DNA of 64,000 nucleotides. Origin: Candidatus Poribacteria bacterium (GTDB lineage: Bacteria > Poribacteria > WGA-4E > WGA-3G). Below, piece after piece: positions 1 through 64,000 of the stretch. The stretch lies in the NCBI GenBank assembly GCA_963664215.1, contig OY761015.1. One strand, 5' to 3'. The notes under the pieces were generated by a model. The model worked only from the letters and a program-made list of their open reading frames with translations. It was not told the origin of the DNA and did no database searches. Numbering within the stretch: the stretch's first letter is position 1; each line of letters begins with the position of its first letter. Both the position numbers and the translations under genes were made by a program.

Positions 1-291
1 GTGGACGCTGAAGCTAATATCTTTAACGATTGGCGGTTGGTTCGCCACAAACCCTTTTGTAATTGCGTTTACGGTGAGTAATGGTGTCGGCATTCGGTTT
101 CCGCCCTATCCGATTTCTGTAGTGTATAGTAATTGTATGGTGAAACCCCCGTTTTGTCAAATCAAAGGGGTATGTAAAGTTTTTGGCATTCAATCCCGCA
201 CCACTAACCGCTACCCAATCCTGAAAATCCTTGAATCCTGTAAATCCTGATTCAGACAACTCCGATTGCTGACGGTTTCCAACAGCCAACC

Positions 292-2223
292 CTAAAGTGT
301 ATGTCCCGCGCCGGACGAAGGCATGTAGAGGTGCAAAGCAAAACTGATGAGACTCAGAATGCTGCGCGGGATATAGTCCCCCAAAACCAATCCGAGGAAG
401 AAAGGGATCGCTTTACGATAGGTCTGCCAACCCGAAAACCGGAGAATCAAAAACTTGATGAGCCAACTCACCATCACGGGGAACCAAAAATAGATGAGTC
501 CGCCCCATGACGCGCCTGAAAGCACGTACCCCGACGGATGTAGTGTCCACCATAATAGACGTGTCCGTAGGAAGTTAAGAAGGAATACAAAGACGAACCC
601 GCCACCCATAAAGACCATCGCGCTCACATCCGGTTCTTTGGGATGCTGTAACCAACTCTGAAGCGGATTGAAACTCTCCCATCCGAACCGTCCGACAACG
701 CCTTGACATTGTGCCAACACCCCGTACTGATAAGCGACTTGCAGATACGTCCAGAACGTCGCCAGTGCGCCGACAGCGATGGCAAGTGCCATTCCCAGAA
801 GCAACGTTTTGCCGGGCATCCCTGAACGTTCTCCAATCCGAAGCGATTCAATCTGGTTCGGCATCGGGTGTGAGCGGTTGCAACGGTTAAAAGCGTAAAG
901 AAACGTCATGACGGTGAGGTTTGGCGCGCCCAATTGCCGTGTCCCGAACATACTCACCATCATCTGTCGTGGATTGATACCGATGACCTCGTGGTAAGGC
1001 GGTCCGAGCTCCGCACGCACACGTCCTATCGCTATGGCAAACGCGATGAATAGTGCGTAAAATACGCTGATTGCCCATAACGACATACCCGCCGCATAGC
1101 AGAATCCGAAGACGAGTCCTATGCTCACTACAGTCAGGACTGCGACGGTCCGATAGGAGAAAGGTTCGTTGCCGTCGTCTCCGCGTTCACTTCCGATCAC
1201 GTGTCGGAAGAATCGGGCGAAATGCCGACGGCTCATCCAGAGCGTTAGCACGGCGATACCCACCCAAGCCCCCGATGCGCGGTCGTTGAGGTGCAGGACG
1301 CTGATGTTTGTGACCCCGACTGCACTGGCGATCACGCGTTCTGCACGGGTGAGCCAGAAAAAGAACCATGTCGAGAATGCAAGGTCGAGCGGCATGAAAT
1401 AGGTGAGTCCGACGATTGCGAGGTTAAAGGACATCGAGGCGTAGCCGATCGCGTTCCAAGGGCGTTCCGTAAAGTGTCGGTCGAGCCGGTAGTTGGGCGG
1501 GAGCGCGGGGATAACGGGGAAAATGTCGTGCAATCCAGCCATCACGCGAAGGAGTGCGGCGATCCCGAATCCGAACCAGAGGGCACGGGAACGGAAGAAA
1601 CTGCGATTGGTTGTCATTTGCAACGGCAATTGCGTTAAGGGGAAACTCAGTTTTTCGCGTTCCATCCACTGCTTACGGAGGAACAATCCTAAACAGAGCA
1701 ATGATCCGTAGAGCAGAAAGATAAAGCCTGACCAGAGAAGTGCGGGTCTAATCCAGATGCGGAGATGTTCTGCCCAATAGATGCTCGATTCGCCTTCATA
1801 GTAACCCGCTAACCATTCGAACTCGTGGACGGTGAGCCATGATGGGATATGGTGTAGAAAAAGTTGTGCCCATTCGTTTTCAGGACTCGCAAACCAGAAC
1901 GGATGTGCCAGCGTCCCCATGAGGATCGCCATCATGGCGTGTCCTGAGATCGTGGACACCATCGTCACCATAATGTAGATGAGTAGCAGTTCTGCGGGGG
2001 TGAAGGCGAGGCGTGGCGCGCCTTTGCGGAGGAGGACGTTGAGCGCGAGCAGGACAAATAGCGTGAAAACCGCATTGGAAAACGGTGAAACAAGCGTGTA
2101 GACGGCATACCAGAGTTCGCTCGCGATTCCTACCCAATACGCGTTAACAACTACCAGAATGAGTCCAACAATTAATGCTTTTTTCGTGATGACATCGGGT
2201 GGGTTCTCGGTTCTGGAATTCAT
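292..2223 (-). CDS. Large polytopic integral membrane protein (643 aa) of unknown function.
   Basis: Long ORF with many hydrophobic segments (>12 predicted TM helices). No recognisable catalytic motif. Confidence 0.5.
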   Translation of the reverse strand: MNSRTENPPDVITKKALIVGLILVVVNAYWVGIASELWYAVYTLVSPFSNAVFTLFVLLALNVLLRKGAPRLAFTPAELLLIYIMVTMVSTISGHAMMAILMGTLAHPFWFASPENEWAQLFLHHIPSWLTVHEFEWLAGYYEGESSIYWAEHLRIWIRPALLWSGFIFLLYGSLLCLGLFLRKQWMEREKLSFPLTQLPLQMTTNRSFFRSRALWFGFGIAALLRVMAGLHDIFPVIPALPPNYRLDRHFTERPWNAIGYASMSFNLAIVGLTYFMPLDLAFSTWFFFWLTRAERVIASAVGVTNISVLHLNDRASGAWVGIAVLTLWMSRRHFARFFRHVIGSERGDDGNEPFSYRTVAVLTVVSIGLVFGFCYAAGMSLWAISVFYALFIAFAIAIGRVRAELGPPYHEVIGINPRQMMVSMFGTRQLGAPNLTVMTFLYAFNRCNRSHPMPNQIESLRIGERSGMPGKTLLLGMALAIAVGALATFWTYLQVAYQYGVLAQCQGVVGRFGWESFNPLQSWLQHPKEPDVSAMVFMGGGFVFVFLLNFLRTRLLWWTLHPSGYVLSGASWGGLIYFWFPVMVSWLIKFLILRFSGWQTYRKAIPFFLGLVLGDYIPRSILSLISFALHLYMPSSGAGHTL

Positions 2224-2245
2224 GTTTTTGGAATGGTTGTCAGCT

Positions 2246-2266
2246 ATCGGTTATCGGTTATCGGTT
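2246..2266. repeat. Tandem heptamer (ATCGGTT) x3, just upstream of the membrane-protein gene start.
   Basis: Directly visible as 'ctatcggttatcggttatcggttac'. Confidence 0.6.
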
Positions 2267-2313
2267 ACAAGAGGGGTTTGTTAAACGAAAGCCCCTTAAC
2301 CGACAACTGAAAA

Positions 2314-3858
2314 CTATTCTTCAGTGATAACCTCATCTTCCAGAGGGACGATCGCTTGGGTCGTTGAAGGCGGTTCCGTTTCTTCTGGTACGGGGTTGAG
2401 ATACTCTCCAACTTCATCGGCATGAATGATGCGAATTGCCTCCTGCAATTGTCGATCATACGCTAAATTCACGACCTGATCAATACCGACATATAGATTA
2501 AAGAGTCGCTCGGCACGCTGTTTGAGCCACCGTAAACTGATGGTGATGTTTTCCTCTTCAAGTGTTTGCTGTAATTGTGGAAGTTCAGGTTCGAGCAGAG
2601 AAAAATCTTTTGGCATTTCGCCGGGCGTCTGATGCGCCTCATCAATCCATTTTGAGACGAAATTTTCGACGGAATCGGTGGAATCCGCCTTTCTGAGCAT
2701 GATCTCTTCTATCTCGTCAGGTTCCTCGAGATCAACAGAGACCTGCGGCGTAATGCCTACCTCGTTGATTGAGGTGCCGTTTGGCGTATAATAGGTAGAG
2801 ATGGTGAGCGACATTGAACCACCGTCGGAGAGTTCGTAGCGTTTTTGGACAACCCCTTTACCGTATGTTTTCTTTCCAACGAGGATGCCACGGCGTGTAT
2901 CCTTAATCGCACCCGCTACGATTTCAGATGCACTCGCGCTGTATTCATTCACAAGAACAACGAGCAAAATTTCTGGTGGACACAAAATATTAGGTGTCGC
3001 TTGGTATTCTTCGTTAAATTGCTTATTTGTTTCGCTTCTTGTTGACACGATAAGCCCTTGGTCAACAAAAGCGTCGGCGATGTGATAGGCGGCATTCAGG
3101 AGTCCACCTTGATTGTTTCGCAAATCCAAGATGAGGGCTTTCATACCGGCGGCTTGGTGTTCGGCAAGCGCGTTTTTAAACTCTACTTCTGTGCCGTCCT
3201 TGTTGCCGATGAACCCTGAGATCTGAATGTAACCGATGTCCCCCTCAAGCATCGTTGATTTCACACTCCTGATAGGAACAATCGCACGGGTGAGCGTTAC
3301 ATCGAAAGGTTCAAGAAACTTGCGTTGCACGGTGATTGTCACGTCCGTGCCGGCTTTCCCTCTGAGCAAATCAATGACATCGTCCCGTGACATTCCGGTT
3401 TTTTCGCTGAGATGAATCTGTTTACCGTTGACTTTGGTAATGTAATCTCCCGCTTGGAGATTCGCGAGTGCCGCGGGTGTGTTTGGAATCGGTTTAGAAA
3501 TCTTAATAAAGCCGCGATGATCATTGTAGATATGAATACCAAGTCCTCCGAATTCGGCATTGTAGAGATTTTCGACAGCGCGTTGGTGGTCGCGCCGTTT
3601 GATGTAATACGTATAGGGGTCATCAAGGGAAGCGAGTGCTCCTTTGATCGAGCCGCGGAACAGGTCATTCGTATCGTCGATCGGTTTATAGTAGTTTTTC
3701 TCGGCAATGCGGATAGCGGATGTGAGGGCATCGGTTAACATCGCACGGGTGACGCGTTCGTCTCCGCTGATGGCATCTTTTTCACTCGGGTTAATGAGCA
3801 GAAACGGGATACCGATAGCGATCACTAAGACGATGAAGGACAGGGTGTATCTTTTCAT
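2314..3858 (-). CDS. ctpA: Carboxyl-terminal processing peptidase (S41 family) with PDZ domain.
   Basis: PDZ-like stretch 'LQAGDYITKVNGKQI'. S41 core 'ALILDLRNNQGGLLNAAYHIADAFV'. N-terminal signal/TM 'MKRYTLSFIVLVIAIGIPFLL'. Start moved to internal ATG 3856-3858, which has a GAGGGA RBS upstream; the track ORF extends to 3954. Confidence 0.8.
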   Translation of the reverse strand: MKRYTLSFIVLVIAIGIPFLLINPSEKDAISGDERVTRAMLTDALTSAIRIAEKNYYKPIDDTNDLFRGSIKGALASLDDPYTYYIKRRDHQRAVENLYNAEFGGLGIHIYNDHRGFIKISKPIPNTPAALANLQAGDYITKVNGKQIHLSEKTGMSRDDVIDLLRGKAGTDVTITVQRKFLEPFDVTLTRAIVPIRSVKSTMLEGDIGYIQISGFIGNKDGTEVEFKNALAEHQAAGMKALILDLRNNQGGLLNAAYHIADAFVDQGLIVSTRSETNKQFNEEYQATPNILCPPEILLVVLVNEYSASASEIVAGAIKDTRRGILVGKKTYGKGVVQKRYELSDGGSMSLTISTYYTPNGTSINEVGITPQVSVDLEEPDEIEEIMLRKADSTDSVENFVSKWIDEAHQTPGEMPKDFSLLEPELPQLQQTLEEENITISLRWLKQRAERLFNLYVGIDQVVNLAYDRQLQEAIRIIHADEVGEYLNPVPEETEPPSTTQAIVPLEDEVITEE

Positions 3859-3959
3859 GGAATTTTCCCTCTGCGGTTCAAAATAAGACGCAACGTTTTC
3901 TGTGTTTTTGAGAATCCCCTCTATTTTAACACGGATTCCGTGTTGATGCAACATAATTT

Positions 3960-4922
3960 TTATGGATGGGGTTGTGTTTTCCAGCGGTTATGGAGCCAAA
4001 GCCACTGTTCTGGATGTTTATGGATATACGCTTCCAATTGTTTCAGCATCTGTCTGGTGTAGGTTTCAACGTCTCGTTCAAAATTGTCTGAAGGATTCGG
4101 GTGAATTGGCGGTGAGATATAGACATGGTGACGGTCATCGGGTTGACGGATACTGAGTGAGAAGAGGAGTGGTGCTCCGGTCCTAAGTGCTAATGTAGCC
4201 GGACCGCGGGCGGCTGAAGCCGTTTTCCCCAGAAAATTGACGAATACACCTTCTGAACCAGCGTTCTGATCTGCGAAAAAACCGACTGCCTCGTTGTTTT
4301 TCAGGGCACGCAGCGTCTCTCGGATCGCTCGTTTCCGAGGAATCAGCTTTAAACTCATCTGCTCGCGATGTCGCCAAATGTAGGCGTTAAGTCTCGCATT
4401 TTTCAGTGGGAAAGCAATGGCTTTCGCCCGATCCGGAATCAGCGCGCCGTATACAAGGGACAGGAGTTCCCAATTCCCGAAATGGGGTAGAAACACAATC
4501 GCACCTTTGCCACCTGCCAAAGTCGTATGGAGATTTTCTGCACCTTCTACGGTGACTGCGTCCCAGATGTTCTCAGTGTTGAGTTTGGGGAACCGGAGGA
4601 ACTCAATGCAGGTTTTGCCGACATTGATGAAACTCGCCTTGCAAATTGCGGTCCGTTGCGATTCCGTGAAATGGTTTCCGAACGCGATCTGTAGGTTATT
4701 TAAGGCAATCTGTCGGCGTTTTTTGATAAGAGAGTAGCACAACATCCCTATACCGCTTCCGAGTCGCAGTGCCCATCTTTTCGGAAGCCGACGACACCCC
4801 CATCCGAATATGGATACGATCCGATGGACGCATCTATCTTTCCATCTCACGCGCTCGCTATACATTCCGGTTTCCCCTTTGAGCATTAGAATAGATAGAG
4901 TATACCACACCTGCCTGTCCAA
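3960..4922 (-). CDS. Lipid A biosynthesis (Kdo2-lipid IVA) lauroyl/myristoyl acyltransferase, LpxL/HtrB family.
   Basis: LpxL-like N-terminus '...RWALRLGSGIGMLCYSLIKKRRQIALNNLQIAF', acyltransferase 'HFGNWE' motif, about 300 aa. The true start may be an internal Met at aa 20. Confidence 0.7.
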   Translation of the reverse strand: MDRQVWYTLSILMLKGETGMYSERVRWKDRCVHRIVSIFGWGCRRLPKRWALRLGSGIGMLCYSLIKKRRQIALNNLQIAFGNHFTESQRTAICKASFINVGKTCIEFLRFPKLNTENIWDAVTVEGAENLHTTLAGGKGAIVFLPHFGNWELLSLVYGALIPDRAKAIAFPLKNARLNAYIWRHREQMSLKLIPRKRAIRETLRALKNNEAVGFFADQNAGSEGVFVNFLGKTASAARGPATLALRTGAPLLFSLSIRQPDDRHHVYISPPIHPNPSDNFERDVETYTRQMLKQLEAYIHKHPEQWLWLHNRWKTQPHP

Positions 4923-5021
4923 AACAATGTATTGGCGAATACCTCACATGCCCTTGCTGATAAACATAAGGTGTGATACAATAACCGTATTCCGAAAAAT
5001 CTTTTCAAAGGTGGGAAGAAT

Positions 5022-5900
5022 ATGCAAGAACACAACGATTTAGCGCAAGTGGATAGCAATGACACTGGGACTGCACCTCTACAACCGATGGATTTCACGG
5101 ATATTCTGGACGGAATGTTCAACCTCTATCGGAACTACTTCCAATTATTTTTAACAATCGCAGTGGTTTATTTCGTCTTATCATTTGGTGTAGATATAAT
5201 TTCTGTATTTCTGCTTGAAACAGATGTTACGTCGAGTACAGGTCTGATGATATTCGTGTTCACTATCCTATTGAGTCTTGTGCTATCTGCCTTCGTCGTT
5301 GCTGGGTTGTCATACGCGAGTGCGGAGATCTATTTAGAGAGAGAGATTACCCCGGAGGCGGCTTTACAGCGAGCGTGGCAACGGTTTTGGACGTACCTCG
5401 GTAGTTTTATCCTCTGGTCGTTAGTTGTTGGTGGCTTGACGATTACAGTTATCGGTATCCCGTTTGCAATCTATTTTTCTGTTCGATGGGGTCTCTATGC
5501 ACTTCCTGTGCTGTTTGAGGGGACCACGGCGAGAAATGCGTTGCGCCGTAGCACCGAATTGGTTAAAGGCACTTGGTGGCGAACCTTTGGAATTATGTTA
5601 GCGATTTCTCTCATCTCTTTCATGATATATTTTATACTTGAAGCCTCTTCAGGATTCCTCCTCTCTTGGATTGGGGTTACTGAAGCCGAGGAACCTACAG
5701 GTCTTTTGGACGGACTCCGCCAGCTATTTTTACCCACCCCTGACGAAATTGGGTGGTTCTCTTATACGATTCGGCGTTTGGTAAGTCTCGGGATATCTTC
5801 TCTCACGATGCCGATTAGTGCCATCGGTTCTACATTGATCTACTTTGACCTACGGATTCGGAAAGAGGCTTTTGATATCGAGATGCAGATAACGGATTAG
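5022..5900 (+). CDS. Polytopic membrane protein, first gene of the MoxR-associated cluster; function unknown.
   Basis: 292-aa ORF with about 6 TM helices. Followed 45 nt later by a second membrane-protein gene. Confidence 0.5.
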   Translation: MQEHNDLAQVDSNDTGTAPLQPMDFTDILDGMFNLYRNYFQLFLTIAVVYFVLSFGVDIISVFLLETDVTSSTGLMIFVFTILLSLVLSAFVVAGLSYASAEIYLEREITPEAALQRAWQRFWTYLGSFILWSLVVGGLTITVIGIPFAIYFSVRWGLYALPVLFEGTTARNALRRSTELVKGTWWRTFGIMLAISLISFMIYFILEASSGFLLSWIGVTEAEEPTGLLDGLRQLFLPTPDEIGWFSYTIRRLVSLGISSLTMPISAIGSTLIYFDLRIRKEAFDIEMQITD

Positions 5901-5945
5901 GGACACAACCTCCTACCTTTCACCCACAACGTTAAGGAAATCGGA

Positions 5946-7055
5946 ATGCCTGACAATCAACACACCAACCTTGCTGGCACAATTGTTACGCTGTATCGCA
6001 ATCACTGGGGACTGTTCTGGCGGATTATGCTGCCGGTTGCGACCATCGCCGTCATATTAGAGATTGCGATGTTTTTTTATCTTCGTACGGGACTTGAGAA
6101 GGATATTAAAGATTGGGCTCACCGGCATGCTGAGGCGGTTACCGCTAATGTGAACACGAGCAGTGGAATTCATCCAACCTTGAAGTTTAAGCGTGAGGTT
6201 GATGATACAGGATCATGGTCAGGTATGAGTTGGCAGTTCTACCTGATACCCAATTTTCAGTCGACCGACGGTAAAGGGGGGATATGGAAATGGGAACTCG
6301 ATTTCCTTGGTCTCAATCGCAGTCTTCCAATAACGTTTCTGCTGCTAACGTTCTGTCCCTTATCGCTTGCTGTGGCCCGGATATCAGAAGTTTCACAGAC
6401 CTCGAATACAACGGGGGATCTTGCCACGCCGACTGCCCGTGAAATGTGGCGGGATACTGGACGCAAAGCCTTCATGGTTTTTGCCGCCCTTTTTATCTTT
6501 CTCTTGCTGATAGATGTAATTGCGAATCTCTACGGCTTGGTCTTATTGTTGGTGCCTTCGTTGGATCATATATTAACTTTTCAGTTAATGACAGTTTCCA
6601 GTGTTTCCCATATCTATTTTCTGGTGACGTTGAGCCTCTATAACCCGTGCCTCATCCTTGAAAACAACTCTCTTATAGGCATTTTTCGCCGAAGTCATGC
6701 GTTGGTGAGTGGCGCGAGAGTGCGTTTTTTCGGGATTTATCTGCTAATGGGTTGGATCGCCTCCGTCCTTACTTCGGTACTACTCGGTGTTACGTTATTG
6801 GTGTTTTCTGTGTTCGTTCCTGAGCTTGCACAGGTTCGCGAGGCGTTGTCGCCTCTCAAATTCTTGAGTCTCTTCATCGGTGGTGATATTGAGGTTGTAT
6901 TGCCGGCGTTATTGAGTGTTCCTGTTACAGTGGCGATTCTGATCGTCAAGAGTTTGATTACTACCTTCTTGGTGCCGATATGGGCAATTTTAACGACGCT
7001 GCTATATTTGGAACGGGTAAGTGTGAAGCCAGATACTCTACGAGAGGCAGTATAG
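5946..7055 (+). CDS. Polytopic membrane protein of unknown function.
   Basis: 369-aa ORF with multiple TM segments. Same strand and tight spacing with flanking genes. Confidence 0.5.
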   Translation: MPDNQHTNLAGTIVTLYRNHWGLFWRIMLPVATIAVILEIAMFFYLRTGLEKDIKDWAHRHAEAVTANVNTSSGIHPTLKFKREVDDTGSWSGMSWQFYLIPNFQSTDGKGGIWKWELDFLGLNRSLPITFLLLTFCPLSLAVARISEVSQTSNTTGDLATPTAREMWRDTGRKAFMVFAALFIFLLLIDVIANLYGLVLLLVPSLDHILTFQLMTVSSVSHIYFLVTLSLYNPCLILENNSLIGIFRRSHALVSGARVRFFGIYLLMGWIASVLTSVLLGVTLLVFSVFVPELAQVREALSPLKFLSLFIGGDIEVVLPALLSVPVTVAILIVKSLITTFLVPIWAILTTLLYLERVSVKPDTLREAV

Positions 7056-7057
7056 CT

Positions 7058-7684
7058 GTGAGGAAAAGAGTTTGTGTCGGTGTCATTTTCTGTTTTATCA
7101 CGATCTCTGAACTTTTTGCGATGACGGTCGAAGAACGGGCTTTCCGAGAAGAATTAGAGACGCGCCCGGAGATGGAGGTCTCTTACGAAGACTACCAAAA
7201 GGCTTTGGCGAAGATCTTGGAACCCACGGAGAGATGGGATGCGGATCTCAGGTATGTGTTGTTCCCGCTTGGCGCCATCGCACTGGGGATTGTGATCGCC
7301 TTTTTTGTCCGGCAAATCAGGAGAAACTTGATCGTTGAAGCGCGCGACGATGTATCGGATACCTCGCTGGAGCAAGTAGAGACGGAGCGAGCCGCCCTTG
7401 CCCACGCCGAGACTGCGGAGGCATCAAACGACTTTCGTAGTGCGCTCCGTTTCCTGTATCTCTCCGCAATTTTGCGCCTTCAGGAGCGCGGCGTACTCCC
7501 TTACGATAAGAGTCTCACCAATCGCGAATACCTCCATCAAGCGCAAGAGAACACCGACCTACAGGCAACACTCGGACCCGCGGTTACCGTTTTCGACGAG
7601 GTGTGGTACGGACACAAACCGTGTGACGCAGAGACCGTCGCAGATTATCGGAACCTGTTGCGAGAAGTCTATACAAGAAACTGA
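7058..7684 (+). CDS. DUF4129-like protein: N-terminal TM segment plus soluble domain.
   Basis: Position in the canonical DUF4129-DUF4350-MoxR-DUF58 gene order. Hydrophobic N-terminus 'VCVGVIFCFITISELF'. GTG at 7058 with an AGAGG RBS. Ends with a TGA stop. The track ORF started at 6980, overlapping the upstream gene. Confidence 0.45.
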   Translation: MRKRVCVGVIFCFITISELFAMTVEERAFREELETRPEMEVSYEDYQKALAKILEPTERWDADLRYVLFPLGAIALGIVIAFFVRQIRRNLIVEARDDVSDTSLEQVETERAALAHAETAEASNDFRSALRFLYLSAILRLQERGVLPYDKSLTNREYLHQAQENTDLQATLGPAVTVFDEVWYGHKPCDAETVADYRNLLREVYTRN

Positions 7685-7846
7685 ATTTAATTGAACTTAT
7701 GCAATCCCGCGGTCGGTACGATTTCCTAACCGCGCCATAGGGGGTCAATTTTAAAAAAAAGAGATGTGTTTTTGGTTTTCAAGAAATGTTTTGAGATTCA
7801 GCCTATGAAACCTCAACGGGGACTGGGTAGGTGAACGTATCGCCTT

Positions 7847-7932
7847 CAGCCCCAGCGGGGCGACATGTGTGTAGCGCGCCGGATTTCCCAAAGATGCAAG
7901 CCCCAGCGGGGCGACATGTATGTTTCTAAAAA
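7847..7932. repeat. REP-like family A: two tandem copies of AGCCCCAGCGGGGCGACATGTrTGT, palindrome core CCCCAGCGGGG, spaced 60 bp.
   Basis: Seen directly. The same unit recurs at 9607-9692 and 18012-18092. Confidence 0.8.
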
Positions 7933-7987
7933 TTGTCCAAAGCTTAGTAGGAACAAATGGAATTCCGTATTGTGGACAAAGACAAAT

Positions 7988-9121
7988 ATGCGAATTGTGC
8001 GAGTCTTTATTTTTCTTTCGATTTTAATCGCGCTTATCTGTTTCCAGATTTCGTGTGATTCATTCGTGGATGGCACGGTCCTTCATCAGACCTTGCGCAA
8101 ACTGAAGTTCCGCGTCACGGAAATATCGGAAATATATCCTGCGCGTTTGGAGCGGTATGATGCGTTGTTCCTCCAAGACCTCCACAAGGCTCCCACCGAA
8201 ACGGAAGTTAAGGGGATTCAGCGTTTCGTCGACGGCGGTGGTACCTTGATTGTGGCTGGAGATAATCCATTACTGAATGGGCTTTTCAGTGTGTATGGCT
8301 TGGAGTTGCGCCAGTTATCAGAACGTCAGGAATTCTCACGCCGAATTGCAGGCAAACCGTTCTTTCCGAGGCATCCAGTCGATGTGATTCGTGTCCGTAC
8401 AAATTCTGTTCTTGAACCGATGACGCGCGAGGTTGCTATGCTCTATAAGACAGAGGGCGGCGCAACGGTTGTAACGTTACGCGATGGCGAAGGACGTATC
8501 TTCTTTATCGCCTCTGCGTATCTATTCCGAAAAGATGGGCTACAGTATGATGAGAATAACACTGCGTTCCTCTATAATCTCATGTCAACACTTCCACGCA
8601 AGGCACGGATCGGACTGGCTGAAAAGAGGTATTACACGGCTGAGACAAAACCGCCGAATCCGTTTGCGGCACTTGTGTTTGGGACACGCGGTGGTTTAGC
8701 GGCTGTCTATATCTGCATCACCCTTTTCGTTTTTCTGGTACTGAGGGGACGTCGGTTTGGGAAACCGTTGGATGTGCAGGAGAGCAGTAGACGTTTAAGT
8801 GCCGAGTACGTTCACGCCATGACTGCGCTATATCAGAAAGGCGACACACGCTCAGAGATTTTGAAGCACATTCGCGACACGTTCAGGTCGGATCTCGGCA
8901 ACCGTTGGCGGGTCAATCCGAATTTGGACACGCCGACTTTTTTGGAGGAATTGGCGCATCGCGGTGCTGTCGACGGCAACGAAGAACTGACACATCTGGT
9001 GACGGACCTGGAACCGTCTGGTGATATATCAGAGCCACAACTGCTTGACCTCGCAAAGCGTGTCGATGCCTACCATGAAGTCGCAAATATCGGTAGGGCA
9101 AAATTGACTGTTCAAAGGTAG
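7988..9121 (+). CDS. DUF4350-like protein with a ThuA/GATase1-like fold and N-terminal signal/TM.
   Basis: Sits between DUF4129 and MoxR. 'GGTLIVAGD' motif. The track ORF start at 7865 lies inside the REP element, so the likely start is ATG 7988 ('MRIVRVFIFLSILIALICF'). Confidence 0.5.
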   Translation: MRIVRVFIFLSILIALICFQISCDSFVDGTVLHQTLRKLKFRVTEISEIYPARLERYDALFLQDLHKAPTETEVKGIQRFVDGGGTLIVAGDNPLLNGLFSVYGLELRQLSERQEFSRRIAGKPFFPRHPVDVIRVRTNSVLEPMTREVAMLYKTEGGATVVTLRDGEGRIFFIASAYLFRKDGLQYDENNTAFLYNLMSTLPRKARIGLAEKRYYTAETKPPNPFAALVFGTRGGLAAVYICITLFVFLVLRGRRFGKPLDVQESSRRLSAEYVHAMTALYQKGDTRSEILKHIRDTFRSDLGNRWRVNPNLDTPTFLEELAHRGAVDGNEELTHLVTDLEPSGDISEPQLLDLAKRVDAYHEVANIGRAKLTVQR

Positions 9122-9154
9122 ACAATGGAATATAACTTCAATAAGGAGAATCGT

Positions 9155-9424
9155 ATGAGAAAGATAGAATGTGTCATCCGCCCATTCAAATTAGAGAAGG
9201 TACAGGAGGCACTCAGCAGTGTGGGGGTTCGCAGCATGACAGTTAGCGAAGTTCACGGGTTCCGGCGTGGTCGTAAGTATATTGATCTGTCCCCTATTGA
9301 TGGACACACAATCGAAGGTGCCCCGAAATTGAAAGTCGAAATTGTTGTTCCGAGTGAAGATGTTGATAAAGTCGTTGAAGCCGTGAAACAGGCGACCGCT
9401 ACTAACGAGGTCTTACGGGATTAA
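9155..9424 (+). CDS. P-II (GlnB/GlnK) family signal-transduction protein homolog with a divergent T-loop.
   Basis: 'MRKIECVIRPFKLEKVQEALSSVGVRSMTVSEVHGFRRGRKY' aligns with the GlnB N-terminus 'MKKIEAIIKPFKLDDVREAL..GITGMTVTEVKGFGRQKGH'. Strong RBS: AAGGAG 6 nt upstream of ATG 9155. Confidence 0.65.
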   Translation: MRKIECVIRPFKLEKVQEALSSVGVRSMTVSEVHGFRRGRKYIDLSPIDGHTIEGAPKLKVEIVVPSEDVDKVVEAVKQATATNEVLRD

Positions 9425-9606
9425 AGCGTTTGTCTAAATTAACCTAAAGTTTGGACAATTCGTGTTGCGTGATAGTTGAGTTTTCAAGAGAATTTCTGTT
9501 TTTCTTTGATTTTGCCGTAGACACCTAACTTGGAGAAAAAGGGTAAATGTGCGAAAAGACGCGGTTTCCCCAGTGGGGTGATATATGTATAGAGATGAAT
9601 TACCTC

Positions 9607-9692
9607 CAAGGAGCAAGCCCCAGCGGGGCGGAATGTGTGTAGAAAAGAGGTTTCCCCAAGGAGCAAGCCCCAGCGGGGCGACATGTGTGGTC
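9607..9692. repeat. REP-like family A, two tandem copies: CAAGGAGCAAGCCCCAGCGGGGCGrmATGTGTG.
   Basis: Seen directly; 50-bp period. Confidence 0.8.
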
Positions 9693-9760
9693 CGCTAAGA
9701 ATTGTCCAAAGCTTAGTAAATTAACGTGAAAAAGTTACCAGCCGTTCGGCGTTTTTTCTC

Positions 9761-9796
9761 TACCGACCTGACCGAACCGCAAGGTATAATTAAAAA
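9761..9796 (+). promoter_or_regulatory. Conserved upstream motif ACCGAC..CCGCAAGGTATAATTAAAA containing a TATAAT -10-like element; candidate promoter of the MoxR gene.
   Basis: Near-identical motif also at 10921-10940 (upstream of DUF58) and 48635-48660 (upstream or inside the 5' end of the GT4 gene). Confidence 0.45.
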
Positions 9797-9816
9797 ACGG
9801 CAAGGAAAATTAAAAC

Positions 9817-10770
9817 ATGACGAATCTGGTTCAAACGGTTTTTGAAAAAATGAAGCAAGAGGCACAAAAGGTTATTGTTGGGCAAACAGAACTTTTTGAA
9901 CTTATCGTCGTCAGTCTGTTTTCAGGGGGGCATGTCCTGTTAGAAGGGGTGCCCGGTACAGCGAAAACACTCGTGGCGAAGACCTTAGCAATGATAGTCT
10001 CCGGACAATTCAGTCGTGTGCAGTTTACCCCTGACCTGATGCCGTCAGACATTGTCGGCACCAGCGTCTACGATTTGACGACAAACCAATTTAACCTCAA
10101 GCGTGGTCCCGTTTTCACAAATGTCCTCCTCGCTGATGAGATTAACCGCGCCCCTGCGAAGACGCAATCGGCACTCTTAGAGTGTATGGAGGAACGGCAG
10201 GTCAGTATTGACGGCATCCGCCATGAACTCCCACCGCCATTTATGGTATTAGCAACGCAAAATCCTATCGAATACGAAGGCACCTATCCGCTTCCCGAAG
10301 CGCAACTTGACCGGTTTCTGTTCAAATTACGCGTAGATTACCCCGATCCAGAAGTGGAAACAGAGATTTTGATGAACTATCATCACGGGTTTAATGCCAC
10401 GCGTTTGGAAGCAGTGGGCGTCGAAAGCGTCGTTGACAGCGCGGCACTTCAGGCGTGTCAGGAGGCGATCCAAGCGGTTACAGTGGAGGATTCGATCTTC
10501 AAGTATATCGTCGGTTTGGCGGAGGCATCGCGTGCGTCCAATGAGTTAGTATTGGGCGGAAGTCCACGCGCCTCGATCGCGCTTTTATTAGCGAGCAAAA
10601 CCTACGCCGCACTTCAAGGACGGGATTATATCCTGCCCGACGATGTCAAATTCTTGGCACCCCCTGTCTATCGACATCGGATTCTCCTGAAACCGGATGC
10701 TGAGATTGAGGGGCTAACCCCAGACGACGTGATGGGTCGGTTGCTCGCCGAAGCGGAAATTCCGCGTTAG
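9817..10770 (+). CDS. MoxR-family AAA+ ATPase.
   Basis: Walker A '[11 protein letters not shown]', Walker B '[10 protein letters not shown]', sensor region. Typical 317-aa MoxR length. Confidence 0.9.
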
Positions 10771-10920
10771 ATAGAGAAGCCGTTATTGTGCCCAGCGACT
10801 CTCTTGAAAAAATTAAAAACGCGAAAACCAAGCCTGCAACAATACGCAGAAACACCCAAGCAAAAACACGCAGGCGACTCGTAGGAGCGGCACGTCGAAT
10901 CTGAAACCTGCGTAATTTAT

Positions 10921-10940
10921 CCGCAAGGAATAATTAAAGA
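10921..10940 (+). promoter_or_regulatory. Second copy of the CCGCAAGGwATAATTAAAr motif, directly abutting the DUF58 start codon.
   Basis: Sequence 'ccgcaaggaataattaaaga' followed by ATG. Confidence 0.4.
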
Positions 10941-12296
10941 ATGCAGTTAAGCAATCGGCTCCTCATCTTCTTACTGCCAGTAGCCATCCCGATTATACTG
11001 AGCGGCGTTTCACCGAACCTACTCTTTATCGGTGGAGCCTATGTGGTGATGCTTTTCGTCGTCAGCACCGTGGATTACCGGACCAATCCCCTCTTTAAAG
11101 GCGTCGAAGTTCACCGCGAGATGAATTCCAAGTTTTCGTTGGGAGTAGAGAACGTCGTGACGCTGAAAGTCATCAATCGCTCGCGCTACCAACTCAAGAT
11201 GCGTCTCAAAGACGATTTCCCTGACGAATTTCTGTTCGATCGGGTTGTCCACGATTGCTATGTTTCCCCGATGGATCAGACAGATATATCGTATCGTCTC
11301 ACACCATTGCGACGCGGAATTTATCGGTTTGTGGATATACATCTGCGGTGCCAGGGGATCTTGGGACTTGTGGTCCGGCAACGGCGGGTGCCAGCGGAGA
11401 CCGAAATAAAAGTCTATCCGAACCTACAAGCCGTTCGACAATATGAACTCTTGGTGAAGCGTGGGATGCTCCATCAGATCGGGCTTAAGAATTCACGACG
11501 ATTCGGGGAAGGCACGGAAATGGAACGACTGCGTGAGTATTTCCCTGACGACGATTTCCGCCGTATTGATTGGAATGCCACTGCGCGACAACGGAAACCG
11601 ATTGTTCGGGAATTTGAGACCGAACGGAGCCAAGATGTCGTCATTATGCTGGATACCGGGAGACTCATGGCATCCCCGATCCTTTTAGATGCGACGAAAC
11701 TCCCTTCAGCAGAGACTACATCGCAGAAGACGATGCTTAAATTGGATTATGCCATTAATACAACCTTGATGACGGCGTATGTCTCGACACTCAAGGGGGA
11801 TAAGGTTGGGTTGATCGCCTTTGCGGATACCGTTCATCAATACCTTGCACCGAAACCCGGCAAAAAGCAGTTTCTCACGATGCTGGAAACGATCTATGCA
11901 CTTCCTACTCACTCGGTGGAACCGGATTTTGAAGCGGCATTTAAGTATCTCGCTTCAAAGCAACGTAAACGTGCGCTCATCATCCTGTTTACGGACATCT
12001 TGGATAGCGATTCTGCTGAAGGGATCGCCGCCTATGTATCGCAACTCTCTAAACATCACCTCGTTGCTTGTGTGACCTTGTCAGACGCCGGTATCGTTGA
12101 GTTGACGGAACAAAAATCTACGGATTCCAAGTCGGTTTACCAGAAGGTGATCGCTGAACGGTTGTTGCAGGAAAAACATGCGACATTAGAGATTCTGCGT
12201 CGCCAAGGGGTCATCACGATTGATGTTCCTGCGCATCAGTTGACAATGGCGGTGGTGAATAAGTATTTGGAGCTTAAGGCAAAGTCTCAGATTTGA
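10941..12296 (+). CDS. DUF58 protein (vWA-like, MoxR partner) with two N-terminal TM helices.
   Basis: Immediately downstream of MoxR. 'VVIMLDTGRLM' vWA/DUF58-like core. N-terminal hydrophobic hairpin. Confidence 0.75.
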   Translation: MQLSNRLLIFLLPVAIPIILSGVSPNLLFIGGAYVVMLFVVSTVDYRTNPLFKGVEVHREMNSKFSLGVENVVTLKVINRSRYQLKMRLKDDFPDEFLFDRVVHDCYVSPMDQTDISYRLTPLRRGIYRFVDIHLRCQGILGLVVRQRRVPAETEIKVYPNLQAVRQYELLVKRGMLHQIGLKNSRRFGEGTEMERLREYFPDDDFRRIDWNATARQRKPIVREFETERSQDVVIMLDTGRLMASPILLDATKLPSAETTSQKTMLKLDYAINTTLMTAYVSTLKGDKVGLIAFADTVHQYLAPKPGKKQFLTMLETIYALPTHSVEPDFEAAFKYLASKQRKRALIILFTDILDSDSAEGIAAYVSQLSKHHLVACVTLSDAGIVELTEQKSTDSKSVYQKVIAERLLQEKHATLEILRRQGVITIDVPAHQLTMAVVNKYLELKAKSQI

Positions 12297-13230
12297 GGGG
12301 TTTTGCTGCAAAGAGGTAGGTGAACAGTAGGATGCCTGTCAGAGCACCGAACCCGATTTTGACGGTGGGAAGTAGACTGGAAGGCGACACGAAACCTTCA
12401 ATAATCCCCGCAACGACGAGCAGAGCAACGCATCCACCGAGCAGTTGAATGGCGGTTCTCGCCGCGTCAGTCAGAGTCCGTTTCCGCGTAAAAAGCGATG
12501 GGGCAATGAGTGCGTATCCTAATTTCAACCCAGCACCGCCCGCAATAAAAATCGTTGTGAGTTCGATGTAGCCGTGTGGCGATACAAACGACCAGAGGGC
12601 GAGCGCAACTCCGTTGGCATGGCACAGACCCGCGATTGCCCCGATGATAATACCGTTGATAGCTAAAATGTAGACACTGCCGACCATGAATATGATGCCG
12701 CCAGCGAAGGCGAAAAACGCGACCCGAATGTTGTTCGTCATCACGAAAGAGGCGAATAGGTTCCGATTTTCTGCTGCAGTATTGTTCCACGCACCGTCCT
12801 CTAATTTTTTGATGTGAGAGACGAAGCGTTCAGGGACAATTTGCTCCGCACGTTCGGGTGTGCTCAAGGCGATCCAATAGGCTGCCGCAAATGAGAGGAC
12901 GAACATCAAAAACGCTGCGCCGATGAAGTTAAGGTTCTCTCGAAATACTTTCGGGAAACCGAAGAGGAGAAACTGACGAAGGGTGCCACGTTTGAAAGGC
13001 GAGGTCTGGTAGACGGCGGCGTGTGCGCGTGAAGCGAGTGCGTTGAGGTATGAGACGCACGGATCTTGTGGGAAATCGCGTCGGGCGACCGCTAAATCGG
13101 ATGTGACGCGCCGGTATAGATACCCGAGCCGATTGAGTTGACCCGCACTCGCACCGCGTGAATGCGCTAACAATGCCTCGAGTTCATCCCATATCTTCTG
13201 TTTTTTCGCAATAAATTCTGTAGCCGTCAT
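12274..13230 (-). CDS. Stage II sporulation protein M-like (DUF95) membrane protein.
   Basis: N-terminus 'FIAKKQKIWDELEALLAH...LNRLGYLYRRVTSDLAVARRDFP' typical of DUF95. Multiple TM helices. Conserved neighbour of the RDD/MoxR cluster. Confidence 0.6.
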   Translation of the reverse strand: MTATEFIAKKQKIWDELEALLAHSRGASAGQLNRLGYLYRRVTSDLAVARRDFPQDPCVSYLNALASRAHAAVYQTSPFKRGTLRQFLLFGFPKVFRENLNFIGAAFLMFVLSFAAAYWIALSTPERAEQIVPERFVSHIKKLEDGAWNNTAAENRNLFASFVMTNNIRVAFFAFAGGIIFMVGSVYILAINGIIIGAIAGLCHANGVALALWSFVSPHGYIELTTIFIAGGAGLKLGYALIAPSLFTRKRTLTDAARTAIQLLGGCVALLVVAGIIEGFVSPSSLLPTVKIGFGALTGILLFTYLFAAKPLKSETLP

Positions 13231-13462
13231 ATTTTTTGTGGTTGTCCTTTTAACCAGTAACTGATAACCCTAATTAAACACCGATTCCTATCGAAAATCA
13301 ACCTATTTTGCACCTACCCTCTTGAAAACCGTCCATCTCCCCAGTCGCGTTGGAATTCACCAAACACCATCGTGGAACGTAGTGGAACGATGAGCAGAGG
13401 CACATAGTTAGAAAAATTGAAAATCAACCTATTTTACGAAGAAAGGTCCCTCACTTCTACCA

Positions 13463-14272
13463 ATGAACGAACACGTATCCGTGGAAACACCTGAACAGAT
13501 TGATATAAAGTTCCAGCAGGCAGGCATCGGCTCTCGTTTCTATGCGGCACTCATTGATACCGTGTTGCTCGCCCTGATTTCACTTGTCGGGTATTACGTC
13601 AACAGGCGGTTTATCTCCGAACTCGGAGACATTGGCGGCAATTGGCTCGGTGCGTTAGGTGGGATCCTTGTCTTCGCGATCTTCTGGGGTTACTATATAG
13701 TGTTCGAGGTTACCACAAATGGTCAATCCATTGGGAAACGTGTGCTCGGTTTGCGTGTTATCAAAGAGGGCGGTTATCCCATCGGTTTCGCCGATGCTGC
13801 GATCCGGAATCTGGTGCGGATTGTCGATTTTCTCCCCTTCTTTTATGGCGTCGGTTTGATTTGTATGCTGATAAACAGAAATTGGCAGCGATTAGGGGAC
13901 CTCGCAGCGGGAACACTTGTGATTAAAACGGCACGGACGGAATTAAAACTTACCGGTGCTGGTTCACACGCCGATGACGCATCTATCAGCATTCCACCCC
14001 GAGAGTTTGTCTATACTGCGTGGATACAGCCAGCAGTAGTGACAGAGACAGAGATGCGGGTGATACGTGAATATCTTGCGCGTCGGGGGACGCTTCTCGG
14101 GATCCGTCGATTGGAACTCGCACGCGTCATTGCCAGTCCTATCGTTGAAAAGATGGGCGGTACTGGCTGGATTGGCTACGATAGATTTTTGGAGGAGGTC
14201 TACATGCTGAAGACCTCAGAAACGACTGAAGACAGAACGGAAAATAGAGATGGATCCGTCGAAGCCGAATAG
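13463..14272 (+). CDS. RDD-family membrane protein.
   Basis: 'RFYAALIDTVLLALISL' RDD-domain start. Three TM segments. C-terminal soluble extension. Confidence 0.7.
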   Translation: MNEHVSVETPEQIDIKFQQAGIGSRFYAALIDTVLLALISLVGYYVNRRFISELGDIGGNWLGALGGILVFAIFWGYYIVFEVTTNGQSIGKRVLGLRVIKEGGYPIGFADAAIRNLVRIVDFLPFFYGVGLICMLINRNWQRLGDLAAGTLVIKTARTELKLTGAGSHADDASISIPPREFVYTAWIQPAVVTETEMRVIREYLARRGTLLGIRRLELARVIASPIVEKMGGTGWIGYDRFLEEVYMLKTSETTEDRTENRDGSVEAE

Positions 14273-14452
14273 AAAATGACAGATATAGCGGAGAACACAA
14301 ACACCACGGATATGTCCCACGACAGTTGGGACTTATCTTAACGATATTTAGGTGCTATCGGGAAAACTTCGCACTCTTTTGGGTATCATGATGCCTGTTA
14401 TTATCTTCAGTTTCCTGTTCAATATTGGTGAGAATTTCTCCGTTTTATCTTC

Positions 14453-14545
14453 AACCCCGTAGGGGTGACATCTTTGTAGAACGCGTATGGATCCCATCAG
14501 AGAACCCCGTAGGGGTGACATCTACAACTTTTGACAAAATATGAA
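14453..14545. repeat. REP-like family B: two tandem copies of AACCCCGTAGGGGTGACATCT, palindrome core CCCCGTAGGGG, plus a conserved tail TTGACAAAATAT.
   Basis: Seen directly. The same composite element, with three copies, lies at 23499-23625. Confidence 0.8.
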
Positions 14546-14680
14546 TACACCCCATGGTAGTTAAAATTTGCCTAAATATAGAAAACCTGCTAAAATAGGG
14601 GCGTTACCTAAAGAATACTGCATTCTGCAGAAACCGTCTGAATGTTCAGAGTAAGTTACACTGTAACTGGAGGTAAACTT

Positions 14681-15481
14681 ATGAAGGTTTTAGCTATATT
14701 TCTTTTATCACTCGGTTGTGTTATTGTGTTCAGCACGATGAGCGAGGCTGTTCGAGAAGACGATATGGCACTCTACCTTTCCTTCGACGAAGTAAAAGGG
14801 GATACCGCCATAGATAAGTCGAAACATGGGAACGATGGTACCATTCACAAAGGAAAGATCGCCAAGGGCAAACACGGCGACTCGGTCGAATTGAGCGGCG
14901 AAGCCGGTGGTTGGATTGAAGTGCCGGATTCCGATTCTTTGGATATCACGGACGAAATCACTTTGATGTGTTGGCTGTATCCGACCGAATTCACGAATGA
15001 GTGGTTCCGTATTATTGTGAAGACCTGGGCAGGCGATACCGCCCCGTGGATGGTCTATGGGTTCTATGAGTTTGGCGGTAATAATGGAAAGACCGGTTTT
15101 ATTATCTCTGTGGATAAGGGGACAGAAAAGCGGATCGGTGATGGTACAACTTCGAACCTGCCCCCGAAGAAGTGGACGCATGTAACCGCCACCTACGATG
15201 GGAGCAAGATGGTACTTTACTATAATGGTGAAGTAGAAGTGGATGGGGATGCCAAGGGTAAAATTGATACCAACGATGTCCCTGTGTCGATTGGACGCAA
15301 CAGCGAAGGGAATCGCGAGCATTACATTGGACGCGTCGATGAGGTCGCTATCTGGAGCGTCGCGCTGGATCAAGGTGAAATCCAGGAGGCAATGGACCGG
15401 GTTTATGCTGTCGAGCCAGAAGGCAAGTTACCCACGAGATGGGGTGCGATAAAAGGCGAGTATTTTAGGGTGCATGAATAG
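14681..15481 (+). CDS. Secreted LamG-like (concanavalin A-like lectin/glucanase fold) protein.
   Basis: Signal peptide 'MKVLAIFLLSLGCVIVFS'. LamG-type motifs 'KWTHVTATYDGSKMVLYYNGE' and 'VDEVAIWSVAL'. Paralog of 53156-53938. Confidence 0.6.
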   Translation: MKVLAIFLLSLGCVIVFSTMSEAVREDDMALYLSFDEVKGDTAIDKSKHGNDGTIHKGKIAKGKHGDSVELSGEAGGWIEVPDSDSLDITDEITLMCWLYPTEFTNEWFRIIVKTWAGDTAPWMVYGFYEFGGNNGKTGFIISVDKGTEKRIGDGTTSNLPPKKWTHVTATYDGSKMVLYYNGEVEVDGDAKGKIDTNDVPVSIGRNSEGNREHYIGRVDEVAIWSVALDQGEIQEAMDRVYAVEPEGKLPTRWGAIKGEYFRVHE

Positions 15482-15539
15482 TTTATCCCGACGGGTACCC
15501 AATTGGCAGTAGACACCCGTCTCCATAAGAAAAAGAACC

Positions 15540-15578
15540 AAGGGTGGGCATCGCAAGTATGATGCCCATCTTTTTTTA
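15540..15578. terminator. Bidirectional rho-independent terminator between convergent genes.
   Basis: 'GGGCATCgcaagtatGATGCCC' hairpin followed by TTTTTTT on the + strand and flanked by an A-run/T-run for the - strand. Confidence 0.7.
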
Positions 15579-15579
15579 A

Positions 15580-17181
15580 TCACTGTCCGAGACGTTTGAG
15601 CATTTCGCGAGCATTTTGGTTCTGTGGATCCAAGCGTAACACCTCTCGGAACTCATGAATAGCAGGACCTTCCTCTCCCAACTTGTAGTATGCCGTTCCT
15701 AAAGCCCCGTGTGTTAGGACATTGTCCGGATTGCGTTGAAGCACTTTTTGGAAGCAAGAAATCGCTTCATCGTATTCCTGTTTCGACAGCAAAATTATGC
15801 CGAGATGGTGCAGCGCGTTTTCATCTGAAGGATCCAGTTCAAGGATAATCCGGTATCCGATTGCGGCTCTATCGTACATCCCTTTCTGCCAATAAATCTG
15901 GGTCAAATTTTGGTGAAACTCGATGTTTTTAGGTGCAATCTTAATCGCTTTTTGACAGTGGCGAATCGCGGCATCGAGGTCTCCAGTTCGCCAATATATG
16001 ACCCCAAGTCCACCGTAAGCATCGGCAAAATTCGGTTCGAGTTGGATCGCTGTCTGATAGGCGGCAATCGCTTCCCCGATGTTACCAGCTTGATAATAAG
16101 CGAGTCCTAAATTGGTGTGACATTGGAGTTTTAAATCAGCGATTTCCGTTGGGTTCCGGGTTGTGTTTTCCGTGTCCCGGATAACAGTCAATGTGTTCTC
16201 TAAAACCGCAACGGCTTCACTCGGCTGCTTGTTGAGCAGGTGCGCGATGCCGTAATTGAGCCAAAGGTGCGGATCCTGATTGAGCCCTGATATCGCTATC
16301 TCTAACTCGCTGACGGCGCGCGTGAAGTCCCCTTGTTGGAGGTATCGGTTCCCACGTTCGGCATAGCGTTGTGCTGTTACACCGAGTTTCAGCACATCCC
16401 ACCACAGCGGATCATGCATCGGTGTATATTTCGTCCGTTTCCGTGATGCTCGCGCATGCTTGGTGGCGGTATCCGTTTCTCCGAGGATTCTCGCAACTTG
16501 TGCCATGGCGGCGTGTGCTTCGCTCTGTTCTGGATTCAGTTTTAAAGCCCGTTGCAAATGGCTTTGCGCGACTTCAAACTGCTGGGTAGCAAGTGCGAGT
16601 TCACCGAGCCATAGAGACGCATACGGGTTCTGAGGATCCAATTCGTTAGCAGTTTCAAGATGAGTTTTCGCTTGCTCTAAATGCCCGAGGCTTCGGAGCG
16701 CGGCGGCACGATAAATATGGGCGGGCGCGTATTGCGGATTGAGTGTGATCGCTTCGGCAAGCACGTGGGCGGCGACTTCTGGATTAACTTTATAGGTCGT
16801 CAATCCGAGATAGTATAACCAGTGGAATTCGCTGGGCGCAATCTCGACGGCACCTTGATAACACTGCGCCGCTTCTACTTCCCAGCCGTGAACAAAATAG
16901 ACGCTGCCTAACTGTCCCCACGCCGTTGCGTCTTTGGGAGCGTCAATCAATGCTGTCTGTGCGGTTTTAACGGCGGCTAAGAGTCGCTGTTCTTCGACCT
17001 GCGCTATATCGCTCGGCTGTGGCATCCAACTCGGTGTGAAGACATCTCGCGCCTGACCTACCGATTCATCTGTTCCACGCATTGGTTGATGAGAATCGTC
17101 TGCCAGGATCGACTCCCCTACTTCGCTACACAGAAGCAGGCTGCCGCACACCAGAAGCAAGGCAGAATAGATTCCTTTCAT
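15580..17181 (-). CDS. Secreted tetratricopeptide (TPR) repeat protein.
   Basis: Signal peptide, then at least 10 TPR units (recurrent W-LG-Y, A-Y--A--L-P patterns). Confidence 0.85.
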   Translation of the reverse strand: MKGIYSALLLVCGSLLLCSEVGESILADDSHQPMRGTDESVGQARDVFTPSWMPQPSDIAQVEEQRLLAAVKTAQTALIDAPKDATAWGQLGSVYFVHGWEVEAAQCYQGAVEIAPSEFHWLYYLGLTTYKVNPEVAAHVLAEAITLNPQYAPAHIYRAAALRSLGHLEQAKTHLETANELDPQNPYASLWLGELALATQQFEVAQSHLQRALKLNPEQSEAHAAMAQVARILGETDTATKHARASRKRTKYTPMHDPLWWDVLKLGVTAQRYAERGNRYLQQGDFTRAVSELEIAISGLNQDPHLWLNYGIAHLLNKQPSEAVAVLENTLTVIRDTENTTRNPTEIADLKLQCHTNLGLAYYQAGNIGEAIAAYQTAIQLEPNFADAYGGLGVIYWRTGDLDAAIRHCQKAIKIAPKNIEFHQNLTQIYWQKGMYDRAAIGYRIILELDPSDENALHHLGIILLSKQEYDEAISCFQKVLQRNPDNVLTHGALGTAYYKLGEEGPAIHEFREVLRLDPQNQNAREMLKRLGQ

Positions 17182-17192
17182 TCGACGTTCCT

Positions 17193-17924
17193 TTATACAA
17201 CATACGGTTCAGGGTTGCGCTCAACCTCTGCCAGAAGTGTATCCACATACGTCTTAATGTGGAACAATCGACACATGGAATCTCCCACCTTCCCCTGTTT
17301 CAACTGACCGAGACGCTCCCAATAATTACCAAGTTCTGGGCGCTTCAATCCGATAAACTGTGCCTGTGTATCGTGAGCAAGACGTTTGTTCCAATGGATG
17401 ACTTCAACGAAATGGATGTAGGTCGAGGTCTGATAATCGACACCGATCATGAGGAGTTTGCCTTCCGACTTGTAGGCGCGGAACATCGGTGAATGCGTGC
17501 CGTAAGTCTTTCCCCACGGATGATGATCCCACGGGGATTCGTAGCCTTCGCGTCGGAGATGGTCGGACACGAACGCCTTTGCATCTTTCCCGCGGGCGGC
17601 AACGGCGTGCGAATAGTGGTCGGAGCGATAGGTGTCGGGCATCTGCCAAAAAAACTCCGTCAGCCAGCCCACCGTGGACGGCGTCTTGTTGACATGCCAT
17701 GCGGCGACACGTTCTTCCCGACTCGGTAAAAGGCTGAAGGTCGGCATCAGAATCAGTCCTTCCGCGCCGACTGTCGCTTCTAACGCCGAGATGACCGTGC
17801 CAGCACCACCTTCAACGGGTCCCAGACTCTTGAAGGAGGAGTGGATAAAGAGTGTATCCCCTTTTTCGATACCAAGATTGGTGAAGTCTTGGGTGAGTTT
17901 TTCGTGTGTGTAAGGTGTTTTCAT
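17193..17924 (-). CDS. Aminoglycoside N3-acetyltransferase AAC(3) family (Antibiotic_NAT fold) protein.
   Basis: N-terminus 'LTQDFTNLGIEKGDTLFIHSSFKSLGPVEGGAGTVISALEATVGAEGLILMPTFS' matches the AAC(3) family signature region. About 243 aa. Confidence 0.75.
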   Translation of the reverse strand: MKTPYTHEKLTQDFTNLGIEKGDTLFIHSSFKSLGPVEGGAGTVISALEATVGAEGLILMPTFSLLPSREERVAAWHVNKTPSTVGWLTEFFWQMPDTYRSDHYSHAVAARGKDAKAFVSDHLRREGYESPWDHHPWGKTYGTHSPMFRAYKSEGKLLMIGVDYQTSTYIHFVEVIHWNKRLAHDTQAQFIGLKRPELGNYWERLGQLKQGKVGDSMCRLFHIKTYVDTLLAEVERNPEPYVV

Positions 17925-18011
17925 TATTTCGTTTTAAAGAAGATTATTATATCGGTAGAACCGAGGATTTTATCGTGAATGATGGTTATCATACCCACAC
18001 ATTAATGCCTT

Positions 18012-18092
18012 AAAGCCCCAGCGGGGCGGCATTTGTGTAGTATATGTTAACCGAAAAAATCCAAGCCCCAGCGGGGCGGCATTTGTAAAGAC
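18012..18092. repeat. REP-like family A, two tandem copies: AAGCCCCAGCGGGGCGGCATTTGT.
   Basis: Seen directly; 50-bp period. Confidence 0.8.
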
Positions 18093-18094
18093 TG

Positions 18095-19261
18095 CTAAAC
18101 GGCATAATACGATTGCAACAACTCGACAATTCTGCCCGCGTCTACCCTTCGCATCCGCTTTGCGACTTGCAACGGTGTCAGTCCTTTCCGATTCCTAAGG
18201 TTCGGATCGGCACCTTTGACGAGCAATGCTTCCAGTGCCGCTCGCTGTTTTTCACCGTTCTTTATGGTCGATCGGATCGCTTCAAACAGTGGGGTCTCGC
18301 CGTCGTCGTCGGTAGCGTCAACAGTCGCACCGTTTTCGATGAGCAGGTTGATGACTTTCAGAAAACCCGCCTTCGCTGCGTAATGCAGCCCTGTTTTCCC
18401 CTTGTAATTCCGAACGTCGATATCGGCACCGAGTTCTAAGAGTCGTTGAATTTCCTCCGGATGTTCCCTATTGTCGCCGCGACATACGTAAACAAGCATG
18501 GGCCACCCCATGGCGCCTGGGTCGTTTATGTCCTTCGGTGGGGCACCATGGCTCTTGAGCAGCTTGCTCATTTCGGAATTGTCGTCTAAGATGCGCGGTG
18601 CTTTGCTCGGATCTGCTCCGTTTTCGAGTAACAACTCGGCGATCTCCACCCAATCATACGCGATAGCATAATCGAGGAAACGTTCGCTGTGCGGTTCGAT
18701 TGTCGTACCCCGTGCAATAAGCAGTTCGACGATTGCGGGGTTTCCGCCCACGATGGCATAACAGAGCGGTGTCGCCCATGCTGCTTCTCGGTGTTCAAAA
18801 GAATGCGGTTGCCCCGCGGGTAGCATTACCGCCTGAAGGTATCCACTATTGATGAGATCTGCGTCAGTGTCGAGATGTGAGCGGACGGTATCGTAATCTT
18901 TGAGATAGGCGGCGGTATGAATGTCGAGGGTCGCGCCGTGCTGGAGTAAATAATCTGCCACAAGGTCGCGCCCCTCATACCGTGCCACGCAGTACGGGGT
19001 TATCTCAATTCTGTGCTGGATGTGGTAGCACCCCGGCAGGTTTATATCGGCACCACGTTCAAGTAAAAATTGAACCATCTCCAGTCTGCCCTGATATGCC
19101 GCTTCCCACAGCATCGTCCGACCGTGCGAACCGACGGTATGAATCCACGCTGGATTGTCATCGACCAATTGTCGGACGGTTTCGATATCTCCGCGTCCTG
19201 TCGCGGTGACAACGATTTTCAGGAAATCGCTCTGGTTTCCAGTGAGTTGAACCTTTGGCAT
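18095..19261 (-). CDS. Ankyrin-repeat protein.
   Basis: Repeated 'G-TPLH-A---GH---V--LL--GA--N' units (at least 8 repeats). Confidence 0.85.
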   Translation of the reverse strand: MPKVQLTGNQSDFLKIVVTATGRGDIETVRQLVDDNPAWIHTVGSHGRTMLWEAAYQGRLEMVQFLLERGADINLPGCYHIQHRIEITPYCVARYEGRDLVADYLLQHGATLDIHTAAYLKDYDTVRSHLDTDADLINSGYLQAVMLPAGQPHSFEHREAAWATPLCYAIVGGNPAIVELLIARGTTIEPHSERFLDYAIAYDWVEIAELLLENGADPSKAPRILDDNSEMSKLLKSHGAPPKDINDPGAMGWPMLVYVCRGDNREHPEEIQRLLELGADIDVRNYKGKTGLHYAAKAGFLKVINLLIENGATVDATDDDGETPLFEAIRSTIKNGEKQRAALEALLVKGADPNLRNRKGLTPLQVAKRMRRVDAGRIVELLQSYYAV

Positions 19262-19266
19262 TAATT

Positions 19267-20022
19267 TTAACCTGCATCTATGACGTATGGACGGTTGCCG
19301 ATGGATGGCGGCAGGAGCATCCGTTTCTGTTGTTCGGTGAGTTCACCATATTTGCTGAGATCGTGATATTCTCCCGACCATGCCGAGTGTCCCGGACTAT
19401 ATTTATAGAGCAGGGAGCGGCGTTGATGTTTTGCCCGCCACGTCATCGTCCCGTGAACAAGGGCTTCCGTGAAGAACAACACATCTCCCGCTTCGACAGC
19501 CGGTTGCACAACGTAGTGTGCAGGACGCTCGAAATGCTGCACATCTGACGGCAAATCCTGCAAGAAATTGCTCTTATGGCTTCCCGGAATACAGGCGAAT
19601 CCACCTGCACCTTCGGGGGCATCCGCCAGATTGTATGACATCACAGACAATCCGTTGCGCATCACACCATCGCGATATTTGTACCAGTGATCCGCCTCAG
19701 GACCGCCGGGTCCACCGCCATCTTCACCGCCGTGCAATCTACCACCCTCTTGCCCTTCATCCATAAAGATGGCATAATCGTGATCTAAACGGACGTGTGG
19801 ACCTAATAACTCGAGGAGATACGGGAGAATTTTCGGATGGTCAATCAGGCTCTTAAAGGGTTCACCCCAGAGACTCGACACTCGATCGCCGTGTCCTCTC
19901 AAACTCTCGCTGGATTCTCTATCGATAAACGCATTCATCTCAGCGACTTCATCTTCGGTCAAGACGTTCTTTATCACGAGATAGCCTTGAAGGTCTACCT
20001 GAAATTTTTCTTCACCAGTCAT
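19267..20022 (-). CDS. Phytanoyl-CoA dioxygenase (PhyH) family Fe(II)/2-oxoglutarate oxygenase, copy 1 of 3.
   Basis: 'HVRLDHDYAIFM' HxD iron motif, 'GFACIPGSHK', 'FFTEALVHGT'. Start set at 'MTGEEKF' by alignment with copy 3. Carries a 15-aa insertion relative to the other copies. Confidence 0.8.
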   Translation of the reverse strand: MTGEEKFQVDLQGYLVIKNVLTEDEVAEMNAFIDRESSESLRGHGDRVSSLWGEPFKSLIDHPKILPYLLELLGPHVRLDHDYAIFMDEGQEGGRLHGGEDGGGPGGPEADHWYKYRDGVMRNGLSVMSYNLADAPEGAGGFACIPGSHKSNFLQDLPSDVQHFERPAHYVVQPAVEAGDVLFFTEALVHGTMTWRAKHQRRSLLYKYSPGHSAWSGEYHDLSKYGELTEQQKRMLLPPSIGNRPYVIDAG

Positions 20023-20136
20023 TTGTAGAAACTCCTTCGTTTGGTTTTCAGTTTGTAGGTTCGGTTTCACTGCGTTCCACCCAACGCCTTTGTGAACCAG
20101 ACGGGTAGGTGCGGTTTCCAACCGCACCAGATTGCT
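20023..20136. repeat. About 114-bp intergenic unit repeated between the PhyH copies, containing the hairpin GGTGCGGTT-tcc-AACCGCACC.
   Basis: Near-identical sequence at 20872-20985. Confidence 0.75.
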
Positions 20137-20871
20137 TCAATTCTCTTCAACAACGCGGGGACGTCTACCGATTGAAGGCGGCAACAACATCCGCTTCTGT
20201 TGTTCCGTCAACCCTTCGTATTGACCGAGGTCGTAATAATTGCCCGACCATGCCGAGTGTCCAGGACTATATTTGTAGAGCAGCGACCGACGTTGATGTT
20301 TTGCTGTCCACGGCATCGTTCCATGAACGAGGGCTTCCGTGAAGAATAGCACATCCCCTGCATTAAGAGACGGTTGGACGACGTAGTGCGTTGAACGTTC
20401 AAATCGCCGCACCTCCGACGGGATTTCCCGCAAGAAGTTGCTCTTATGACTTCCGGGGATACAAGCGAATCCGCCTGCACCTTCCGGTGCGTCTGCTAAA
20501 TTATATGTCATCACGCATAACCCGTTCCGCATGATACCGTCGCGGTATTTGTACCAGTGATCGCCTTCGTTGCCGCCGGGTCTACCACCGTCTTCACCGC
20601 CGTGCAATCCGCCACGTCCTTGTCCTGCCTCCAGAAAGATGGCGTAATCGTGGTCGAGACGAACGTGCGGACCCAACAGGTCGATGAGATACGGCAGGAT
20701 CTTCGGATGATCGATCAATCTCTTAAAAGACTCACCCCAAAGGCTTGGTGGTCCTTGGCGTTCACCATTATCAATAATGGCATTCATCTCGGTGACTTCA
20801 TCCTCAGTCAGAACATTCTTTATGACGAGGTAACCCTCAAGATCTACCTGAAATTTTTCTTCACCTGTCAT
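20137..20871 (-). CDS. PhyH-family dioxygenase, copy 2 of 3.
   Basis: About 85% identical to copies 1 and 3 across the whole protein. Confidence 0.8.
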   Translation of the reverse strand: MTGEEKFQVDLEGYLVIKNVLTEDEVTEMNAIIDNGERQGPPSLWGESFKRLIDHPKILPYLIDLLGPHVRLDHDYAIFLEAGQGRGGLHGGEDGGRPGGNEGDHWYKYRDGIMRNGLCVMTYNLADAPEGAGGFACIPGSHKSNFLREIPSEVRRFERSTHYVVQPSLNAGDVLFFTEALVHGTMPWTAKHQRRSLLYKYSPGHSAWSGNYYDLGQYEGLTEQQKRMLLPPSIGRRPRVVEEN

Positions 20872-20985
20872 TGGGATAAATCCTTTCGTTAGATTTTCAG
20901 TGTGTAGGTTCGATTTCACTGCGTTCCACCCAACGCCTTTGTGAACCAGATGGGTAGGTGCGGTTTTCAACCGCACCAGATTGCT
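20872..20985. repeat. Second copy of the 114-bp inter-PhyH spacer with hairpin.
   Basis: Seen directly. Confidence 0.75.
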
Positions 20986-21720
20986 TCAATTTTCTTCAAT
21001 AACGCGGGGACGCCTACCGATGGATGGCGGCAACAACATCCGTTTCTGTTGTTCTGTCAACCCTTCATATTTACTGATGTCGTAATAGTGTTCCGACCAT
21101 GACGAGTGTCCCGGACTGTATTTATAGAGCAACGAACGGCGTTGGTGTTCCGCTGTCCACGGCATCGTCCCGTGGATGAGTGCCTCGGTGAAAAACAGAA
21201 CGTCACCGGCTTCCAGTGGCGGTTGAACGACATAGTGTGCCGGACGCTCAAAACGTCGCACATCCGTTGGGAGTTCCGTCGGAAAGTTACACTTGTGGCT
21301 TGCTGGGATACAGGCGAACCCACCCGCGCCCGCTGGAGCATCCGCCAGATTATAAGTCATCACGGACAACCCGTTCCGCATGTGTCCATCTCGGTATTTA
21401 TACCAGTGATCGCCGACGCTGCCACCGGCGCGTCCACCGTCCTCACCGCCGTGCAATCCACCACGTCCTTGCCCTTTTTCCATAAAGAGGGCATAATCGT
21501 GGTCGAGTCGGACATGCGGACCCAACATATCGATGAGATACGGCAGGATTTTCGGATGATCGATGAGTCGCTTGAACGGTTCACCCCAGAGACTCGGCGG
21601 TCCTTCGAGGTCGCCTTTGTCGATAATGGCGTTCATCTCAGCGACTTCATCGTCGGTCAGAACATTCTTTATGACGAGATAGCCCTCAAGATCTACCGCA
21701 AATTTTTCTTCACCAGTCAT
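20986..21720 (-). CDS. PhyH-family dioxygenase, copy 3 of 3.
   Basis: Same motifs; native 'MTGEEKFAVDLEGY' start. Confidence 0.8.
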   Translation of the reverse strand: MTGEEKFAVDLEGYLVIKNVLTDDEVAEMNAIIDKGDLEGPPSLWGEPFKRLIDHPKILPYLIDMLGPHVRLDHDYALFMEKGQGRGGLHGGEDGGRAGGSVGDHWYKYRDGHMRNGLSVMTYNLADAPAGAGGFACIPASHKCNFPTELPTDVRRFERPAHYVVQPPLEAGDVLFFTEALIHGTMPWTAEHQRRSLLYKYSPGHSSWSEHYYDISKYEGLTEQQKRMLLPPSIGRRPRVIEEN

Positions 21721-21819
21721 GTGAAAGTTCCTTTCATTTAGCAGTCAGCAGTTAGTCTTCAGCAGTCGGTTTTGATTGACGATAGTCCATTATAGCATTA
21801 CCGAAATATTTCGTAAACT

Positions 21820-22992
21820 TCAACTGACTTTTCGATCTTTTGGTGGAGTCACTTCAAAATCGAAGCCACCGAGCACATCGCCGTTCACCTCCACCTCGAA
21901 ACGGTGCCAACCGAGACAGGCCTTTCCGTCCGCGTGCTGCTTAAGCGAAGGCAACGGAAACAGAGATTTCTCATAATCGACACGCTCTCTCGGCTTCAAC
22001 TTCCGTTGACTGAACCGGTAGCGTTTACGCGTGATGTGTCCTGATGGACGTTTGTAAGCGACTGCGTAATACGTAAGGATTGTCTGTTCAGCATCGGAGT
22101 CGCTCTGTAAACTGAACGAAAAATCGAAAACCTCATTGATCGGAAGCATTTGGCGTTCAGGTTTCAACTCGATGAGTGCAATATTCGCTTTACCTAATGT
22201 CGGCACCGCTCCCATGCCGAGGAGTTTGAAAGCGCGTTCGTCACCAATCTTCACCTGATATTTCAATGCCTGCCGGAGAATTTTCTGCGTCTCTGACCGT
22301 CCATCCTGACACCACCGTTCCAGTGTGGTGTACCCCGCCTCTGGGTAGTCCTTGACGATATCGCGCATACCCGTCGCGACCTGTTCCCGAACACGCGCAT
22401 CTGGATCGTCTTTGAGTATTTCCAGCAGTGATAGGATCGGTTGTGGGTCTTGGATAAACGGACGCAGCCATTTTTGGTGTATGCCGCGTGTACACAGCGA
22501 TGCCGCCACGAAAAGGCGGAGATTTGCGTTTTCGTCATTGACCCATTCACTGAAACGTTCAAAACACCGATTCGGGGCTTTGATGATAAACGCACGAATC
22601 TCATCGCCACGGGTACACCGATGTTTTGAGAGTTCGCGGAAAGCGTCCAGAGATGCCTCGAAATCGGCGAGTCCGTAGAGGCTAATAAAGTGCGAAATCG
22701 GTCTCAGGCTCGTCTCGACTTCGGGGGTTGGGTGCCGCGTCGGTTCCGGTGGTGCTTTGATCTCGACGAACGCCATCAAGATAGCGAGAGCCTCGGAATA
22801 GTTTTCTGGAAGATACTGGCGTAGGACGCGACCAATCGCGTTCGTCACGTTGTGGAGCGTCTGTCCCTCCATCTCTGTCCGAACGTCAGAGACGAAGGCA
22901 GTCACATCGAATTCAGGATAGATGTGCTGCAACTTCTTGCCGATGACCAAGCCGTCCTGTGTCAGATCGAAAAGTGTGCGTTGATCTCTCAT
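21820..22992 (-). CDS. HEAT-repeat DNA alkylation repair (AlkD/AlkC-like DNA_alkylation family) protein with a C-terminal extension of about 120 aa.
   Basis: 'EILKDDPDARVREQVATGMRDIV', 'FVAASLC' and other HEAT-like helical repeats typical of DNA_alkylation proteins. Start set at ATG 22990-22992. Confidence 0.45.
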   Translation of the reverse strand: MRDQRTLFDLTQDGLVIGKKLQHIYPEFDVTAFVSDVRTEMEGQTLHNVTNAIGRVLRQYLPENYSEALAILMAFVEIKAPPEPTRHPTPEVETSLRPISHFISLYGLADFEASLDAFRELSKHRCTRGDEIRAFIIKAPNRCFERFSEWVNDENANLRLFVAASLCTRGIHQKWLRPFIQDPQPILSLLEILKDDPDARVREQVATGMRDIVKDYPEAGYTTLERWCQDGRSETQKILRQALKYQVKIGDERAFKLLGMGAVPTLGKANIALIELKPERQMLPINEVFDFSFSLQSDSDAEQTILTYYAVAYKRPSGHITRKRYRFSQRKLKPRERVDYEKSLFPLPSLKQHADGKACLGWHRFEVEVNGDVLGGFDFEVTPPKDRKVS

Positions 22993-23068
22993 GTCCAAAG
23001 ATTCCTCTACTTCGGTGTTCCTTGATTCCCACGGGTATAATCCAAAGGTACTGACATTTATTTTCTTG

Positions 23069-23120
23069 GTAGGAGGGATCTCCGAATCCCGACTGCTGTA
23101 GGAGCGACCTCCTGGTCGCG
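23069..23120. repeat. REP-like family D: GTAGGAGGGAwCTCCGAwTCCCGACT with an AGGAG/CTCCT hairpin.
   Basis: Also at 37710-37752. Confidence 0.7.
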
Positions 23121-23202
23121 ATACACCGCACAAACAATCAGAAAACCGAATAGTTCTGATCGTCAGTTATCAGGGCGTTTTCCCATGAAAATTCGCCTTA
23201 AA

Positions 23203-23222
23203 ATGTTACACCAGTGTAACAT
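23203..23222. promoter_or_regulatory. Perfect 9-bp inverted repeat ATGTTACAC-ca-GTGTAACAT: candidate operator upstream of the alkylation-repair-like gene.
   Basis: Seen directly. A half-site 'GTGTAACAT' repeats at about 23317. Confidence 0.4.
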
Positions 23223-23498
23223 TTGGTGTACATCTGTTATCGTCGAAGAACCCAGTCCCTGCAAGGGTTCAGAGGCGTTTTTCTGTGAGCATCCGTTACG
23301 GAAAAAAACAATTTGGTGGAAAGTGTAACATTCTGCGTTTTTGAATTTCTACAGACTTCTAACATAACATACTATAAGTGTCGCATATATAAAGCAAAAA
23401 GTCAAGGGTGTGTAAAGTTTTTGGCATTCAACGTCCGAAGGTATTTTATGTCCTTTTAGGACGCCGGGGATACTCCGATTTTTGACCTGTTTCCTCTT

Positions 23499-23625
23499 CA
23501 ACCCCGTAGGGGTAACATCTCTGTAGAACGTGGTGAGACCCCATGAGTGAACCCCGTAGGGGTGACATCTCTGTAGAACGTGGTGAGACCCATCAGCGAA
23601 CCCCGTAGGGGTGACATCTACTTTG
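23499..23625. repeat. REP-like family B, three tandem copies (about 50-bp period): AACCCCGTAGGGGTrACATCTCTGTAGAACGTGGTGAGACCC, ending TTTGACAAAATAT.
   Basis: Seen directly. Shares a flanking 'gtgtaaagtttttggcattcaa' module (23403-23435) with 166-195. Confidence 0.8.
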
Positions 23626-23833
23626 ACAAAATATTTACACACCCAGAAGTCAAGGAAAATATTCAGTTTTTTGGCAGGGGCGTTTGAATTGTGAAACCGT
23701 CTGAATCTCGGATGACACGGATGCAGTAGATGATGCGGATTTTTGAGAGTGAAATGGAGCGTTGAGGCAACCTCACTAGCGAGGGGACTTCAGTCGAATT
23801 CACGTTATATCTGTTAAAGAGTGTTATACCGAA

Positions 23834-24067
23834 TTAGGTGGACTGGATTTTGGTGAGTGATAGCATTTTTGCGTGAGCGGACTCTAAAATCGAATCTCGA
23901 ATGAAGATGCTGGCATTTAGAATTTCAATACCTATGAGTTCACCGTTGCTGTTCAATTCGGCGGTGATATTGGGACTGAGTTCCAGACTCGCACTTTCTG
24001 GCTCCTCAGAAATCGCCAGATGCAATACATCCTCTTTCTCAAAATAGGTCATCTTTGTTTTATTCAA
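23834..24067 (-). CDS. DUF2283-family small protein, usual partner of DUF4258 in TA-like pairs.
   Basis: 'YFEKEDVLHLAISEEPESASLELSPNITAELNSNGELIGIEILNAS' matches the DUF2283 consensus (...GEIVGIEILNAS). Confidence 0.4.
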   Translation of the reverse strand: MNKTKMTYFEKEDVLHLAISEEPESASLELSPNITAELNSNGELIGIEILNASIFIRDSILESAHAKMLSLTKIQST

Positions 24068-24392
24068 GGGTGGACCTTGCTGTCTTAACTCGGAATCGGA
24101 TCTGTTGACGAGTTGTGGCGTGAATCGTTATTGGAATGCCCCACGGACGGTGCCTTCATTTTCTTCACCGAGTTGCGCGTATTTCTCGAGTTCGGCGTAA
24201 TAGGTTTTGATGGGTTTATGAGTGGGTTTGATGTTGGGATCAGACATCTATGTTCTCCGTGTGTTCTTGGCATACAAAACGATACCCTATTATACACGGA
24301 GTCGGACGAAATTGCGAGGGGAATTTTGCTGTGGTCTGGATCAGGATTGATAGGATTAAATACACTTTTTTGAGTGTTAATGCCTTGGGAAG

Positions 24393-26864
24393 TTATTCTT
24401 CCAGCAATTGCATGATTTCATCAAAACCGAAGTTCAGAATAAATTCTGCGTAATAACTGTCGAACAGATCTTTGAGGTAAGTACCTAATTCAACGTCAAA
24501 ATCGGTGTTGTTATAGAAGCTGGTATTGTCTTCTTCTCGCACCACTTGATATTTACGAGCCTTTGTAATTGAATATAGAAACAGGACATGAGAATATACA
24601 GAGGCGATATATCTCTGATTCGCTATTTCTAACTGTTCCTGACTAGCATTTCTGGTTTTCGCTCTGAAGTTCATTAGAACAGTACTATCCATGTTAATAT
24701 AAACGCTTTCTAACTTATCTTCTTTCACCATCGGGTACATTACAGTACCGAAGTCCATCGTCTCACTTGTCGCATTTTCGACTTGCTCCCAAGTTAATGC
24801 ACCATTTCTTTCCTGTCTTTCTTCTTGATAAACGAATTTCAGGTCGGGTAATCCTAAGGTTGGAATTTCCTTTTTTTCAGGTTTCGGTGAGGGCTGCGAG
24901 GGGGCTTTTGGTTCACTTACTTTCACCCAGAATATATCCTCAAATTCCCCTGTTGGATCTTCCAAGCTAACTTTGATTTTTGCTTCAGCCCCAACATTTA
25001 CTTCTTTTTTAGGATTAAGATGAATCTTGATCGTTCCGTCTTGTGGACTGCTTCTCCGAGCATTAAATACATCATCAATCCGGTCAACTTTACCCGGAGC
25101 ATCCCCACCTTCTGTTTCATTCGTTTTGAAGTCAAGAATGGCGATTTTCAACTCTCCGGGTTCTTCAATTCGGTTAAAATAATTGTTTTCGACATCCGTA
25201 TCAAAGAGAATCGTTTTCTCTCCACCAAATGGTATTATCACTACTTCTTTACCTTTTTTTCCTTGTCCACGTCGTTTGAAAAATGCAGGAAATCGTTGTG
25301 GATTAAAAGGATTCTGCTCCTTCTCCTTCTGTTTTTTCTTAGTTGAGTTGTTAGTGTTCCCTTTTTGCTTACCTTTGGGTGGTAAATCTAAATTTAAAGT
25401 TTGCTCCAATAACTTTAATAACTCTTCATTTCGCGAGAAATTCTGTGCGAAAGATTTGAGTAAGTCTTTCGCATCTTCACTTTCTACCGCTATTGAGTCT
25501 TTCCTTCGTTTCTGAATTTCCGTTAAACGCCCATCTTTCGCACCAAGTTTTCCTGCCAAAAATCTCCGCAAAATACGTGTTTCCTCTCCACTTTTCAATC
25601 TGTCCCGAGAAGCCATGAATAACTCTTTACGGAAGTCATAGTTCATATCCGTGCAATCGACATGGATAAGAAGATGTTCCTTGAGTAAGTTCAATTTTAG
25701 AGAGCGAGTTATGAATTCCGATGTGTAGTGTCCATGGACCTGTCCGTTGACTGAAAATAGGACAGACATATTATTTTTGAAGAACTCTCTGCGAATTGTT
25801 TCTTTAGTTTCCTTGACGGATCTGTCATCAATTTTCGTTTTGAACACATAGCAGGTCACTTTCATTTTACCAAAAAGGTCATCGTCAAAATCTTCGGAAA
25901 AGGACTCTTCAACGTACTTGTTATCTTCCTGTTCTAATCTGCGCTTTAATCCATATAAACCCCGTCGCAAAGAACTTTTAGGGTAGCGTTCCTCTTTTTC
26001 GATCGTATAGACTGGTAAGATGGGTTCAAACAGATATTCGTTAATGCTCTGATTCAAATCCCTTGAAATATCTGAGATTCCAGAGGGAAGATCATAAGAG
26101 TAGAGTTTGATAATTGTTCCTGCTGTGAAAGTCCTTTTATATAGTCCTAAATCCTGTTGATCTGCTTGAAAAGAAGGAATTTTTCCGCCGATCTTGAGGT
26201 ATTCGTACCATGTGTTCTTTTTCGTGCTTGCTTCTGCTTTGCTCAATGGATGTTCTCTGATTAATGTGAAACCGAATTCTCCAACGTTATCGTAACGTTT
26301 TGAGCCGATTAACTGGTATCGCTTTTTACCGCAGAACACAATGGCACCGCTGCCACCCATATTGTATCTACCTTGCACGAAGTGGATTTCGTTCTTATTC
26401 CCTCTCAATAACGAGAGGAAGGTGTTCTCGAATTCTTCAGGATGTTGTCCCTCGCCATCATCATAGATAATTAGGGAAGTTTTGCCCCGCGGTCCATCAG
26501 CAAGGATTTGGATGCTCTCAGCTTGTTGGTTTCTGAATGATGGCAGATCCCAATCTCTATGGTTTGGAAAGAAATTCGTTCTGGCTTCATCCATGGATTG
26601 GGGAGCTTGATTGGATTTGGGATCGATGCCTGCTTGCAAGCATTTCTTCATCAAAACAGCATCAATGGAGTTCGTAATTTTTTCAATCAGGGCGGCAATA
26701 GGACTTGATTGTTGATTTTCGATGACAGCGAAATAGTTTTCGTCTTCACCAATAGGAGACCAATTTTCAGATTTGAATATGTCAGAATGGACGTTGACGA
26801 TTTTATCAACGGTGTCTTCAGTTTGTGCGAAGTACAGTTTGTTGAAAAGTTCCTTCATATCCAT
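24393..26864 (-). CDS. GHKL/Bergerat-fold ATPase (HATPase_c-like) multidomain protein of 823 aa.
   Basis: N-box 'ALIEKITNSIDA', G1 'DDGEGQ', G2 'GRYNMGGSGA' in the first 200 aa. Long C-terminal region with a Lys-rich linker. Translationally coupled to the upstream PAPS-reductase gene (51-nt gap). Confidence 0.7.
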   Translation of the reverse strand: MDMKELFNKLYFAQTEDTVDKIVNVHSDIFKSENWSPIGEDENYFAVIENQQSSPIAALIEKITNSIDAVLMKKCLQAGIDPKSNQAPQSMDEARTNFFPNHRDWDLPSFRNQQAESIQILADGPRGKTSLIIYDDGEGQHPEEFENTFLSLLRGNKNEIHFVQGRYNMGGSGAIVFCGKKRYQLIGSKRYDNVGEFGFTLIREHPLSKAEASTKKNTWYEYLKIGGKIPSFQADQQDLGLYKRTFTAGTIIKLYSYDLPSGISDISRDLNQSINEYLFEPILPVYTIEKEERYPKSSLRRGLYGLKRRLEQEDNKYVEESFSEDFDDDLFGKMKVTCYVFKTKIDDRSVKETKETIRREFFKNNMSVLFSVNGQVHGHYTSEFITRSLKLNLLKEHLLIHVDCTDMNYDFRKELFMASRDRLKSGEETRILRRFLAGKLGAKDGRLTEIQKRRKDSIAVESEDAKDLLKSFAQNFSRNEELLKLLEQTLNLDLPPKGKQKGNTNNSTKKKQKEKEQNPFNPQRFPAFFKRRGQGKKGKEVVIIPFGGEKTILFDTDVENNYFNRIEEPGELKIAILDFKTNETEGGDAPGKVDRIDDVFNARRSSPQDGTIKIHLNPKKEVNVGAEAKIKVSLEDPTGEFEDIFWVKVSEPKAPSQPSPKPEKKEIPTLGLPDLKFVYQEERQERNGALTWEQVENATSETMDFGTVMYPMVKEDKLESVYINMDSTVLMNFRAKTRNASQEQLEIANQRYIASVYSHVLFLYSITKARKYQVVREEDNTSFYNNTDFDVELGTYLKDLFDSYYAEFILNFGFDEIMQLLEE

Positions 26865-26915
26865 TTTTCGGATTCCATTCTATGAACTTGAACCAAAAGG
26901 CAGGCAACCAAATTT

Positions 26916-27797
26916 TTACTTATGACAAATCAAACACGGCTCCTCATCATCCTCATCGTCGAGAACCTCGGTAAGGATCTCAGCGGGACTGAAGATTTGC
27001 ATTAGGGTTTGATTCGGTTTCGTCATTTTCTTATCCGCTATTGCTCTTTTCTTGTCTTCTATCGCCTTTTCGGTATTAGCCTTGATTTCTGTTACCCGTT
27101 CCGGTTTCGACAACTCCTCTAAAGTTTCACCCTGACACCATGTGAACAATTCATCTGTCTTTGAATGTGGATTGGGTTTCTCGTATTCCTTGGCGCGTTT
27201 AAACAGCTCTGGATGTTTCTCTAACAATCCGACCCACTCGGATTTGCGCTGGAAGAAACAGAAGTAACACCCGGAGCGCGTTCGCCAATTGTAATAGTCA
27301 GGTAAACCAACTCCACTCTCCTCCAGAATTCGATAGACATCCTCTTTCGTGATGCCGTCCTCTTTAAAAGGGTATTTGGGTTCGATATTGCGAAGGGTGG
27401 AGGTTTTTAATGGCTTATAGCCGATGCGCTCTTCGTCTGCACGGATGGCAATGTAATGATACGCTTTATCTTCGCCAACGTATTCTTCAAAAGGTCTTAT
27501 TTTTAGGTTAACAGTGCACCAGCGAACTTGAGACGATGGCAGCAAACCCCCATAGAGCGTCAACCAATGGTCGAAATCGCGGTTACTGTTGGGATCGGAA
27601 TCCATGTTGAGGCGTATAATCGGTTTGCCGAGGAATACCTCTAATCGATCCAAAAACGCATAGGTCTCTGGCAATTCCTTACCTGTGTCAGAAAAGAAGT
27701 ATTCCATCTCGGGCACTTTGTCCCGCATGTAAACCGCAAGCGCAGAACTGTCTTTGCCTCCAGAGAGGCCGAGAAGATGACGAACTTTATGTTCCAT
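26916..27797 (-). CDS. PAPS reductase-family (PP-loop) ATP pyrophosphatase, SspD/DndC-like.
   Basis: PP-loop 'LGLSGGKDSSALAVYM' near the N-terminus. Conserved Cys pairs including a C-terminal 'CLICHK'. 293 aa. Confidence 0.8.
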   Translation of the reverse strand: MEHKVRHLLGLSGGKDSSALAVYMRDKVPEMEYFFSDTGKELPETYAFLDRLEVFLGKPIIRLNMDSDPNSNRDFDHWLTLYGGLLPSSQVRWCTVNLKIRPFEEYVGEDKAYHYIAIRADEERIGYKPLKTSTLRNIEPKYPFKEDGITKEDVYRILEESGVGLPDYYNWRTRSGCYFCFFQRKSEWVGLLEKHPELFKRAKEYEKPNPHSKTDELFTWCQGETLEELSKPERVTEIKANTEKAIEDKKRAIADKKMTKPNQTLMQIFSPAEILTEVLDDEDDEEPCLICHK

Positions 27798-27863
27798 GTT
27801 TCCCTCTGAGGTAGTTGTTTTGTTACTCTACAATCCCAAGTGTACCATATACTTCCAAAAATA

Positions 27864-30800
27864 TCAAGACGTTTCCTGCTTGTCCTTCAGCATCAATTTC
27901 TGTGAGATTCGTGCTAAGACTGCCAGACGGAATTCAAGGTTTCCATCCGTATCAATTTCGTTAGAAGTTTTCTCAATTGCGCGTTCCAATTTATCTGCTT
28001 GTTCCTGGGCAGTTGAAGGCAAAATGACAACTTGTTCCTGTTCGGCGTGTTTCGGCCTCGTAACGCCGATACGAATTGGTTCACCTGCTGATGATTCAGT
28101 GTGATCCCATTTTTCGTAGGACACTGCTTCAAAATGCCGAAATTTCCTTGCGAATTGAGAAAGATTACTTTCAAATTGTGCTTTATCCAAGTCTATCCAT
28201 GATGCAGGTGGTTTTTTGGTAAGATAGGTTGCTATTGCCTCGAGCCAGCTGGTAAAATCATGTCCACCATTACAGATTTGAATCAAAAACCCTTTAAAAT
28301 CAGTTTCTATTGTTATTTCTAGCAAAGGCTCAGCTCTAGTGACCAATTCTGTTTGGAGTACTTCTTTCTTTGGTGTCAAATCGAAGGCTTCTACGAGCAA
28401 TTGCTCGATAAAGTTCAGCAGCACTTCGTAAGCCTGCTCTAACTCGGACAGTGTATCTTGCAGTGTGGTGAAGAAATCTGAAACAACCTTTACATCTGTT
28501 GCTGTTTCTGTACCAAAGGCAGAGAAACCAAGTGCTTCAGGCAATTGATTAAAAAGGAGTTCGTCAGGCTCACGCGCATTCAGAACGACTTCCCTTACAT
28601 TTTTTGACGCGGCACTCAATTCTTGTGTTGTTAGTACATACTTTGGAAGTTGTGCTATAGAGTGTATAACCGGCGTGATGGCTGTTAACAAATCAGAGTT
28701 TTCGGCTGTCATCGGTTGATCGAGCATCTCCAAAAATTGTGCTAACAGATCCGCGCGAATACCGACTATCCGAAAACATTTCAGTTCAAATTGTTGAGGG
28801 ACTTTGAGTAATCTTTCAAAAATTGGCATTGACCAGGTTGGTATAAAAGATCCGTTTTCGTAAAGAGCGATTTCGGTTTTGTGATATAGCATCGCGGCAC
28901 ACAAAAGAATAGGCAGTGGACCATTTCGCACGCCGAATGGCGATGCCATCAGACGTTTATAGAGTGCTACAATAGGTTGTCGTTTCCCTTCACACTCAGT
29001 AAGAAACTCCTCGATTGCTTTCCATGTGTGCTCCATTCTGTTCTTATCACTTGTTTTGGGTGGGTAAAATCCCCATACACCTGAGGCTTCGCGATGTATT
29101 CCGGTCTTCCATAAGAGAGAACGATAGATACTCATTTGGGGGGGATAGCCGGTGATACCAAGGTCTTCCTTCTCCTCGTTTTCAAGCATCGCTTGGATTA
29201 ACTTCTTCCGTCCGGTTGTTACAATCCCGGAGATTTTCCGTCGGTTAATCAGTTCGTTCCGAATAGTAGGTGTTTTGTTGTAAACCTCATCGCAAATTTC
29301 TGAGAGGTACGCGTTTCTTGCACGTTGGGAGTTAATGTCTACCGGTTGTCCCTTGTGGTACCATATACAAGCATTTTTGCTGTCTTTGCCAAAGATTGCC
29401 GTTAGCCTGTCGGATACTTCTTTTTCTGCTTGTGTCTGTTGCACTGAGAGTTCAAGTCTTGCCACTGGATCTCCTTCTAATTCAGGTGTATTGTCGGAAA
29501 TCCAATGTAGATGGGTGAGTTGAGTAACAGCATCTTGTAGAGCACCTATAGTCTGAGGGATTGCAATTAACACCTCTTGAAGGGAAACAAGGGCATTCTC
29601 ACTTGCCTTTTCGACTAATTCGTTAACTTCATGTTTATTTGCTGGAAGGGCATAGAGTATAAGTCCATCTGCATCACCGAGTGGTGTTCTGATATCTGCA
29701 TCAAAATTTTCGAGATCGGTGTACCGAACGGCAAAATGACGAAGGGTGCCAGTTTCAAATAGATGTTGTCGGGCAACGAGGGGACGTATTGACAGATAGC
29801 GCGACAAATTTGTGGCGAGATTGGTTTTTGTATGAACACTTCCTTCTGCCTCACGGAGTTTTGCTTCAATGTCAATATCGCTCCCTTTCCAAAGCGCGTA
29901 AGCCTTATTATAGAGACGGTAGATAGCGATTGAACGATCTTTCAAAGTGTCGAGTGCTGTCTCAAATTCATGGGCGAATCCTTTTGTTTTATCATCTAAT
30001 GCATAACGGAGCATCGACTCTGAAGCTTTCAGATTCGGAATTGATTCGCTAACGATGCCGAGTATTCCGATCGTTTTAATCAGTTTAGCTGACAAGGTGG
30101 ACGAGTCGGACAATCGACCTATTGCCGATTCAATTTCTGCCCACTTCTTGCTATTATGTGAGATATACAGCCGATTCCCCATATTAGTCTTGAGGTAATC
30201 GTACAGGTCGGTGATTGAAAACAAGGGTAATGTATCTCTGTTATAACGCTGATTAAAAAGAAAATCTTGGAGTCCATGCGGTTCGCTTGAACTGAGGAAG
30301 GCAAAGAGGGAACGTTCATTCTGTCCGAATCGCCGGAAAATCGAATCTATAACAAGTACAACGGTCGGATGGAGTGGCAGGCAGTTTCTCAGGAGTTCGC
30401 TAAATTCGTCCGCGGTAAGTTGGCTCGGTTTGAGTTCTAATTCGGTGGGTAAAGATAAATTTCTTTCCTCATTTCCTGAGGTTTTCTCAATAGCAGAACC
30501 AATCAAGCGAAGAACCTGTTCAGTGGGTTCCACAAAGGCTATGTCCTCAAACCGTCCTTGGACCTTTGCCCATTCCTCCTGTTGCGATTTGGCTGCTTTG
30601 CTTGCATATTGTTCAAAGGCTTGATGGAGAATTGTCAGCAAGAATAGTGGAGTCTGGTCACTTCGCGTAGCGAATTCGGCAAGGGTTTGTAACACAAAAA
30701 TATCGCCTTGTACAGGATCTTGTGCAGCGTACTCAAGGAACTTGCCCAGCTCATCAATCACTAATAATAAACCCTGTCCACCGTTTTCCCCGATAGTCCT

Positions 30801-31361
30801 TGTTGCTAATTCAAAAAGAGCAGTAATTTCAGATGCCTGAGGAGGTATGCCGTTCGCTGCTGTTCTCAATAGTTTTCTGATCTTCTGTTGAAGTGAGCCA
30901 ATAGGCAGAAATTCAGAGGCTTTAAGTCCCTGTTCTAAACCACGCAGAAGGGCAATCGGGAGGGGAGCGCGCTCTCCAGAGATAAGCACAGGACAAAATC
31001 CGGATAGCGACCAATTTCCGTTCTGCTTTGTATCCATAAATTGTTCATATAGCGCGATATCTCCATCTTTTAATACTTTTAAGGCCTGTCGAGTTGTCGC
31101 GGCCTCAGGATCCCCAAGAAGTTTCGCTGCGAAAAGTGCGAATGCTGATTTTCCCGACCCGTAGGGACCGGTGAGCGACCATGCTTTCGATGTTGTCTCA
31201 TTTTCAAGGGTCGCAACGATACGCGATAGCATCTCGCGCGCTGTAACAGTCAAAATATATCCATCTAAGGCGTTCTCTGTATAGAAATCACGTTCCAGAT
31301 GAACTGAACGCCTAAAACGACCCTTAATCTGGAAAAGTTTTGACAAAGGGGTATTATCCAT
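27864..31361 (-). CDS. Giant P-loop NTPase (1165 aa), SspC/BrxC-like.
   Basis: Walker A 'LTGPYGSGKSAFALFAAKLL', Walker B 'LLLVIDELGKF' in the N-terminal 250 aa. Long helical C-terminal region. Overlaps the upstream DUF4007 gene by 8 nt. Confidence 0.7.
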   Translation of the reverse strand: MDNTPLSKLFQIKGRFRRSVHLERDFYTENALDGYILTVTAREMLSRIVATLENETTSKAWSLTGPYGSGKSAFALFAAKLLGDPEAATTRQALKVLKDGDIALYEQFMDTKQNGNWSLSGFCPVLISGERAPLPIALLRGLEQGLKASEFLPIGSLQQKIRKLLRTAANGIPPQASEITALFELATRTIGENGGQGLLLVIDELGKFLEYAAQDPVQGDIFVLQTLAEFATRSDQTPLFLLTILHQAFEQYASKAAKSQQEEWAKVQGRFEDIAFVEPTEQVLRLIGSAIEKTSGNEERNLSLPTELELKPSQLTADEFSELLRNCLPLHPTVVLVIDSIFRRFGQNERSLFAFLSSSEPHGLQDFLFNQRYNRDTLPLFSITDLYDYLKTNMGNRLYISHNSKKWAEIESAIGRLSDSSTLSAKLIKTIGILGIVSESIPNLKASESMLRYALDDKTKGFAHEFETALDTLKDRSIAIYRLYNKAYALWKGSDIDIEAKLREAEGSVHTKTNLATNLSRYLSIRPLVARQHLFETGTLRHFAVRYTDLENFDADIRTPLGDADGLILYALPANKHEVNELVEKASENALVSLQEVLIAIPQTIGALQDAVTQLTHLHWISDNTPELEGDPVARLELSVQQTQAEKEVSDRLTAIFGKDSKNACIWYHKGQPVDINSQRARNAYLSEICDEVYNKTPTIRNELINRRKISGIVTTGRKKLIQAMLENEEKEDLGITGYPPQMSIYRSLLWKTGIHREASGVWGFYPPKTSDKNRMEHTWKAIEEFLTECEGKRQPIVALYKRLMASPFGVRNGPLPILLCAAMLYHKTEIALYENGSFIPTWSMPIFERLLKVPQQFELKCFRIVGIRADLLAQFLEMLDQPMTAENSDLLTAITPVIHSIAQLPKYVLTTQELSAASKNVREVVLNAREPDELLFNQLPEALGFSAFGTETATDVKVVSDFFTTLQDTLSELEQAYEVLLNFIEQLLVEAFDLTPKKEVLQTELVTRAEPLLEITIETDFKGFLIQICNGGHDFTSWLEAIATYLTKKPPASWIDLDKAQFESNLSQFARKFRHFEAVSYEKWDHTESSAGEPIRIGVTRPKHAEQEQVVILPSTAQEQADKLERAIEKTSNEIDTDGNLEFRLAVLARISQKLMLKDKQETS

Positions 31362-32292
31362 AATGCCTTTCTAAGAGTTTCATCAGGTTTAGATCGTTCC
31401 GTCGATAAACCTGTTTCAAACCTGCGGTTTCATCGTATTGTAGTGCTTCATTGGTAAGTTGCGCAAGATTTTCAAGATATGCTATCATTGTGTCTTCGTC
31501 TAACCTGAAGATTCGTCCAGGACTTAAGGGGGCGTACATCAGGTCTGAAAATGGTAGGGCATTCCTTTCAAAAAAACGGAGATCCCAAAATGCGACTAGC
31601 GTTGCTGTAAAAACCTCAGCTGGTAGTGTTCCTTTCTCACCTCGTTGGAATTCATACCCGTTACCTTCTGGTAATTCGGCGATTAGATTAAGCTCAACGA
31701 GTGGAGAGTCAAAACTCTCCTCAATTACGGCAGCGGTATGACGTGACTGGCAGTACGTTCGGATAAAGCAGTTGACATCGCGTTGAAGTGTATTATCAGA
31801 GATAGGTCTCATAGATGCTTTCTGTTGTTGTGCCCATTTGTATACCTCTTCCATGAATGTCGTTGGAACGAATTGATTTTTTCTCAAAACGTTAAATGCC
31901 CAATACCACGTGGTTGCCTGATTAATATTGGTCGCAATCTGCCAATGAATCAACCACAAAGTGGCAGGATCTTCAAGGTATGGATCAAACCCTTTTTTAT
32001 CGTTAAAAATGGCTTTGCCGAGTTTAGTCGGAACAAGCTTTCTACGCTGGTCGGGATCCACCTTAATAAGTCTAGCAACGGTACACCAATGTCGAATGGA
32101 GCTTACCATGTTTTTTCCAACGCCTAAAGTAACGAAAGCGTCTTCCGATGAAAAGACGGTCGGATTTTCTGTTACGGCATCAACACCCTTTTTCAGCCAT
32201 GTATACCGAAACGGAAAAGTCTGGTGCCCCGAGAAAGAAGGATTTGTCAACTGTGGTGAGATTGTGTGTTCAGTTATTAGGAAATTTTCCAT
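31354..32292 (-). CDS. DUF4007-family protein, SspB-like.
   Basis: N-terminal 'FSGHQTFPFRYTWLKKGVDAV' matches the DUF4007 conserved block (HxTFxxRYxWLxK). 312 aa. First gene of the four-gene operon. Confidence 0.55.
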   Translation of the reverse strand: MENFLITEHTISPQLTNPSFSGHQTFPFRYTWLKKGVDAVTENPTVFSSEDAFVTLGVGKNMVSSIRHWCTVARLIKVDPDQRRKLVPTKLGKAIFNDKKGFDPYLEDPATLWLIHWQIATNINQATTWYWAFNVLRKNQFVPTTFMEEVYKWAQQQKASMRPISDNTLQRDVNCFIRTYCQSRHTAAVIEESFDSPLVELNLIAELPEGNGYEFQRGEKGTLPAEVFTATLVAFWDLRFFERNALPFSDLMYAPLSPGRIFRLDEDTMIAYLENLAQLTNEALQYDETAGLKQVYRRNDLNLMKLLERHYG

Positions 32293-32343
32293 ATAACTTA
32301 TTATACTTTATGTGTGGAAGAGAAGTCAACACGCATTGAACAT

Positions 32344-33688
32344 CAGGGCTATCCAGTTTTCCGCTTTCTCTCTATATGAGTTTAACTGCGCGTTTAGGTT
32401 TTGAAGCGAAAAATCGGAGCGTTTCAGCGATTTTCGTATGTCCGTTGAAGCGTAAGACAGACAGAACGGTGTTGCGTAAGGCAGCCATGACTTCTGGAAT
32501 ACTGCCGGTTCGTGCTTGTGAAGCATCCTCACCGAGGACGGTATCTCGGACCCAATGGACTTTGTTTTCTATCGTCCAGTGTCCTCGTCGGAGTTTCAGC
32601 AAAGCTTCTGCGGAGGCTTTCTGAGGCGTTAGACTTGTGATGCCATACTGCGTCTGAGAGGAGATCTCTGCTGTTTTGGTATTGACTCGCTGAGACTGGT
32701 ATTGATAGACTTGTGCGAGTCCTGGCCAGTTGATGTAATCTGTCAAGAGTGTGCTTGCTGTGAGGGTGCGTGTGGTGGTGAACCCATGTGATGTTTCGAC
32801 CTGTGTGTGTGTATTGAGGTGTGCTGCTTCTTGGGTGTGGAGGTTTTCAAATCGGCGTGCTTCAACCTCTGTGGGGTCTGTCTGCGAGAGGGGTTCAAAG
32901 AGTTGAGAAATATCGTCATACATCTGTTTGTGGTTCTCTTTGACGGGCATTGCATAATCTGCTTTGTGTTGGATAATGTCTTTGCAAAAGGTTCTCTGAG
33001 TCAAGAGTGCATCAGTTGTGATGACTTTGCCGAGGACATCAAAGGTTTTCAAGAGTTTTGTTGCGATGGGAATCTCGTTGGTCTTTCCACTGACGGAACA
33101 TTGTGCCAAGGGGATTCCTACCTCGTGGCAGACAGCGGCGAGTAAATGTGTCCGGTATCCGGTCTCTGGGTCTTCGGAGCCCCGTAGTTCTTTGCCATCG
33201 ATGGCAACTGCGTGTAAATCTTGTGTTTTCAAAACTTGAAGATCTTCAAGTTTTGAAAACACCCATTTCGTGAGGCAGGCTTCTAAACTGGCGACATCCA
33301 GACGCTTCAAGAGATTATGAAGGGTCGTCGCACATGGGGACTTTCGAGACCTGAAACCTAATGCTTTTGTCAGTTCAGGGTGGTCCCGAGCCCAGGTCGC
33401 TATAGAAGTATAACCTTTATGATTCGCCATCAAACCGATGACGATCAAGGCGAGGATAGAGACTAAAGGATGACGTTTGCCTTTTTTATGGCGTGGATCT
33501 GGAACTTCTGCTAATATATCAAGCAAGTGGCAAGAGGGTGTTCTTGTCATGATTCACCTACAAAAAGTGATATTTTTTACGGTGAAGTATAGCAGAAGTC
33601 GCGTGAAACGCCACGCGACTTCTGCTTTTCTGAAGATATTAACATCTGTGAAAAAATACAGAAAAAAACCGAAAACTGGATAGCCCTG
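32344..33688 (-). mobile_element. ISAs1-family insertion sequence (1345 bp) with 18-21-bp terminal inverted repeats, flanked by a 10-bp direct repeat CATTGAACAT.
   Basis: IR 'CAGGGCTATCCAGTTTTC' at 32344-32361 and its reverse complement at 33671-33688. Direct repeat at 32334-32343 and 33689-33698. Single transposase ORF inside. Confidence 0.8.
32372..33550 (-). CDS. ISAs1-family DDE transposase (H-repeat-associated protein type).
   Basis: N-terminal 'LLDILAEVPDPRHKKGKRHPLVSILALIVIGLMANHKGYTSIATW' (DDE_Tnp_1_assoc), 'HAVAIDGKELRGS', 'TIENKVHWVRDTVLGEDASQ' DDE region. Confidence 0.85.
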   Translation of the reverse strand: MTRTPSCHLLDILAEVPDPRHKKGKRHPLVSILALIVIGLMANHKGYTSIATWARDHPELTKALGFRSRKSPCATTLHNLLKRLDVASLEACLTKWVFSKLEDLQVLKTQDLHAVAIDGKELRGSEDPETGYRTHLLAAVCHEVGIPLAQCSVSGKTNEIPIATKLLKTFDVLGKVITTDALLTQRTFCKDIIQHKADYAMPVKENHKQMYDDISQLFEPLSQTDPTEVEARRFENLHTQEAAHLNTHTQVETSHGFTTTRTLTASTLLTDYINWPGLAQVYQYQSQRVNTKTAEISSQTQYGITSLTPQKASAEALLKLRRGHWTIENKVHWVRDTVLGEDASQARTGSIPEVMAALRNTVLSVLRFNGHTKIAETLRFFASKPKRAVKLI

Positions 33689-34105
33689 CATTGAACATAT
33701 GCGAAGTGTCAGGGGCATTGTTTAAAAATCGTTTTCAATGAATACAAGTATCTGCTGTGAATATGCGGCGAAATAAGATGCTATTGACGCGGTAAACTTG
33801 TATTTCAAGACCCAATATCAAGAGGGCAGTATTTCGTAGCACCCCCATTACTGTTGCGACCACGCCCCTCTGAACTTAAGGACTTTAGATCGAAAACTAT
33901 ATACCCTTGGATTATTAATCTTTTTGTTGAGATTGTTTGGCAAATTTGGTATACTATTACCCTTGATTGTAGTAGGCCGTGATTAAGAAGTTTCCCCGTA
34001 CTTCTGCAATACTAATAGTTAAATAGATCCTCCAAATGGTGCGTTGATATTTCCTTTGTCTGATTAAGTTTCTTCATAGTTACGCCCTGACAGACAGGTT
34101 ACCAG

Positions 34106-35203
34106 ATGCCCAAATATGAAGCTGGAATCACAGAGATTAACACGCTTGTTCGCCGCCTCGGTTATGTTTCCGCAATTCTACGATTGCTTGAGCATAGAAC
34201 GCTAAGTGAATCTGTACTCTATACTCAACTTGAAAAATGGAGTCTCAATCATGAGCCAGATTTGATGGATTACGCGAATCAGCAAGGATACATTAAGGCG
34301 ACGCGCGGACAAGCTGCTCCAAGACGATACACTAATTTCGCTGTTTCGTTGGGAATTATAGGGCGAATCGCTGGCGCGTACCGTGTGACTCGATTTGGAA
34401 AGGCATTGCTTCCTTTCCTATGCCGAATTCCTGATCAAAATCCGTTTGAACTGACGAACGCGGAGTGCTGTGCCTATCTGTATTGGCTTCTGCTGAAGGA
34501 TAGCGATCGACTTCTTACAGTTATTCACATGTTAGTTGAACAAGAGACTTGCTCTCTTTCCGATTTGCAAAGTGCTTTCCCCGCGTTTTATCTTCAGCAA
34601 TTGCAAGCCCGGATGCTAACATCGGAAAAACATGTTGCTCGTGACATCTTGGCGGAACGGAACCGTGTGGCACATTGGAAAGAAGAATCAGGGCGTTCCA
34701 TGGAAAATGTTGTGCCACCACGCATTCATTGGTTGGCAGACCTCGGCTTGGTCTCAGTTGAGAATCATGGAAGGAGACGGTCTGGATTGACAGAAATGGG
34801 TGCCCGATTTTCTCAGTCTCTTCCAAAGATTCAAGAGATGCCGACTTTTCACACAAGTTCAAAGTGGTTGCGGACGCAATTCTTTGGCATTGCTGGACAG
34901 ATATTTATGGGCACAATTGATCGACGCTGGACGGAAATACATGATTTAGAAAAAAAAGAACTGCTTTACAAACTCACTTTTCAGGCTTTTGAAACGCTTC
35001 GGAGTACACCGACCCCGAAGATTTCTTTATATCCAGCACTCATTTATATGGCACTTCTTCTCACAACGGATAACGGAATAGCGGTGAATTTGGAGGAACT
35101 CCAGGCAGATTTAGATATGTTTTCCAAAGATCCTGATACACGCTATGCGGTCCGATTTTCCCATCGCGAGAATGAGTCCTACCTTATTTTTCTGCCTACC
35201 TAA
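34106..35203 (+). CDS. Hypothetical protein (365 aa), first gene of a three-gene operon.
   Basis: ORF with no recognisable motif. Overlaps the next gene in the operon. Confidence 0.5.
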   Translation: MPKYEAGITEINTLVRRLGYVSAILRLLEHRTLSESVLYTQLEKWSLNHEPDLMDYANQQGYIKATRGQAAPRRYTNFAVSLGIIGRIAGAYRVTRFGKALLPFLCRIPDQNPFELTNAECCAYLYWLLLKDSDRLLTVIHMLVEQETCSLSDLQSAFPAFYLQQLQARMLTSEKHVARDILAERNRVAHWKEESGRSMENVVPPRIHWLADLGLVSVENHGRRRSGLTEMGARFSQSLPKIQEMPTFHTSSKWLRTQFFGIAGQIFMGTIDRRWTEIHDLEKKELLYKLTFQAFETLRSTPTPKISLYPALIYMALLLTTDNGIAVNLEELQADLDMFSKDPDTRYAVRFSHRENESYLIFLPT

Positions 35204-35213
35204 CCGAAAACTT

Positions 35214-35843
35214 ATGGATATTCTAATTCCTGATACATCGTCCCTTATCAACATACATGAGGTTTATGTAGGGCGATCTCATATCATTGATGTTTTAAAT
35301 CAATTGTTCACTGTGCAAGTCTCGCGAGAGATACCGCATGAAATCAGGCGACGCAGGAATAAATTAGGAGACTACGACAAACAGATGTTGCAATTTGTGC
35401 GTCAAGCAAGGCGATATTTTCCGCATGAACAAGATTATGAAGATCTGCTTTTCAATCGATTTTCAACATCTAGCGACCCGACTCGCAATCGTGGGGAGCG
35501 TTATAATTGCGCGCTGGCATTTTATCTGGTTCGGAAACGGAGGATGGGGCAAGTTATTATACTGACAGATGATAGGAAGGCAAGGCGAGGTTTGATGGAT
35601 TGGTACGAGAATCGCTTCGCAGCGACAAGGACTTGGTCATCTTTGGAATTACTGTTGCATATCTATCTCGTTATGTTTCCAAAGTGGCCATACAATCGGG
35701 CTGAGTTGGCTTTACAACAGGTAAACCCTCACCTTGCTGGAACCCAAGTGGAGATGACGAAGCGTCTTCGTGAGTATCGCCGTTATCTCGAGCGGTTACA
35801 TGCTATGCTGAAAGCCTTGCCATCTGTAAGAAAAACGAGGTGA
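35214..35843 (+). CDS. PIN-domain-like protein, putative nuclease.
   Basis: N-terminal 'MDILIPDTSSLINI' (PIN motif 1, Asp) and 'VIILTDDRKA' (T-D-D motif). Start at ATG 35214. 4-nt gap to the next gene. Confidence 0.45.
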   Translation: MDILIPDTSSLINIHEVYVGRSHIIDVLNQLFTVQVSREIPHEIRRRRNKLGDYDKQMLQFVRQARRYFPHEQDYEDLLFNRFSTSSDPTRNRGERYNCALAFYLVRKRRMGQVIILTDDRKARRGLMDWYENRFAATRTWSSLELLLHIYLVMFPKWPYNRAELALQQVNPHLAGTQVEMTKRLREYRRYLERLHAMLKALPSVRKTR

Positions 35844-35846
35844 AAC

Positions 35847-37022
35847 ATGACATACTCCATTGATTGGAATTTAGCCGGTTTACGAGAAAATCCCTTTACA
35901 ATCAGTCCTCCAACTGATCCCAAGCAGACAACTTGGGCAGGCCTAAAAGAACTCAAAGGCGAATTTAAGAATGTCTTCCGAGAAACCAAAGCATCAGCAC
36001 CAACGCAGGTAGTATTATGTCGAGGAGCTATTGGGGCAGGTAAAACACATGCTTCACTTTTCTTTAGTTCTGACCAAAATATGCCTGAGGCATCACCGAG
36101 TGTTCAAAGTCTAGAAGTTCTAAGGGTTCAAACCCCTACTGAAACTGGGAATCCAGCGAGGGATTTTTATCTCGATGTCATAGATCAGATTGGACTTGAA
36201 CGTATAGCGGAATCGGTGAAAGAAGGTGTGGAATCTGTTGGACGGGATGTAGTAGAGCGAAATCTTCGTCAAACGGTGGTGAGTGGTGACTTCGTGAATG
36301 CGCTACTTAAGTTGTTTGAGGCTTCACCTATTTCTCCGGGGGCTGGCTTGCCTCTAAGTGCCTACTTCCTGGGCAAATGCACGACTACGGAATTGCGAAA
36401 ACTTGGCTTAAATCGAAACATTGAGAAAACACAAGATTACTTTCGAGTGTTAGCAGGCGTTTTTCACTGCCTTACGGGGTTATCTGAATCCTCTGATGTA
36501 ACTCAGCACAATCGATTCTGTCTATGGATAGATGAAATGGAGAATTTCATCTATTTTACACCGCCACAATACCGTCCCTTCGGACAGGGATTGCGTGAAC
36601 TCGTAGATCGGCTTCCCTACTTTTTCACACTTTTGATGAATTTTACGCTGACCGCGCCAGAGGAATATGAAGAAATTGAATTGATTCTGGGAGGCTATCT
36701 CACCGACCGGATTACCCGACAGATTTTCTTTCATGAAGTGAAAGATCAAGAAGAGTTGCTGCAATATGTCCGCGAACTTCTCTCTCACTACAGAACCGAA
36801 GAAAAACCCAAAACACCTTATTTTCCGTTTACAGAGGAGGGACTCCGGGCACTTCTGTCTAATTTGCAACATGGAACACCGAGAGACGTGAATAAGCGGT
36901 GTCGTAATGCCCTGATGCGAGCGTTTGAAAAAGGGATTTTTGAGAAAGGAAAGGGCTCCGTAATTACGCCTGAATTTGTACAGGAGATGACGCAGGAAGA
37001 ATTAGATAAAGAGTTTGGATAA
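35847..37022 (+). CDS. P-loop NTPase (ORC/Cdc6- or DUF2791/BrxD-like AAA).
   Basis: Walker A 'LCRGAIGAGKTHASLFF', Walker B-like 'FCLWIDEMENF'. 391 aa. Confidence 0.6.
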   Translation: MTYSIDWNLAGLRENPFTISPPTDPKQTTWAGLKELKGEFKNVFRETKASAPTQVVLCRGAIGAGKTHASLFFSSDQNMPEASPSVQSLEVLRVQTPTETGNPARDFYLDVIDQIGLERIAESVKEGVESVGRDVVERNLRQTVVSGDFVNALLKLFEASPISPGAGLPLSAYFLGKCTTTELRKLGLNRNIEKTQDYFRVLAGVFHCLTGLSESSDVTQHNRFCLWIDEMENFIYFTPPQYRPFGQGLRELVDRLPYFFTLLMNFTLTAPEEYEEIELILGGYLTDRITRQIFFHEVKDQEELLQYVRELLSHYRTEEKPKTPYFPFTEEGLRALLSNLQHGTPRDVNKRCRNALMRAFEKGIFEKGKGSVITPEFVQEMTQEELDKEFG

Positions 37023-37709
37023 GCGAGATCTCAATTCCCTTAAAGTGATTTATTACACATCGGAGGTAGGATAACCGCACTTATATGCTGGTTTGTATCC
37101 AGTACAACTTGCATTACGGAGATAACTTACTCCTTTTACAGACTTCCCCCGCGCGCCCCTCAGCAATTGCCTGTTCAATATCTGCCTGTGCTTCTTCTTC
37201 ACTCACTGCTGGCACTTTTTCCATATTCTATCTAATTACGATACGGTAATTCTATTTTTACATTCGTTTTTTTACGGAGAAGAGGCATATTGCGTCTTGG
37301 CAACCCACGGCCCGCCTATGCTGGTGAAAACCTCCGTGAAGCCTCCGTGAAAGTGAGGAGATTTCGATGCATTTATCGGAGGATGGACGATTATCTGTCT
37401 ACTGCCAAAAGAGTATTATGACTGCTATTGGATCCGTGTGAAAATTTCATAGCAATTTTCATAGCAGCTTTCACAGTACCCTTTGGTGAAAACTGCCTGA
37501 AACCCAATACACGTCAGGGTTTATCGCCTTTCACGACACCTGTTGATTTTTCGGGTTTGCTATGAAAACTGTGAAAATTCGGTTTCTAAGGGCACTGGCT
37601 TCGTCTAAGAAACGTGAGATCCGATAATTGCTTAAATCTAAATGCTTCTGTCCGACTTACAGGGGCATTTAGTTTTCCGAAATTATTGAGTTTCGGTCAT
37701 TGGAGGACC

Positions 37710-37752
37710 GCGCCCCTCCTCTGTAGGAGGGAACTCCGATTCCCGACTTTCC
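37710..37752. repeat. REP-like family D copy (CCTCCT-ctgt-AGGAGG hairpin plus CTCCGATTCCCGACT).
   Basis: Matches 23069-23120. Confidence 0.7.
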
Positions 37753-37891
37753 GCAGAAATTCGACAAAAAACTTAAAACTAAATGGTCCTGGTCCGAATT
37801 ACAGGGAAGATTGCGAAAGATGTAGAGGTGTGTTATACTGGAGACGAAACATTTCCGATACTTTTTTATTTTAGCGAGCGTTTACCCTACC

Positions 37892-38611
37892 ATGCACATC
37901 AATACACTCGATTACCCCTTAATCCATATCCCTGCTGGGACGTTCACAATGGGGACGATTCCCACCGGAATGCGGAAGACGGATCCGGAGGAACCGCAAC
38001 GCCGCGTCCTGCTCGATGCCTACGCCATCGGCGCGTACCAGATTACAAATGCACAATACGCACAGTTTGTGGAAGCGACGGGACATCCACAGCCGTTGTT
38101 CTCGACGGAAGAACATCTCAACGCCCCCGATTTTCCTGTCGTCGGGGTGAGTTGGCAGGATGCGACGAATTTTTTGGCGTGGCTCAACGGACTTGAAAAT
38201 GAGGAATATCGTTTGCCGTCAGAGGCGGAGTGGGAGAAAGCGGCACGCGGTACGGACGCTCGGGAGTATCCGTGGGGAGATATATGGGATGCGAGTCGAG
38301 CGAACACATCGGAATCGGGGAATAAGCAATTGGTACCTGTTGGGAGTTATCCTGAAGGTGTGAGTCCTTACGGGTGCTACGATATGGCGGGGAACGCTTA
38401 CGATTGGTGTAGCGACTGGTTTCACATGGAGACGTATAAGTACTCGCCTACGGAGAATCCGTTAGGGGCAAGTGAAGGTCGTCGTAAGGTGATTCGTGGG
38501 GGTTCCTGGATTGCCCGCGGTGAGTTCGCTGCAAGATGCGCCAACCGTGCGGCGTATGAACCCATCCAAGCCATTCATAGCGTCGGTTTTCGGATTGCCA
38601 GAGACCTTTAA
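37892..38611 (+). CDS. Formylglycine-generating enzyme (FGE/SUMF1) family protein.
   Basis: 'GTFTMGT', 'RLPSEAEWEKAARG', 'RGGSWIARGEFAARCANR', 'HSVGFRIARD' are canonical FGE-sulfatase motifs. Confidence 0.8.
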   Translation: MHINTLDYPLIHIPAGTFTMGTIPTGMRKTDPEEPQRRVLLDAYAIGAYQITNAQYAQFVEATGHPQPLFSTEEHLNAPDFPVVGVSWQDATNFLAWLNGLENEEYRLPSEAEWEKAARGTDAREYPWGDIWDASRANTSESGNKQLVPVGSYPEGVSPYGCYDMAGNAYDWCSDWFHMETYKYSPTENPLGASEGRRKVIRGGSWIARGEFAARCANRAAYEPIQAIHSVGFRIARDL

Positions 38612-38687
38612 GTTGAAAAATCTCGCGCTTACAACGTGCAATAAATCGCACGACTATTACATTAAGATTGAGTTTATGTTCCGTAGT

Positions 38688-38726
38688 TCCGTAGGTCGGG
38701 TAGAGCGTCAGCGAAACCCGACATCC
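38688..38726. repeat. REP family C copy: GTAGGTCGGGTAGAGCGTcAGCGAAACCCGAC.
   Basis: Same unit as the array at 49752-50030. Confidence 0.75.
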
Positions 38727-38825
38727 CCAGACTACTACGAACGCGGATGCTTGTAATATTGCTGATTATGGCGTTTAAGCAGATATTTCGGTGATTCTAT
38801 AAAGAACAATTTTCAATCAAGAAGA

Positions 38826-38872
38826 GCCTAAAATCCTGAAAATCCTAAAATCCTGTAAATCCTGATTCAGAC
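38826..38872. repeat. Dispersed repeat AATCCTGAAAATCCTaaAATCCTGTAAATCCTGATTCAGACAA, an internal AATCCTG iteration.
   Basis: Second copy at 217-260. Confidence 0.7.
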
Positions 38873-38904
38873 AATAAATACACCAAATTATATCCGCGAA
38901 ATCC

Positions 38905-40011
38905 GTGATTCAGATGAGTATGCAGAAGAAGAAGTTAGTTGAACACTACCAAGATTTTCGGGACGCGCTGTTAGCGTGGTTCAAAGACTATCAACGCGAT
39001 ATGCCGTGGCGACGCACAGACGATCCCTACCGGATTTGGGTGTCTGAGGTGATGCTCCAACAGACACAGGTCAAGAAGGTCGTCGGATACTATGAGAGAT
39101 TCATTGTTCGGTTCCCAGATGTGCAGCAATTAGCCGCCGCACCGCTACAGGATGTCCTGAAGGTCTGGGAAGGCTTGGGGTATTATGCGAGGGCACGGAA
39201 CTTCCACAAAGCGGCGCAGATCATTGTGAATGAACTCGATGGGCAGATACCCGTGGATTATGCGACCTTTCGGAAGTTACCGGGTGTCGGGGATTATAGT
39301 GCCGCCGCGGTACAAAGTATCGCTTTTGATGCGCCGTATGCGGCTGTAGATGGAAACATCAAACGTGTGTTGGCACGCCTGTTTCTGATGGAGGCACCGA
39401 TTAACGACGCAAAATCAGCGAAGGTATTTCAACGGAAAGCGGACGATCTTTTGGATCCGAACGCACCGGGGTTTTTCAACCAAGCGATGATGGAGTTGGG
39501 AGCAACGGTGTGCCGTCCACAATCGCCGACGTGCCTCGTCTGTCCTGTGAATCCGTTCTGTGAGGCGTTCCATACGGCACGACAGGACGAGTTTCCGTAT
39601 CGGCGCGAGACAAAACCTGTTCCCGAACACCATCTCGCTGTCGGGGTTATCTATAAGGACAACGAGGTTTTACTCACGCAGCGACAATTGGACGGCTTGC
39701 TCGGCGGACTCTGGGAGTTTCCGGGTGGCGAGCTTACTGAGGGTGAGACTGCCGAGACGGCGTGCGTCCGGCACATCGCTGAGGTCGTCAACCTCTCTGT
39801 TGTCAACCCACGGTATCTCACGCGTGTCAGGCATGCATATACGCATTTCAAGGTGGTCGTGGATGTGTTTCAGTGCGATTATCAAGCCGGTGAGGTGGTT
39901 CTGAAGGGTCCGCGGGATGCGAAGTGGGTCGAGATTGCGGCACTGCGGGAGTATCCGCTCCCGCGTGTAACACATAAGTTTTTGGAGAAATTAGTTGAGG
40001 ATGAAGCGTAA
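38905..40011 (+). CDS. mutY: A/G-specific adenine DNA glycosylase MutY with a C-terminal NUDIX-like domain.
   Basis: 'MPWRRTDDPYRIWVSEVMLQQTQV', HhH-GPD, the [4Fe-4S] Cys cluster 'CRPQSPTCLVCPVNPFC', and a C-terminal MutT-like domain. Confidence 0.85.
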   Translation: MIQMSMQKKKLVEHYQDFRDALLAWFKDYQRDMPWRRTDDPYRIWVSEVMLQQTQVKKVVGYYERFIVRFPDVQQLAAAPLQDVLKVWEGLGYYARARNFHKAAQIIVNELDGQIPVDYATFRKLPGVGDYSAAAVQSIAFDAPYAAVDGNIKRVLARLFLMEAPINDAKSAKVFQRKADDLLDPNAPGFFNQAMMELGATVCRPQSPTCLVCPVNPFCEAFHTARQDEFPYRRETKPVPEHHLAVGVIYKDNEVLLTQRQLDGLLGGLWEFPGGELTEGETAETACVRHIAEVVNLSVVNPRYLTRVRHAYTHFKVVVDVFQCDYQAGEVVLKGPRDAKWVEIAALREYPLPRVTHKFLEKLVEDEA

Positions 40012-40021
40012 TTATTGTTTG

Positions 40022-40076
40022 TAGTAGCACAATTTATTGCGCTTTGAAACGTGCGATGAATCGCACTACTACGAAC
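40022..40076. terminator. Long imperfect hairpin downstream of mutY; possible terminator or REP.
   Basis: 'GTAGTAGCACAA...TCGCACTACTAC' inverted repeat. Confidence 0.3.
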
Positions 40077-40319
40077 TTAAGTGCCAATGTCGGATGGGCT
40101 ATTTTAGGTCAGGATCCGGTGCGGTTAAGCAATATTAAGAAATAAATTCGGATTTTCGCGAAGGTCTCGAACCCGTAGGGGGTTTTTGCTTGGGGTTTTT
40201 GCTTGGGTGTTTCTGCGGATTTCCCCAGGGTTCCCCGCCCGCCACCAACGGACAATGTGCCTATTTAATACTCAAAATTACTTAAAACCGCACCTACCGT
40301 TTTTAATTAAGAATAGCCT

Positions 40320-41270
40320 CTAATTCTCTGAACCGAAACGTGCTTCGTATTTCTCCCATACCTCGTCGGGGAGCGGCGTGCTGGCGGCTCTGACGTTCGC
40401 TTCGAGTTGCTCGACGTTCAGACTCCCGATGTTGTTGCCCTGAATCCGGTCTTCTTTCAGGCAGAACTGAAGGGCAAGTTGAAGCAAACTTATTCCTTCT
40501 TCAACACACCATTCCCAAATTGGGTATGCTGCTGCAACATCACCTTCTTTTTTCCAACGTCCCCTTTCAATCTCAGCGTCAAGATCGACACCTGTGAGGA
40601 TACCCCGCAGGATCGACCAGCCGTTCATGACCCCGATGTCGCGTTCAGCGGCGTAAGGGAGGATATCGTCAGCGGCATTCTGCCGGACGAGATTGTAATC
40701 GTTGAAGCAGAGGATGAGATCTACATCGCCTGTTGCCATCGCTTTGAGATGGAAATCGTGGGGACGCATCCCGTAGCCGAGGAAGTGAACGAGTCCGCGT
40801 GCCTTGCATTGGAGCAAGCCGTCGAGCGTGCCGCCCTTCTCCAACGTGGGATCGATCTCGCCTGGGTCGTGGATCAGCATACCGTCGAAATAGTCTATGC
40901 CGAGAAGTTCGAGTTGGTCTTCGAGGTCGGCGATTGCGCGTTCGGCGGAATAATCGGGTCTGCCTTCTCCATAGCCACCCCACTTCGCGGCGGAATGGCA
41001 ACAGAGCCGCCCGGTGATGATGACATCCTCACGCGGGATCTCCTTCAACGCCAGACCGAATTTCCGCATTGAATCCCCATAACAGCGTGCACAATCGAAA
41101 TGGTTCACACCGATGGACACGGAGTGTTTGACAAGCTCGACAGCCGTTTCATCTGAGACGAAGCCGAAGTTGTTGCCAAATCCCTGTGTACCGAACGGGA
41201 TAACTGGGATACTGAGTTCCGTTCTTCCGAGTCGTCGCCTCGGGATTGTGGGAAGATCTTGGTTTGACAT
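40320..41270 (-). CDS. Aldo/keto reductase family oxidoreductase.
   Basis: 'LGRTELSIPVIPFGTQGFGN', 'NHFDCARCYGDS', and AKR catalytic tetrad context. Start at ATG 41268-41270. Confidence 0.8.
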   Translation of the reverse strand: MSNQDLPTIPRRRLGRTELSIPVIPFGTQGFGNNFGFVSDETAVELVKHSVSIGVNHFDCARCYGDSMRKFGLALKEIPREDVIITGRLCCHSAAKWGGYGEGRPDYSAERAIADLEDQLELLGIDYFDGMLIHDPGEIDPTLEKGGTLDGLLQCKARGLVHFLGYGMRPHDFHLKAMATGDVDLILCFNDYNLVRQNAADDILPYAAERDIGVMNGWSILRGILTGVDLDAEIERGRWKKEGDVAAAYPIWEWCVEEGISLLQLALQFCLKEDRIQGNNIGSLNVEQLEANVRAASTPLPDEVWEKYEARFGSEN

Positions 41271-41280
41271 AAAATTCCTC

Positions 41281-41907
41281 TTAATATTTGTCCGAACCCT
41301 CAAGTGGGAGTGGGACTGCCCAGACATTCCGGTACCGGACGTCGTTGCCGTGGTCCTGCAGTTTGAGTGGACCGGGTGTGGCGGCTTCTGAATCAATACT
41401 TCCGACGGTTGCGCCAGCGAGTTGGGCGTTGTTGATAATCACCAAGCCGTTCTGAATGACGGTGATGCGTGGACCTTCAGTCATCTCACCGGCGTCGTTG
41501 AAACGGGGCGCACGGAAGGTGATGTCGTAGGTCTGCCATTCGAGGGGAGGTTTGCAGGCGTTGACAAGCGGTGCGAATTGGTTGTAAATTGCGCCACAAT
41601 CGCCCATGCCGGGGACTTCAATGCCGTAAGAATCCAGAACTTGAACTTCGTACCTGCCTTGAAGGAATACGCCGCTATTGCCTTTCGCCTGTCCGGTCGC
41701 TTCGGGCATATCGGGGCACCGGAATTCGACGTGAACGAAGTGGTCGGTAAAGGTTTCCTTGCTGATGACGTCACCGGCGCGTGGGATGACGAGCATTTCG
41801 CCGCCTTCGACTTTCCAATTCGGCGCGCTGCCGTCGAGGCTTGTCCAGTTGCTGAGGTCTGTACCGTCAAAGAGAACAACTGCGGATTCTGGAGGTGTTT
41901 GTGTCAT
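41281..41907 (-). CDS. DUF1080 (3-keto-disaccharide hydrolase-like, LamG fold) protein.
   Basis: 'LFDGTDLSNWTS', 'WKVEGGEM', 'GNSGVFLQGRYEVQVLDSYG', 'RYRNVW' match the DUF1080 pattern. Confidence 0.75.
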   Translation of the reverse strand: MTQTPPESAVVLFDGTDLSNWTSLDGSAPNWKVEGGEMLVIPRAGDVISKETFTDHFVHVEFRCPDMPEATGQAKGNSGVFLQGRYEVQVLDSYGIEVPGMGDCGAIYNQFAPLVNACKPPLEWQTYDITFRAPRFNDAGEMTEGPRITVIQNGLVIINNAQLAGATVGSIDSEAATPGPLKLQDHGNDVRYRNVWAVPLPLEGSDKY

Positions 41908-42024
41908 GAGTTTTCCTTTCCCATGCTACGCATGAGCAAATTGATGTCGTGTAATGAGAATTTTCCACTATTTTAGCGAAATTCGTTTTTTTGTCAAGTG
42001 AATGGATTGCGCGATTGTGCCGTC

Positions 42025-43647
42025 TTATGGCTGCGATGGAACGGATTGAAGGACCGGAATAACGTAACAGTGAACCATCCGACCGTCAATTACATCCGTT
42101 TCCGCGCGGGGTTCCGGATTTTCGCGGTAATCAAACACGACATAGTAACCTTCAATCGCGCCTTCCGATGTGAGGTATGTGACAAGTTGGTGCTTGCCCG
42201 CTTGGTAATTTCGTTCGCCGCGCCATACCTTCGTTTCGACGATATAGGTTTGCCCGCTGTGCGAAATGATGAGATCGGCTCTGCCCCTGCCGGTTGGGAC
42301 TTCAAGATACATGGCAGCACCAACGACTTTCACAAACTCGTCGAGATAGGCGAAGAGGAGGTATTGCCCTACGAATTCTTGGGGTATGTCTGGGACTTGG
42401 AGGATTCTGAATCCGACACGTGTGATGAAGTCTTTAAAATTTTCAATGAGCCGCTGCATCTGTAGCTGCTCGGTCGGTGCGATATATTCTGAAAAGTCGA
42501 TTGGACCGTCTTCAGGGAAGTATTCGTCCTCAAGTCCATTTATAAGGGGTTTAAGTGCTTGGATAATGCAATGGAGGTAGATAGGATTGAGAATTTGACA
42601 CATTCCATCTTGCCCCTTTGTGAGGATACCATAAGTAGCGAGTTCGCTGATGGTTTCATTGTGGAGGGTAAAATTATAGCTGCTCCCATAGAAAACAATG
42701 TGCATGAGCATCCTTTCAAAGCGTGGGTCTCTGCGGACATTGGTAATGAGATGTTCAATGTTAGTGTTTCTCTCCTCGATGAGTCGTGCGTGCGCTTGTG
42801 AAAAGTGGGCTATCTCAATCGTTTCGCTTTTGGGGATGCCGAGTTCCTCGGTGAGAATCTGCGCGAACCTATTGACGAGGAACGGTTGCCCTGCTGTCTG
42901 TTTATGGATCGTTTCAAGGACTTTGGGTACGAATTGCTGCCCGACCTCATCTGTGTACTGACCGAGGAGTTCACGGACCTGTTCTAAAGTGAAGTTTGGG
43001 AGTGTGAACTCATCCTGTATGTTGAAGGGTGAGATGGATCGATCGTAGTTGAGTTGTGTGATGTCTTTAACCCCTACAATACCGACACTATACGGAGAGC
43101 GGACTTCGCGACCGGTGAGATATATCCGGCGAAGTGAACGAAGAAATCCATTGATGGCATCCTGTGGAATACCGTCGAATTCGTCGATGATAAAGACGAC
43201 CCGTTGGTTTTCGGCGAAGGTGGTAAACCCTTCAAAAAATTCACGCATCGAAATGTGGTTCGTTATCTGTGCAGTCGTCAGAAAGGTGTCCAGTTCTTGG
43301 GAAGGGTGCTCACCGCGTTCCCGGAAGATCTTCCGAATCTCTTTGACAATTTCTTTACACAACGAATGGTAAAAATCGGGGGGTGTTATATCTTCGTATT
43401 CCTCGAAGTTGAGTTGTATTGGAAAGTAGTCTGTTCCTTCAGCTGCAAGTGCCTTGAGCGCGTCTTGAAAGAACGTGGTTTTACCGGTCTGTCGGGGTGC
43501 GAACAAGACGATATATCGTCCCTGCTTAACGCGGTTGATGAAATCGGAAAGCTCCTCACGCCGCGCCACGACGTAATTATCTGTGGAATTGACGGGACCT
43601 TGCGTTCCAAATCGTCTCATGTTTTTCTCCTGCTGTCTTAGGTGCAA
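42025..43647 (-). CDS. AAA-ATPase-like domain plus C-terminal PD-(D/E)xK nuclease-like domain protein.
   Basis: 'RRFGTQGPVNSTDNYVVARREE...IVLFAPRQTGKTTFF' (Walker A). C-terminal 'GRGRADLIISHSGQTYIVETKVW' (PD-D/ExK). Paralog of 61273-62901. Confidence 0.75.
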   Translation of the reverse strand: MHLRQQEKNMRRFGTQGPVNSTDNYVVARREELSDFINRVKQGRYIVLFAPRQTGKTTFFQDALKALAAEGTDYFPIQLNFEEYEDITPPDFYHSLCKEIVKEIRKIFRERGEHPSQELDTFLTTAQITNHISMREFFEGFTTFAENQRVVFIIDEFDGIPQDAINGFLRSLRRIYLTGREVRSPYSVGIVGVKDITQLNYDRSISPFNIQDEFTLPNFTLEQVRELLGQYTDEVGQQFVPKVLETIHKQTAGQPFLVNRFAQILTEELGIPKSETIEIAHFSQAHARLIEERNTNIEHLITNVRRDPRFERMLMHIVFYGSSYNFTLHNETISELATYGILTKGQDGMCQILNPIYLHCIIQALKPLINGLEDEYFPEDGPIDFSEYIAPTEQLQMQRLIENFKDFITRVGFRILQVPDIPQEFVGQYLLFAYLDEFVKVVGAAMYLEVPTGRGRADLIISHSGQTYIVETKVWRGERNYQAGKHQLVTYLTSEGAIEGYYVVFDYRENPEPRAETDVIDGRMVHCYVIPVLQSVPSQP

Positions 43648-43825
43648 AACATTATATCAAGTTTCCGTGTGGAAGTCAATTCGCAATCAGCCATTATCGG
43701 TTAGCGGCACACGGATAAAAATCTTTTCAAAAAAGGAACGGTGTGGTATAATAGAATTGTAATTGGGCGTGTTCAGTGGACGCCCTTGCAATCATACGGA
43801 TACGAGAATTGAGAAACGATACGTT

Positions 43826-44920
43826 ATGCTAAAACCGAAACCCAGCATTGACACGATTCAACCCTATCAGGGTGGTAAACCGATTGAGGAAGTCCGACGC
43901 GAACTCGGCATTACGACTGATATTATCAAACTGGCATCCAACGAAAATCCGTTGGGTCCCTCGCCGTTGGCGATGCAGGCGATCTCAGAGAGCGTTACGC
44001 AGGTACATCTCTATCCTGACGGTAACGCCTATTATCTTAAAGAGGATCTCGCCGAATATGTCGGAATTTCTGCGGAGCATCTGATTTTAGGGAACGGCTC
44101 GAACGATGTGCTACAACTCGTCGCCGAAGCGTATGTCGCTCCCGATGATGAGGTAATTTATGCCGCCGGAGCATTCGTCGTCTATAGCCTCGTGACGAAG
44201 TTATGCAGTGCAAGCGCAGTCGTCGTGCCGATGGTGGAACATACACACGACCTGTCCGCTATGGCAGCCGCGATTACCGATAAAACGAAGGTCATCTTCG
44301 TTGCGAATCCGAACAATCCTACCGGTACGATGGTCACAGCGGATGAGACAGCGGCGTTTATGGAACGGGTGCCTGACGATGTACTGGTCGTTTTCGATGA
44401 AGCCTATTATGAATACGTTGATCGTTCCGACTACCCACAGACGCTTCCTTATGTGCTGGAGGGACGGAACTTCATCATCACTCGTACTTTTTCTAAGATT
44501 TACGGGCTTGCTGGGCTACGCATCGGATACGGCATCGCACCCCCTCCGTTGATTGAGACATTAAATCGGGTGCGCCAACCCTTCAATTGCAGTTTGGTCG
44601 GGCAAGCAGCGGCGCGAGCGGCACTCAAGGATACCGCACACGTTACGGAGAGCCGGGAACAGAACGCCGTGGGTAAAACCTTTCTTTACGACACTTTTGA
44701 CGACATAGGACTCCGTTATGTGGAAACCGAGGGCAATTTCATCATGTTGCATCTCGAACAATCGGGAGCGGATGTCGCCGACGCCCTTCTGAAAGAGGGA
44801 GTCATTGTGCGTCCGATTGCGGGCTACGGTTACCCGAATGCGGTGCGCGTAACGATCGGCACACAACAGGAAAACGAAAAATTCATCAAGGCTTTAAAGG
44901 TATCAAGTGAAAACCATTAA
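43826..44920 (+). CDS. hisC: Histidinol-phosphate aminotransferase.
   Basis: 'IKLASNENPLGPSP', 'YPD', PLP Lys region 'TFSKIYGLAGLRIGYG'. Start at ATG 43826. Confidence 0.8.
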   Translation: MLKPKPSIDTIQPYQGGKPIEEVRRELGITTDIIKLASNENPLGPSPLAMQAISESVTQVHLYPDGNAYYLKEDLAEYVGISAEHLILGNGSNDVLQLVAEAYVAPDDEVIYAAGAFVVYSLVTKLCSASAVVVPMVEHTHDLSAMAAAITDKTKVIFVANPNNPTGTMVTADETAAFMERVPDDVLVVFDEAYYEYVDRSDYPQTLPYVLEGRNFIITRTFSKIYGLAGLRIGYGIAPPPLIETLNRVRQPFNCSLVGQAAARAALKDTAHVTESREQNAVGKTFLYDTFDDIGLRYVETEGNFIMLHLEQSGADVADALLKEGVIVRPIAGYGYPNAVRVTIGTQQENEKFIKALKVSSENH

Positions 44921-44925
44921 AAAAT

Positions 44926-46050
44926 ATGAAAGAACTGCTACAAATCAACAACAAGCGTCCCACGCGAAAAATTACGGTAGGGAACGTCCCGATCGGCGGG
45001 GGTAGTCCTGTCTCCATTCAAACCATGACGACGACGTTGACGCGCGATGTCGATGCCACGTTAGCACAGGTAGAACGGTGTGCGGAGGCGGGTGCGCAGA
45101 TTGTCCGCGTTGCTGTCCCAGAAGAACCCGACGCAAAGGCACTCGGGGCACTTGTAAAGCGCGCGTCCGTTCCGATAGTCTCAGATATCCATTTCAACTA
45201 CCGATACGCCCTCGCCGCTGTAGACGCGGGGGTGGCGAAGGTTCGCATTAATCCGGGGAACATCGGTAATGAAGCGCGGATTGCTGAGGTCCTATCTGCG
45301 GCGAAGGCGGCGAATATCCCGATCCGTATCGGCGTCAACGAAGGGTCGTTGGAAAGGGACCTTTTAGAGAAATATCCGTCCCCAACAGCCGAAGCGTTAG
45401 TAGAGAGTGCGATGCGGCACGTCAAGATATGTGAGGAACACGATTTCAGAGACATCGCCATTTCTGTGAAGTCGAGCGATCCGCTTCGGATGATAGAAGC
45501 GAACCGTCAGTTTGCGGCGCAGGTTCCGTATCCGTTACATCTCGGTGTGACGGAAGCCGGAACACCTCGACGCTCGCACGTCAAATCGACACTCGGCATT
45601 GGCACGTTGTTGTTAGAGGGGATTGGGGACACCATCCGTATCTCGATTACTGGCGACCCGGTTGAGGAGGTCTTGACGGCTAAGGAACTCCTTCGTGCAT
45701 TGGGTATGGCGGAAGACATGTTGGACGTTGTTTCCTGTCCGTTCTGTGGACGTGGCGATCCCGCGGCGGACTATGAGAATATTGTGGCTGTCGCTGAGGA
45801 ACTTTTAGAGAAACACGGCATCAAAATCCCAGTCGCTGTCATGGGGTGTGAAGTCAACGGACCGGGTGAGACACGCAACGCTGAAGTCGGTATCCATTTG
45901 GGTGGCAAGGAGCTTGCGGTTCTGAAGGTTCGCGGTGAACGGGTGCGCACCTTCCGAGGGAAAGACGAGGTCAACCCGGAATTTTTGGCGACTGCGTTGT
46001 TAGAAGCGGCACAACAGTTAGAGGCTTCTCAGACCGATAAATCCATATAG
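44926..46050 (+). CDS. ispG: 4-hydroxy-3-methylbut-2-en-1-yl diphosphate synthase (flavodoxin), IspG/GcpE.
   Basis: 'ITVGNVPIGGGSPVSIQTMTTT', 'RINPGNIG', C-terminal Cys cluster 'CPFCGR...MGCEVNGPGE'. Confidence 0.9.
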   Translation: MKELLQINNKRPTRKITVGNVPIGGGSPVSIQTMTTTLTRDVDATLAQVERCAEAGAQIVRVAVPEEPDAKALGALVKRASVPIVSDIHFNYRYALAAVDAGVAKVRINPGNIGNEARIAEVLSAAKAANIPIRIGVNEGSLERDLLEKYPSPTAEALVESAMRHVKICEEHDFRDIAISVKSSDPLRMIEANRQFAAQVPYPLHLGVTEAGTPRRSHVKSTLGIGTLLLEGIGDTIRISITGDPVEEVLTAKELLRALGMAEDMLDVVSCPFCGRGDPAADYENIVAVAEELLEKHGIKIPVAVMGCEVNGPGETRNAEVGIHLGGKELAVLKVRGERVRTFRGKDEVNPEFLATALLEAAQQLEASQTDKSI

Positions 46051-46056
46051 AGAAAA

Positions 46057-47577
46057 ATGAAGGACTTTTGGCAATATACCCGAAAAGCGATTCGACGGAT
46101 TCCTGTCCAGGTTGGATTGCTCACACTATTTTTCTTGGTTTACCATATATTCCTGTATTACAGCATGCGCGAGAGGTCTATCAATCTCGGTGCGGTGCGG
46201 TTCGAGAGACACATCTTGCCGCTTTATGCGGAACCGAGTTTCGACGTGAGTTGGTGGATATTGCCTGCTATCGCGGTGTGTGCCGTTTTTCTTTATCTTT
46301 GTCACAGATACCTCCTTTCGGGCGCGGACGGTCGTCGATTAATCGGCATAGCGATTGTCTGCTTCCTTGCGATTCATATCAGCGTTGCCCAAATTGATGG
46401 CTACCGAGAGTTGGAACGGGATGGCGAAACGGAACGAATCTTAACGCTTTTAGAGCCGTATACACGGACTTCTTTGGAGTATTACGGCGATGTGCCGAGA
46501 ATTGACGAACTCGGACTCCGCAGGTTTCTACGGGATTATAGCAAACCGGAATTGTTTAATACCCTTTCAGGGCACACACGCACCCATCCGCCGGGGGGTG
46601 TGGTTTTTTTATGGCATGTGAGCGGACTTTTCGGTTACAATCTCGTGTCGGCATCGTTGGTCTCAATTCTCTTTACTGCGCTCACAGTCATACCCATCTA
46701 TCGTCTCGGCGAACATCTCTACGGCGAAAAGGTCGGGCGATACGCACTGCTGCTTTTTCTCATCACCCCGAACTTTGTAATGTTCACCGGCACATCGATG
46801 GACGGTCCCTTCAGTGTTTTCCCGATTCTGAGCGTCTACCTCTTTTATAAAGCACGAGATCAGGAAACAATACCCGACCAGAAGTGGTATGAGTTCCGTC
46901 CGTATAGTTTGTTGACGGGGCTTTCACTTGCGCTCGGCATGTTTATGACGTATTCAACGGTTGTTGTGGGGGTCTTTTTCTGTGTTGTCGCCTTACTCGA
47001 GCGGCGGCGATTCGGGCAGTATCTAAAGGTCTTGCTGTTTGCGACTGTAGGGTTTATCGGGTTTTATCTGTTCCTTTTTGTCCTCACCGGGTTCCGTCCA
47101 ATTGAGGCACTCTGGGCGGCTATCAAGAAAGATGAGATGGGCATGGGGACGGGGTATGAAAGTATTGAGCGCTATTTCCACCTGAGTGTCGCGAACCTGT
47201 TCGCGTTCCTCATCGGCGTGGGATTCCCGATAACGGTCGTCTGGCTTCGGGAAGTGGTAGTGACGGTGAGGGAATGGCGGCAGAATGCTCGCTCGTCTGA
47301 ACAGGAGAGCGGCGAATCTCGGGTCCCTTGGATATTCCGCCATGATGAAGCCTTAGACACGTTTGTTATCGGTTTCCTGATTACCCTTCTCTACTTTACA
47401 TTCTCGACGCTGTTTACGATGGAAGTCGAGCGGATATGGATTTTCATGGTGCCGTTTTTCGTTATTCCGGTCGCGAAACACCTCACGGCGCGTCCGCTGT
47501 CGGATCTCTATTGGGTCGCTGGTATACTCACTGTGCAACTGATCGTGATGGAAGCCCTGCTTTATACGTATTGGTAG
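46057..47577 (+). CDS. Polytopic membrane protein, possible GT-C-type (ArnT/PMT-like) glycosyltransferase.
   Basis: 506 aa with 10 or more TM helices and a large loop. Family assignment tentative. Confidence 0.45.
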   Translation: MKDFWQYTRKAIRRIPVQVGLLTLFFLVYHIFLYYSMRERSINLGAVRFERHILPLYAEPSFDVSWWILPAIAVCAVFLYLCHRYLLSGADGRRLIGIAIVCFLAIHISVAQIDGYRELERDGETERILTLLEPYTRTSLEYYGDVPRIDELGLRRFLRDYSKPELFNTLSGHTRTHPPGGVVFLWHVSGLFGYNLVSASLVSILFTALTVIPIYRLGEHLYGEKVGRYALLLFLITPNFVMFTGTSMDGPFSVFPILSVYLFYKARDQETIPDQKWYEFRPYSLLTGLSLALGMFMTYSTVVVGVFFCVVALLERRRFGQYLKVLLFATVGFIGFYLFLFVLTGFRPIEALWAAIKKDEMGMGTGYESIERYFHLSVANLFAFLIGVGFPITVVWLREVVVTVREWRQNARSSEQESGESRVPWIFRHDEALDTFVIGFLITLLYFTFSTLFTMEVERIWIFMVPFFVIPVAKHLTARPLSDLYWVAGILTVQLIVMEALLYTYW

Positions 47578-47701
47578 GAGAGGGCTGTCGGAGTGTTTTT
47601 GCGGGGGTGTTTCTTCCCCTCCTACACTTCAATAGTGTAATGTTAATTGTAAAACCTACTATAATTATCGGGTCCACTGCTATAAATGAAGGGAAAGATC
47701 C

Positions 47702-48478
47702 ATGAAAATAACGGCAACTTTGTCGGTTATTTTGCCTATACTGTTGATACTGTTGTCGGCCGCTCTTCTTTCTTCATGTTCGCGCGAAGAAACGGATACA
47801 ACCCCTGATCCAGTTATACCAGTCCCTGATCCAGTTATACCAGTCCCTGATCCAGTTATTATGGATCAGGACATAGGGCAGAATATAGAGGAAGAGATTG
47901 TCGCAGATTTTACCGTGACACTCGGCACCCATGCGGATGGTGAGGCACTACTTGGTTCACTGACCAAAAATCATTTCAGAGTGAGCAAATGGTCGATGCA
48001 GGCACTTACCCATCGGGATTTTCCTGTTGAGAAAGAAGAGCGGCAGGTTGATGTTATTGTGATGAGCCTTTTAGAAATGGGTTTCCTTCAGGATGAGTTG
48101 GCGTCCCTTGATACCATTATCAAGCGGGCGAAGAAACTCGGGTTTGAAGTATGCACACCTGAGCTTGCCGCGCAGTTTCGGCTGCAGTATACCGACCAGC
48201 CTGACTGGTCAACAGGCGACCGTCTCGGTCAGTTTTTTGTGGCGACTGAAGGGATTGATCTGTATGAAGATGGTGTACGGAAAATCTTCAGTCTTGTCAG
48301 GGACGATGAGTTCCCGCACAAAGAAACCGGTATCGGCTTGTGGCTGATTTCCAACAATGTCGTGGACGCCGCCGATCCAGACCACCGCGCCCGGCTCTTC
48401 AACCCAGCCGATCAAAATGGGGACGACCTTGGCGGACGCTTCGCTTTCATTCTCCCAACGATGAATGATGAAGAATGA
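47702..48478 (+). CDS. Lipoprotein with a tandem PDPVIPV repeat.
   Basis: Lipobox 'LLSSCS'. 21-bp DNA repeat x2.7 (CCTGATCCAGTTATACCAGTC). Ends TGA TGA. Confidence 0.5.
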   Translation: MKITATLSVILPILLILLSAALLSSCSREETDTTPDPVIPVPDPVIPVPDPVIMDQDIGQNIEEEIVADFTVTLGTHADGEALLGSLTKNHFRVSKWSMQALTHRDFPVEKEERQVDVIVMSLLEMGFLQDELASLDTIIKRAKKLGFEVCTPELAAQFRLQYTDQPDWSTGDRLGQFFVATEGIDLYEDGVRKIFSLVRDDEFPHKETGIGLWLISNNVVDAADPDHRARLFNPADQNGDDLGGRFAFILPTMNDEE

Positions 48479-48615
48479 TGAAAAAATTTATGGGTCTTTG
48501 CTCTACATGTGGAACGATGCACAAAAACTTAATATAGTAAAGCCCGTAATTACTTTTACACCATAACCGTAGCCCGTAAGCGTAGCGGAGGGCGGATCTA
48601 CGTGAAGTCAGGTTC

Positions 48616-49752
48616 ATGCTCCGAACCCACCTCACCGACCCGCAAGGTATAATTAAAATACTTTATGTCATTGATTCCATGACAAAGGACGGTGCCGAAT
48701 CGCAGTTGCTCAAGACCTTGGATCAGTTGCCACCGGAGCAGTATGAAGTGTCCGTTGTGCTGAGTCGTGCCGAAGGAGAACGCGTCCGAGAACTCGCCGC
48801 ACTGCCCTGTGTACGGGACGTTGCAACACTCGCAGGTGACAGCAGGCGCATGCGGTTGCTCGACAAGGCGTTTGCACTCGGTGGGATCGTCAACGCAGTT
48901 GAACCCGACATCGTGCATAGTTGGTTGTGGTATTCCAATTTCCTCTGTGGACTCTCCCGTAAATTCGGGCTGTGGCGACAAGTACCGTTCATCGCTTCAC
49001 AACGCGGCGACTACCATGCGAGATACGGAAAGTTTCGGCTCTATCTGACAGAAAAACTCATCTACAATACCGCCGATGTCCTGCTGACGAACGCAGTGCA
49101 GATCCAACGACACCTCCACGAGCGGTACCCAGACAAAAACATTGTGAGCATCCCGAATCTATTGGAATTGCCGACCGAGGCATGGTCTCAGCAACGTCCA
49201 GATGATACCGAAGAGAAGTCAATAATAAGCGTCGGACGGTTCGCACCTGAAAAAGGGCATCGGTATCTAATTGAGGCACTCAACGCTTTGAATCGAGAAG
49301 AGGTCGCATGGCGATGTACGTTTCTCGGTGAGGGTGATCTGGAAGCGGAACTCCGAGCACTCACAGAGGCGTATGGGCTTTCAGAGAGGGTAGCATTCCC
49401 TGGTTTTTGTGAGGATGTCTTTTCTGTGCTTTTAACGGCGGATGTCTTTGTGCTTCCATCGCTACACGAGAGTTCACCGAATGCGTTGATTGAGGCGATG
49501 GGGATCGGGATGCCGTGCATTGCGTCAAATGTCGGCGGTATCGTAGATTTGATTGAGGATGGAAAGAACGGACTCCGAATCCCGCCACAAGATCCGGCAG
49601 CGTTGACGTCAGCATTGCATCGGGTCTTGACAGAACCTAACTTCGCGAGTGAGTTGGGTAAAAACGCACGCACAACAATTCAGCAGAAATTTGACAGTGA
49701 GACATCTATTCGCAAATTGGAAGAAATTTATTCACGCTTATTTAGCAATTAG
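48616..49752 (+). CDS. Glycosyltransferase family 4 (GT4).
   Basis: N-terminal 'KILYVIDSMTKDGAESQLLKTL' and C-terminal 'EGDLEAELRALTEAYGLSERVAFPGF...PSLHESSPNALIEAMGIGMPCIASNVGG' (E-x7-E region). Start uncertain, between 48616 and 48679. Confidence 0.8.
   Translation: MLRTHLTDPQGIIKILYVIDSMTKDGAESQLLKTLDQLPPEQYEVSVVLSRAEGERVRELAALPCVRDVATLAGDSRRMRLLDKAFALGGIVNAVEPDIVHSWLWYSNFLCGLSRKFGLWRQVPFIASQRGDYHARYGKFRLYLTEKLIYNTADVLLTNAVQIQRHLHERYPDKNIVSIPNLLELPTEAWSQQRPDDTEEKSIISVGRFAPEKGHRYLIEALNALNREEVAWRCTFLGEGDLEAELRALTEAYGLSERVAFPGFCEDVFSVLLTADVFVLPSLHESSPNALIEAMGIGMPCIASNVGGIVDLIEDGKNGLRIPPQDPAALTSALHRVLTEPNFASELGKNARTTIQQKFDSETSIRKLEEIYSRLFSN
48635..48660 (+). promoter_or_regulatory. Third copy of the CCGACCCGCAAGGTATAATTAAAA motif, at or within the 5' end of the GT4 gene.
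   Basis: Seen directly. The same motif lies upstream of the MoxR and DUF58 genes. Confidence 0.4.
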
Positions 49753-50030
49753 TAGGTCGGGTAGAGCATAGCGAAACCCGACACGTCCAATATACGTCGT
49801 AGGTCGGGTAGAGCGTAGCGAAACCCGACACATCCAATACAGAGCGAAACCCGACACATCCAATACACGTCGTAGGTCGGGTAGAGCGTAGCGAAACCCG
49901 ACGTTCTATAAATAGCGTGATCGAAACCCGACACACCCAATACACGTTGTAGGTCGGGTAGAACGTAGTGAAACCCGACGTTCTATAGATATCGTATCGA
50001 AACCCGACACACCCGAAAATACAAATAAAG
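49752..50030. repeat. REP array, family C: four full copies of GTAGGTCGGGTAGAGCGTAGCGAAACCCGAC interleaved with half-units (AGCGAAACCCGACACATCCAATAC), immediately upstream of the RAYT gene.
   Basis: Seen directly. Each unit is a GTCGGGT...ACCCGAC hairpin. Confidence 0.85.
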
Positions 50031-50039
50031 GCAATACAC

Positions 50040-50582
50040 ATGAGATATCGCCGTTCAAGAATCGAAGGCGCAACATACTTCTTCACTGTTAACACCCACA
50101 ATAGGAGACGTTTCCTGTGTATCCCGGAAAATGTAGAATTACTACGACAAGCATTTCGGCATACCTTGCAGCGACATCCAACACAAATTGAGGCTATTGT
50201 TTTGCTTCCTGATCACTTGCACTGCATCTGGACTTTACCTGAAGACGATGATAATTACTCAATGCGGTGGCGATTGATCAAGAGATTTTTCAGTCGTCAT
50301 TGCCAAGACGAGTACGAAGGCATTGTTTCCAAATCGCGACAAAGCAAACGAGAGCGCGCTTTTTGGCAACGCAAATTTTGGGAACACACGATCCGAGACA
50401 GTCGTGATTTTATCAAACATGTTGAATACATACATTACAATCCGGTTAAACACGGTTTAGTGGCCGCTCCAAAGGATTGGAAATATTCCAGTTTCCATCG
50501 TTATGTCAAATCGGGTTTATACGATGAAATGTGGGGGACGAGTGAAGAAATTGTGTTTGATTCCGATATCGGTAATGAATAA
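50040..50582 (+). CDS. REP-associated tyrosine transposase (RAYT; IS200/IS605-like Y1 HUH transposase).
   Basis: 'YFFTVNTHNRRRFL', HuH motif 'LPDHLHCIW', catalytic Tyr region 'YIHYNPVKHGLV'. 180 aa. Flanked by REPs in inverted orientation. Confidence 0.8.
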   Translation: MRYRRSRIEGATYFFTVNTHNRRRFLCIPENVELLRQAFRHTLQRHPTQIEAIVLLPDHLHCIWTLPEDDDNYSMRWRLIKRFFSRHCQDEYEGIVSKSRQSKRERAFWQRKFWEHTIRDSRDFIKHVEYIHYNPVKHGLVAAPKDWKYSSFHRYVKSGLYDEMWGTSEEIVFDSDIGNE

Positions 50583-50594
50583 ATCAGTCTTTTT

Positions 50595-50625
50595 GTCGGG
50601 TTTCGCTTTGCTCTACCCGACCTAC
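50595..50625. repeat. Inverted REP family C copy (GTCGGGTTTCGCTTTGCTCTACCCGACCTAC) downstream of the RAYT gene.
   Basis: Reverse complement of the upstream REP unit. Confidence 0.85.
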
Positions 50626-50654
50626 TGGGCATCGAGTTGAAAATTAAGAAATAA

Positions 50655-51542
50655 ATGCGTAATTTTCTTAAGAATCTCATGGCGATTTTTATTTCTCTGT
50701 CGGGGATGCCGTTTCTTATCCGTGAGTGGATAGGGCGGCATCGGGTGGCGATCCTCCTGTATCACGACCCGAAACCGGCGATTTTCGCGAAACAGATCGC
50801 CTATCTCTCGCGCCATTACACGATGATCCCACTCGATACCCTCGTCTCGGCACTCCACCGAAAGGACTTCTCGCAGGTCCCTCCAAAAAGTGTTGTAATT
50901 ACAATCGACGACGGACACGTCGGTAATGCTGCACTCCTACCGATTTTCAAGCAGTACCACATTCGTCCGACGCTCTACGTCTGCACGCAGATCGTTGACA
51001 CGCACCGACATTTCTGGTTCAAGATAGAGGGACACTCTAAAGCAGAGAAAGAGAGGCTGAAAAGGCTACCAAACGCCGAACGATTGGCGTGCCTCAAGAA
51101 AACAACTGACTTTGAACCTGAAAAGCCCTATCCAGATAGGCAGGCACTCAATATAACGGAAATGCAAGCGATGGCAGAGAGCGTTGATTTTCAACCGCAT
51201 ACCCAATTCCATCCGGTCCTACCGTGCTGTACGGAGACGGAGTGTAGACGAGAGGTGCTTGAGAGCAAAACGGATTTAGAGGTGCTTTTAGGGATTGAAT
51301 GTTCCCATTTCGGTTACCCAAACGGCGATTATACCCAACGCGAGGTTGAGATTGTGAAATCAGGTGGATTCCGATCGGCGCGCACGACGGATATTGGATG
51401 GAATACAGCGGAAACACCACTGTATCAACTGAAGGCGATTCCTATCACCGATGACGCTGGACTGATCCTTTTCCGCGCTGAACTCACGACGATTCCCCAA
51501 CGCCTCAGCAGATGGGTGAATTTTTTATTCCGAGGAAGATAG
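50655..51542 (+). CDS. Polysaccharide deacetylase (NodB/CE4 family).
   Basis: 'VVITIDDGHVGN', 'RPTLYVCT', 'HTQFHPVL', 'FGYPNGDY'. Confidence 0.8.
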   Translation: MRNFLKNLMAIFISLSGMPFLIREWIGRHRVAILLYHDPKPAIFAKQIAYLSRHYTMIPLDTLVSALHRKDFSQVPPKSVVITIDDGHVGNAALLPIFKQYHIRPTLYVCTQIVDTHRHFWFKIEGHSKAEKERLKRLPNAERLACLKKTTDFEPEKPYPDRQALNITEMQAMAESVDFQPHTQFHPVLPCCTETECRREVLESKTDLEVLLGIECSHFGYPNGDYTQREVEIVKSGGFRSARTTDIGWNTAETPLYQLKAIPITDDAGLILFRAELTTIPQRLSRWVNFLFRGR

Positions 51543-51543
51543 A

Positions 51544-52227
51544 TTGACGAAATGGCACCGTGCCTACATCCAGAACGCTTATCGTGAGTTAGAACGGGGC
51601 ATAACACGGCAGCAACTCGATACTTTGAACATCAATGCGACCGGTAAAAGGGTGTTAGATGTCGGCTGTGGACCGGGGAATCTGCTTGTCGCGCTCTCCA
51701 CCGATACGCCAGAGTTCCTTGTGGGTGTTGATGTGGACGCGTTTTTCTTGGTGTCGGGACGTTCTCAAATCGGGGAGTTCATGGAGCCGTCTGCTACAGA
51801 TCCTGACTTGCTGCGTGCGGCACTTCCAACCCTACCTTTTGCAGATGCGTCTTTTGATCTCGTAACCTGCTTTCTCGTCATGCCGCATGTTCCTGACGAT
51901 AGAATTGCTTTAACGGAGCTTGCCCGGGTCTTGAAACCGGGCGGCACCCTCGCCATTTCTGGACACGGGTTCGGGTTTCCGCTTCGGTATCTCAAACGCT
52001 TCAGACTGAAACCGCTGCAGATGTATCTCGCCAGTCTCATTTATGGATGCACTGGGAAAAAGTGGATTCGCAACACACTGCAAAACGATAGAAAGATCTG
52101 CGACACCTTAGAAGGTATCGGTGTGGTGCCAGAGATACGGCACTACAATAGAAAGGTACTTGGATGCGTCGCGACCTACTGGATTAAGGCGATTAAGAGT
52201 GAAACTAACCCTAAAGCGACGCAGTAG
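51544..52227 (+). CDS. Class I SAM-dependent methyltransferase.
   Basis: Motif I 'VLDVGCGPGNL', 'LKPGGTLAISG'. Start is probably TTG 51544. Confidence 0.7.
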   Translation: MTKWHRAYIQNAYRELERGITRQQLDTLNINATGKRVLDVGCGPGNLLVALSTDTPEFLVGVDVDAFFLVSGRSQIGEFMEPSATDPDLLRAALPTLPFADASFDLVTCFLVMPHVPDDRIALTELARVLKPGGTLAISGHGFGFPLRYLKRFRLKPLQMYLASLIYGCTGKKWIRNTLQNDRKICDTLEGIGVVPEIRHYNRKVLGCVATYWIKAIKSETNPKATQ

Positions 52228-53015
52228 TAAGAGAACACCGAGAATTTGCCGCGGTTCAGTACCACTAACAGAAACCGCAAGGCGACATAGCCGACGATAA
52301 ACGAGGCGAGCATCCCCGCGCCGACAATGTGAAGTGGGATCGCCGTGTCTCCGAGGTCTCGGATTTTGAGCGCCACCGCACCGAGTATCGCCGGAATTGA
52401 GAGTAGGAACGAGTATTCCGCGGCGGTTTTTGCAGGGATCCCTAAGAAGAGTGCCAACGAGATCGTCGTGCCGGAACGCGATATGCCTGGCGTAATTGCG
52501 CAGCCTTGTGCGATGCCGATGAGCGGCGCGTGCCACGCCTTCAACGTCCTGATTGCGTCGTCACGGGTATCCGTTTCTTCTCTGCGAAGTCGCGGGAGTT
52601 GGAGAATAACACCAGTAAGGATTAACATGACACTCACGAGACGTACCTCATCGAAAAAAGACTCCAACTGAGTCTTGAAGACCACTGCGATAATCCCTGT
52701 TGGAACAGAACCGAGGAGTATTAACCATATAAACTTCAGCTCTGCCGATGTGTTGAGCGTTGCCTTCGGTTGTCGCCAGAATTGGGTATTCCCCAGCGCG
52801 GAAAGTCCGCCGATGGCTAACCTCCCGATCGCATCACGATACGCCACAAGCACTGCGGCTAATGTGCCGACGTGAAGCATTACATCAAAAAAGACGAGGG
52901 GTTCCTTCAGTCCGAGAAACTGCTGTGCCAAGACGAGATGTCCTGAGCTACTGACGGGTAGGAATTCGGTTAAGCCTTGTAAAATCCCAAGAAGAATCGC
53001 TTCAAGAAATGTCAT
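52176..53015 (-). CDS. uppP: Undecaprenyl-diphosphate phosphatase UppP/BacA.
   Basis: 'ILLGILQGLTEFLPVSSSGHLVL', 'GISRSGTTISLALFLG'. Confidence 0.9.
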   Translation of the reverse strand: MTFLEAILLGILQGLTEFLPVSSSGHLVLAQQFLGLKEPLVFFDVMLHVGTLAAVLVAYRDAIGRLAIGGLSALGNTQFWRQPKATLNTSAELKFIWLILLGSVPTGIIAVVFKTQLESFFDEVRLVSVMLILTGVILQLPRLRREETDTRDDAIRTLKAWHAPLIGIAQGCAITPGISRSGTTISLALFLGIPAKTAAEYSFLLSIPAILGAVALKIRDLGDTAIPLHIVGAGMLASFIVGYVALRFLLVVLNRGKFSVFSYYCVALGLVSLLIALIQ

Positions 53016-53155
53016 GGGGGTATTGTAGCACGCAAGACCTTCACTTTCAAGTCAAATTTACATCTTCTACTTGATATAATTCTCGGAGGGGTGTATAATG
53101 CATTAACGGTGTTCCAGCTTTGTGTTAAAATTCTTGTTAAAACCCTTGGGGGGAA

Positions 53156-53938
53156 ATGAAAATGCGTAAAAATCTATTCCTGTTGGGGCTTATAGCAATG
53201 TGTGTATTTGCGGTGAGTCTCTCGGACGCTTTCGAGGAAGAGGATATCCTCGTCTATTACTCTTTTGACAAGTTGAGTGGTACGAAAGTCAGCGATGATT
53301 CTGGCAACGGGAACGATGCAGAATTGGTCGGAAAGGGTTCGTTGACTGATGGGGCGTTCAATAAAGCCATCCATTTGAACGGTGGTGTCGTTGTCATGGA
53401 ACAGAACGACTTTATCGTTCCAATCGGTGAGAAAACAGAGATCACAATGGAAGCGTGGTTTTTCCTGAATCAACACGCCTCTTATGATGGGATTATCTCC
53501 ATTGAAGCTGCGGCGGGTGGCTGTTGCGAGTTCCGCACGATGGTCGACCCCAGTTTCAATCCATTCTGGGATGCCGGACATCACGCCGACAAGAAGCTCG
53601 CAAACTTCAAATTCGAATTGAAAGAGTGGTACCACTACGTTTTGGTTGCCGATGGAAAAGATGGCAAAATCTATGTCAACGGTAAATTTATCGGTGAGGT
53701 CCCAGAGAATTTCAAGTGGCCCAAGTTCAAAGAAGCAGCGATCTACATCGGGGCAGGCGAAAATCCGAACCTCCACAAAGTCGAAGATGCGATTATTGAT
53801 GAAGTCGTCATATACGCAGCGGCGTTGACTGAAGAAGAGGTTAAGGAGAATATGGATCTGAGTATACCGGTCGTACTTGCCGTTGAAGCGCGCGACAAGT
53901 TGGCGACGACATGGGGCGAGTTGAAAACCGATTTCTAA
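53156..53938 (+). CDS. Secreted LamG-like protein, paralog of 14681-15481.
   Basis: Signal peptide. 'EDILVYYSFDKLSG', 'EWYHYVLVADGKDGKIYVNGK', 'IDEVVIYAAALTEEEVKENM' align with the first copy. Confidence 0.6.
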   Translation: MKMRKNLFLLGLIAMCVFAVSLSDAFEEEDILVYYSFDKLSGTKVSDDSGNGNDAELVGKGSLTDGAFNKAIHLNGGVVVMEQNDFIVPIGEKTEITMEAWFFLNQHASYDGIISIEAAAGGCCEFRTMVDPSFNPFWDAGHHADKKLANFKFELKEWYHYVLVADGKDGKIYVNGKFIGEVPENFKWPKFKEAAIYIGAGENPNLHKVEDAIIDEVVIYAAALTEEEVKENMDLSIPVVLAVEARDKLATTWGELKTDF

Positions 53939-54083
53939 AATAATGTGTAGGACGAGGCACTACCACCTCAGCGGAAGCACGCAATTACGATGCTCTACAG
54001 AGGCACGCCATCACGATGATTGTGATCGCGTGCCCTCTGAATGATGGCGGACTTCCGAAGCCCTACACCCATTCGGAGGTGCT

Positions 54084-54488
54084 ATGAAATTAGGATTCCT
54101 GTCAAGATTTTTTGAAGGCGCGTTGAGTATCGAAAAAACATATAACCAGTGCGATAAGGCACTGAGCGACCTAAAAGCCTACAACGAAAAACGCCAAGAA
54201 GCCGGGTTTCGTATCTCAGATGCGGACAAAGCAGAATTGGACGAAGTTGTCGATATTGCTATCACAAACGCGACCCGTATCATTGACAAAGAAGGTGAAC
54301 GGAATTGGCCCGGTGTGTTTCGAGAAATGCACACGAATTTAGCGAAACTCTATTTGGAACTTGACGAACACGATAAGGTCCGAGCCGCCTGTGAACGTCT
54401 CCAAGACTATGGCGAAACCGGTAGACTGGATGCCGATGAGGTGCTGGAGAGTCTCAAGGAGAAAGAGGAAGGCGAGAGCGCGTCTTAA
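54084..54488 (+). CDS. Hypothetical small acidic protein (134 aa).
   Basis: Clean ORF in a gap between genes. No recognisable motif. Confidence 0.35.
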   Translation: MKLGFLSRFFEGALSIEKTYNQCDKALSDLKAYNEKRQEAGFRISDADKAELDEVVDIAITNATRIIDKEGERNWPGVFREMHTNLAKLYLELDEHDKVRAACERLQDYGETGRLDADEVLESLKEKEEGESAS

Positions 54489-54740
54489 CCCCAAGTTTAA
54501 TTTCGTAGGGGTAGGGTTTCCCCGCCCGATATACTGTGTTTACTTTCTGGAAGGATTCCCTTCTGTTTCTCGGGAACAGGCGATCGCGTTTTTAGACCTC
54601 GCATTGACCATAACCGTCGGTGTCCCGCCTGGCTAAGATTGTTTCAGAACATGATGCGTATCCTATAAACCCGGACAGGTACTCCACGTGACCGTTCGCA
54701 CGTAACCTATTTGCCGGTAGTGGAGACTGCGGAGGCGAAA

Positions 54741-56642
54741 ATGCAATTCCTGAACCCTGCCGCCTTTTATCTGCTCGGTGTTATTCCGATTGTGGTGGCA
54801 CTTCACTTTCTGAAATTGCGCCGCCACACCCATCTCGTTCCCAGTATTATGTTTTGGCTCTCCACTGACGAAGACCGGAGAGCGAATGTCCCCTTCCAAC
54901 GACTCCGCAACCTACTCCTCCCACTGCTACAAGTGCTGTTTTTGTTACTCCTGATCTTCAGCGTCGCGCGTCCCGCCCTCCGTAAACCCGGATTTATGCC
55001 CGGCAAAGCGATTCTTATCGTTGATAATTCCGCGAGCATGTCGTCAAAAGAGACCGGACAAACCCGACTCACACTCGCGAAACAGGGGGCACAGCAGTAC
55101 ATTCAAGAGGTGTCTGCGAGGGGCGGGATGATGCTCATGGTGACGAATTCCCCTGAAACCTATATCCAACACGCCTTTACAACGGATACCTCGAAACTCC
55201 ACCAAGCGATAGAGACTATCGCTCAGACCCATACCCCGCGTAATCTCCGTCCCGTGTTTGATGCCGCAACACGTTATGCGGATTCGCCGCAAGACAAGAT
55301 CGTCTTTATCAGTGGGACGTTTGAAAACATACCCGATATATCGCTACCGGTGCAAGAAATCGGAGTCGGTGGGAGTGCGGAGAATATCGGTATCGTTCGG
55401 TTCAGCGTTGAAATGTTAGACGGACGTTATGAGGTTCTCATCGGCATTCAAAATTTCACGGATACATCCACGGAATTAGACGTTCAATTGCTGGTGGAGA
55501 ATGTTCCTCTCGATGATAGAACGGTGTCAATTCCGCCGAATGAAACCAAATCAATCCTGTTTTCAGGGGATCCGAGCGGCTTAGAGGGAAAAGTGCTGAG
55601 CGGACACCTTGATATAGATGACGACTTTCCGTTGGATGACAGTGCTTGGGCACTCCTGTCTGCTATCCCGCAACTGCGGATTCTGCTTGTGAGTGACAAT
55701 CGAAAATCGTTGCTACCCGATCTTTTGAAATCTTATGGCGAGCACGTGAAATTATATGTGGTTGACCCGTCGGACTATCACGGCATTGCCGACGCGGATG
55801 TCGCAATTTTCGATGGTAGCACGTTCACCGGGCGCCAAGCTTTCGGAAATTTCGCTGAGACTGCCTCCGGATCGCATCTGGTTTTCATCGCACCCCGAAA
55901 TAACCTGCCTTACATCCAAGAAAACGCGTCGCTTGTTGAGACGGAGAGGACGCCTGTGCGCGTGATTAAGGAGGATGGAAATCACCCGCTCATGGAGAAT
56001 GTATCGCTGCGGGGACTACGGGTCAGTGAGTCTATGCACCGAGCGTTACCACTCTGGGGGCATTCGCTTGTTGAGACGGAGAAAGGGACGTTGATATGGC
56101 TCGGTAGCAGAGCGGACACCAGGCTCCTTGTTTTCGAGTTTGATGCGTTTAACCCCGAAATCTCTACCTTTGCGCTGACTGTCCCCGATGGACCGCAATT
56201 CGTCTATCAGTGTTTGGCGTGGCTTGAAGCCGGGACTGCTCCGTTGCAGCCGCGCCAGTCTCAAGAGAGTGGAACTCGGCACGCCTTCCGAACCGGAGAA
56301 CAGGTGCGCGTCGCGTTGCCACTTGACGGACGCACGCTTCACGTGCAGAGGCCTGATGAAACAACGGTTCAATTGGCGAATTCAGTGTTTACGGGGACGG
56401 ATCAGGTCGGGATCTATAGCCTTCTTGATGGTGATGTCCCGCTTGAGCGGTTCACTGTCAATCTGCTGAACGCGACGGAATCCGCACTCTCGCATTCTTC
56501 AACAGCATTGGTTACCGAGGCTTCGCTGGCGATAGTAGATGGATTGCAACCGATGGTGCAGGAGATATGGCGGTGGTTCGCACTTTCGGCGTTCCTGCTC
56601 CTCCTTTTGGAGTGGTGGTTTTACCATCGGAGTAGCGTGTAA
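54741..56642 (+). CDS. BatA-like aerotolerance-type protein: N-terminal double-TM domain plus vWA domain.
   Basis: 'MQFLNPAAFYLLGVIPIVVALHFLKLRR' (N-terminal double-TM domain family), vWA MIDAS 'ILIVDNSASMS'. Start at ATG 54741 with a GGAGG RBS. Confidence 0.7.
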   Translation: MQFLNPAAFYLLGVIPIVVALHFLKLRRHTHLVPSIMFWLSTDEDRRANVPFQRLRNLLLPLLQVLFLLLLIFSVARPALRKPGFMPGKAILIVDNSASMSSKETGQTRLTLAKQGAQQYIQEVSARGGMMLMVTNSPETYIQHAFTTDTSKLHQAIETIAQTHTPRNLRPVFDAATRYADSPQDKIVFISGTFENIPDISLPVQEIGVGGSAENIGIVRFSVEMLDGRYEVLIGIQNFTDTSTELDVQLLVENVPLDDRTVSIPPNETKSILFSGDPSGLEGKVLSGHLDIDDDFPLDDSAWALLSAIPQLRILLVSDNRKSLLPDLLKSYGEHVKLYVVDPSDYHGIADADVAIFDGSTFTGRQAFGNFAETASGSHLVFIAPRNNLPYIQENASLVETERTPVRVIKEDGNHPLMENVSLRGLRVSESMHRALPLWGHSLVETEKGTLIWLGSRADTRLLVFEFDAFNPEISTFALTVPDGPQFVYQCLAWLEAGTAPLQPRQSQESGTRHAFRTGEQVRVALPLDGRTLHVQRPDETTVQLANSVFTGTDQVGIYSLLDGDVPLERFTVNLLNATESALSHSSTALVTEASLAIVDGLQPMVQEIWRWFALSAFLLLLLEWWFYHRSSV

Positions 56643-56654
56643 TAGAAAATGAAA

Positions 56655-56684
56655 ACGGGCGGATACAGATATCCGCCCTTAGAT
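56655..56684. terminator. Bidirectional terminator hairpin GGGCGGATAcagATATCCGCCC between convergent genes.
   Basis: Seen directly. Confidence 0.6.
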
Positions 56685-56722
56685 TTAGTGACATTCAATT
56701 GAATGCCTACTATTTCCCTTAA

Positions 56723-58555
56723 TTATTTTATCACACTCAGAATCTTCTGGAGTAACTGGGCTTTTGGCTGCACGCCTCCAGAACGACTAACAGCCTTACC
56801 ACCTTGGAACACAATATAAGTAGGATGGGCCCTGACCTGATATTTCCCGGTTGTTTGTCGACTCTGAGCAACATTCATTTTCGCGACTGCAAACGTGTTC
56901 CGATTCTCTAAAGCAATTTGGGCGACAACTGGCGCCATCTGTTTACAGAACGGTCAGCCATCCTTCACAAACTCAACCACGACAGGTAGGTCTGCGTTAA
57001 GCACGAGGGAGTTAAACGTCGCATCTGTGACTTCAAAAGGAATGCCGGAGGTCTTAGGGGCAGTGGTGAACCGAATATCAATGTCGGTTGAGTTGCCAGC
57101 TGCATCACTGACTTTCCCCGCAATGACGTAGGTTATTTCGTTGCCGAGTTCTTTGCCTCTGACCAGTTCAAGCGTCCCTTTCTTGCCTTCAACTTTGCCA
57201 CGCCACCCCGCATCAACACCTGCTATGGTTCGCAGTACGATGTTGCCGGTTACTTCTTCGCTAAATTCAATTTGGATGGGGCCACCGAGGTGCAATGCTT
57301 CCGGATCAACGTCCTTGTCACCGTCATTGACGCTGCCGCTGGTAATTCTGGGTGCATCGGTGTCAGGTGCGGCGACGGTGTAATGGAGGGTCTGTTCACC
57401 ATCCGCCCAAGCGATTGTCAAAGCGAGGGGACCTGGATCGAAGGGACCCGTAATTCGCACCCGTTTGCCCGTGATTCGCGCCGTTCCTGTGTTGACAGTA
57501 ACGTCCTCTGGTGTGTTGTCAAAGGTAAGTGTGATGGTATCGTCGACAGCCAGTTCCGATTGAACTGCTGGATTTGCGCGCACGAACGCAGCGGGTGTTC
57601 TGATGGTGTAATTGAGCGTCTGGGTTCCATCTGCCCAAGCGACGGTCAAGACGAGTGCTCCTGGGTCGAAGGGACCTGCGATTTCCACAGTCTTGTCAGT
57701 GGCTGTAGCAGTGCCTGTACTCGCAGTAACGTCCTCTGGCGGATTATCAAAAATAAGTGTAATGGTATCGTCGACAGTGAGTTTTGAATCGGTTGCTGGA
57801 TTTGCGCGCACGAACGCAGCGGGTGTTCTGATGGTGTAATTGAGCGTCTGGGTTCCATCTGCCCAAGTGACCGTCAGTGTGAGTGCTCCTGGTTCGAAGG
57901 GACCCCTGATTGACACGGTTTTGTCGGTGACTGTAGCGACACCCGTACTCACTGTAACGTCTTCTGGTGGGTTGTCGAAGATAAGTGTGATGGTATCGTC
58001 TACAGCGATTTTAGAGTTGCCTGCTGGATTCGCGCTCACGAACGCTGCGAGGGGTCTGATGGCATAGTTGAGCGTTTCGGTTCCATCTACCCAAGTGACC
58101 GTCAGTGTGAGTGCTCCTGGTTCGAAGGGACCCCTGATTGACACGGTTTTGTCGGTGACTGTAGCGACACCTGTATTCACCGTAACGTCCTCTGGTATGT
58201 TGTCAAAGGTGAGGGTAATGGTATCGTCCACGGTCAACTGCGAGCCGATGACTGGATTCGCGTGAATGAACATTACAGGTGCGCTGACTGTTTGACCCAA
58301 ATGGCTTGCGACGCCGGTCAAGTCAAGTATATTGACGGTGCCGTCCCCGTTGACATCCGGGTTAGGGGTCTGATCTGCGGCGGGTGTCGTGCCGAAGTTT
58401 GCGGCGACAAGCGTCAGATCGAGAATGTTTATCACGCCATCGGCATTGACATCGGATGCTCTTAAGGCATCGAGATCCGCATCTTGTGTGTAGCCTACGG
58501 TTAAATGCGTGAGGAGTAAACAGGTCGTTAGAAATAAAAAGGTGATTTTTCTCAT
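56723..58555 (-). CDS. Probable selenoprotein: secreted dockerin-like repeat pair, then four Ig-like repeats, then a C-terminal thioredoxin-fold domain with a U-P-F-C motif (in-frame TGA at 56954-56956).
   Basis: The track splits this into ORFs 56954-58555 and 56723-56938, both in one frame around a single TGA. Read through, the protein is '...VVVEFVKDG-U-PFCKQMAPVVAQIALENRNTF...PTYIVF', aligning with the CxxC paralog 'VVVYFWADWCPPCKWMAPIIKEVASEYKETF...PTFIVF' at 60242-60985. Confidence 0.6.
57380..58290. repeat. Four tandem, near-identical 228-bp coding repeats (Ig-like modules) inside the selenoprotein gene.
   Basis: Periodic ORFs on the + strand at 57612, 57840 and 58068 with near-identical translations. 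The protein repeats '...TLTVTWxDGTxTLNYxIRxPAAFV'. Confidence 0.75.
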
Positions 58556-59169
58556 TTTTTCTCCTCCGTTTCTCCAATCTCTAAGATTCCGAGGATGCGT
58601 TGCACCAATTCAGCCTTAGGCATAGCTCCGATGAAGCCTTGAACAATTTCTCCATCTTTGAATACGATATAAGTGGGCGTTCCGCGAATGCGATATTCAG
58701 CGGTTTTCTCAGGTTGGGTATTTACATCCAACTTGACAAAGCTGAAGCTCTCTCGGTATTCCAATGCGACTTCTGCGACCACCGGGCGCATCAATATGCA
58801 AAAGGGTCAGGTATCGTCTTTAAATTCTACCACAATCGGTAGTTCAGAATCCAAGACGATGGTATCAAACGTTGCATCCGTGACTTCAAACGGGATACCC
58901 GATCTCTGACCAAAATGGCTTGCGACGCGAGTCAAATCGAGGATATTGACGGTGTTGTCCCCGTTGACATCCGGGTTAAGGGTTTGATCTGCAGTGGGTG
59001 TCGTACCGAGATGTGCGGCGACGAGTGTCAAATCAAGGATGTTTACCACGCCATCGATGTTGACATCAGATGCTTGTAGTTGTTCAAGGTTCGTCTCTTG
59101 TGTGTAGCCTACAGTGAAATTGGTCAGTATTAAACAGATCGTTAAAAATAAAAAGGTGATTTGTTTCAT
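58552..59169 (-). CDS. Probable selenoprotein: secreted dockerin-like repeat pair plus thioredoxin-fold domain with a U-P-F-C motif (in-frame TGA at 58807-58809).
   Basis: ORFs 58807-59169 and 58552-58794 are contiguous in one frame across a TGA. The protein reads '...IVVEFKDDT-U-PFCILMRPVVAEVALEYRESF...PTYIVF'. Confidence 0.6.
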
Positions 59170-59188
59170 CTATTTTTCCGTAGATGGT

Positions 59189-60229
59189 TTATGCTTGTGC
59201 CTTGTGCCATTCTTGAACCGCTTCGGGGATCGCTTGCAGATTTTCGATTGTCGTTTGAAGTGGGATCGCGCACTCGGGTCCGATGAGCGGTACGCCCGCA
59301 TCAAGGTTTTTGACGACCTCCGCTTTGACGTCTTCCGGTTCTTTAGAAAACAGCGTCTCTGGGTTATTGATATTGCCGACAAGGGCAATCCGCTCCTGAA
59401 CAATATCCATAGATTCCTGCGGTTCATTTTTAGAATCGAAGTGGAAGGCGGACATGCCGGTTTGCGCGATGTATTCCATTCTGTCAACCGTGCGACCACA
59501 AATGTGCAGGATTAAAGGGATAGGGATACGTTCAACAAATTCAATGTGGAGGTCTCGAAGGTAACGTTGGTAGTATTCGCCGCTGACAAGATCGCCTGTG
59601 GCGTGGTCGGGAAGTGTGAGTGCGTCGGCACCTGCCTCAATTTGTGCGACTCCGAACTGCACAGTGGCTTCCTTCATCCGATCGAGGGCGAGTTTCGTTT
59701 TACCGGGGTCGTCAAGTGAGAGCAACAGGAAGGGTTCAACCCCGAAGCAGTGATAACCGAGCGACCAGGGTCCCATCGTTTTACCGATAACAGCGACGTC
59801 ATCGCCGTATTCTTTTTTCAAGATTTTAATCGCTTCCAAGACGCACTGGGTGTCTGGGTGTGTCAAGAAGTCGTCCGGGACAACGATATCGTCAACATCT
59901 TCCCAGATCGGTTCTCGCATTCTCACGGTGGGCCAGTTGTCCTTCTGTTCCCACTGAATGTTGCAACCGAGTGCGCTGGATTCTTGGATAATCGTGAAAA
60001 CGGGCATAATGGTATCAAACCCGAGTTCGGTGTATCCGGTAGCGGCGAGGCGTGCCATGAGTTCCGGTTCCCGATTTGCCTGTGGGAAGGGCGCATCAAC
60101 GAGATCCATCAGTTCAACCGTAGCGACGGAGGTGGGATTACAGATAGGTGTTCGATCGGTCGGTTCGTTGTTAAGCGCGGCGAGCACCCGTTCACGACCT
60201 GTCATAGATTTAAGTGTTTGGTTCTGCAT
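59189..60229 (-). CDS. Uroporphyrinogen decarboxylase (URO-D)/MtaA-like methyltransferase family protein.
   Basis: 'GRERVLAALNNEPTDRTPI', 'GFDTIMP', and URO-D-family architecture. 346 aa. Confidence 0.7.
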   Translation of the reverse strand: MQNQTLKSMTGRERVLAALNNEPTDRTPICNPTSVATVELMDLVDAPFPQANREPELMARLAATGYTELGFDTIMPVFTIIQESSALGCNIQWEQKDNWPTVRMREPIWEDVDDIVVPDDFLTHPDTQCVLEAIKILKKEYGDDVAVIGKTMGPWSLGYHCFGVEPFLLLSLDDPGKTKLALDRMKEATVQFGVAQIEAGADALTLPDHATGDLVSGEYYQRYLRDLHIEFVERIPIPLILHICGRTVDRMEYIAQTGMSAFHFDSKNEPQESMDIVQERIALVGNINNPETLFSKEPEDVKAEVVKNLDAGVPLIGPECAIPLQTTIENLQAIPEAVQEWHKAQA

Positions 60230-60241
60230 CGTTGGGTTCCT

Positions 60242-60985
60242 TCAATTTGCTTCGGCGTTTATTGCTTGACGAATGCGATGGACGAGGCCGACTTTCTGCA
60301 TTCCACCGACGAACCGTCCAATTATCTTTCCATTTCTAAACACGATGAAAGTCGGAATCGCTTGAATCCGATATTTGTGGAAGGTCAGTCGATTTCTATC
60401 GGCGTCCAGCTTTGCGATGAGGAAAGTTTCCTTATATTCAGAGGCAACCTCTTTGATAATGGGTGCCATCCATTTGCAGGGCGGACACCAGTCTGCCCAA
60501 AAATAAACCACAACGGGTAACTCCGCTTCCATGACCCGTTCCGTGAAGTTTTCATCAGTGACATTAAAAGGAGACTGCGTTAGTTGTGGTGTGCTCTCCG
60601 TTTCTTTAACGGGCTCTTCGGCGTCTATAAATATGCTCGGAACGGGAGCTGTAACGGTATACGTGAGTGTTTGTTCACCATTTGCCCAAGTGATGGTGAG
60701 AGTAAGTTCACCTTCCGTGAAGGGTCCGTTGATCGTAATAGTTTTACCAAAAATAAGGGTTTTGCCTATTTTTCCAGTACTTGCCCGGACTGTTATATCT
60801 CCAGGTGCGTTATCAAAGTTAAGCGTGATGGTTCCATCTGCTGGAATCTTACCGTCTGCTGGGATCGCGCTCACCAATACTGCGACCGGGATTTCTGCGT
60901 CTTCATCGGAACTCGTGCAGCTAACTATATGGACAGCGAGTAAGGATACGATCACTATGGATAAGACTCTCAGAAAAAGATTCAT
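60242..60985 (-). CDS. Secreted thioredoxin-fold protein (CPPC active site) with one N-terminal Ig-like module; the Cys-containing paralog of the two TGA-containing genes.
   Basis: Signal peptide 'MNLFLRVLSIVIVSLLAV'. 'WADWCPPCKWMAPI' thioredoxin motif and 'AIPTFIVF' cis-Pro region. Confidence 0.75.
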   Translation of the reverse strand: MNLFLRVLSIVIVSLLAVHIVSCTSSDEDAEIPVAVLVSAIPADGKIPADGTITLNFDNAPGDITVRASTGKIGKTLIFGKTITINGPFTEGELTLTITWANGEQTLTYTVTAPVPSIFIDAEEPVKETESTPQLTQSPFNVTDENFTERVMEAELPVVVYFWADWCPPCKWMAPIIKEVASEYKETFLIAKLDADRNRLTFHKYRIQAIPTFIVFRNGKIIGRFVGGMQKVGLVHRIRQAINAEAN

Positions 60986-61272
60986 CCGAATTCCTCTTTC
61001 GCGAAGAATAACTATCTGCAATAATACCACAGATCTGTTTTAATTACCAGAGAAATGACAGACGGCGTTCAAGAGGGAAAGAAGAAAAAGATCACAAACG
61101 CTACGTGAAAAAGATATTTTGTCAGGCAATGATTTACAACTGTAGAAGGCTCTCCGATTCCGATTCTACCTCGTGACTCCCACAGTTTATGCTGCAGACA
61201 TATTGAAAAATCTACCACAATTCTGTTGACACGTCTGCACGAATAACGTATACTTTATGAAAAGGAAGACTA

Positions 61273-62901
61273 GTGGAGAAAAGGAACATGAGACGTTTTG
61301 GCACCGAAGGACGTTTGTATCTTGAGGATAATTATGTTGTCCCACGCACAGGAGAGACAACCGATTTCATTGATCGCGTCAAACAGGGCAAATACATCGT
61401 GCTTTTCGCACCGCGCCAGACGGGCAAAACGACCTTTTTTCGATTGGCACTTGAAGGACTCACGACTGAGGATTTAACCTACTTCCCAATCCAACTCAAC
61501 TTTGAGGAGTCCGAAGACGATACCGCTGCTGATTTTTACCGAGGTCTCTCCGAAGATATTCGTGAAGAAATAGAAACTGTTTTTCAAGGACGTGGCGAGG
61601 TACTGGCTGAAGCACTCATAAAATTTCTGAAGGACACCGAGATAACTGACCACAGAGCGATGAGAAGGTTTTTTGCCCAACTGGCTCGTTTTCTTGAGTC
61701 GCACTATGGAACTCAGCAGAAAGTTGTGCTTCTCATCGACGAATTTGATGCGATTCCACAGTCGGCTGTCAAGGGTTTTCTACGGTCGCTGCGCTATATT
61801 TACCTTTCCGGTAAGACGCGATGCCCCCACAGCGTCGGCATTGTCGGTGTCAAGAACATCGTCCAACTTGGCTACGACAGATCCATCTCTCCCTTCAATA
61901 TCCAGCAGGAATTTCATTTACCAAACTTCACATCTGAACAGGTCGAGGAACTGCTTTCGCAGTATACTGAAGAAGTCGGACAAGGGTTCGCGCCTGAGGT
62001 CGTCATGTCTATTCACAAACAGACTGCGGGTCAACCTGTACTTGTTAATCGGTTGGCGCAGATTCTGACTGAGGAGATGGACATCCCGAAAACTGAGACG
62101 ATTACGATGGAACACTGGACGGCGGCACATACACGGCTCCTTCACAGCAGGAACACGAACATTGAGCATCTGACAACAAATATCCGAAAAGACCCGCGTT
62201 TTGAGAAAGTCCTCATGAGAATCACGGCATCCGATGAGGGCGTACCGTTCAATCTACACGATGAAATCATCGATAAACTCACGACTTATGGAGTTATCTC
62301 CAAAGGTGCGGACGGTCTCTGTAATATTGCCAATCCGATCTATCTATATGCTATTTTGCAAGCGTTCAAGCCGACGGTGAACGGATTAGAGGCGGAATAC
62401 TTCCCTGAAGACGACCTCACGGGTTTCAGGGCGTATCTCACAGACACCGGACAAATCGCCATGGAGCCGTTGCTTGACAACTTCCGAGACTTCATCGCAC
62501 GGGCAGGCTTTCGGATCCTGCAAGTGCCACAGACGCCAAAAGAATCGGTTGGTCGTCACCTCCTCCTGGCGTATCTTGACCAGTTCGTGCAAACGATAGG
62601 AGGGAGTCTGTACCTGGAAGTCCAAACCGGGCGGGGTCGGATTGATGTTCTCATCACACACAACAGAGAAAAATATATCGTTGAAACAAAGATTTGGAGA
62701 GGTCAGGCACGCTATGAAGCCGGCAAACAACAACTCGCTGCCTACCTCACATCGGAAGGCACTGACACGGGCTACTACATCGTCTTCGATCACCGCCAAA
62801 ACCCTGAACCTCGCGCGGAGACTGAGACCCTAAACGGGTTAACACTCCGGAGTTATGTGATACCTGTGGTGCAAGAACGCCCGTCAATCACTTCAGAATG
62901 A
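61273..62901 (+). CDS. AAA-ATPase-like plus PD-(D/E)xK nuclease-like protein; second paralog.
   Basis: 'MRRFGTEGRLYLEDNYVVPR...IVLFAPRQTGKTTFF' and C-terminal 'GRGRIDVLITHNREKYIVETKIW'. About 60% identical to 42025-43647. Confidence 0.75.
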   Translation: MEKRNMRRFGTEGRLYLEDNYVVPRTGETTDFIDRVKQGKYIVLFAPRQTGKTTFFRLALEGLTTEDLTYFPIQLNFEESEDDTAADFYRGLSEDIREEIETVFQGRGEVLAEALIKFLKDTEITDHRAMRRFFAQLARFLESHYGTQQKVVLLIDEFDAIPQSAVKGFLRSLRYIYLSGKTRCPHSVGIVGVKNIVQLGYDRSISPFNIQQEFHLPNFTSEQVEELLSQYTEEVGQGFAPEVVMSIHKQTAGQPVLVNRLAQILTEEMDIPKTETITMEHWTAAHTRLLHSRNTNIEHLTTNIRKDPRFEKVLMRITASDEGVPFNLHDEIIDKLTTYGVISKGADGLCNIANPIYLYAILQAFKPTVNGLEAEYFPEDDLTGFRAYLTDTGQIAMEPLLDNFRDFIARAGFRILQVPQTPKESVGRHLLLAYLDQFVQTIGGSLYLEVQTGRGRIDVLITHNREKYIVETKIWRGQARYEAGKQQLAAYLTSEGTDTGYYIVFDHRQNPEPRAETETLNGLTLRSYVIPVVQERPSITSE

Positions 62902-63973
62902 GCATCCGCCGTGTCGCAGTGAAATCGCCTGCGGTGAGCGTATAGAAATAGACGCCACTCGCCACGGGTTCACCGGCTTCATTCTTCCCATCCCAATACG
63001 CCGCGCGGGCTCTGCTATGGTAAATCCCCGCAGGTTGATGTCCCAACGCCAATGTCCGCACTAACATTCCATTCACAGAATAGATGCGCAATATCACCTC
63101 CGCTGGCTTTGCCAACTGATACGGTATCCACGTTTCGGGGTTGAATGGGTTTGGATAGTTGGGTAATAGCGATGTTTCTTTGGGAATTAACGCCGCCAAC
63201 AGTTGTTCAAGTATCAGAATGCCTCGTTGAGAGGTAGCATCTGTGAGGGTTATCTGCTGTGCTTGCGTGAGCCACTGTCGCACATCTGCAGCGGTGAGTA
63301 TTTCCAATGTTTGAGGAAGTGCTGAGGGTGCGGCTGCACCAGCCCCCAGCTCGGCAGCAACTTTGACGAGATCGACAATATTGACAACACCATCGCCATT
63401 GACATCTGCGACATTTTGTCCTGTCTTTCCGAAGTTAGCCGATATCAATACCAGATCTAAGATGTTGACTATACCATCGCCGTTGACATCTTCAGACACT
63501 ACTGGGTCAGTTGGGGGTTTATAGACGGCGTTTACGTCCGCATCAATACCAACGAACATGCTCCACCAACCGCGCCAATTACTGACTTTCACAAGCAAGA
63601 GGTTATCCCCTTGTTTCAAATCAACTGTGAATTTGTCCTGAAAATCCTCTGCACCGCGATCTATAGGGTTGTTGTGGACAACTTCACCGTTGAGCCATAC
63701 CTTGATGGCATCATCACTGCCAGTTCTCATTGTAACATCGGACCGCGCTGTAGCGGATTCAAGCGTGATAAGGGCATAAGAGGAGTGATGTTCCACATTG
63801 CCGCTACCGAAGCCAATTTTATTCAGAAGGTCATTGACATTATTACCACCGGTTTCAGCAATCTTCGTAAGTGTCCACATATAATTACCGACTGCATCAC
63901 CTTCTCTGGCACCATTTGTTGTGACATCCGTCTCTGTTACAGCACCATTGCTAACTTCAGCAAGTGAATCCAC
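62888..63973 (-). CDS. Secreted protein with a LamG/jelly-roll-like N-region, dockerin-like repeats and a T9SS-type C-terminal sorting domain; the N-terminus may lie beyond the window end.
   Basis: 'DVNGDGIVNILDLVLI' and 'DVNGDGVVNIVDLVKV' dockerin-type repeats. C-terminal 'NYPNPFNPETWIPYQL...IYSVNGMLVRTL...GVYFYTL...RRMLILK' matches the Por secretion tail. Confidence 0.65.
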   Translation of the reverse strand: MDSLAEVSNGAVTETDVTTNGAREGDAVGNYMWTLTKIAETGGNNVNDLLNKIGFGSGNVEHHSSYALITLESATARSDVTMRTGSDDAIKVWLNGEVVHNNPIDRGAEDFQDKFTVDLKQGDNLLLVKVSNWRGWWSMFVGIDADVNAVYKPPTDPVVSEDVNGDGIVNILDLVLISANFGKTGQNVADVNGDGVVNIVDLVKVAAELGAGAAAPSALPQTLEILTAADVRQWLTQAQQITLTDATSQRGILILEQLLAALIPKETSLLPNYPNPFNPETWIPYQLAKPAEVILRIYSVNGMLVRTLALGHQPAGIYHSRARAAYWDGKNEAGEPVASGVYFYTLTAGDFTATRRMLILK

Positions 63974-64000
63974 ATTTATGGAATTTGCGCCACCTTGCCC

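Follow-up and report, generated by a model that had tools for sequence, protein, structure and literature searches.

A conserved three-gene partner of phosphorothioation genes with predicted winged-helix, PIN-like and AAA+ products

The three genes and their surroundings

The window analysed here is a 64,000-nucleotide stretch of contig OY761015.1 from a Candidatus Poribacteria bacterium. Three same-strand, tightly packed genes, named A, B and C below, lie at positions 34106-37022, as an original prediction made from the DNA alone had stated; its 4-nt separation has to be corrected, since the B-C gap is 3 nt. The features of the region are as follows.

24393-26864, minus strand: GHKL (HATPase_c_3) protein, 823 aa, downstream of sspD; Pfam HATPase_c_3, 25.4 bits against a cut-off of 25
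26916-27797, minus strand: sspD, PAPS-reductase-like PT writer, 293 aa; PADLOC SspD, E 4e-113
27864-31361, minus strand: sspC, BrxC-like ATPase, 1165 aa; PADLOC SspC, E=0, 1087 bits
31354-32292, minus strand: sspB (DUF4007); Pfam DUF4007, E 1.2e-90; PADLOC SspB, E 2e-102
32300-32329, minus strand: putative sspB promoter, TTGACT-18-TATAAT, read from sequence
32344-33688, minus strand: ISAs1-like insertion sequence, between the sspB and trio promoters; Pfam DDE_Tnp_1_assoc and DDE_Tnp_1
32372-33550, minus strand: transposase ORF of the insertion sequence
33927-33955, plus strand: putative promoter of the trio, TTGAGA-17-TATACT with TG, consensus scan
34106-35203, plus strand: gene A, 365 aa (ORF list); predicted tandem winged-helix protein
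35214-35843, plus strand: gene B, 209 aa; PIN-like nuclease domain (about residues 1-150) and C-terminal helical tail
35847-37022, plus strand: gene C, 391 aa; AAA+ ATPase of the AAA_22/TniB/ORC-Cdc6 type

The three genes of the trio are real: after clustering at 90% identity each still has over 100 homologues, and conservation extends over the full length. The longest open reading frame for gene B runs from 35145 to 35843 (232 aa). However, conservation in the family, with 54 and then 43 members aligned, begins at MDILIPDTS, and 35214 is therefore the likely start (209 aa). With this start the A-B gap is 10 nt, whereas the 35145 start would make B overlap A by 59 nt. A ribosome-binding site for C, GAGGTGA, is located inside the end of B. 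The promoter-like site of the trio, putative as a consensus match, lies about 150 nt upstream of A in a sequence block that is invariant in four aligned loci.

The island was expected to hold an insertion sequence and a modification system, and both were found. The modification system is SspB/SspC/SspD, a single-strand DNA phosphorothioation (PT) module, encoded in one minus-strand operon (26916-32292) with sspB divergent from the trio. The insertion sequence has inverted repeats CAGGGCTATCCAGTTTTC, their ends read directly from the sequence, and a 10-bp target duplication, CATTGAACAT, at 32334-32343 and 33689-33698; we place it in the ISAs1 family by the likeness of its ends to those of that family. 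It is missing from the orthologous loci L001, L004 and L005, and is a recent, lineage-specific insertion. The candidate sspB promoter, likewise a consensus match, lies just inside the insertion point, in a block conserved in loci lacking the insertion sequence, and the promoter-like sites on both sides of the element look intact. Between about 23 and 38 kb the G+C content is 0.39-0.46, lower than in the flanks (about 0.49-0.55). Rfam and tRNA scans across the island gave no match, and the 823-aa GHKL protein had none in PADLOC.

Three protein families outside current profile collections

The three proteins constitute families without an entry in Pfam, NCBIfam or PADLOC, and none of the window's copies scores above the thresholds of these collections. 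Profiles of the three proteins, whether shallow or deep, returned no significant match among PDB chains. In gene C the proposed P-loop is present (GAIGAGKTH), and, judged by its motifs, C is an AAA+ ATPase of the AAA_22/TniB/Cdc6 type with Walker A, Walker B and the other catalytic motifs intact. Across 42 sequences, Walker A (G63-x-G65-K66-T67), Walker B (D229-E230), E232 and R288 are invariant, and N265 and R346, the latter in TPR-x-IN, are kept in at least 90%; from their positions, R288 would be the arginine finger, N265 sensor-1 and R346 sensor-2. An N-terminal L..NPF...WAG motif is specific to the family, for which clustering at 50% identity yields 390 clusters at E<=1e-3 and 90 at E<=1e-30. 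Profile similarities are all below threshold: AAA_22 matches 29/45 members (19.8 bits, cut-off 27), TniB matches 5/45, TnsC is similar at the same level, and Cdc6 aligns over the P-loop only (E 0.015). The earlier reading had compared C in size with ORC/Cdc6 or BrxD/DUF2791. The resemblance to BrxD in sequence is weak and confined to distant members (14/95, best E 2.6e-6), in which DolB, IetA and mad8 of PADLOC also match weakly. We rejected an identification of C with BrxD of BREX, as the window protein has no BrxD match and the context is Ssp/Dnd rather than BREX. Homology to the ATPase domain of SspC was also set aside, the similarity being generic and located around the Walker B region.

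Gene B was originally read as a PIN-domain protein from two motifs, 'ILIPDTSSLINI' and 'ILTDDRK', both of which are present, and as far as sequence methods reach it is PIN-like. In 43 sequences from at least 10 phyla, D7 is invariant and E43, E95 and D119 are kept in at least 90%, so that the conserved acidic residues on which the earlier reading depended are in place, near the positions typical of PIN domains (about 5-10, 40, 95 and 115-120); G94, preceding E95, is conserved in at least 90% as well. In three Dnd-linked Poribacteria copies D119 is replaced by N, with E120 kept. Pfam PIN_4 (PF13638) matches 21/54 members, all below the gathering score (best 19.5 bits, cut-off 21.9), and its best alignment spans residues 5-123 and profile positions 2-118 of 132. 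The window's own protein had no match in the Pfam search. One orthologue (L015) matches PF01850 (E 0.028) and PIN_4, and another (L013) the PIN part of PADLOC CARF_PIN (E 1.3e-4). The AlphaFold2 model of B has a pLDDT of only 44.6 because the alignment is shallow, and beta-alpha alternation is the one feature in which it agrees with a PIN fold. A local RNase H-like motif match offers an alternative at E of about 0.2. Sub-threshold profile matches together with the conserved residues point to a PIN-like nuclease. Its orthologues measure 209-290 aa and are always flanked by A and/or C.

Gene A was described as having no recognisable domain, and searches of Pfam, PADLOC and NCBIfam with its sequence agree. 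Its AlphaFold2 model (pLDDT 70.5) is confident over residues 115-365 and unreliable in the N-terminal third. Foldseek with this model gave weak winged-helix matches (Cdt1 WH, RPC62, MukE, PadR, ORC WHD), all with E>0.1, and A is accordingly predicted to be a tandem winged-helix DNA-binding protein with about three wHTH-like modules. The conserved residues are D132, a PPR-x-xW-x-DLG stretch (204-214) and R350/R354/E357/Y359 on the last predicted wing. Local wHTH similarity was detected to Sso10a and, in one segment, to SspB (hhalign E 0.0017, probability 15%). As a divergent DUF4007/SspB paralogue A has that single segment in its favour and no DUF4007 match, and we did not retain this assignment.

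Linkage to phosphorothioation genes

We gathered 50 non-redundant loci through homologues of C and annotated them by HMM, so that the association is ascertained through C. The loci come from Poribacteria, Bacteroidota, Chloroflexota, Acidobacteriota, Cyanobacteria, Myxococcota and other phyla; beyond the loci whose layouts are described one by one below, 38 come from named genomes of at least 10 phyla. All three genes occur in 45/50 loci and the B-C pair in 48/50. A PT-writer gene lies in the flanks of 44/50, and a full sspBCD set in 26/50. The trio is a conserved operon partner of SspBCD, and sometimes DndCD, genes in at least 10 phyla. The original prediction had placed it next to a defence-like module, which is correct but too generic for such a partnership. 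No trio was found in a housekeeping operon among the loci examined.

The usual layout is a single sspB-sspC-sspD-A-B-C operon; divergent, convergent, embedded and A-C-B arrangements also exist. Gene order thus varies (A-B-C, or A-C-B in Bacteroidota) while content is kept. In the window and four Poribacteria loci the arrangement is divergent, sspD-C-B <-> A-B-C, and the Poribacteria locus occupies a fixed chromosomal site beside FGE-sulfatase and MutY genes. Elsewhere the trio is convergent with the ssp genes (L007), lies within sspD-A-B-C-sspB (L011 and L017), or belongs to sspB-C-D-A-B-C with abutting or overlapping genes (L015), to sspB-C-A-A-B-C-GHKL (L013) or to sspA-B-C-D-A-B-C, with PglZ downstream in that last locus only (L010). 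An ATPase gene of the GHKL type adjoins the trio or the Ssp genes in 14/50 loci, and its product of about 820 aa is a frequent, not obligatory, fourth partner. In L013-L016 this protein is 52-57% identical, whereas A, B and C there are only 24-33% identical. Most trio loci hold no other conserved candidate effector.

The writer is not always of the Ssp type. Dnd-type writers (PAPS_reduct with Sp-DndD, SMC-like DndD) take the place of Ssp in L012, L018 and L049, a distant trio lies beside a TGT (DpdA-like) gene rather than PT genes (L055), and in L044 a B-C pair alone adjoins a NACHT gene, with no writer. Canonical SspFGH stands directly beside the trio in L026, and a decayed SspFGH copy is present in L042; the trio is therefore not a simple substitute for SspFGH. 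In the reverse direction, 0/52 loci anchored on E. coli-like SspD carry the trio, which rules it out as the general missing partner of orphan sspBCD for that clade. In the SspD tree, trio-linked sequences fall into about 10 separate clades, a pattern suggestive of modular exchange. No trio copies were found on the viral contigs and plasmids searched.

Possible role and relation to known systems

On the basis of the three genes, of the catalytic-type residues they conserve and of their linkage to PT writers at the operon level across phyla, we propose that A, B and C form one conserved module of a subset of PT systems, most likely a restriction or effector arm. We assign this reading a probability of roughly 0.55. 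In such an arm, A, as a multi-winged-helix protein, would read DNA and its modification state by analogy with the multi-wHTH proteins SspB and DndG. The ORC/Cdc6-TniB-like ATPase C would then assemble on DNA in an ATP-dependent manner and could act as a switch or matchmaker, as TnsC/TniB do between target selector and effector; a selector protein is probably its partner in acting on DNA. C would in turn license B, a PIN-like and metal-dependent nuclease, to cut unmodified invading nucleic acid, and SspBCD would protect the host DNA by marking it with PT. The scheme supposes that the three proteins form a complex that senses PT, and that its substrate may be DNA or RNA. The anti-phage or abortive-infection activity first suggested for the trio may belong to this scheme as a further inference. 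More tentatively, and at somewhat below an even chance, the trio may be a portable restriction cassette of reader, AAA+ matchmaker and PIN nuclease. Such a cassette could be plugged into SspBCD, DndCD-type and possibly DpdA-like TGT writers and stacked with SspFGH or a GHKL ATPase, and would represent a third class of PT-coupled restriction module, the first with a PIN-like nuclease.

Several observations count against an effector arm. A helper function in modification would explain the linkage equally well; the association was collected through C and does not extend to the 52 E. coli-like SspD loci; the relation of A to SspB and DndG is a local wHTH match only; the PIN assignment of B comes from sub-threshold profile matches and conserved residues, and among PIN nucleases RNases and structure-specific enzymes are commoner than restriction DNases; SspFGH stands alongside the trio in L026; and a TGT gene replaces the PT genes in L055, while L044 has just a B-C pair beside NACHT. 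As an accessory of modification, the trio could choose or survey targets, bring in or recycle the writer complex, or process nicks that arise while PT is inserted, and B would then be a structure-specific PIN nuclease of the FEN-like kind. In L011 and L017 the trio lies within a modification operon, with sspD on one side and sspB on the other, it pairs with different writers (Ssp, Dnd-type, a TGT-like gene), it stands in L026 where a restriction arm is already present, and its A/C pair mirrors the reader and ATPase pair SspB/SspC. However, SspBCD and IscS from Vibrio or E. coli modify DNA without such genes (PMC8092258), and the trio is absent from all 52 sspBCD loci in the E. coli-like clade. 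Moreover, trio loci retain complete sspB, sspC and sspD, and B-C pairs without A exist, one of them without any writer (L044). We consider an accessory role unlikely.

Rather improbable, in our view, is an autonomous defence or abortive-infection system, made of an ATPase, a PIN toxin and a DNA-binding regulator, that merely shares defence islands with PT genes without being mechanistically coupled to them. The loci without Ssp genes (L044, L055), the scattered trio-linked clades of the SspD tree, integrases and other defence genes nearby, and the weak resemblance of C to ATPases of stand-alone systems (DolB, IetA, BrxD) would agree with it. Yet the PT-writer linkage in 44/50 loci, usually within the same operon with abutting or overlapping frames, in at least 10 phyla and several gene orders, is far tighter than co-residence in an island, and the viral contigs and plasmids searched hold no copies. 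A mobility or target-selection module of a mobile element, with a TniB/TnsC-like AAA+ protein, a DNA-binding selector and the ssp genes as cargo, is highly improbable: C has sub-threshold similarity to TniB and TnsC, and an insertion sequence, integrases or recombinases lie near some loci, but the resemblance to TniB does not reach beyond the generic AAA+ core, no transposase recurs as a neighbour from locus to locus, the window's insertion sequence is a recent arrival, and the Poribacteria site is fixed.

How PT status is read remains poorly understood. A 2021 survey could assign no restriction partner to 83.9% of sspBCD loci and predicted that more partners exist (PMC8092258). Should the trio prove to be an effector arm, it would be a third and compact PT-coupled restriction module (2.9 kb versus 8.7 kb for SspFGH), would widen the known roles of PIN-like nucleases and would supply models that defence-finder tools now lack. 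If it aids modification instead, the minimal-gene picture of the Ssp system would change for those lineages. Carriers include cultured Bacteroidota and a cyanobacterium, so that cloning tests are directly possible; among the cultured carriers are Siphonobacter aquaeclarae DSM 21668, Rufibacter roseolus, Algoriphagus oliviformis and Confluentibacter sediminis. We found no published description of the trio genes in the literature on SspBCD/PIN, Dnd, BREX, gut PT and Poribacteria phosphorothioate, a mostly open-access body in which absence is not proof.

Among known systems, SspFGH is likewise a three-gene module beside sspBCD, with one Walker A protein and a presumed action against non-PT DNA. 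However, its proteins have about 605, 510 and 1794 aa, with an FtsK/SpoIIIE-like C-terminal domain in SspH (PMC8092258), sizes also seen in L006, whereas those of the trio have 365, 209 and 391 aa and no FtsK_SpoIIIE match. The SspF, SspG and SspH profiles (PADLOC PDLC02793-02806) gave no match at E<=1 with A, B or C and none with ten divergent A and B orthologues, while E. coli C10 SspF, SspG and SspH, as positive controls, matched at E 5e-220, 3e-203 and 0. Protein sizes and profile mismatch thus rule out canonical SspFGH. SspE, which unites a DUF262 NTPase domain at its N terminus and an HNH/DUF1524 nuclease domain at its C terminus in one polypeptide, is ruled out too, as neither domain matches A, B, C or the 823-aa neighbour. 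DndFGH resembles the trio in its multi-wHTH reader (DndG), its NTPases, its nuclease and its association with PT writers, and some trio copies adjoin DndC/DndD-type genes. The sequence relation, however, amounts to one weak DndF match among 95 C-family members, the trio proteins are much smaller, and their nuclease is PIN-like, whereas a 2024 reappraisal assigns a restriction-endonuclease (REase) domain to the DndFGH system (PMC10853773).

With PIN nucleases (PIN_4, PF01850, VapC-type), B shares the typical spacing of D7, E43, E95 and D119, the D-T-S/N start and T-D-D/E motifs and a PIN_4 alignment of nearly full profile length. It differs in having Glu as the third acidic residue and in being extended at the C terminus by a helical region of about 60-130 aa, and it has no antitoxin-like partner. 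A VapBC-type toxin-antitoxin pair was rejected, since no small partner lies upstream and B measures 209-290 aa against about 130 aa for a PIN toxin. C resembles AAA_22, TniB-TnsC and ORC/Cdc6 ATPases in having Walker A and B, sensor-1, an Arg-finger-like R288 and a sensor-2-like TPR element, and its size is similar to that of BrxD (DUF2791) and Cdc6. Finally, A, predicted as several winged-helix modules, recalls the multi-HTH readers SspB, DndG, BrxA and the FokI type; although it aligns with SspB in a single wHTH segment, it is encoded beside the AAA+ ATPase C just as SspB is encoded beside SspC.

Gene content of the trio and its island

The three genes A, B and C had been predicted to form a same-strand group, and they were confirmed as plus-strand open reading frames (ORFs) at 34106-37022; all the motifs originally quoted for them were found in the window ORFs. 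The relevant features are as follows.

34106-35203, plus strand: gene A, 365 aa (ORF)
35145/35214-35843, plus strand: gene B, 209 aa from the likely start at 35214 (ORF, start from family alignments)
35847-37022, plus strand: gene C, 391 aa (ORF)
33927-33955: promoter-like site TTGAGA-17-TATACT, invariant across four aligned loci
32344-33688: ISAs1-like insertion sequence (IS) between sspB and A, with inverted repeats CAGGGCTATCCAGTTTTC and a 10-bp target duplication CATTGAACAT
Minus strand: sspB (DUF4007), sspC and sspD, all matched very strongly by PADLOC models
24393-26864, minus strand: GHKL (HATPase_c_3) protein, 823 aa, next after sspD

Position 35214 is the likely start of B because conservation in the family alignments starts at MDILIPDTS. 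With this start, the A-B gap is 10 nt; B and C are spaced by 3 nt, and a GAGGTGA ribosome-binding site lies within the 3' end of B. The minus-strand sspB, sspC and sspD are the single-strand DNA phosphorothioation (PT) module. The ISAs1-like element sits exactly between the divergent promoter-like sites of sspB and the trio, both of which look intact. The orthologous Poribacteria loci lack it, indicating a recent insertion, and it may decouple any regulation shared by sspB and the trio.

The G+C content of the 23-38 kb block is lower than that of its flanks. Between C and an FGE-sulfatase gene, 870 nt (37023-37891) hold no convincing gene and gave no Rfam or tRNA match. In locus L001 this interval spans 184 nt, and in L004 and L005 about 1.1-1.2 kb; it is therefore a variable junction at the right edge of the island. 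At the left edge of this low-G+C island, a short repeat with two nearby copies (23349-23642, minus strand) reads 'GSHHVLQRC(H/Y)PYGV' in overlapping ORF translations, and a 77-aa ORF at 23834-24067 may encode a small DUF2283-type protein. Further out, three tandem paralogues (19267-21720, minus strand; 286, 279 and 244 aa) resemble one another at about 70-80% on visual comparison; two of these ORF calls start with near-identical leader peptides (MRLETAPTRLVHKGVGWNAVKPNL...), which probably stem from a DNA element repeated upstream and not from coding sequence. A few kb off the island on the other side, a 540-aa protein (42025-43647, minus strand) carries a P-loop, PRQTGKTT, and a C-terminal GRADLII...VETKVW stretch resembling a PD-(D/E)xK nuclease motif, making it a putative ATPase-nuclease fusion.

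Linkage to phosphorothioation genes

The trio and ssp genes are divergent in the window and in homologous loci L001, L003, L004 and L005, and convergent in L007. Elsewhere they form one operon (sspA-B-C-D-A-B-C, L010), an embedded arrangement (sspD-A-B-C-sspB, L011), or the orders sspB-C-A-A-B-C-GHKL (L013) and sspB-C-D-A-B-C (L015). A scan restricted to one genome per species added 38 loci from Poribacteria, Gammaproteobacteria, Chloroflexota, Acidobacteriota, Cyanobacteria, Desulfobacterales, many Bacteroidota, Chloroherpetonaceae, Myxococcota, Verrucomicrobiae and Melioribacteraceae. When 50 non-redundant loci were annotated with HMMs built in this analysis, all three genes were present in 45 and B together with C in 48, at least one PT-writer gene lay in the flanks of 44, and 26 had a full sspBCD set. 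In Bacteroidota (L045-L054) the order is A-C-B, B is about 280 aa long, and A is extended at its N-terminus by about 190 aa. Some trio copies adjoin Dnd-type genes (PAPS_reduct with Sp-DndD, and an SMC-like DndD). Among them is a second, paralogous module in Poribacteria (L012, L018, L020-L023), whose C is about 40% identical; in L012, A is missing and two HNH_2 plus ScoMcrA-type sulfur-binding-domain genes lie nearby. The neighbourhood comparison proposed with the original prediction thus finds the trio kept with PT-writer genes in many layouts. This linkage is far tighter than co-residence in a defence island and survives the shuffling of gene order; we therefore regard functional coupling of the trio to PT systems as very nearly certain.

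The GHKL protein has an N-terminal ATPase domain, an otherwise uncharacterised sequence and no PADLOC match. It adjoins trio or Ssp genes in 14 of the 50 loci and is unusually conserved, with 52-57% identity where A, B and C reach only 24-33%; it possibly serves as a fourth component or as a second effector. The L010 operon is followed downstream (13073-21128) by a second, truncated DUF4007 gene (171 aa), a gene for a 1557-aa domainless protein and a PglZ gene, a combination that suggests a BREX type-4-like extension.

The linkage was also examined from the opposite direction. Eighty metagenomic loci were anchored on the SspD sequences nearest to that of E. coli; in 52 of them the stretch downstream of sspD was 4 kb or longer. 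SspFGH was present in 14 of these 52 and the trio in none, which rules it out as the general missing partner of sspBCD; it marks instead particular sspBCD lineages. In a crude SspD tree, the nearest neighbour was trio-linked for 25 of 30 trio-linked sequences, which fell into about ten clades, suggesting modular exchange.

Predicted properties of A, B and C

The PIN-domain hallmarks proposed for B held up at the level of sequence. Of 43 B sequences spanning at least ten phyla, all carry D7 and at least 90% keep E43, G94-E95 and D119, the acidic residues being spaced like the PIN quartet; in three of the paralogous Poribacteria copies (L020, L021 and L023), D119 is replaced by N, with E next. 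Pfam PIN_4 matched 21 of 54 close members over nearly the full profile, just below threshold (19.5 bits, cut-off 21.9), and PF01850 as well as CARF_PIN of PADLOC, in its PIN part, match distant orthologues. A weaker alternative is an RNase H-like motif, matched locally at E about 0.2, and the AF2 model (pLDDT 44.6) is too poor to support a fold.

C is a P-loop NTPase, as originally called: the family alignment shows little or no variation in the Walker A, Walker B, R288 and TPR motifs. Its likeness to Cdc6, a P-loop match, is weak; distant members gave weak PADLOC matches to DolB, BrxD, IetA and mad8, and the Pfam AAA_22 and TniB matches were sub-threshold. An N-terminal L..NPF...WAG motif is specific to the family, which is large and comprises 390 clusters at 50% identity (E<=1e-3).

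The model of A (pLDDT 70.5, confident over residues 115-365) predicts winged-helix modules, and its Foldseek matches, all weak, were to winged-helix proteins. One wHTH segment aligns locally to SspB (E 0.0017) and also to Sso10a, and the conserved R350, R354, E357 and Y359 would lie on the last predicted wing.

Role of the trio and comparison with known Ssp partners

We favour the trio as a restriction or effector arm of PT systems, with a probability of roughly 55%, since it brings together a predicted nuclease whose catalytic-type residues are intact, an AAA+ ATPase that is likewise intact and a predicted DNA-binding protein, since any other candidate effector is absent from most trio loci, and since further restriction partners of sspBCD are expected (PMC8092258). 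In such an arm, A would read, C would switch or match, and B would cut.

Several loci complicate the assignment. In the cultured cyanobacterium Pseudanabaena sp. 'Roaring Creek' (L026, NZ_LIRE01000019.1, 3-13214), canonical sspF-G-H immediately precedes A-B-C-sspA on the same strand, so that known SspFGH and the trio are stacked; sspBCD was not seen within the flanks retrieved. SspFGH is also present, in decayed form, in L042. In L055 (1915-8997), a distant trio in the order B-C-A (B and C in opposite orientations, A oriented as B) accompanies genes for a 690-aa TGT-family (DpdA-like) protein, a small PLD nuclease, a DUF87/HerA-like ATPase and an integrase, and no PT genes; the TGT-family gene suggests 7-deazaguanine DNA modification. 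L044 has only B and C, beside a NACHT gene. Three exception loci are short contigs. The SspFGH co-occurrence and the TGT context run counter to a simple replacement of SspFGH. They fit a portable cassette, and they also fit an accessory role in modification, which we consider rather unlikely overall. Less probable still is an autonomous system that co-travels with PT genes.

Searches with A, B and C found no PADLOC match at E<=1, no NCBIfam match of note and, in Pfam, only the AAA_22 match of C; ten divergent A and B orthologues gave no significant PADLOC match. Canonical SspF, SspG and SspH match their PADLOC models at E values of 5e-220, 3e-203 and 0. No published name or description of A, B or C was found in the searchable literature, of incomplete coverage, which included two comparative-genomic reappraisals (Dnd and BREX) and a gut PT neighbourhood study. 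We rate the trio as a new partner module of PT-based defence. These profiles and the protein sizes rule out that it is SspFGH or SspE: canonical SspF, SspG and SspH are about 605, 510 and 1794 aa (Table S2, PMC8092258), as in the E. coli C10 ssp locus, whereas A, B and C are 365, 209 and 391 aa.

Follow-up and report, generated by a model that had tools for sequence, protein, structure and literature searches.

Probable selenocysteine codons in two neighbouring Poribacteria genes for signal peptide- and dockerin-bearing thioredoxin-fold proteins

RESULTS

Organization of the locus

The window analysed here, a 64-kb stretch of DNA, comes from a sponge-associated bacterium of the candidate phylum Poribacteria. 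On its minus strand, gene C (60242..60985), a methyltransferase gene (59189..60229), gene B (58552..59169) and gene A (56723..58555) follow each other, and the methyltransferase gene is tightly packed into one transcription unit with the thioredoxin genes. The unit likely ends at a GC-rich hairpin of nine pairs that has T-runs on either strand (56657..56678) and is located between gene A and a convergent BatA-like gene. The neighbouring genes A and B each contain one in-frame TGA, placed at the first Cys of a thioredoxin CxxC motif.

Gene A, defined by its ORFs, translation, Pfam matches and TGA-bearing orthologs, encodes a read-through protein of 610 residues. Its order is signal peptide, dockerin type I (residues 34-85, 58301..58456; Pfam PF00404, 41.9 bits with a cut-off of 22.9, E 1.2e-10), four tandem repeats of 76-78 aa (57365..58282; found by TRF as a 228-bp DNA period, and by alignment), a further beta module and a thioredoxin domain that spans the TGA (residues 508-605, 56741..57034; PF00085, 69.1 bits with a cut-off of 23.5; E 3.5e-19 when U is replaced by C). 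The repeat is predicted to be a seven-strand beta sandwich of Ig-like / CopC-like fold (AlphaFold2 pLDDT 92), and Foldseek gave weak matches to CopC/PcoC, Ig domains and SbsC.

Gene B (ORFs, translation, Pfam, homologs) encodes a read-through protein of 205 residues, with a signal peptide, a dockerin type I (residues 34-84, 58918..59070; PF00404, 46.1 bits with a cut-off of 22.9, E 5.7e-12) and a thioredoxin domain across the TGA (residues 95-192, 58594..58887; PF00085, 71.2 bits; E 8.4e-20 when U is replaced by C). The AlphaFold2 model of the Cys homolog P0002, 71% identical to B, superposes on solved TrxA thioredoxins with TM 0.92-0.94 and ~1 Å rmsd. The true stop of gene B is a TGA overlapping the ATG of gene A (ATGA).

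Gene C is a Cys paralog (ORF, translation, PF00085 E 2.5e-28) with a lipoprotein-type signal (…HIVSC), one Ig-like beta-sandwich repeat and a thioredoxin domain with WCPPC (...VVYFWADWCPPCKWMAPI); it ends in a genuine TGA. A preliminary description of this DNA had assigned dockerin and Ig-like modules to each of the three proteins. This holds for A, but no Ig-like module was found in B and no dockerin in C, which has a single Ig-like module. Only in A does a dockerin occur together with four beta-sandwich repeats of 76 aa, a fifth module and a thioredoxin domain. Poribacteria proteins in general often carry dockerin-like modules; loci L019-L030 and positions 62888-63973 of the window are examples.

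The remaining gene of the unit had been called URO-D-like. NCBIfam scores instead place it in the MtaA/CmuA methyltransferase family of the URO-D superfamily (NF004889, 264.5 bits with a cut-off of 244; TIGR01463, 250 bits with a cut-off of 235.4), and a hemE identity was rejected (66.9 bits only, cut-off 303). Its synteny with B and A is seen in related loci, while gene C is present in some of them only (L002, L003 and L059).

The TGA occupies the first cysteine position of the active site

In gene A the sequence around the proposed Sec codon (56954..56956, minus strand) reads ...VVVEFVKDG-TGA(56956-56954)-PFCKQMAPV..., followed by 76 codons to a TAA; in gene B (58807..58809, minus strand) it reads ...IVVEFKDDT-TGA(58809-58807)-PFCILMRPV..., followed by 84 codons to a TGA. 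The preliminary description had proposed that a single TGA splits an ORF pair in each gene and that reading through it restores a thioredoxin active site; translation and the PF00085 matches across the TGA confirm this, with G-U-P-F-C in A and T-U-P-F-C in B. The thioredoxin domains of A, B and C align without gaps over 106 residues (identity 51% for A-B, 42% for A-C and 43% for B-C), and the TGA column coincides, as had been claimed, with the first Cys of the gene C WCPPC. The TGA-CCx-TTy-TGC pattern described as conserved needs one correction: gene A (TGA CCG TTC TGT) ends in TGT, not TGC.

Other Poribacteria assemblies, among them complete long-read chromosomes (e.g., OX639992.1, OZ242349.1 and OY764016.1), contain 23 more B orthologs and 19 more A orthologs in which the TGA is kept at this column, a sharing that is far beyond chance. 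Among species-representative Poribacteria genomes, the B column is TGA in 16/18 and TGC in 2/18; in other assemblies it is TGA in seven and TGT in one. The check for Cys/Sec interchange thus found Cys at exactly the TGA column: in three B orthologs, in 14 full-length database homologs, where both CxxC Cys columns are invariant, and, for gene A, in related full-length homologs with WCPFC. Locus L116 has Cys in B yet TGA in A on a single contig.

Homologs of ~200 aa read ...VEFKSDTCGFC..., and over 80 database clusters have a length of exactly 120-121 aa and the C-terminus ...VEFKDDT. In public gene calls the TGA loci appear as a "Dockerin_1, 120 aa" and a separate "Thioredoxin, 76 aa", so that the dockerin-tagged family is misannotated, standing as two genes in public annotation.

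In every ortholog the frame 3' of the TGA stays open for 76-84 codons, and no other stops or frameshifts were found in the A and B orthologs. The dN/dS downstream and upstream of the TGA was 0.115 vs 0.104 for gene B (171 pairs) and 0.277 vs 0.234 for gene A, at a dS of ~0.8-1.1; purifying selection on the downstream part equals that on the upstream part. Furthermore, the Cys at +3 after the TGA is invariant, with both TGC and TGT codons in use, which shows that the codons between the TGA and the following ATG are translated; position +2 is aromatic and the Met at +6 is invariant. The downstream ORF is therefore neither a separate gene nor a pseudogene, being conserved and selected like the upstream part. 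Together with the TGA orthologs and the Cys/Sec interchange, the open frame and this selection strongly support the earlier preference for Sec over a pseudogene.

Candidate bSECIS hairpins follow both TGA codons

Both genes have a hairpin with a G in its apical loop 22-26 nt after the TGA. In gene B the candidate (58765..58800, minus strand; Alifold, energies) is a 36-nt imperfect hairpin with the apical part UGCGCCC[GGU]GGUCGCA, a loop starting 22-23 nt past the UGA and an MFE of −9.5 kcal/mol in the window copy. Its cells are paired in 91% of cases, against 24-65% with slid partners as control. The MFE ranges from −7.4 to −16.5 kcal/mol in clade 1; clade 2 has a weak hairpin (−4.7 to −5.7 kcal/mol) in another register.

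In gene A the candidate core is GGCG-C-C[AGUU]G-U-CGCC (56921..56936, minus strand; Alifold, pair counts), with a stem of 4-6 bp and an AGUU loop that begins 23 nt past the UGA. In its 6-pair version, 84% of cells are paired over 18 distinct sequences, among which a compensatory C-G to U-A change occurs once, G-U changes occur three times and there is a single mismatch. The core reaches only −4.5 kcal/mol, and most sequences have a C.U mismatch below the loop-closing pair, replaced by an A-U pair in L011 and L012; the core conforms to the loop-G rule only when the lone C-G pair that closes the AGUU loop is counted. The stem-loops of the preliminary description were thus at the expected distance, and GGCG..CGCC is conserved in A; in B, the conserved apical part is UGCG(A/C)CC-GGU-GGUCGCA rather than the wider ATGCG..CGCAT.

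At the hairpin apex synonymous sites are frozen: third-base entropy is lowered at codons +8 to +10 in gene B, and in gene A the third bases of P+8, V+9 and V+10 are invariant, vs 0/10 comparable sites elsewhere (Fisher p=0.011). This is a constraint at the RNA level, on a conserved hairpin, although the conserved peptide M-x-P-V-V could account for part of the nucleotide conservation. Covariation is weak, with no double changes in B and one in A, matched by 81-91/500 shuffles; folding of single sequences gives unremarkable z-scores (−0.2 to −1.2), and the A and B hairpins had no Rfam match. No hairpin was found after the gene C TGT. Among full-length Cys-form homologs, 9/14 have Ile for Val at +9, and the Cys-form B loci with DNA read have AUU or AUC there in 3/3; with an Ile codon at +9, the loop G is lost.

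The E. coli fdhF element has a GGUC loop. The loops found here are GGU or CGGU in B, GGUC in B clade 2 and AGUU in A. The bSECIS consensus, as drawn in PMC13188914 Fig. 2 after the Zhang and Gladyshev model, has a loop of 3-9 nt, a G in the first two loop positions and a spacing of 16-37 nt. The predicted geometry of the A and B hairpins fits it: they lie within the CDS, with an apical loop of 3-4 nt, a G followed by G or U and a spacing of 22-26 nt, and most B elements have an MFE of −7.5 kcal/mol or lower. The weak core of A, with its C.U mismatch, and the different registers of the two B clades are unlike the consensus.

Genetic code and selenocysteine machinery

In the window, TGA ends 12/46 long ORFs, genes B and C included, so the genetic code is standard, and no other convincing in-frame TGA was found there. 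Neither tRNA-Sec nor selA, selB or selD was found in the 64-kb window or in ~0.7 Mb of related loci. PMC5649159 Table S4 lists COG1921 SelA, COG3276 SelB and COG0709 SelD for three Poribacteria genomes (bin44, bin70 and WGA3G), and Poribacteria are among the phyla listed with Sec-type group 4 hydrogenases (PMC13582414). Sec machinery is supported by published COG tables of other Poribacteria only.

DISCUSSION

The most coherent reading is that A and B are very probably exported thioredoxin-fold thiol:disulfide oxidoreductases, with selenocysteine as the attacking N-terminal residue of the redox motif (U-P-F-C). Of the checks that the preliminary description had suggested, all those carried out favoured this reading.

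A different residue could be inserted at the UGA, either Cys, through a SelC*-type tRNA(ReC) or an allo-tRNA with SelB and the hairpin, or near-cognate Trp/Cys; in the case of Cys, recoding would yield an ordinary CxxC thioredoxin. We consider this unlikely. The conserved TGA, the open frame and the hairpin show recoding, not the identity of the residue; tRNA(ReC)-like genes occur in 13-17% of the genomes surveyed in PMC13582414, and work cited there indicates that such tRNAs can decode UGA with a SECIS. However, TGC or TGT would be a simpler way to encode Cys, and is present in some lineages, SelA and SelD, which make Sec, are tabulated for Poribacteria, and no such tRNA was found in any fetched sequence. 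The TGA has been held in ~40 orthologous genes at a dS of ~1, which therefore points to an advantage beyond what Cys gives.

Somewhat less probable still is a true stop, with a dockerin-bearing N-terminal piece ending after beta2 and a 76-aa piece starting from the ATG six codons later. Public gene callers annotate the loci in this way, the Met at +6 is invariant and Sec insertion in bacteria is not known to be fully efficient, so that some truncated product must be made as well. Nevertheless, the two pieces are always in one frame and exactly five codons apart, these five codons are under amino-acid selection (the +3 Cys and the +2 aromatic residue), and neither piece has a complete redox motif or a complete fold. 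Moreover, full-length single-chain Cys homologs exist, and a Met at +6 is normal for a thioredoxin (C-x-x-C-K-M in E. coli Trx).

Seen in one window only, a lone in-frame stop would usually be taken as the sign of a decaying pseudogene or of a sequencing or assembly error, but this reading is refuted by the same TGA in independent assemblies of many species, long-read complete chromosomes included, by the lack of further stops or frameshifts and by a dN/dS of 0.1-0.3 on either side. A sense reading of TGA as Trp (code 4) or Gly (code 25), favoured by nothing except the in-frame TGAs themselves, is excluded, as the preliminary description had anticipated, by the TGA stops elsewhere in the window, those of B and C in the same operon among them, and the homologous residue is Cys, neither Trp nor Gly.

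For the selenocysteine reading, we infer that the UGA would be recoded during translation by the standard bacterial route, in which SelB.GTP.Sec-tRNASec is brought to the ribosome by the hairpin within the CDS, whose loop lies 22-26 nt downstream; selenium would be inserted in a SelB-dependent manner. The other TGAs of the operon, at the ends of genes C and B, are without such a hairpin and would lead to termination.

The preliminary description had called the arrangement unusual, which overstates it: the recoding mechanism, the UxxC thioredoxin and exported thioredoxin-fold selenoproteins are already known. Table 1 of PMC13188914 lists the UxxC thioredoxin (PF00085) as an experimentally verified selenoprotein family (Kim et al. 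2015). A and B share with it the fold family, Sec as the first residue of CxxC, a UGA with an in-CDS hairpin just downstream and Cys orthologs in other genomes. The verified protein, reportedly from Treponema denticola, is small, cytoplasmic and single-domain, whereas A and B have a signal peptide and a dockerin, A also five beta-sandwich modules, and they belong to Poribacteria. Their active site reads [TG]-U-P-F-C and lacks the Trp of WCGPC, they have a Glu where E. coli Trx has the buried Asp26, and they fall below the NCBIfam thioredoxin equivalog cut-off (69 bits vs 96.8).

The Cys homologues of the PF13098, DsbA-like, DsbG-like and TlpA- or redoxin-type selenoproteins are periplasmic. 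Predicted UxxC families in Table 1 of PMC13188914 include the thiol:disulfide interchange protein (PF13098) and the DsbA-like, DsbG-like and TlpA- or redoxin-type proteins. With these families A and B would share an extracytoplasmic location, and they share the thioredoxin fold, UxxC and prediction by Cys/Sec-pair logic; those families have DsbA, DsbG or TlpA-type domains containing insertions, whereas the A and B domain is a classical thioredoxin with none. No UxxC family in that table is described with a dockerin, and in the literature searched we found no relevant link between selenoproteins and dockerins. The dockerins themselves resemble those of cellulosome-type components (PF00404), having two F-hand-like repeats (DVNxDGxVNILDL) and scores above the Pfam threshold, but the cargo in A and B is a redox domain, not a glycoside hydrolase.

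What is new is the architecture of signal peptide, dockerin and Ig-like modules, the phylum and the misannotation. Judging from their domains, the A and B proteins would be exported via Sec-type signal peptides, and the calcium-binding dockerin would tether them to a partner on the cell surface or in the envelope; the Ig-like beta-sandwich repeats of A may form a stalk that keeps the catalytic domain away from the anchor. Their substrate, electron donor and direction of electron flow we can only infer. In the oxidising milieu outside the cell, Sec would be well suited to thiol-disulfide exchange, having a low pKa, high nucleophilicity and resistance to irreversible over-oxidation.

Gene organization and active-site TGA codons

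Four tightly packed genes occupy positions 61030-56723 of the minus strand, as delimited from the open reading frames (ORFs) and their translation. A 12-nt gap separates gene C (60985-60242), the cysteine-containing paralog, from an MtaA/CmuA-type gene of 346 aa (60229-59189), which ends 19 nt before gene B (59169-58552); the stop of gene B and the start of gene A (58555-56723) in turn share the tetranucleotide ATGA. Gene A has one TGA inside its frame, at 56956-56954, in the context VVVEFVKDG-U-PFCKQMAPV, where U is the selenocysteine (Sec) proposed at the TGA; the in-frame TGA of gene B lies at 58809-58807, in the context IVVEFKDDT-U-PFCILMRPV. The active-site region of gene C reads VVYFWADWCPPCKWMAPI. 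When U is read as Cys, the Pfam Thioredoxin family (PF00085) spans the site in A, B, and C, with E-values of 3.5e-19, 8.4e-20, and 2.5e-28 and scores of 69.1, 71.2, and 98.6 bits, respectively, against a gathering cut-off of 23.5, and the three thioredoxin domains form a gap-free alignment with pairwise identities of 42-51%. Translation, Pfam, and the gapless alignment thus confirm that two genes carry an in-frame TGA at the thioredoxin active site, as the preliminary description had proposed.

Between gene A and the convergent BatA/VWA gene (54711-56642), a perfect nine-pair GC-rich hairpin with T-rich runs on both strands (56657-56678) looks like a bidirectional intrinsic terminator.

Conservation of the TGA and Cys/Sec interchange among Poribacteria

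When the read-through product of gene B was used as a protein query, 409 relatives were returned, the named ones being "hypothetical proteins" of Candidatus Poribacteria. More than 80 clusters of 120-121 aa stop at ...VEFKDDT or ...VEFKSDx, which is the TGA position, and a smaller group of ~190-220 aa is uninterrupted, with Cys at the site (e.g., ...VEFKSDTCGFCILMRPIV...). Both Cys columns are invariant in the full-length Cys-form homologs (14/14).

The scan of species-representative genomes identified 18 orthologous loci, all from Poribacteria MAGs, several of which are closed chromosomes of 5-6 Mb. At the site, the B ortholog has TGA in 16/18 of these loci and TGC in 2/18, and eight additional assemblies gave seven TGA and one TGT. 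The TGA of the A ortholog is kept in 19 loci beyond the window, for a total of 24 B and 20 A sequences bearing it. A Cys codon (TGC or TGT) replaces the B TGA in the loci L017, L018, and L116; in L116, a single contig retains TGA in A and has Cys (TGT) in B. The alignment of homologs, suggested earlier as a check, therefore reveals Cys/Sec interchange at the exact TGA column, in these three loci and in the 14 full-length homologs. Scanning metagenome contigs for further orthologs returned unrelated dockerin matches only.

Gene order also differs by clade: when L010, L012, L013, L014, and L016 were compared to the window and L001-L009, A was found to precede B in one of the two B ortholog groups (clade 2: L010, L012-L016), and B to precede A in the window clade.

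Candidate SECIS elements

In family B (the gene B orthologs), RNAalifold identified an imperfect 36-nt hairpin that starts 7 nt past the UGA and has the apex UGCGACC[GGU]GGUCGCA. Standard pairs fill 91% of its pair cells, vs 24-65% when the partners are slid; its five variable pairs are all G-U-compatible single changes, with no two-sided change. For the 36-mer, clade 1 has minimum free energies between -7.4 and -16.5 kcal/mol; the window copy, whose loop is moved to CGGU by a C.U mismatch, has -9.5. Clade 2 has a weaker element (-4.7 to -5.7 kcal/mol), whose best apex, CUGU[GGUC]ACAG, is in a different register. In the window copy and clade 1, the candidate hairpin agrees with the four features published for the bacterial SECIS hairpin (bSECIS).

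The element of family A is GGCG-C-C[AGUU]G-U-CGCC. Its four outer pairs hold across 18 distinct sequences, the variants being G-U in L014, U-G in L009 and L011, and one mismatch in L012. L111 presents a single compensatory change in the stem (C-G to U-A), and a codon change from Pro to Thr in L011 and L012 makes the internal C.U mismatch an A-U pair, so that the stem becomes continuous and is closed by the AGUU loop. These stem changes alter residues (A to V, A to T, P to T) with pairing kept or improved. The core of gene A reaches only -4.5 kcal/mol, and its geometry and loop G fit only with a single closing C-G pair.

Synonymous-site constraint supports a putative RNA element: in family A, the third-codon bases of Pro +8, Val +9, and Val +10 (codons counted from the TGA) are invariant, vs 0/10 comparable four-fold sites (Fisher p = 0.011), and family B has lowered third-base entropy at the same codons. 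The loop starts 22-26 nt past the UGA and has G and then G/U in its first two positions; both its location and its Gs match the published bSECIS consensus (PMC13188914 Fig. 2). At +9, Ile takes the place of Val in 9/14 full-length Cys-form homologs, and the codon is AUU or AUC in 3/3 Cys-form B loci for which DNA was read; an Ile codon at this position abolishes the loop G. In L116, where B is back to Cys, the hairpin stem survives and the loop Gs are gone. A like pattern has been described in Sec- vs Cys-type hydrogenases (PMC13582414).

Covariation was not significant in either family (in A, 81-91/500 shuffles reach the observed value; in B, there are no double changes), and the Rfam scan of the whole window gave no match to known SECIS or tRNA-Sec models. 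Single-sequence folds of the 67-87 nt past each TGA were indistinguishable from shuffles (z -0.2 to -1.2), and the case for the hairpins thus comes from between-genome comparison only. On that comparison, a SECIS is probable in family B and plausible in family A. Of the stem-loops that the preliminary description had placed downstream of each TGA, the GGCG..CGCC pairing of A is the conserved one, whereas the conserved apical hairpin of B differs from the wider ATGCG..CGCAT pairing proposed there. The spacing is as expected, but the individual folds are unremarkable, and the core of A is weak.

Selenocysteine machinery

The genes selA, selB, and selD and a tRNA-Sec were found neither in the window nor in the fetched loci (~0.7 Mb of related loci); the tblastn queries were E. 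coli SelA, SelB, and SelD sequences, and the targets were the window and all loci. ARAGORN found no tRNA in the window or in 33 Poribacteria loci. The one real match, a SelB-like one in L027, was discarded, being EF-Tu in a fusA-tuf-rplC cluster. SelA (COG1921), SelB (COG3276), and SelD (COG0709) are listed for Poribacteria bin44, bin70, and WGA3G (Slaby et al. 2017, PMC5649159 Table S4), the text of the same paper reports an enrichment of SelA and SelB in sponge symbionts, and Poribacteria are one of nine phyla for which Sec-type group 4 hydrogenases are listed (PMC13582414). Published tables of other genomes thus indirectly indicate Sec machinery in Poribacteria. The literature was also searched broadly for Poribacteria in connection with selenium, and nothing specific came up.

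We consider A and B very probably to be genuine selenoprotein genes. The main rival explanation is that a tRNA(ReC)-type system recodes UGA to Cys, which we judge improbable.

Translation past the TGA and genetic code

Even less probable is that the TGA is a true stop and that two polypeptides are made. This is the structure given by public gene calls, in which each TGA form appears as two genes, "Dockerin_1" and "Thioredoxin, 76 aa": the 76-aa call starts at a Met six codons past the TGA, and the 120-aa part is called "hypothetical / Dockerin_1". The split is seen in the database protein clusters P0006-P0120 and in loci L109-L115 (e.g., NCBI F4X10_15265 and JT359_08430). The frame beyond the TGA, however, is open for 76-84 codons in every ortholog and then meets a stop. 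In family B, dN/dS is 0.115 after the TGA (46 codons) vs 0.104 before it (27 codons), and in family A it is 0.277 vs 0.234 (Nei-Gojobori, all pairs, with dS of 0.8-1.1, near saturation). Cys +3 is invariant, with both TGC and TGT as codons, and residue +2 is always aromatic; judging from the aligned orthologs, the five codons from the TGA to the next Met are under amino-acid selection. A true stop followed by a separate downstream gene, named earlier as an outcome that would count against a selenoprotein, is thus contradicted by the open frame and by equal purifying selection on both sides. Together with the selected five codons, the same evidence disfavours a separately initiated gene, a pseudogene, and an assembly error; we give the last two, and an alternative genetic code, each a negligible chance.

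TGA terminates 12/46 long, non-overlapped ORFs of the window, genes B and C included, and no credible in-frame TGA occurs within the window other than those of the two thioredoxin genes. The genetic code is therefore standard, and the earlier statement that codes 4 and 25 are unlikely is borne out. Since TGA is an ordinary stop for B and C, UGAs of two kinds, recoded and terminating, would lie on one mRNA. Of other in-frame TGAs in a redox-motif context, sought across the window and related loci, none was conserved; a recurring "SFCSH*ILQPS" was rejected as a further candidate, being an antisense frame of the MtaA gene.

Protein architecture and fold

For the fold, the AlphaFold2 model of P0002, a Cys homolog 71% identical to B, was used in place of a window protein. 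Its thioredoxin domain (pLDDT 85-96) has the order beta1-alpha1-beta2-alpha2-beta3-alpha3-beta4-beta5-alpha4, and the first Cys (C121) directly precedes a long helix (122-137). The top Foldseek matches are solved classical thioredoxins (TM 0.92-0.94, ~1 Å rmsd, 30-38% identity), so the modelled domain is best described as thioredoxin proper rather than DsbA or TlpA. The cis-Pro loop keeps its Pro (HPT, TPT, IPT). We also considered A and B as housekeeping TrxA, using the NCBIfam equivalog models of canonical TrxA/TrxC (TIGR01068, NF006898, and NF008229), for which a WCGPC active site is expected. Both proteins are under the cut-offs (69.6 bits for A and 69.4 for B vs 96.8 in TIGR01068) and have the motifs G-U-P-F-C and T-U-P-F-C; they are therefore thioredoxin-fold proteins and not housekeeping TrxA. 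Compared to E. coli thioredoxin, A and B are without the Trp of WCGPC and have Glu in place of the buried Asp26, and their P-F dipeptide resembles that of glutaredoxin.

The N-termini of A and B are typical signal peptides (MRK/MKQ-ITFLFL...GYTQ). Both proteins contain a dockerin type I domain (PF00404; 41.9 bits in A and 46.1 in B, cut-off 22.9), in which the duplicated Ca-binding repeats DVNADGVINILDL and DVNGDGTVNILDL are seen, and from these features we infer that they would be exported and docked. Gene C encodes a lipobox (IVSC) and one beta-sandwich repeat, and no dockerin. Gene A encodes four 76-aa repeats and then a fifth beta module, the 76-aa modules corresponding to a 228-bp tandem repeat at 57495-58228 (3.2 copies, 84% matches). 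The repeats are predicted to be seven-strand beta sandwiches (pLDDT 92), weakly similar in fold to CopC/PcoC, Ig domains, and the S-layer protein SbsC; a copper-chaperone role was rejected, the CopC/PcoC matches being weak (E ~1e-3, 17-19% identity) and the repeats having no His or Met ligands. As the TGA of A orthologs is preceded by 428-637 codons, the number of repeats seems to grow and shrink from one species to another. The multidomain exported architecture with dockerin and Ig-like modules, attributed earlier to all three paralogs, fits gene A but extends neither to gene B, which is without an Ig-like module, nor to gene C, which is without a dockerin.

Many other Poribacteria loci (L019-L030, L032, L038, and L052) were matched via dockerin repeats alone, so dockerin-like modules look like a common surface-protein device of the phylum. 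Within the window, a 361-aa protein (62888-63973, minus strand) combines a dockerin type I with a C-terminal FlgD_ig / CHU_C domain (type IX secretion-like). No cohesin was found among the listed neighbouring genes of the window and syntenic loci, and the literature search on Poribacteria with dockerin or cohesin gave nothing relevant.

Neighbouring gene and other features of the window

The gene between C and B (59189-60229, minus strand), earlier called "URO-D-like", passes the MtaA/CmuA methylcobamide methyltransferase models of NCBIfam (NF004889, 264.5 bits, cut-off 244; TIGR01463, 250 bits, cut-off 235.4) and fails that of hemE (TIGR01464, 66.9 bits vs a cut-off of 302.95), and is thus no uroporphyrinogen decarboxylase. 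It keeps its synteny with B and A throughout Poribacteria, is without a signal peptide, and could possibly act in corrinoid-dependent methyl transfer (from methylated amines or methanol).

Elsewhere in the window, G+C content falls to 0.40-0.45 over ~14 kb (~24000-38000), vs ~0.48-0.53 in the remainder. This region holds very long ORFs (27864-31361, 1165 aa; 24393-26864, 823 aa) and may be a horizontally acquired island. An IS200-like Y1 transposase (50040-50582, plus strand; PF01797, E 2e-6) adjoins genes for a polysaccharide deacetylase, a methyltransferase, a BacA undecaprenyl-diphosphatase, and a Laminin_G_3 protein. Two adjacent minus-strand paralogs (20137-20976 and 20986-21720) both end in ...PPSIGRRPRV(I/V)EEN-TGA and are both trailed by the similar sequence SNLVRL(K/E)TAPT, as would be expected from a recent tandem duplication in which the intergenic region was copied too.

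Relation to known selenoproteins and biological meaning

The earlier interpretation of A and B as UxxC selenoproteins was essentially right, but it overrated their unusualness: the UxxC thioredoxin (PF00085) is already among the experimentally verified prokaryotic selenoproteins, and thiol:disulfide interchange, DsbA-like, DsbG-like, and TlpA-like proteins are high-confidence predicted UxxC families (PMC13188914 Table 1). Compared to known UxxC thioredoxins, A and B add a signal peptide and a dockerin, and A an Ig-like stalk; they also differ in phylum and in their arrangement, two Sec paralogs in tandem with a Cys paralog nearby. We take the Cys homologues of the four predicted families to be periplasmic. 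No literature relevant to the joining of selenoproteins with dockerins was found in the library searched. The recoding mechanism proposed is the textbook one, and prior knowledge of Sec insertion is unchanged by our findings.

A phylum-wide gene family has thus been misannotated as a dockerin "hypothetical" plus a 76-aa "thioredoxin", and the correction is simple. No NCBIfam selenoprotein model captures this family, whose genes are split in public records, and it would be a good seed for an NCBIfam or Pfam selenoprotein model. Poribacteria, prominent sponge symbionts, would join the lineages in which a thioredoxin-type selenoprotein is conserved, which supports the reported SelA/SelB enrichment in sponge symbionts. 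The tandem Sec paralogs, the Cys paralog of the same operon, and L116 make a compact natural system for the study of Sec/Cys exchange and SECIS decay, of which the swap in gene order and the L116 reversion form a natural series.

As far as sequence features can tell, the combination of signal peptide, dockerin, Ig-like stalk, and Sec-thioredoxin points to scaffold-tethered selenium redox chemistry outside the cytoplasm, a testable idea on how the symbiont may handle host matrix or oxidants. It is possible, although we hold it to be rather unlikely, that A and B are surface selenoenzymes, i.e., dockerin-tagged Sec-thioredoxins on Ig-like stalks plugged into cohesin-type scaffolds as an extracellular redox module. 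Such a module would either act on disulfides, reducing or reshuffling them in proteins from the host (sponge matrix) or from particles, or detoxify oxidants of the host, and Sec would have been selected since it is still functional in oxygenated seawater. To our knowledge, no scaffolded extracellular selenoprotein assembly has been described so far; if this reading is true, Poribacteria would possess one.
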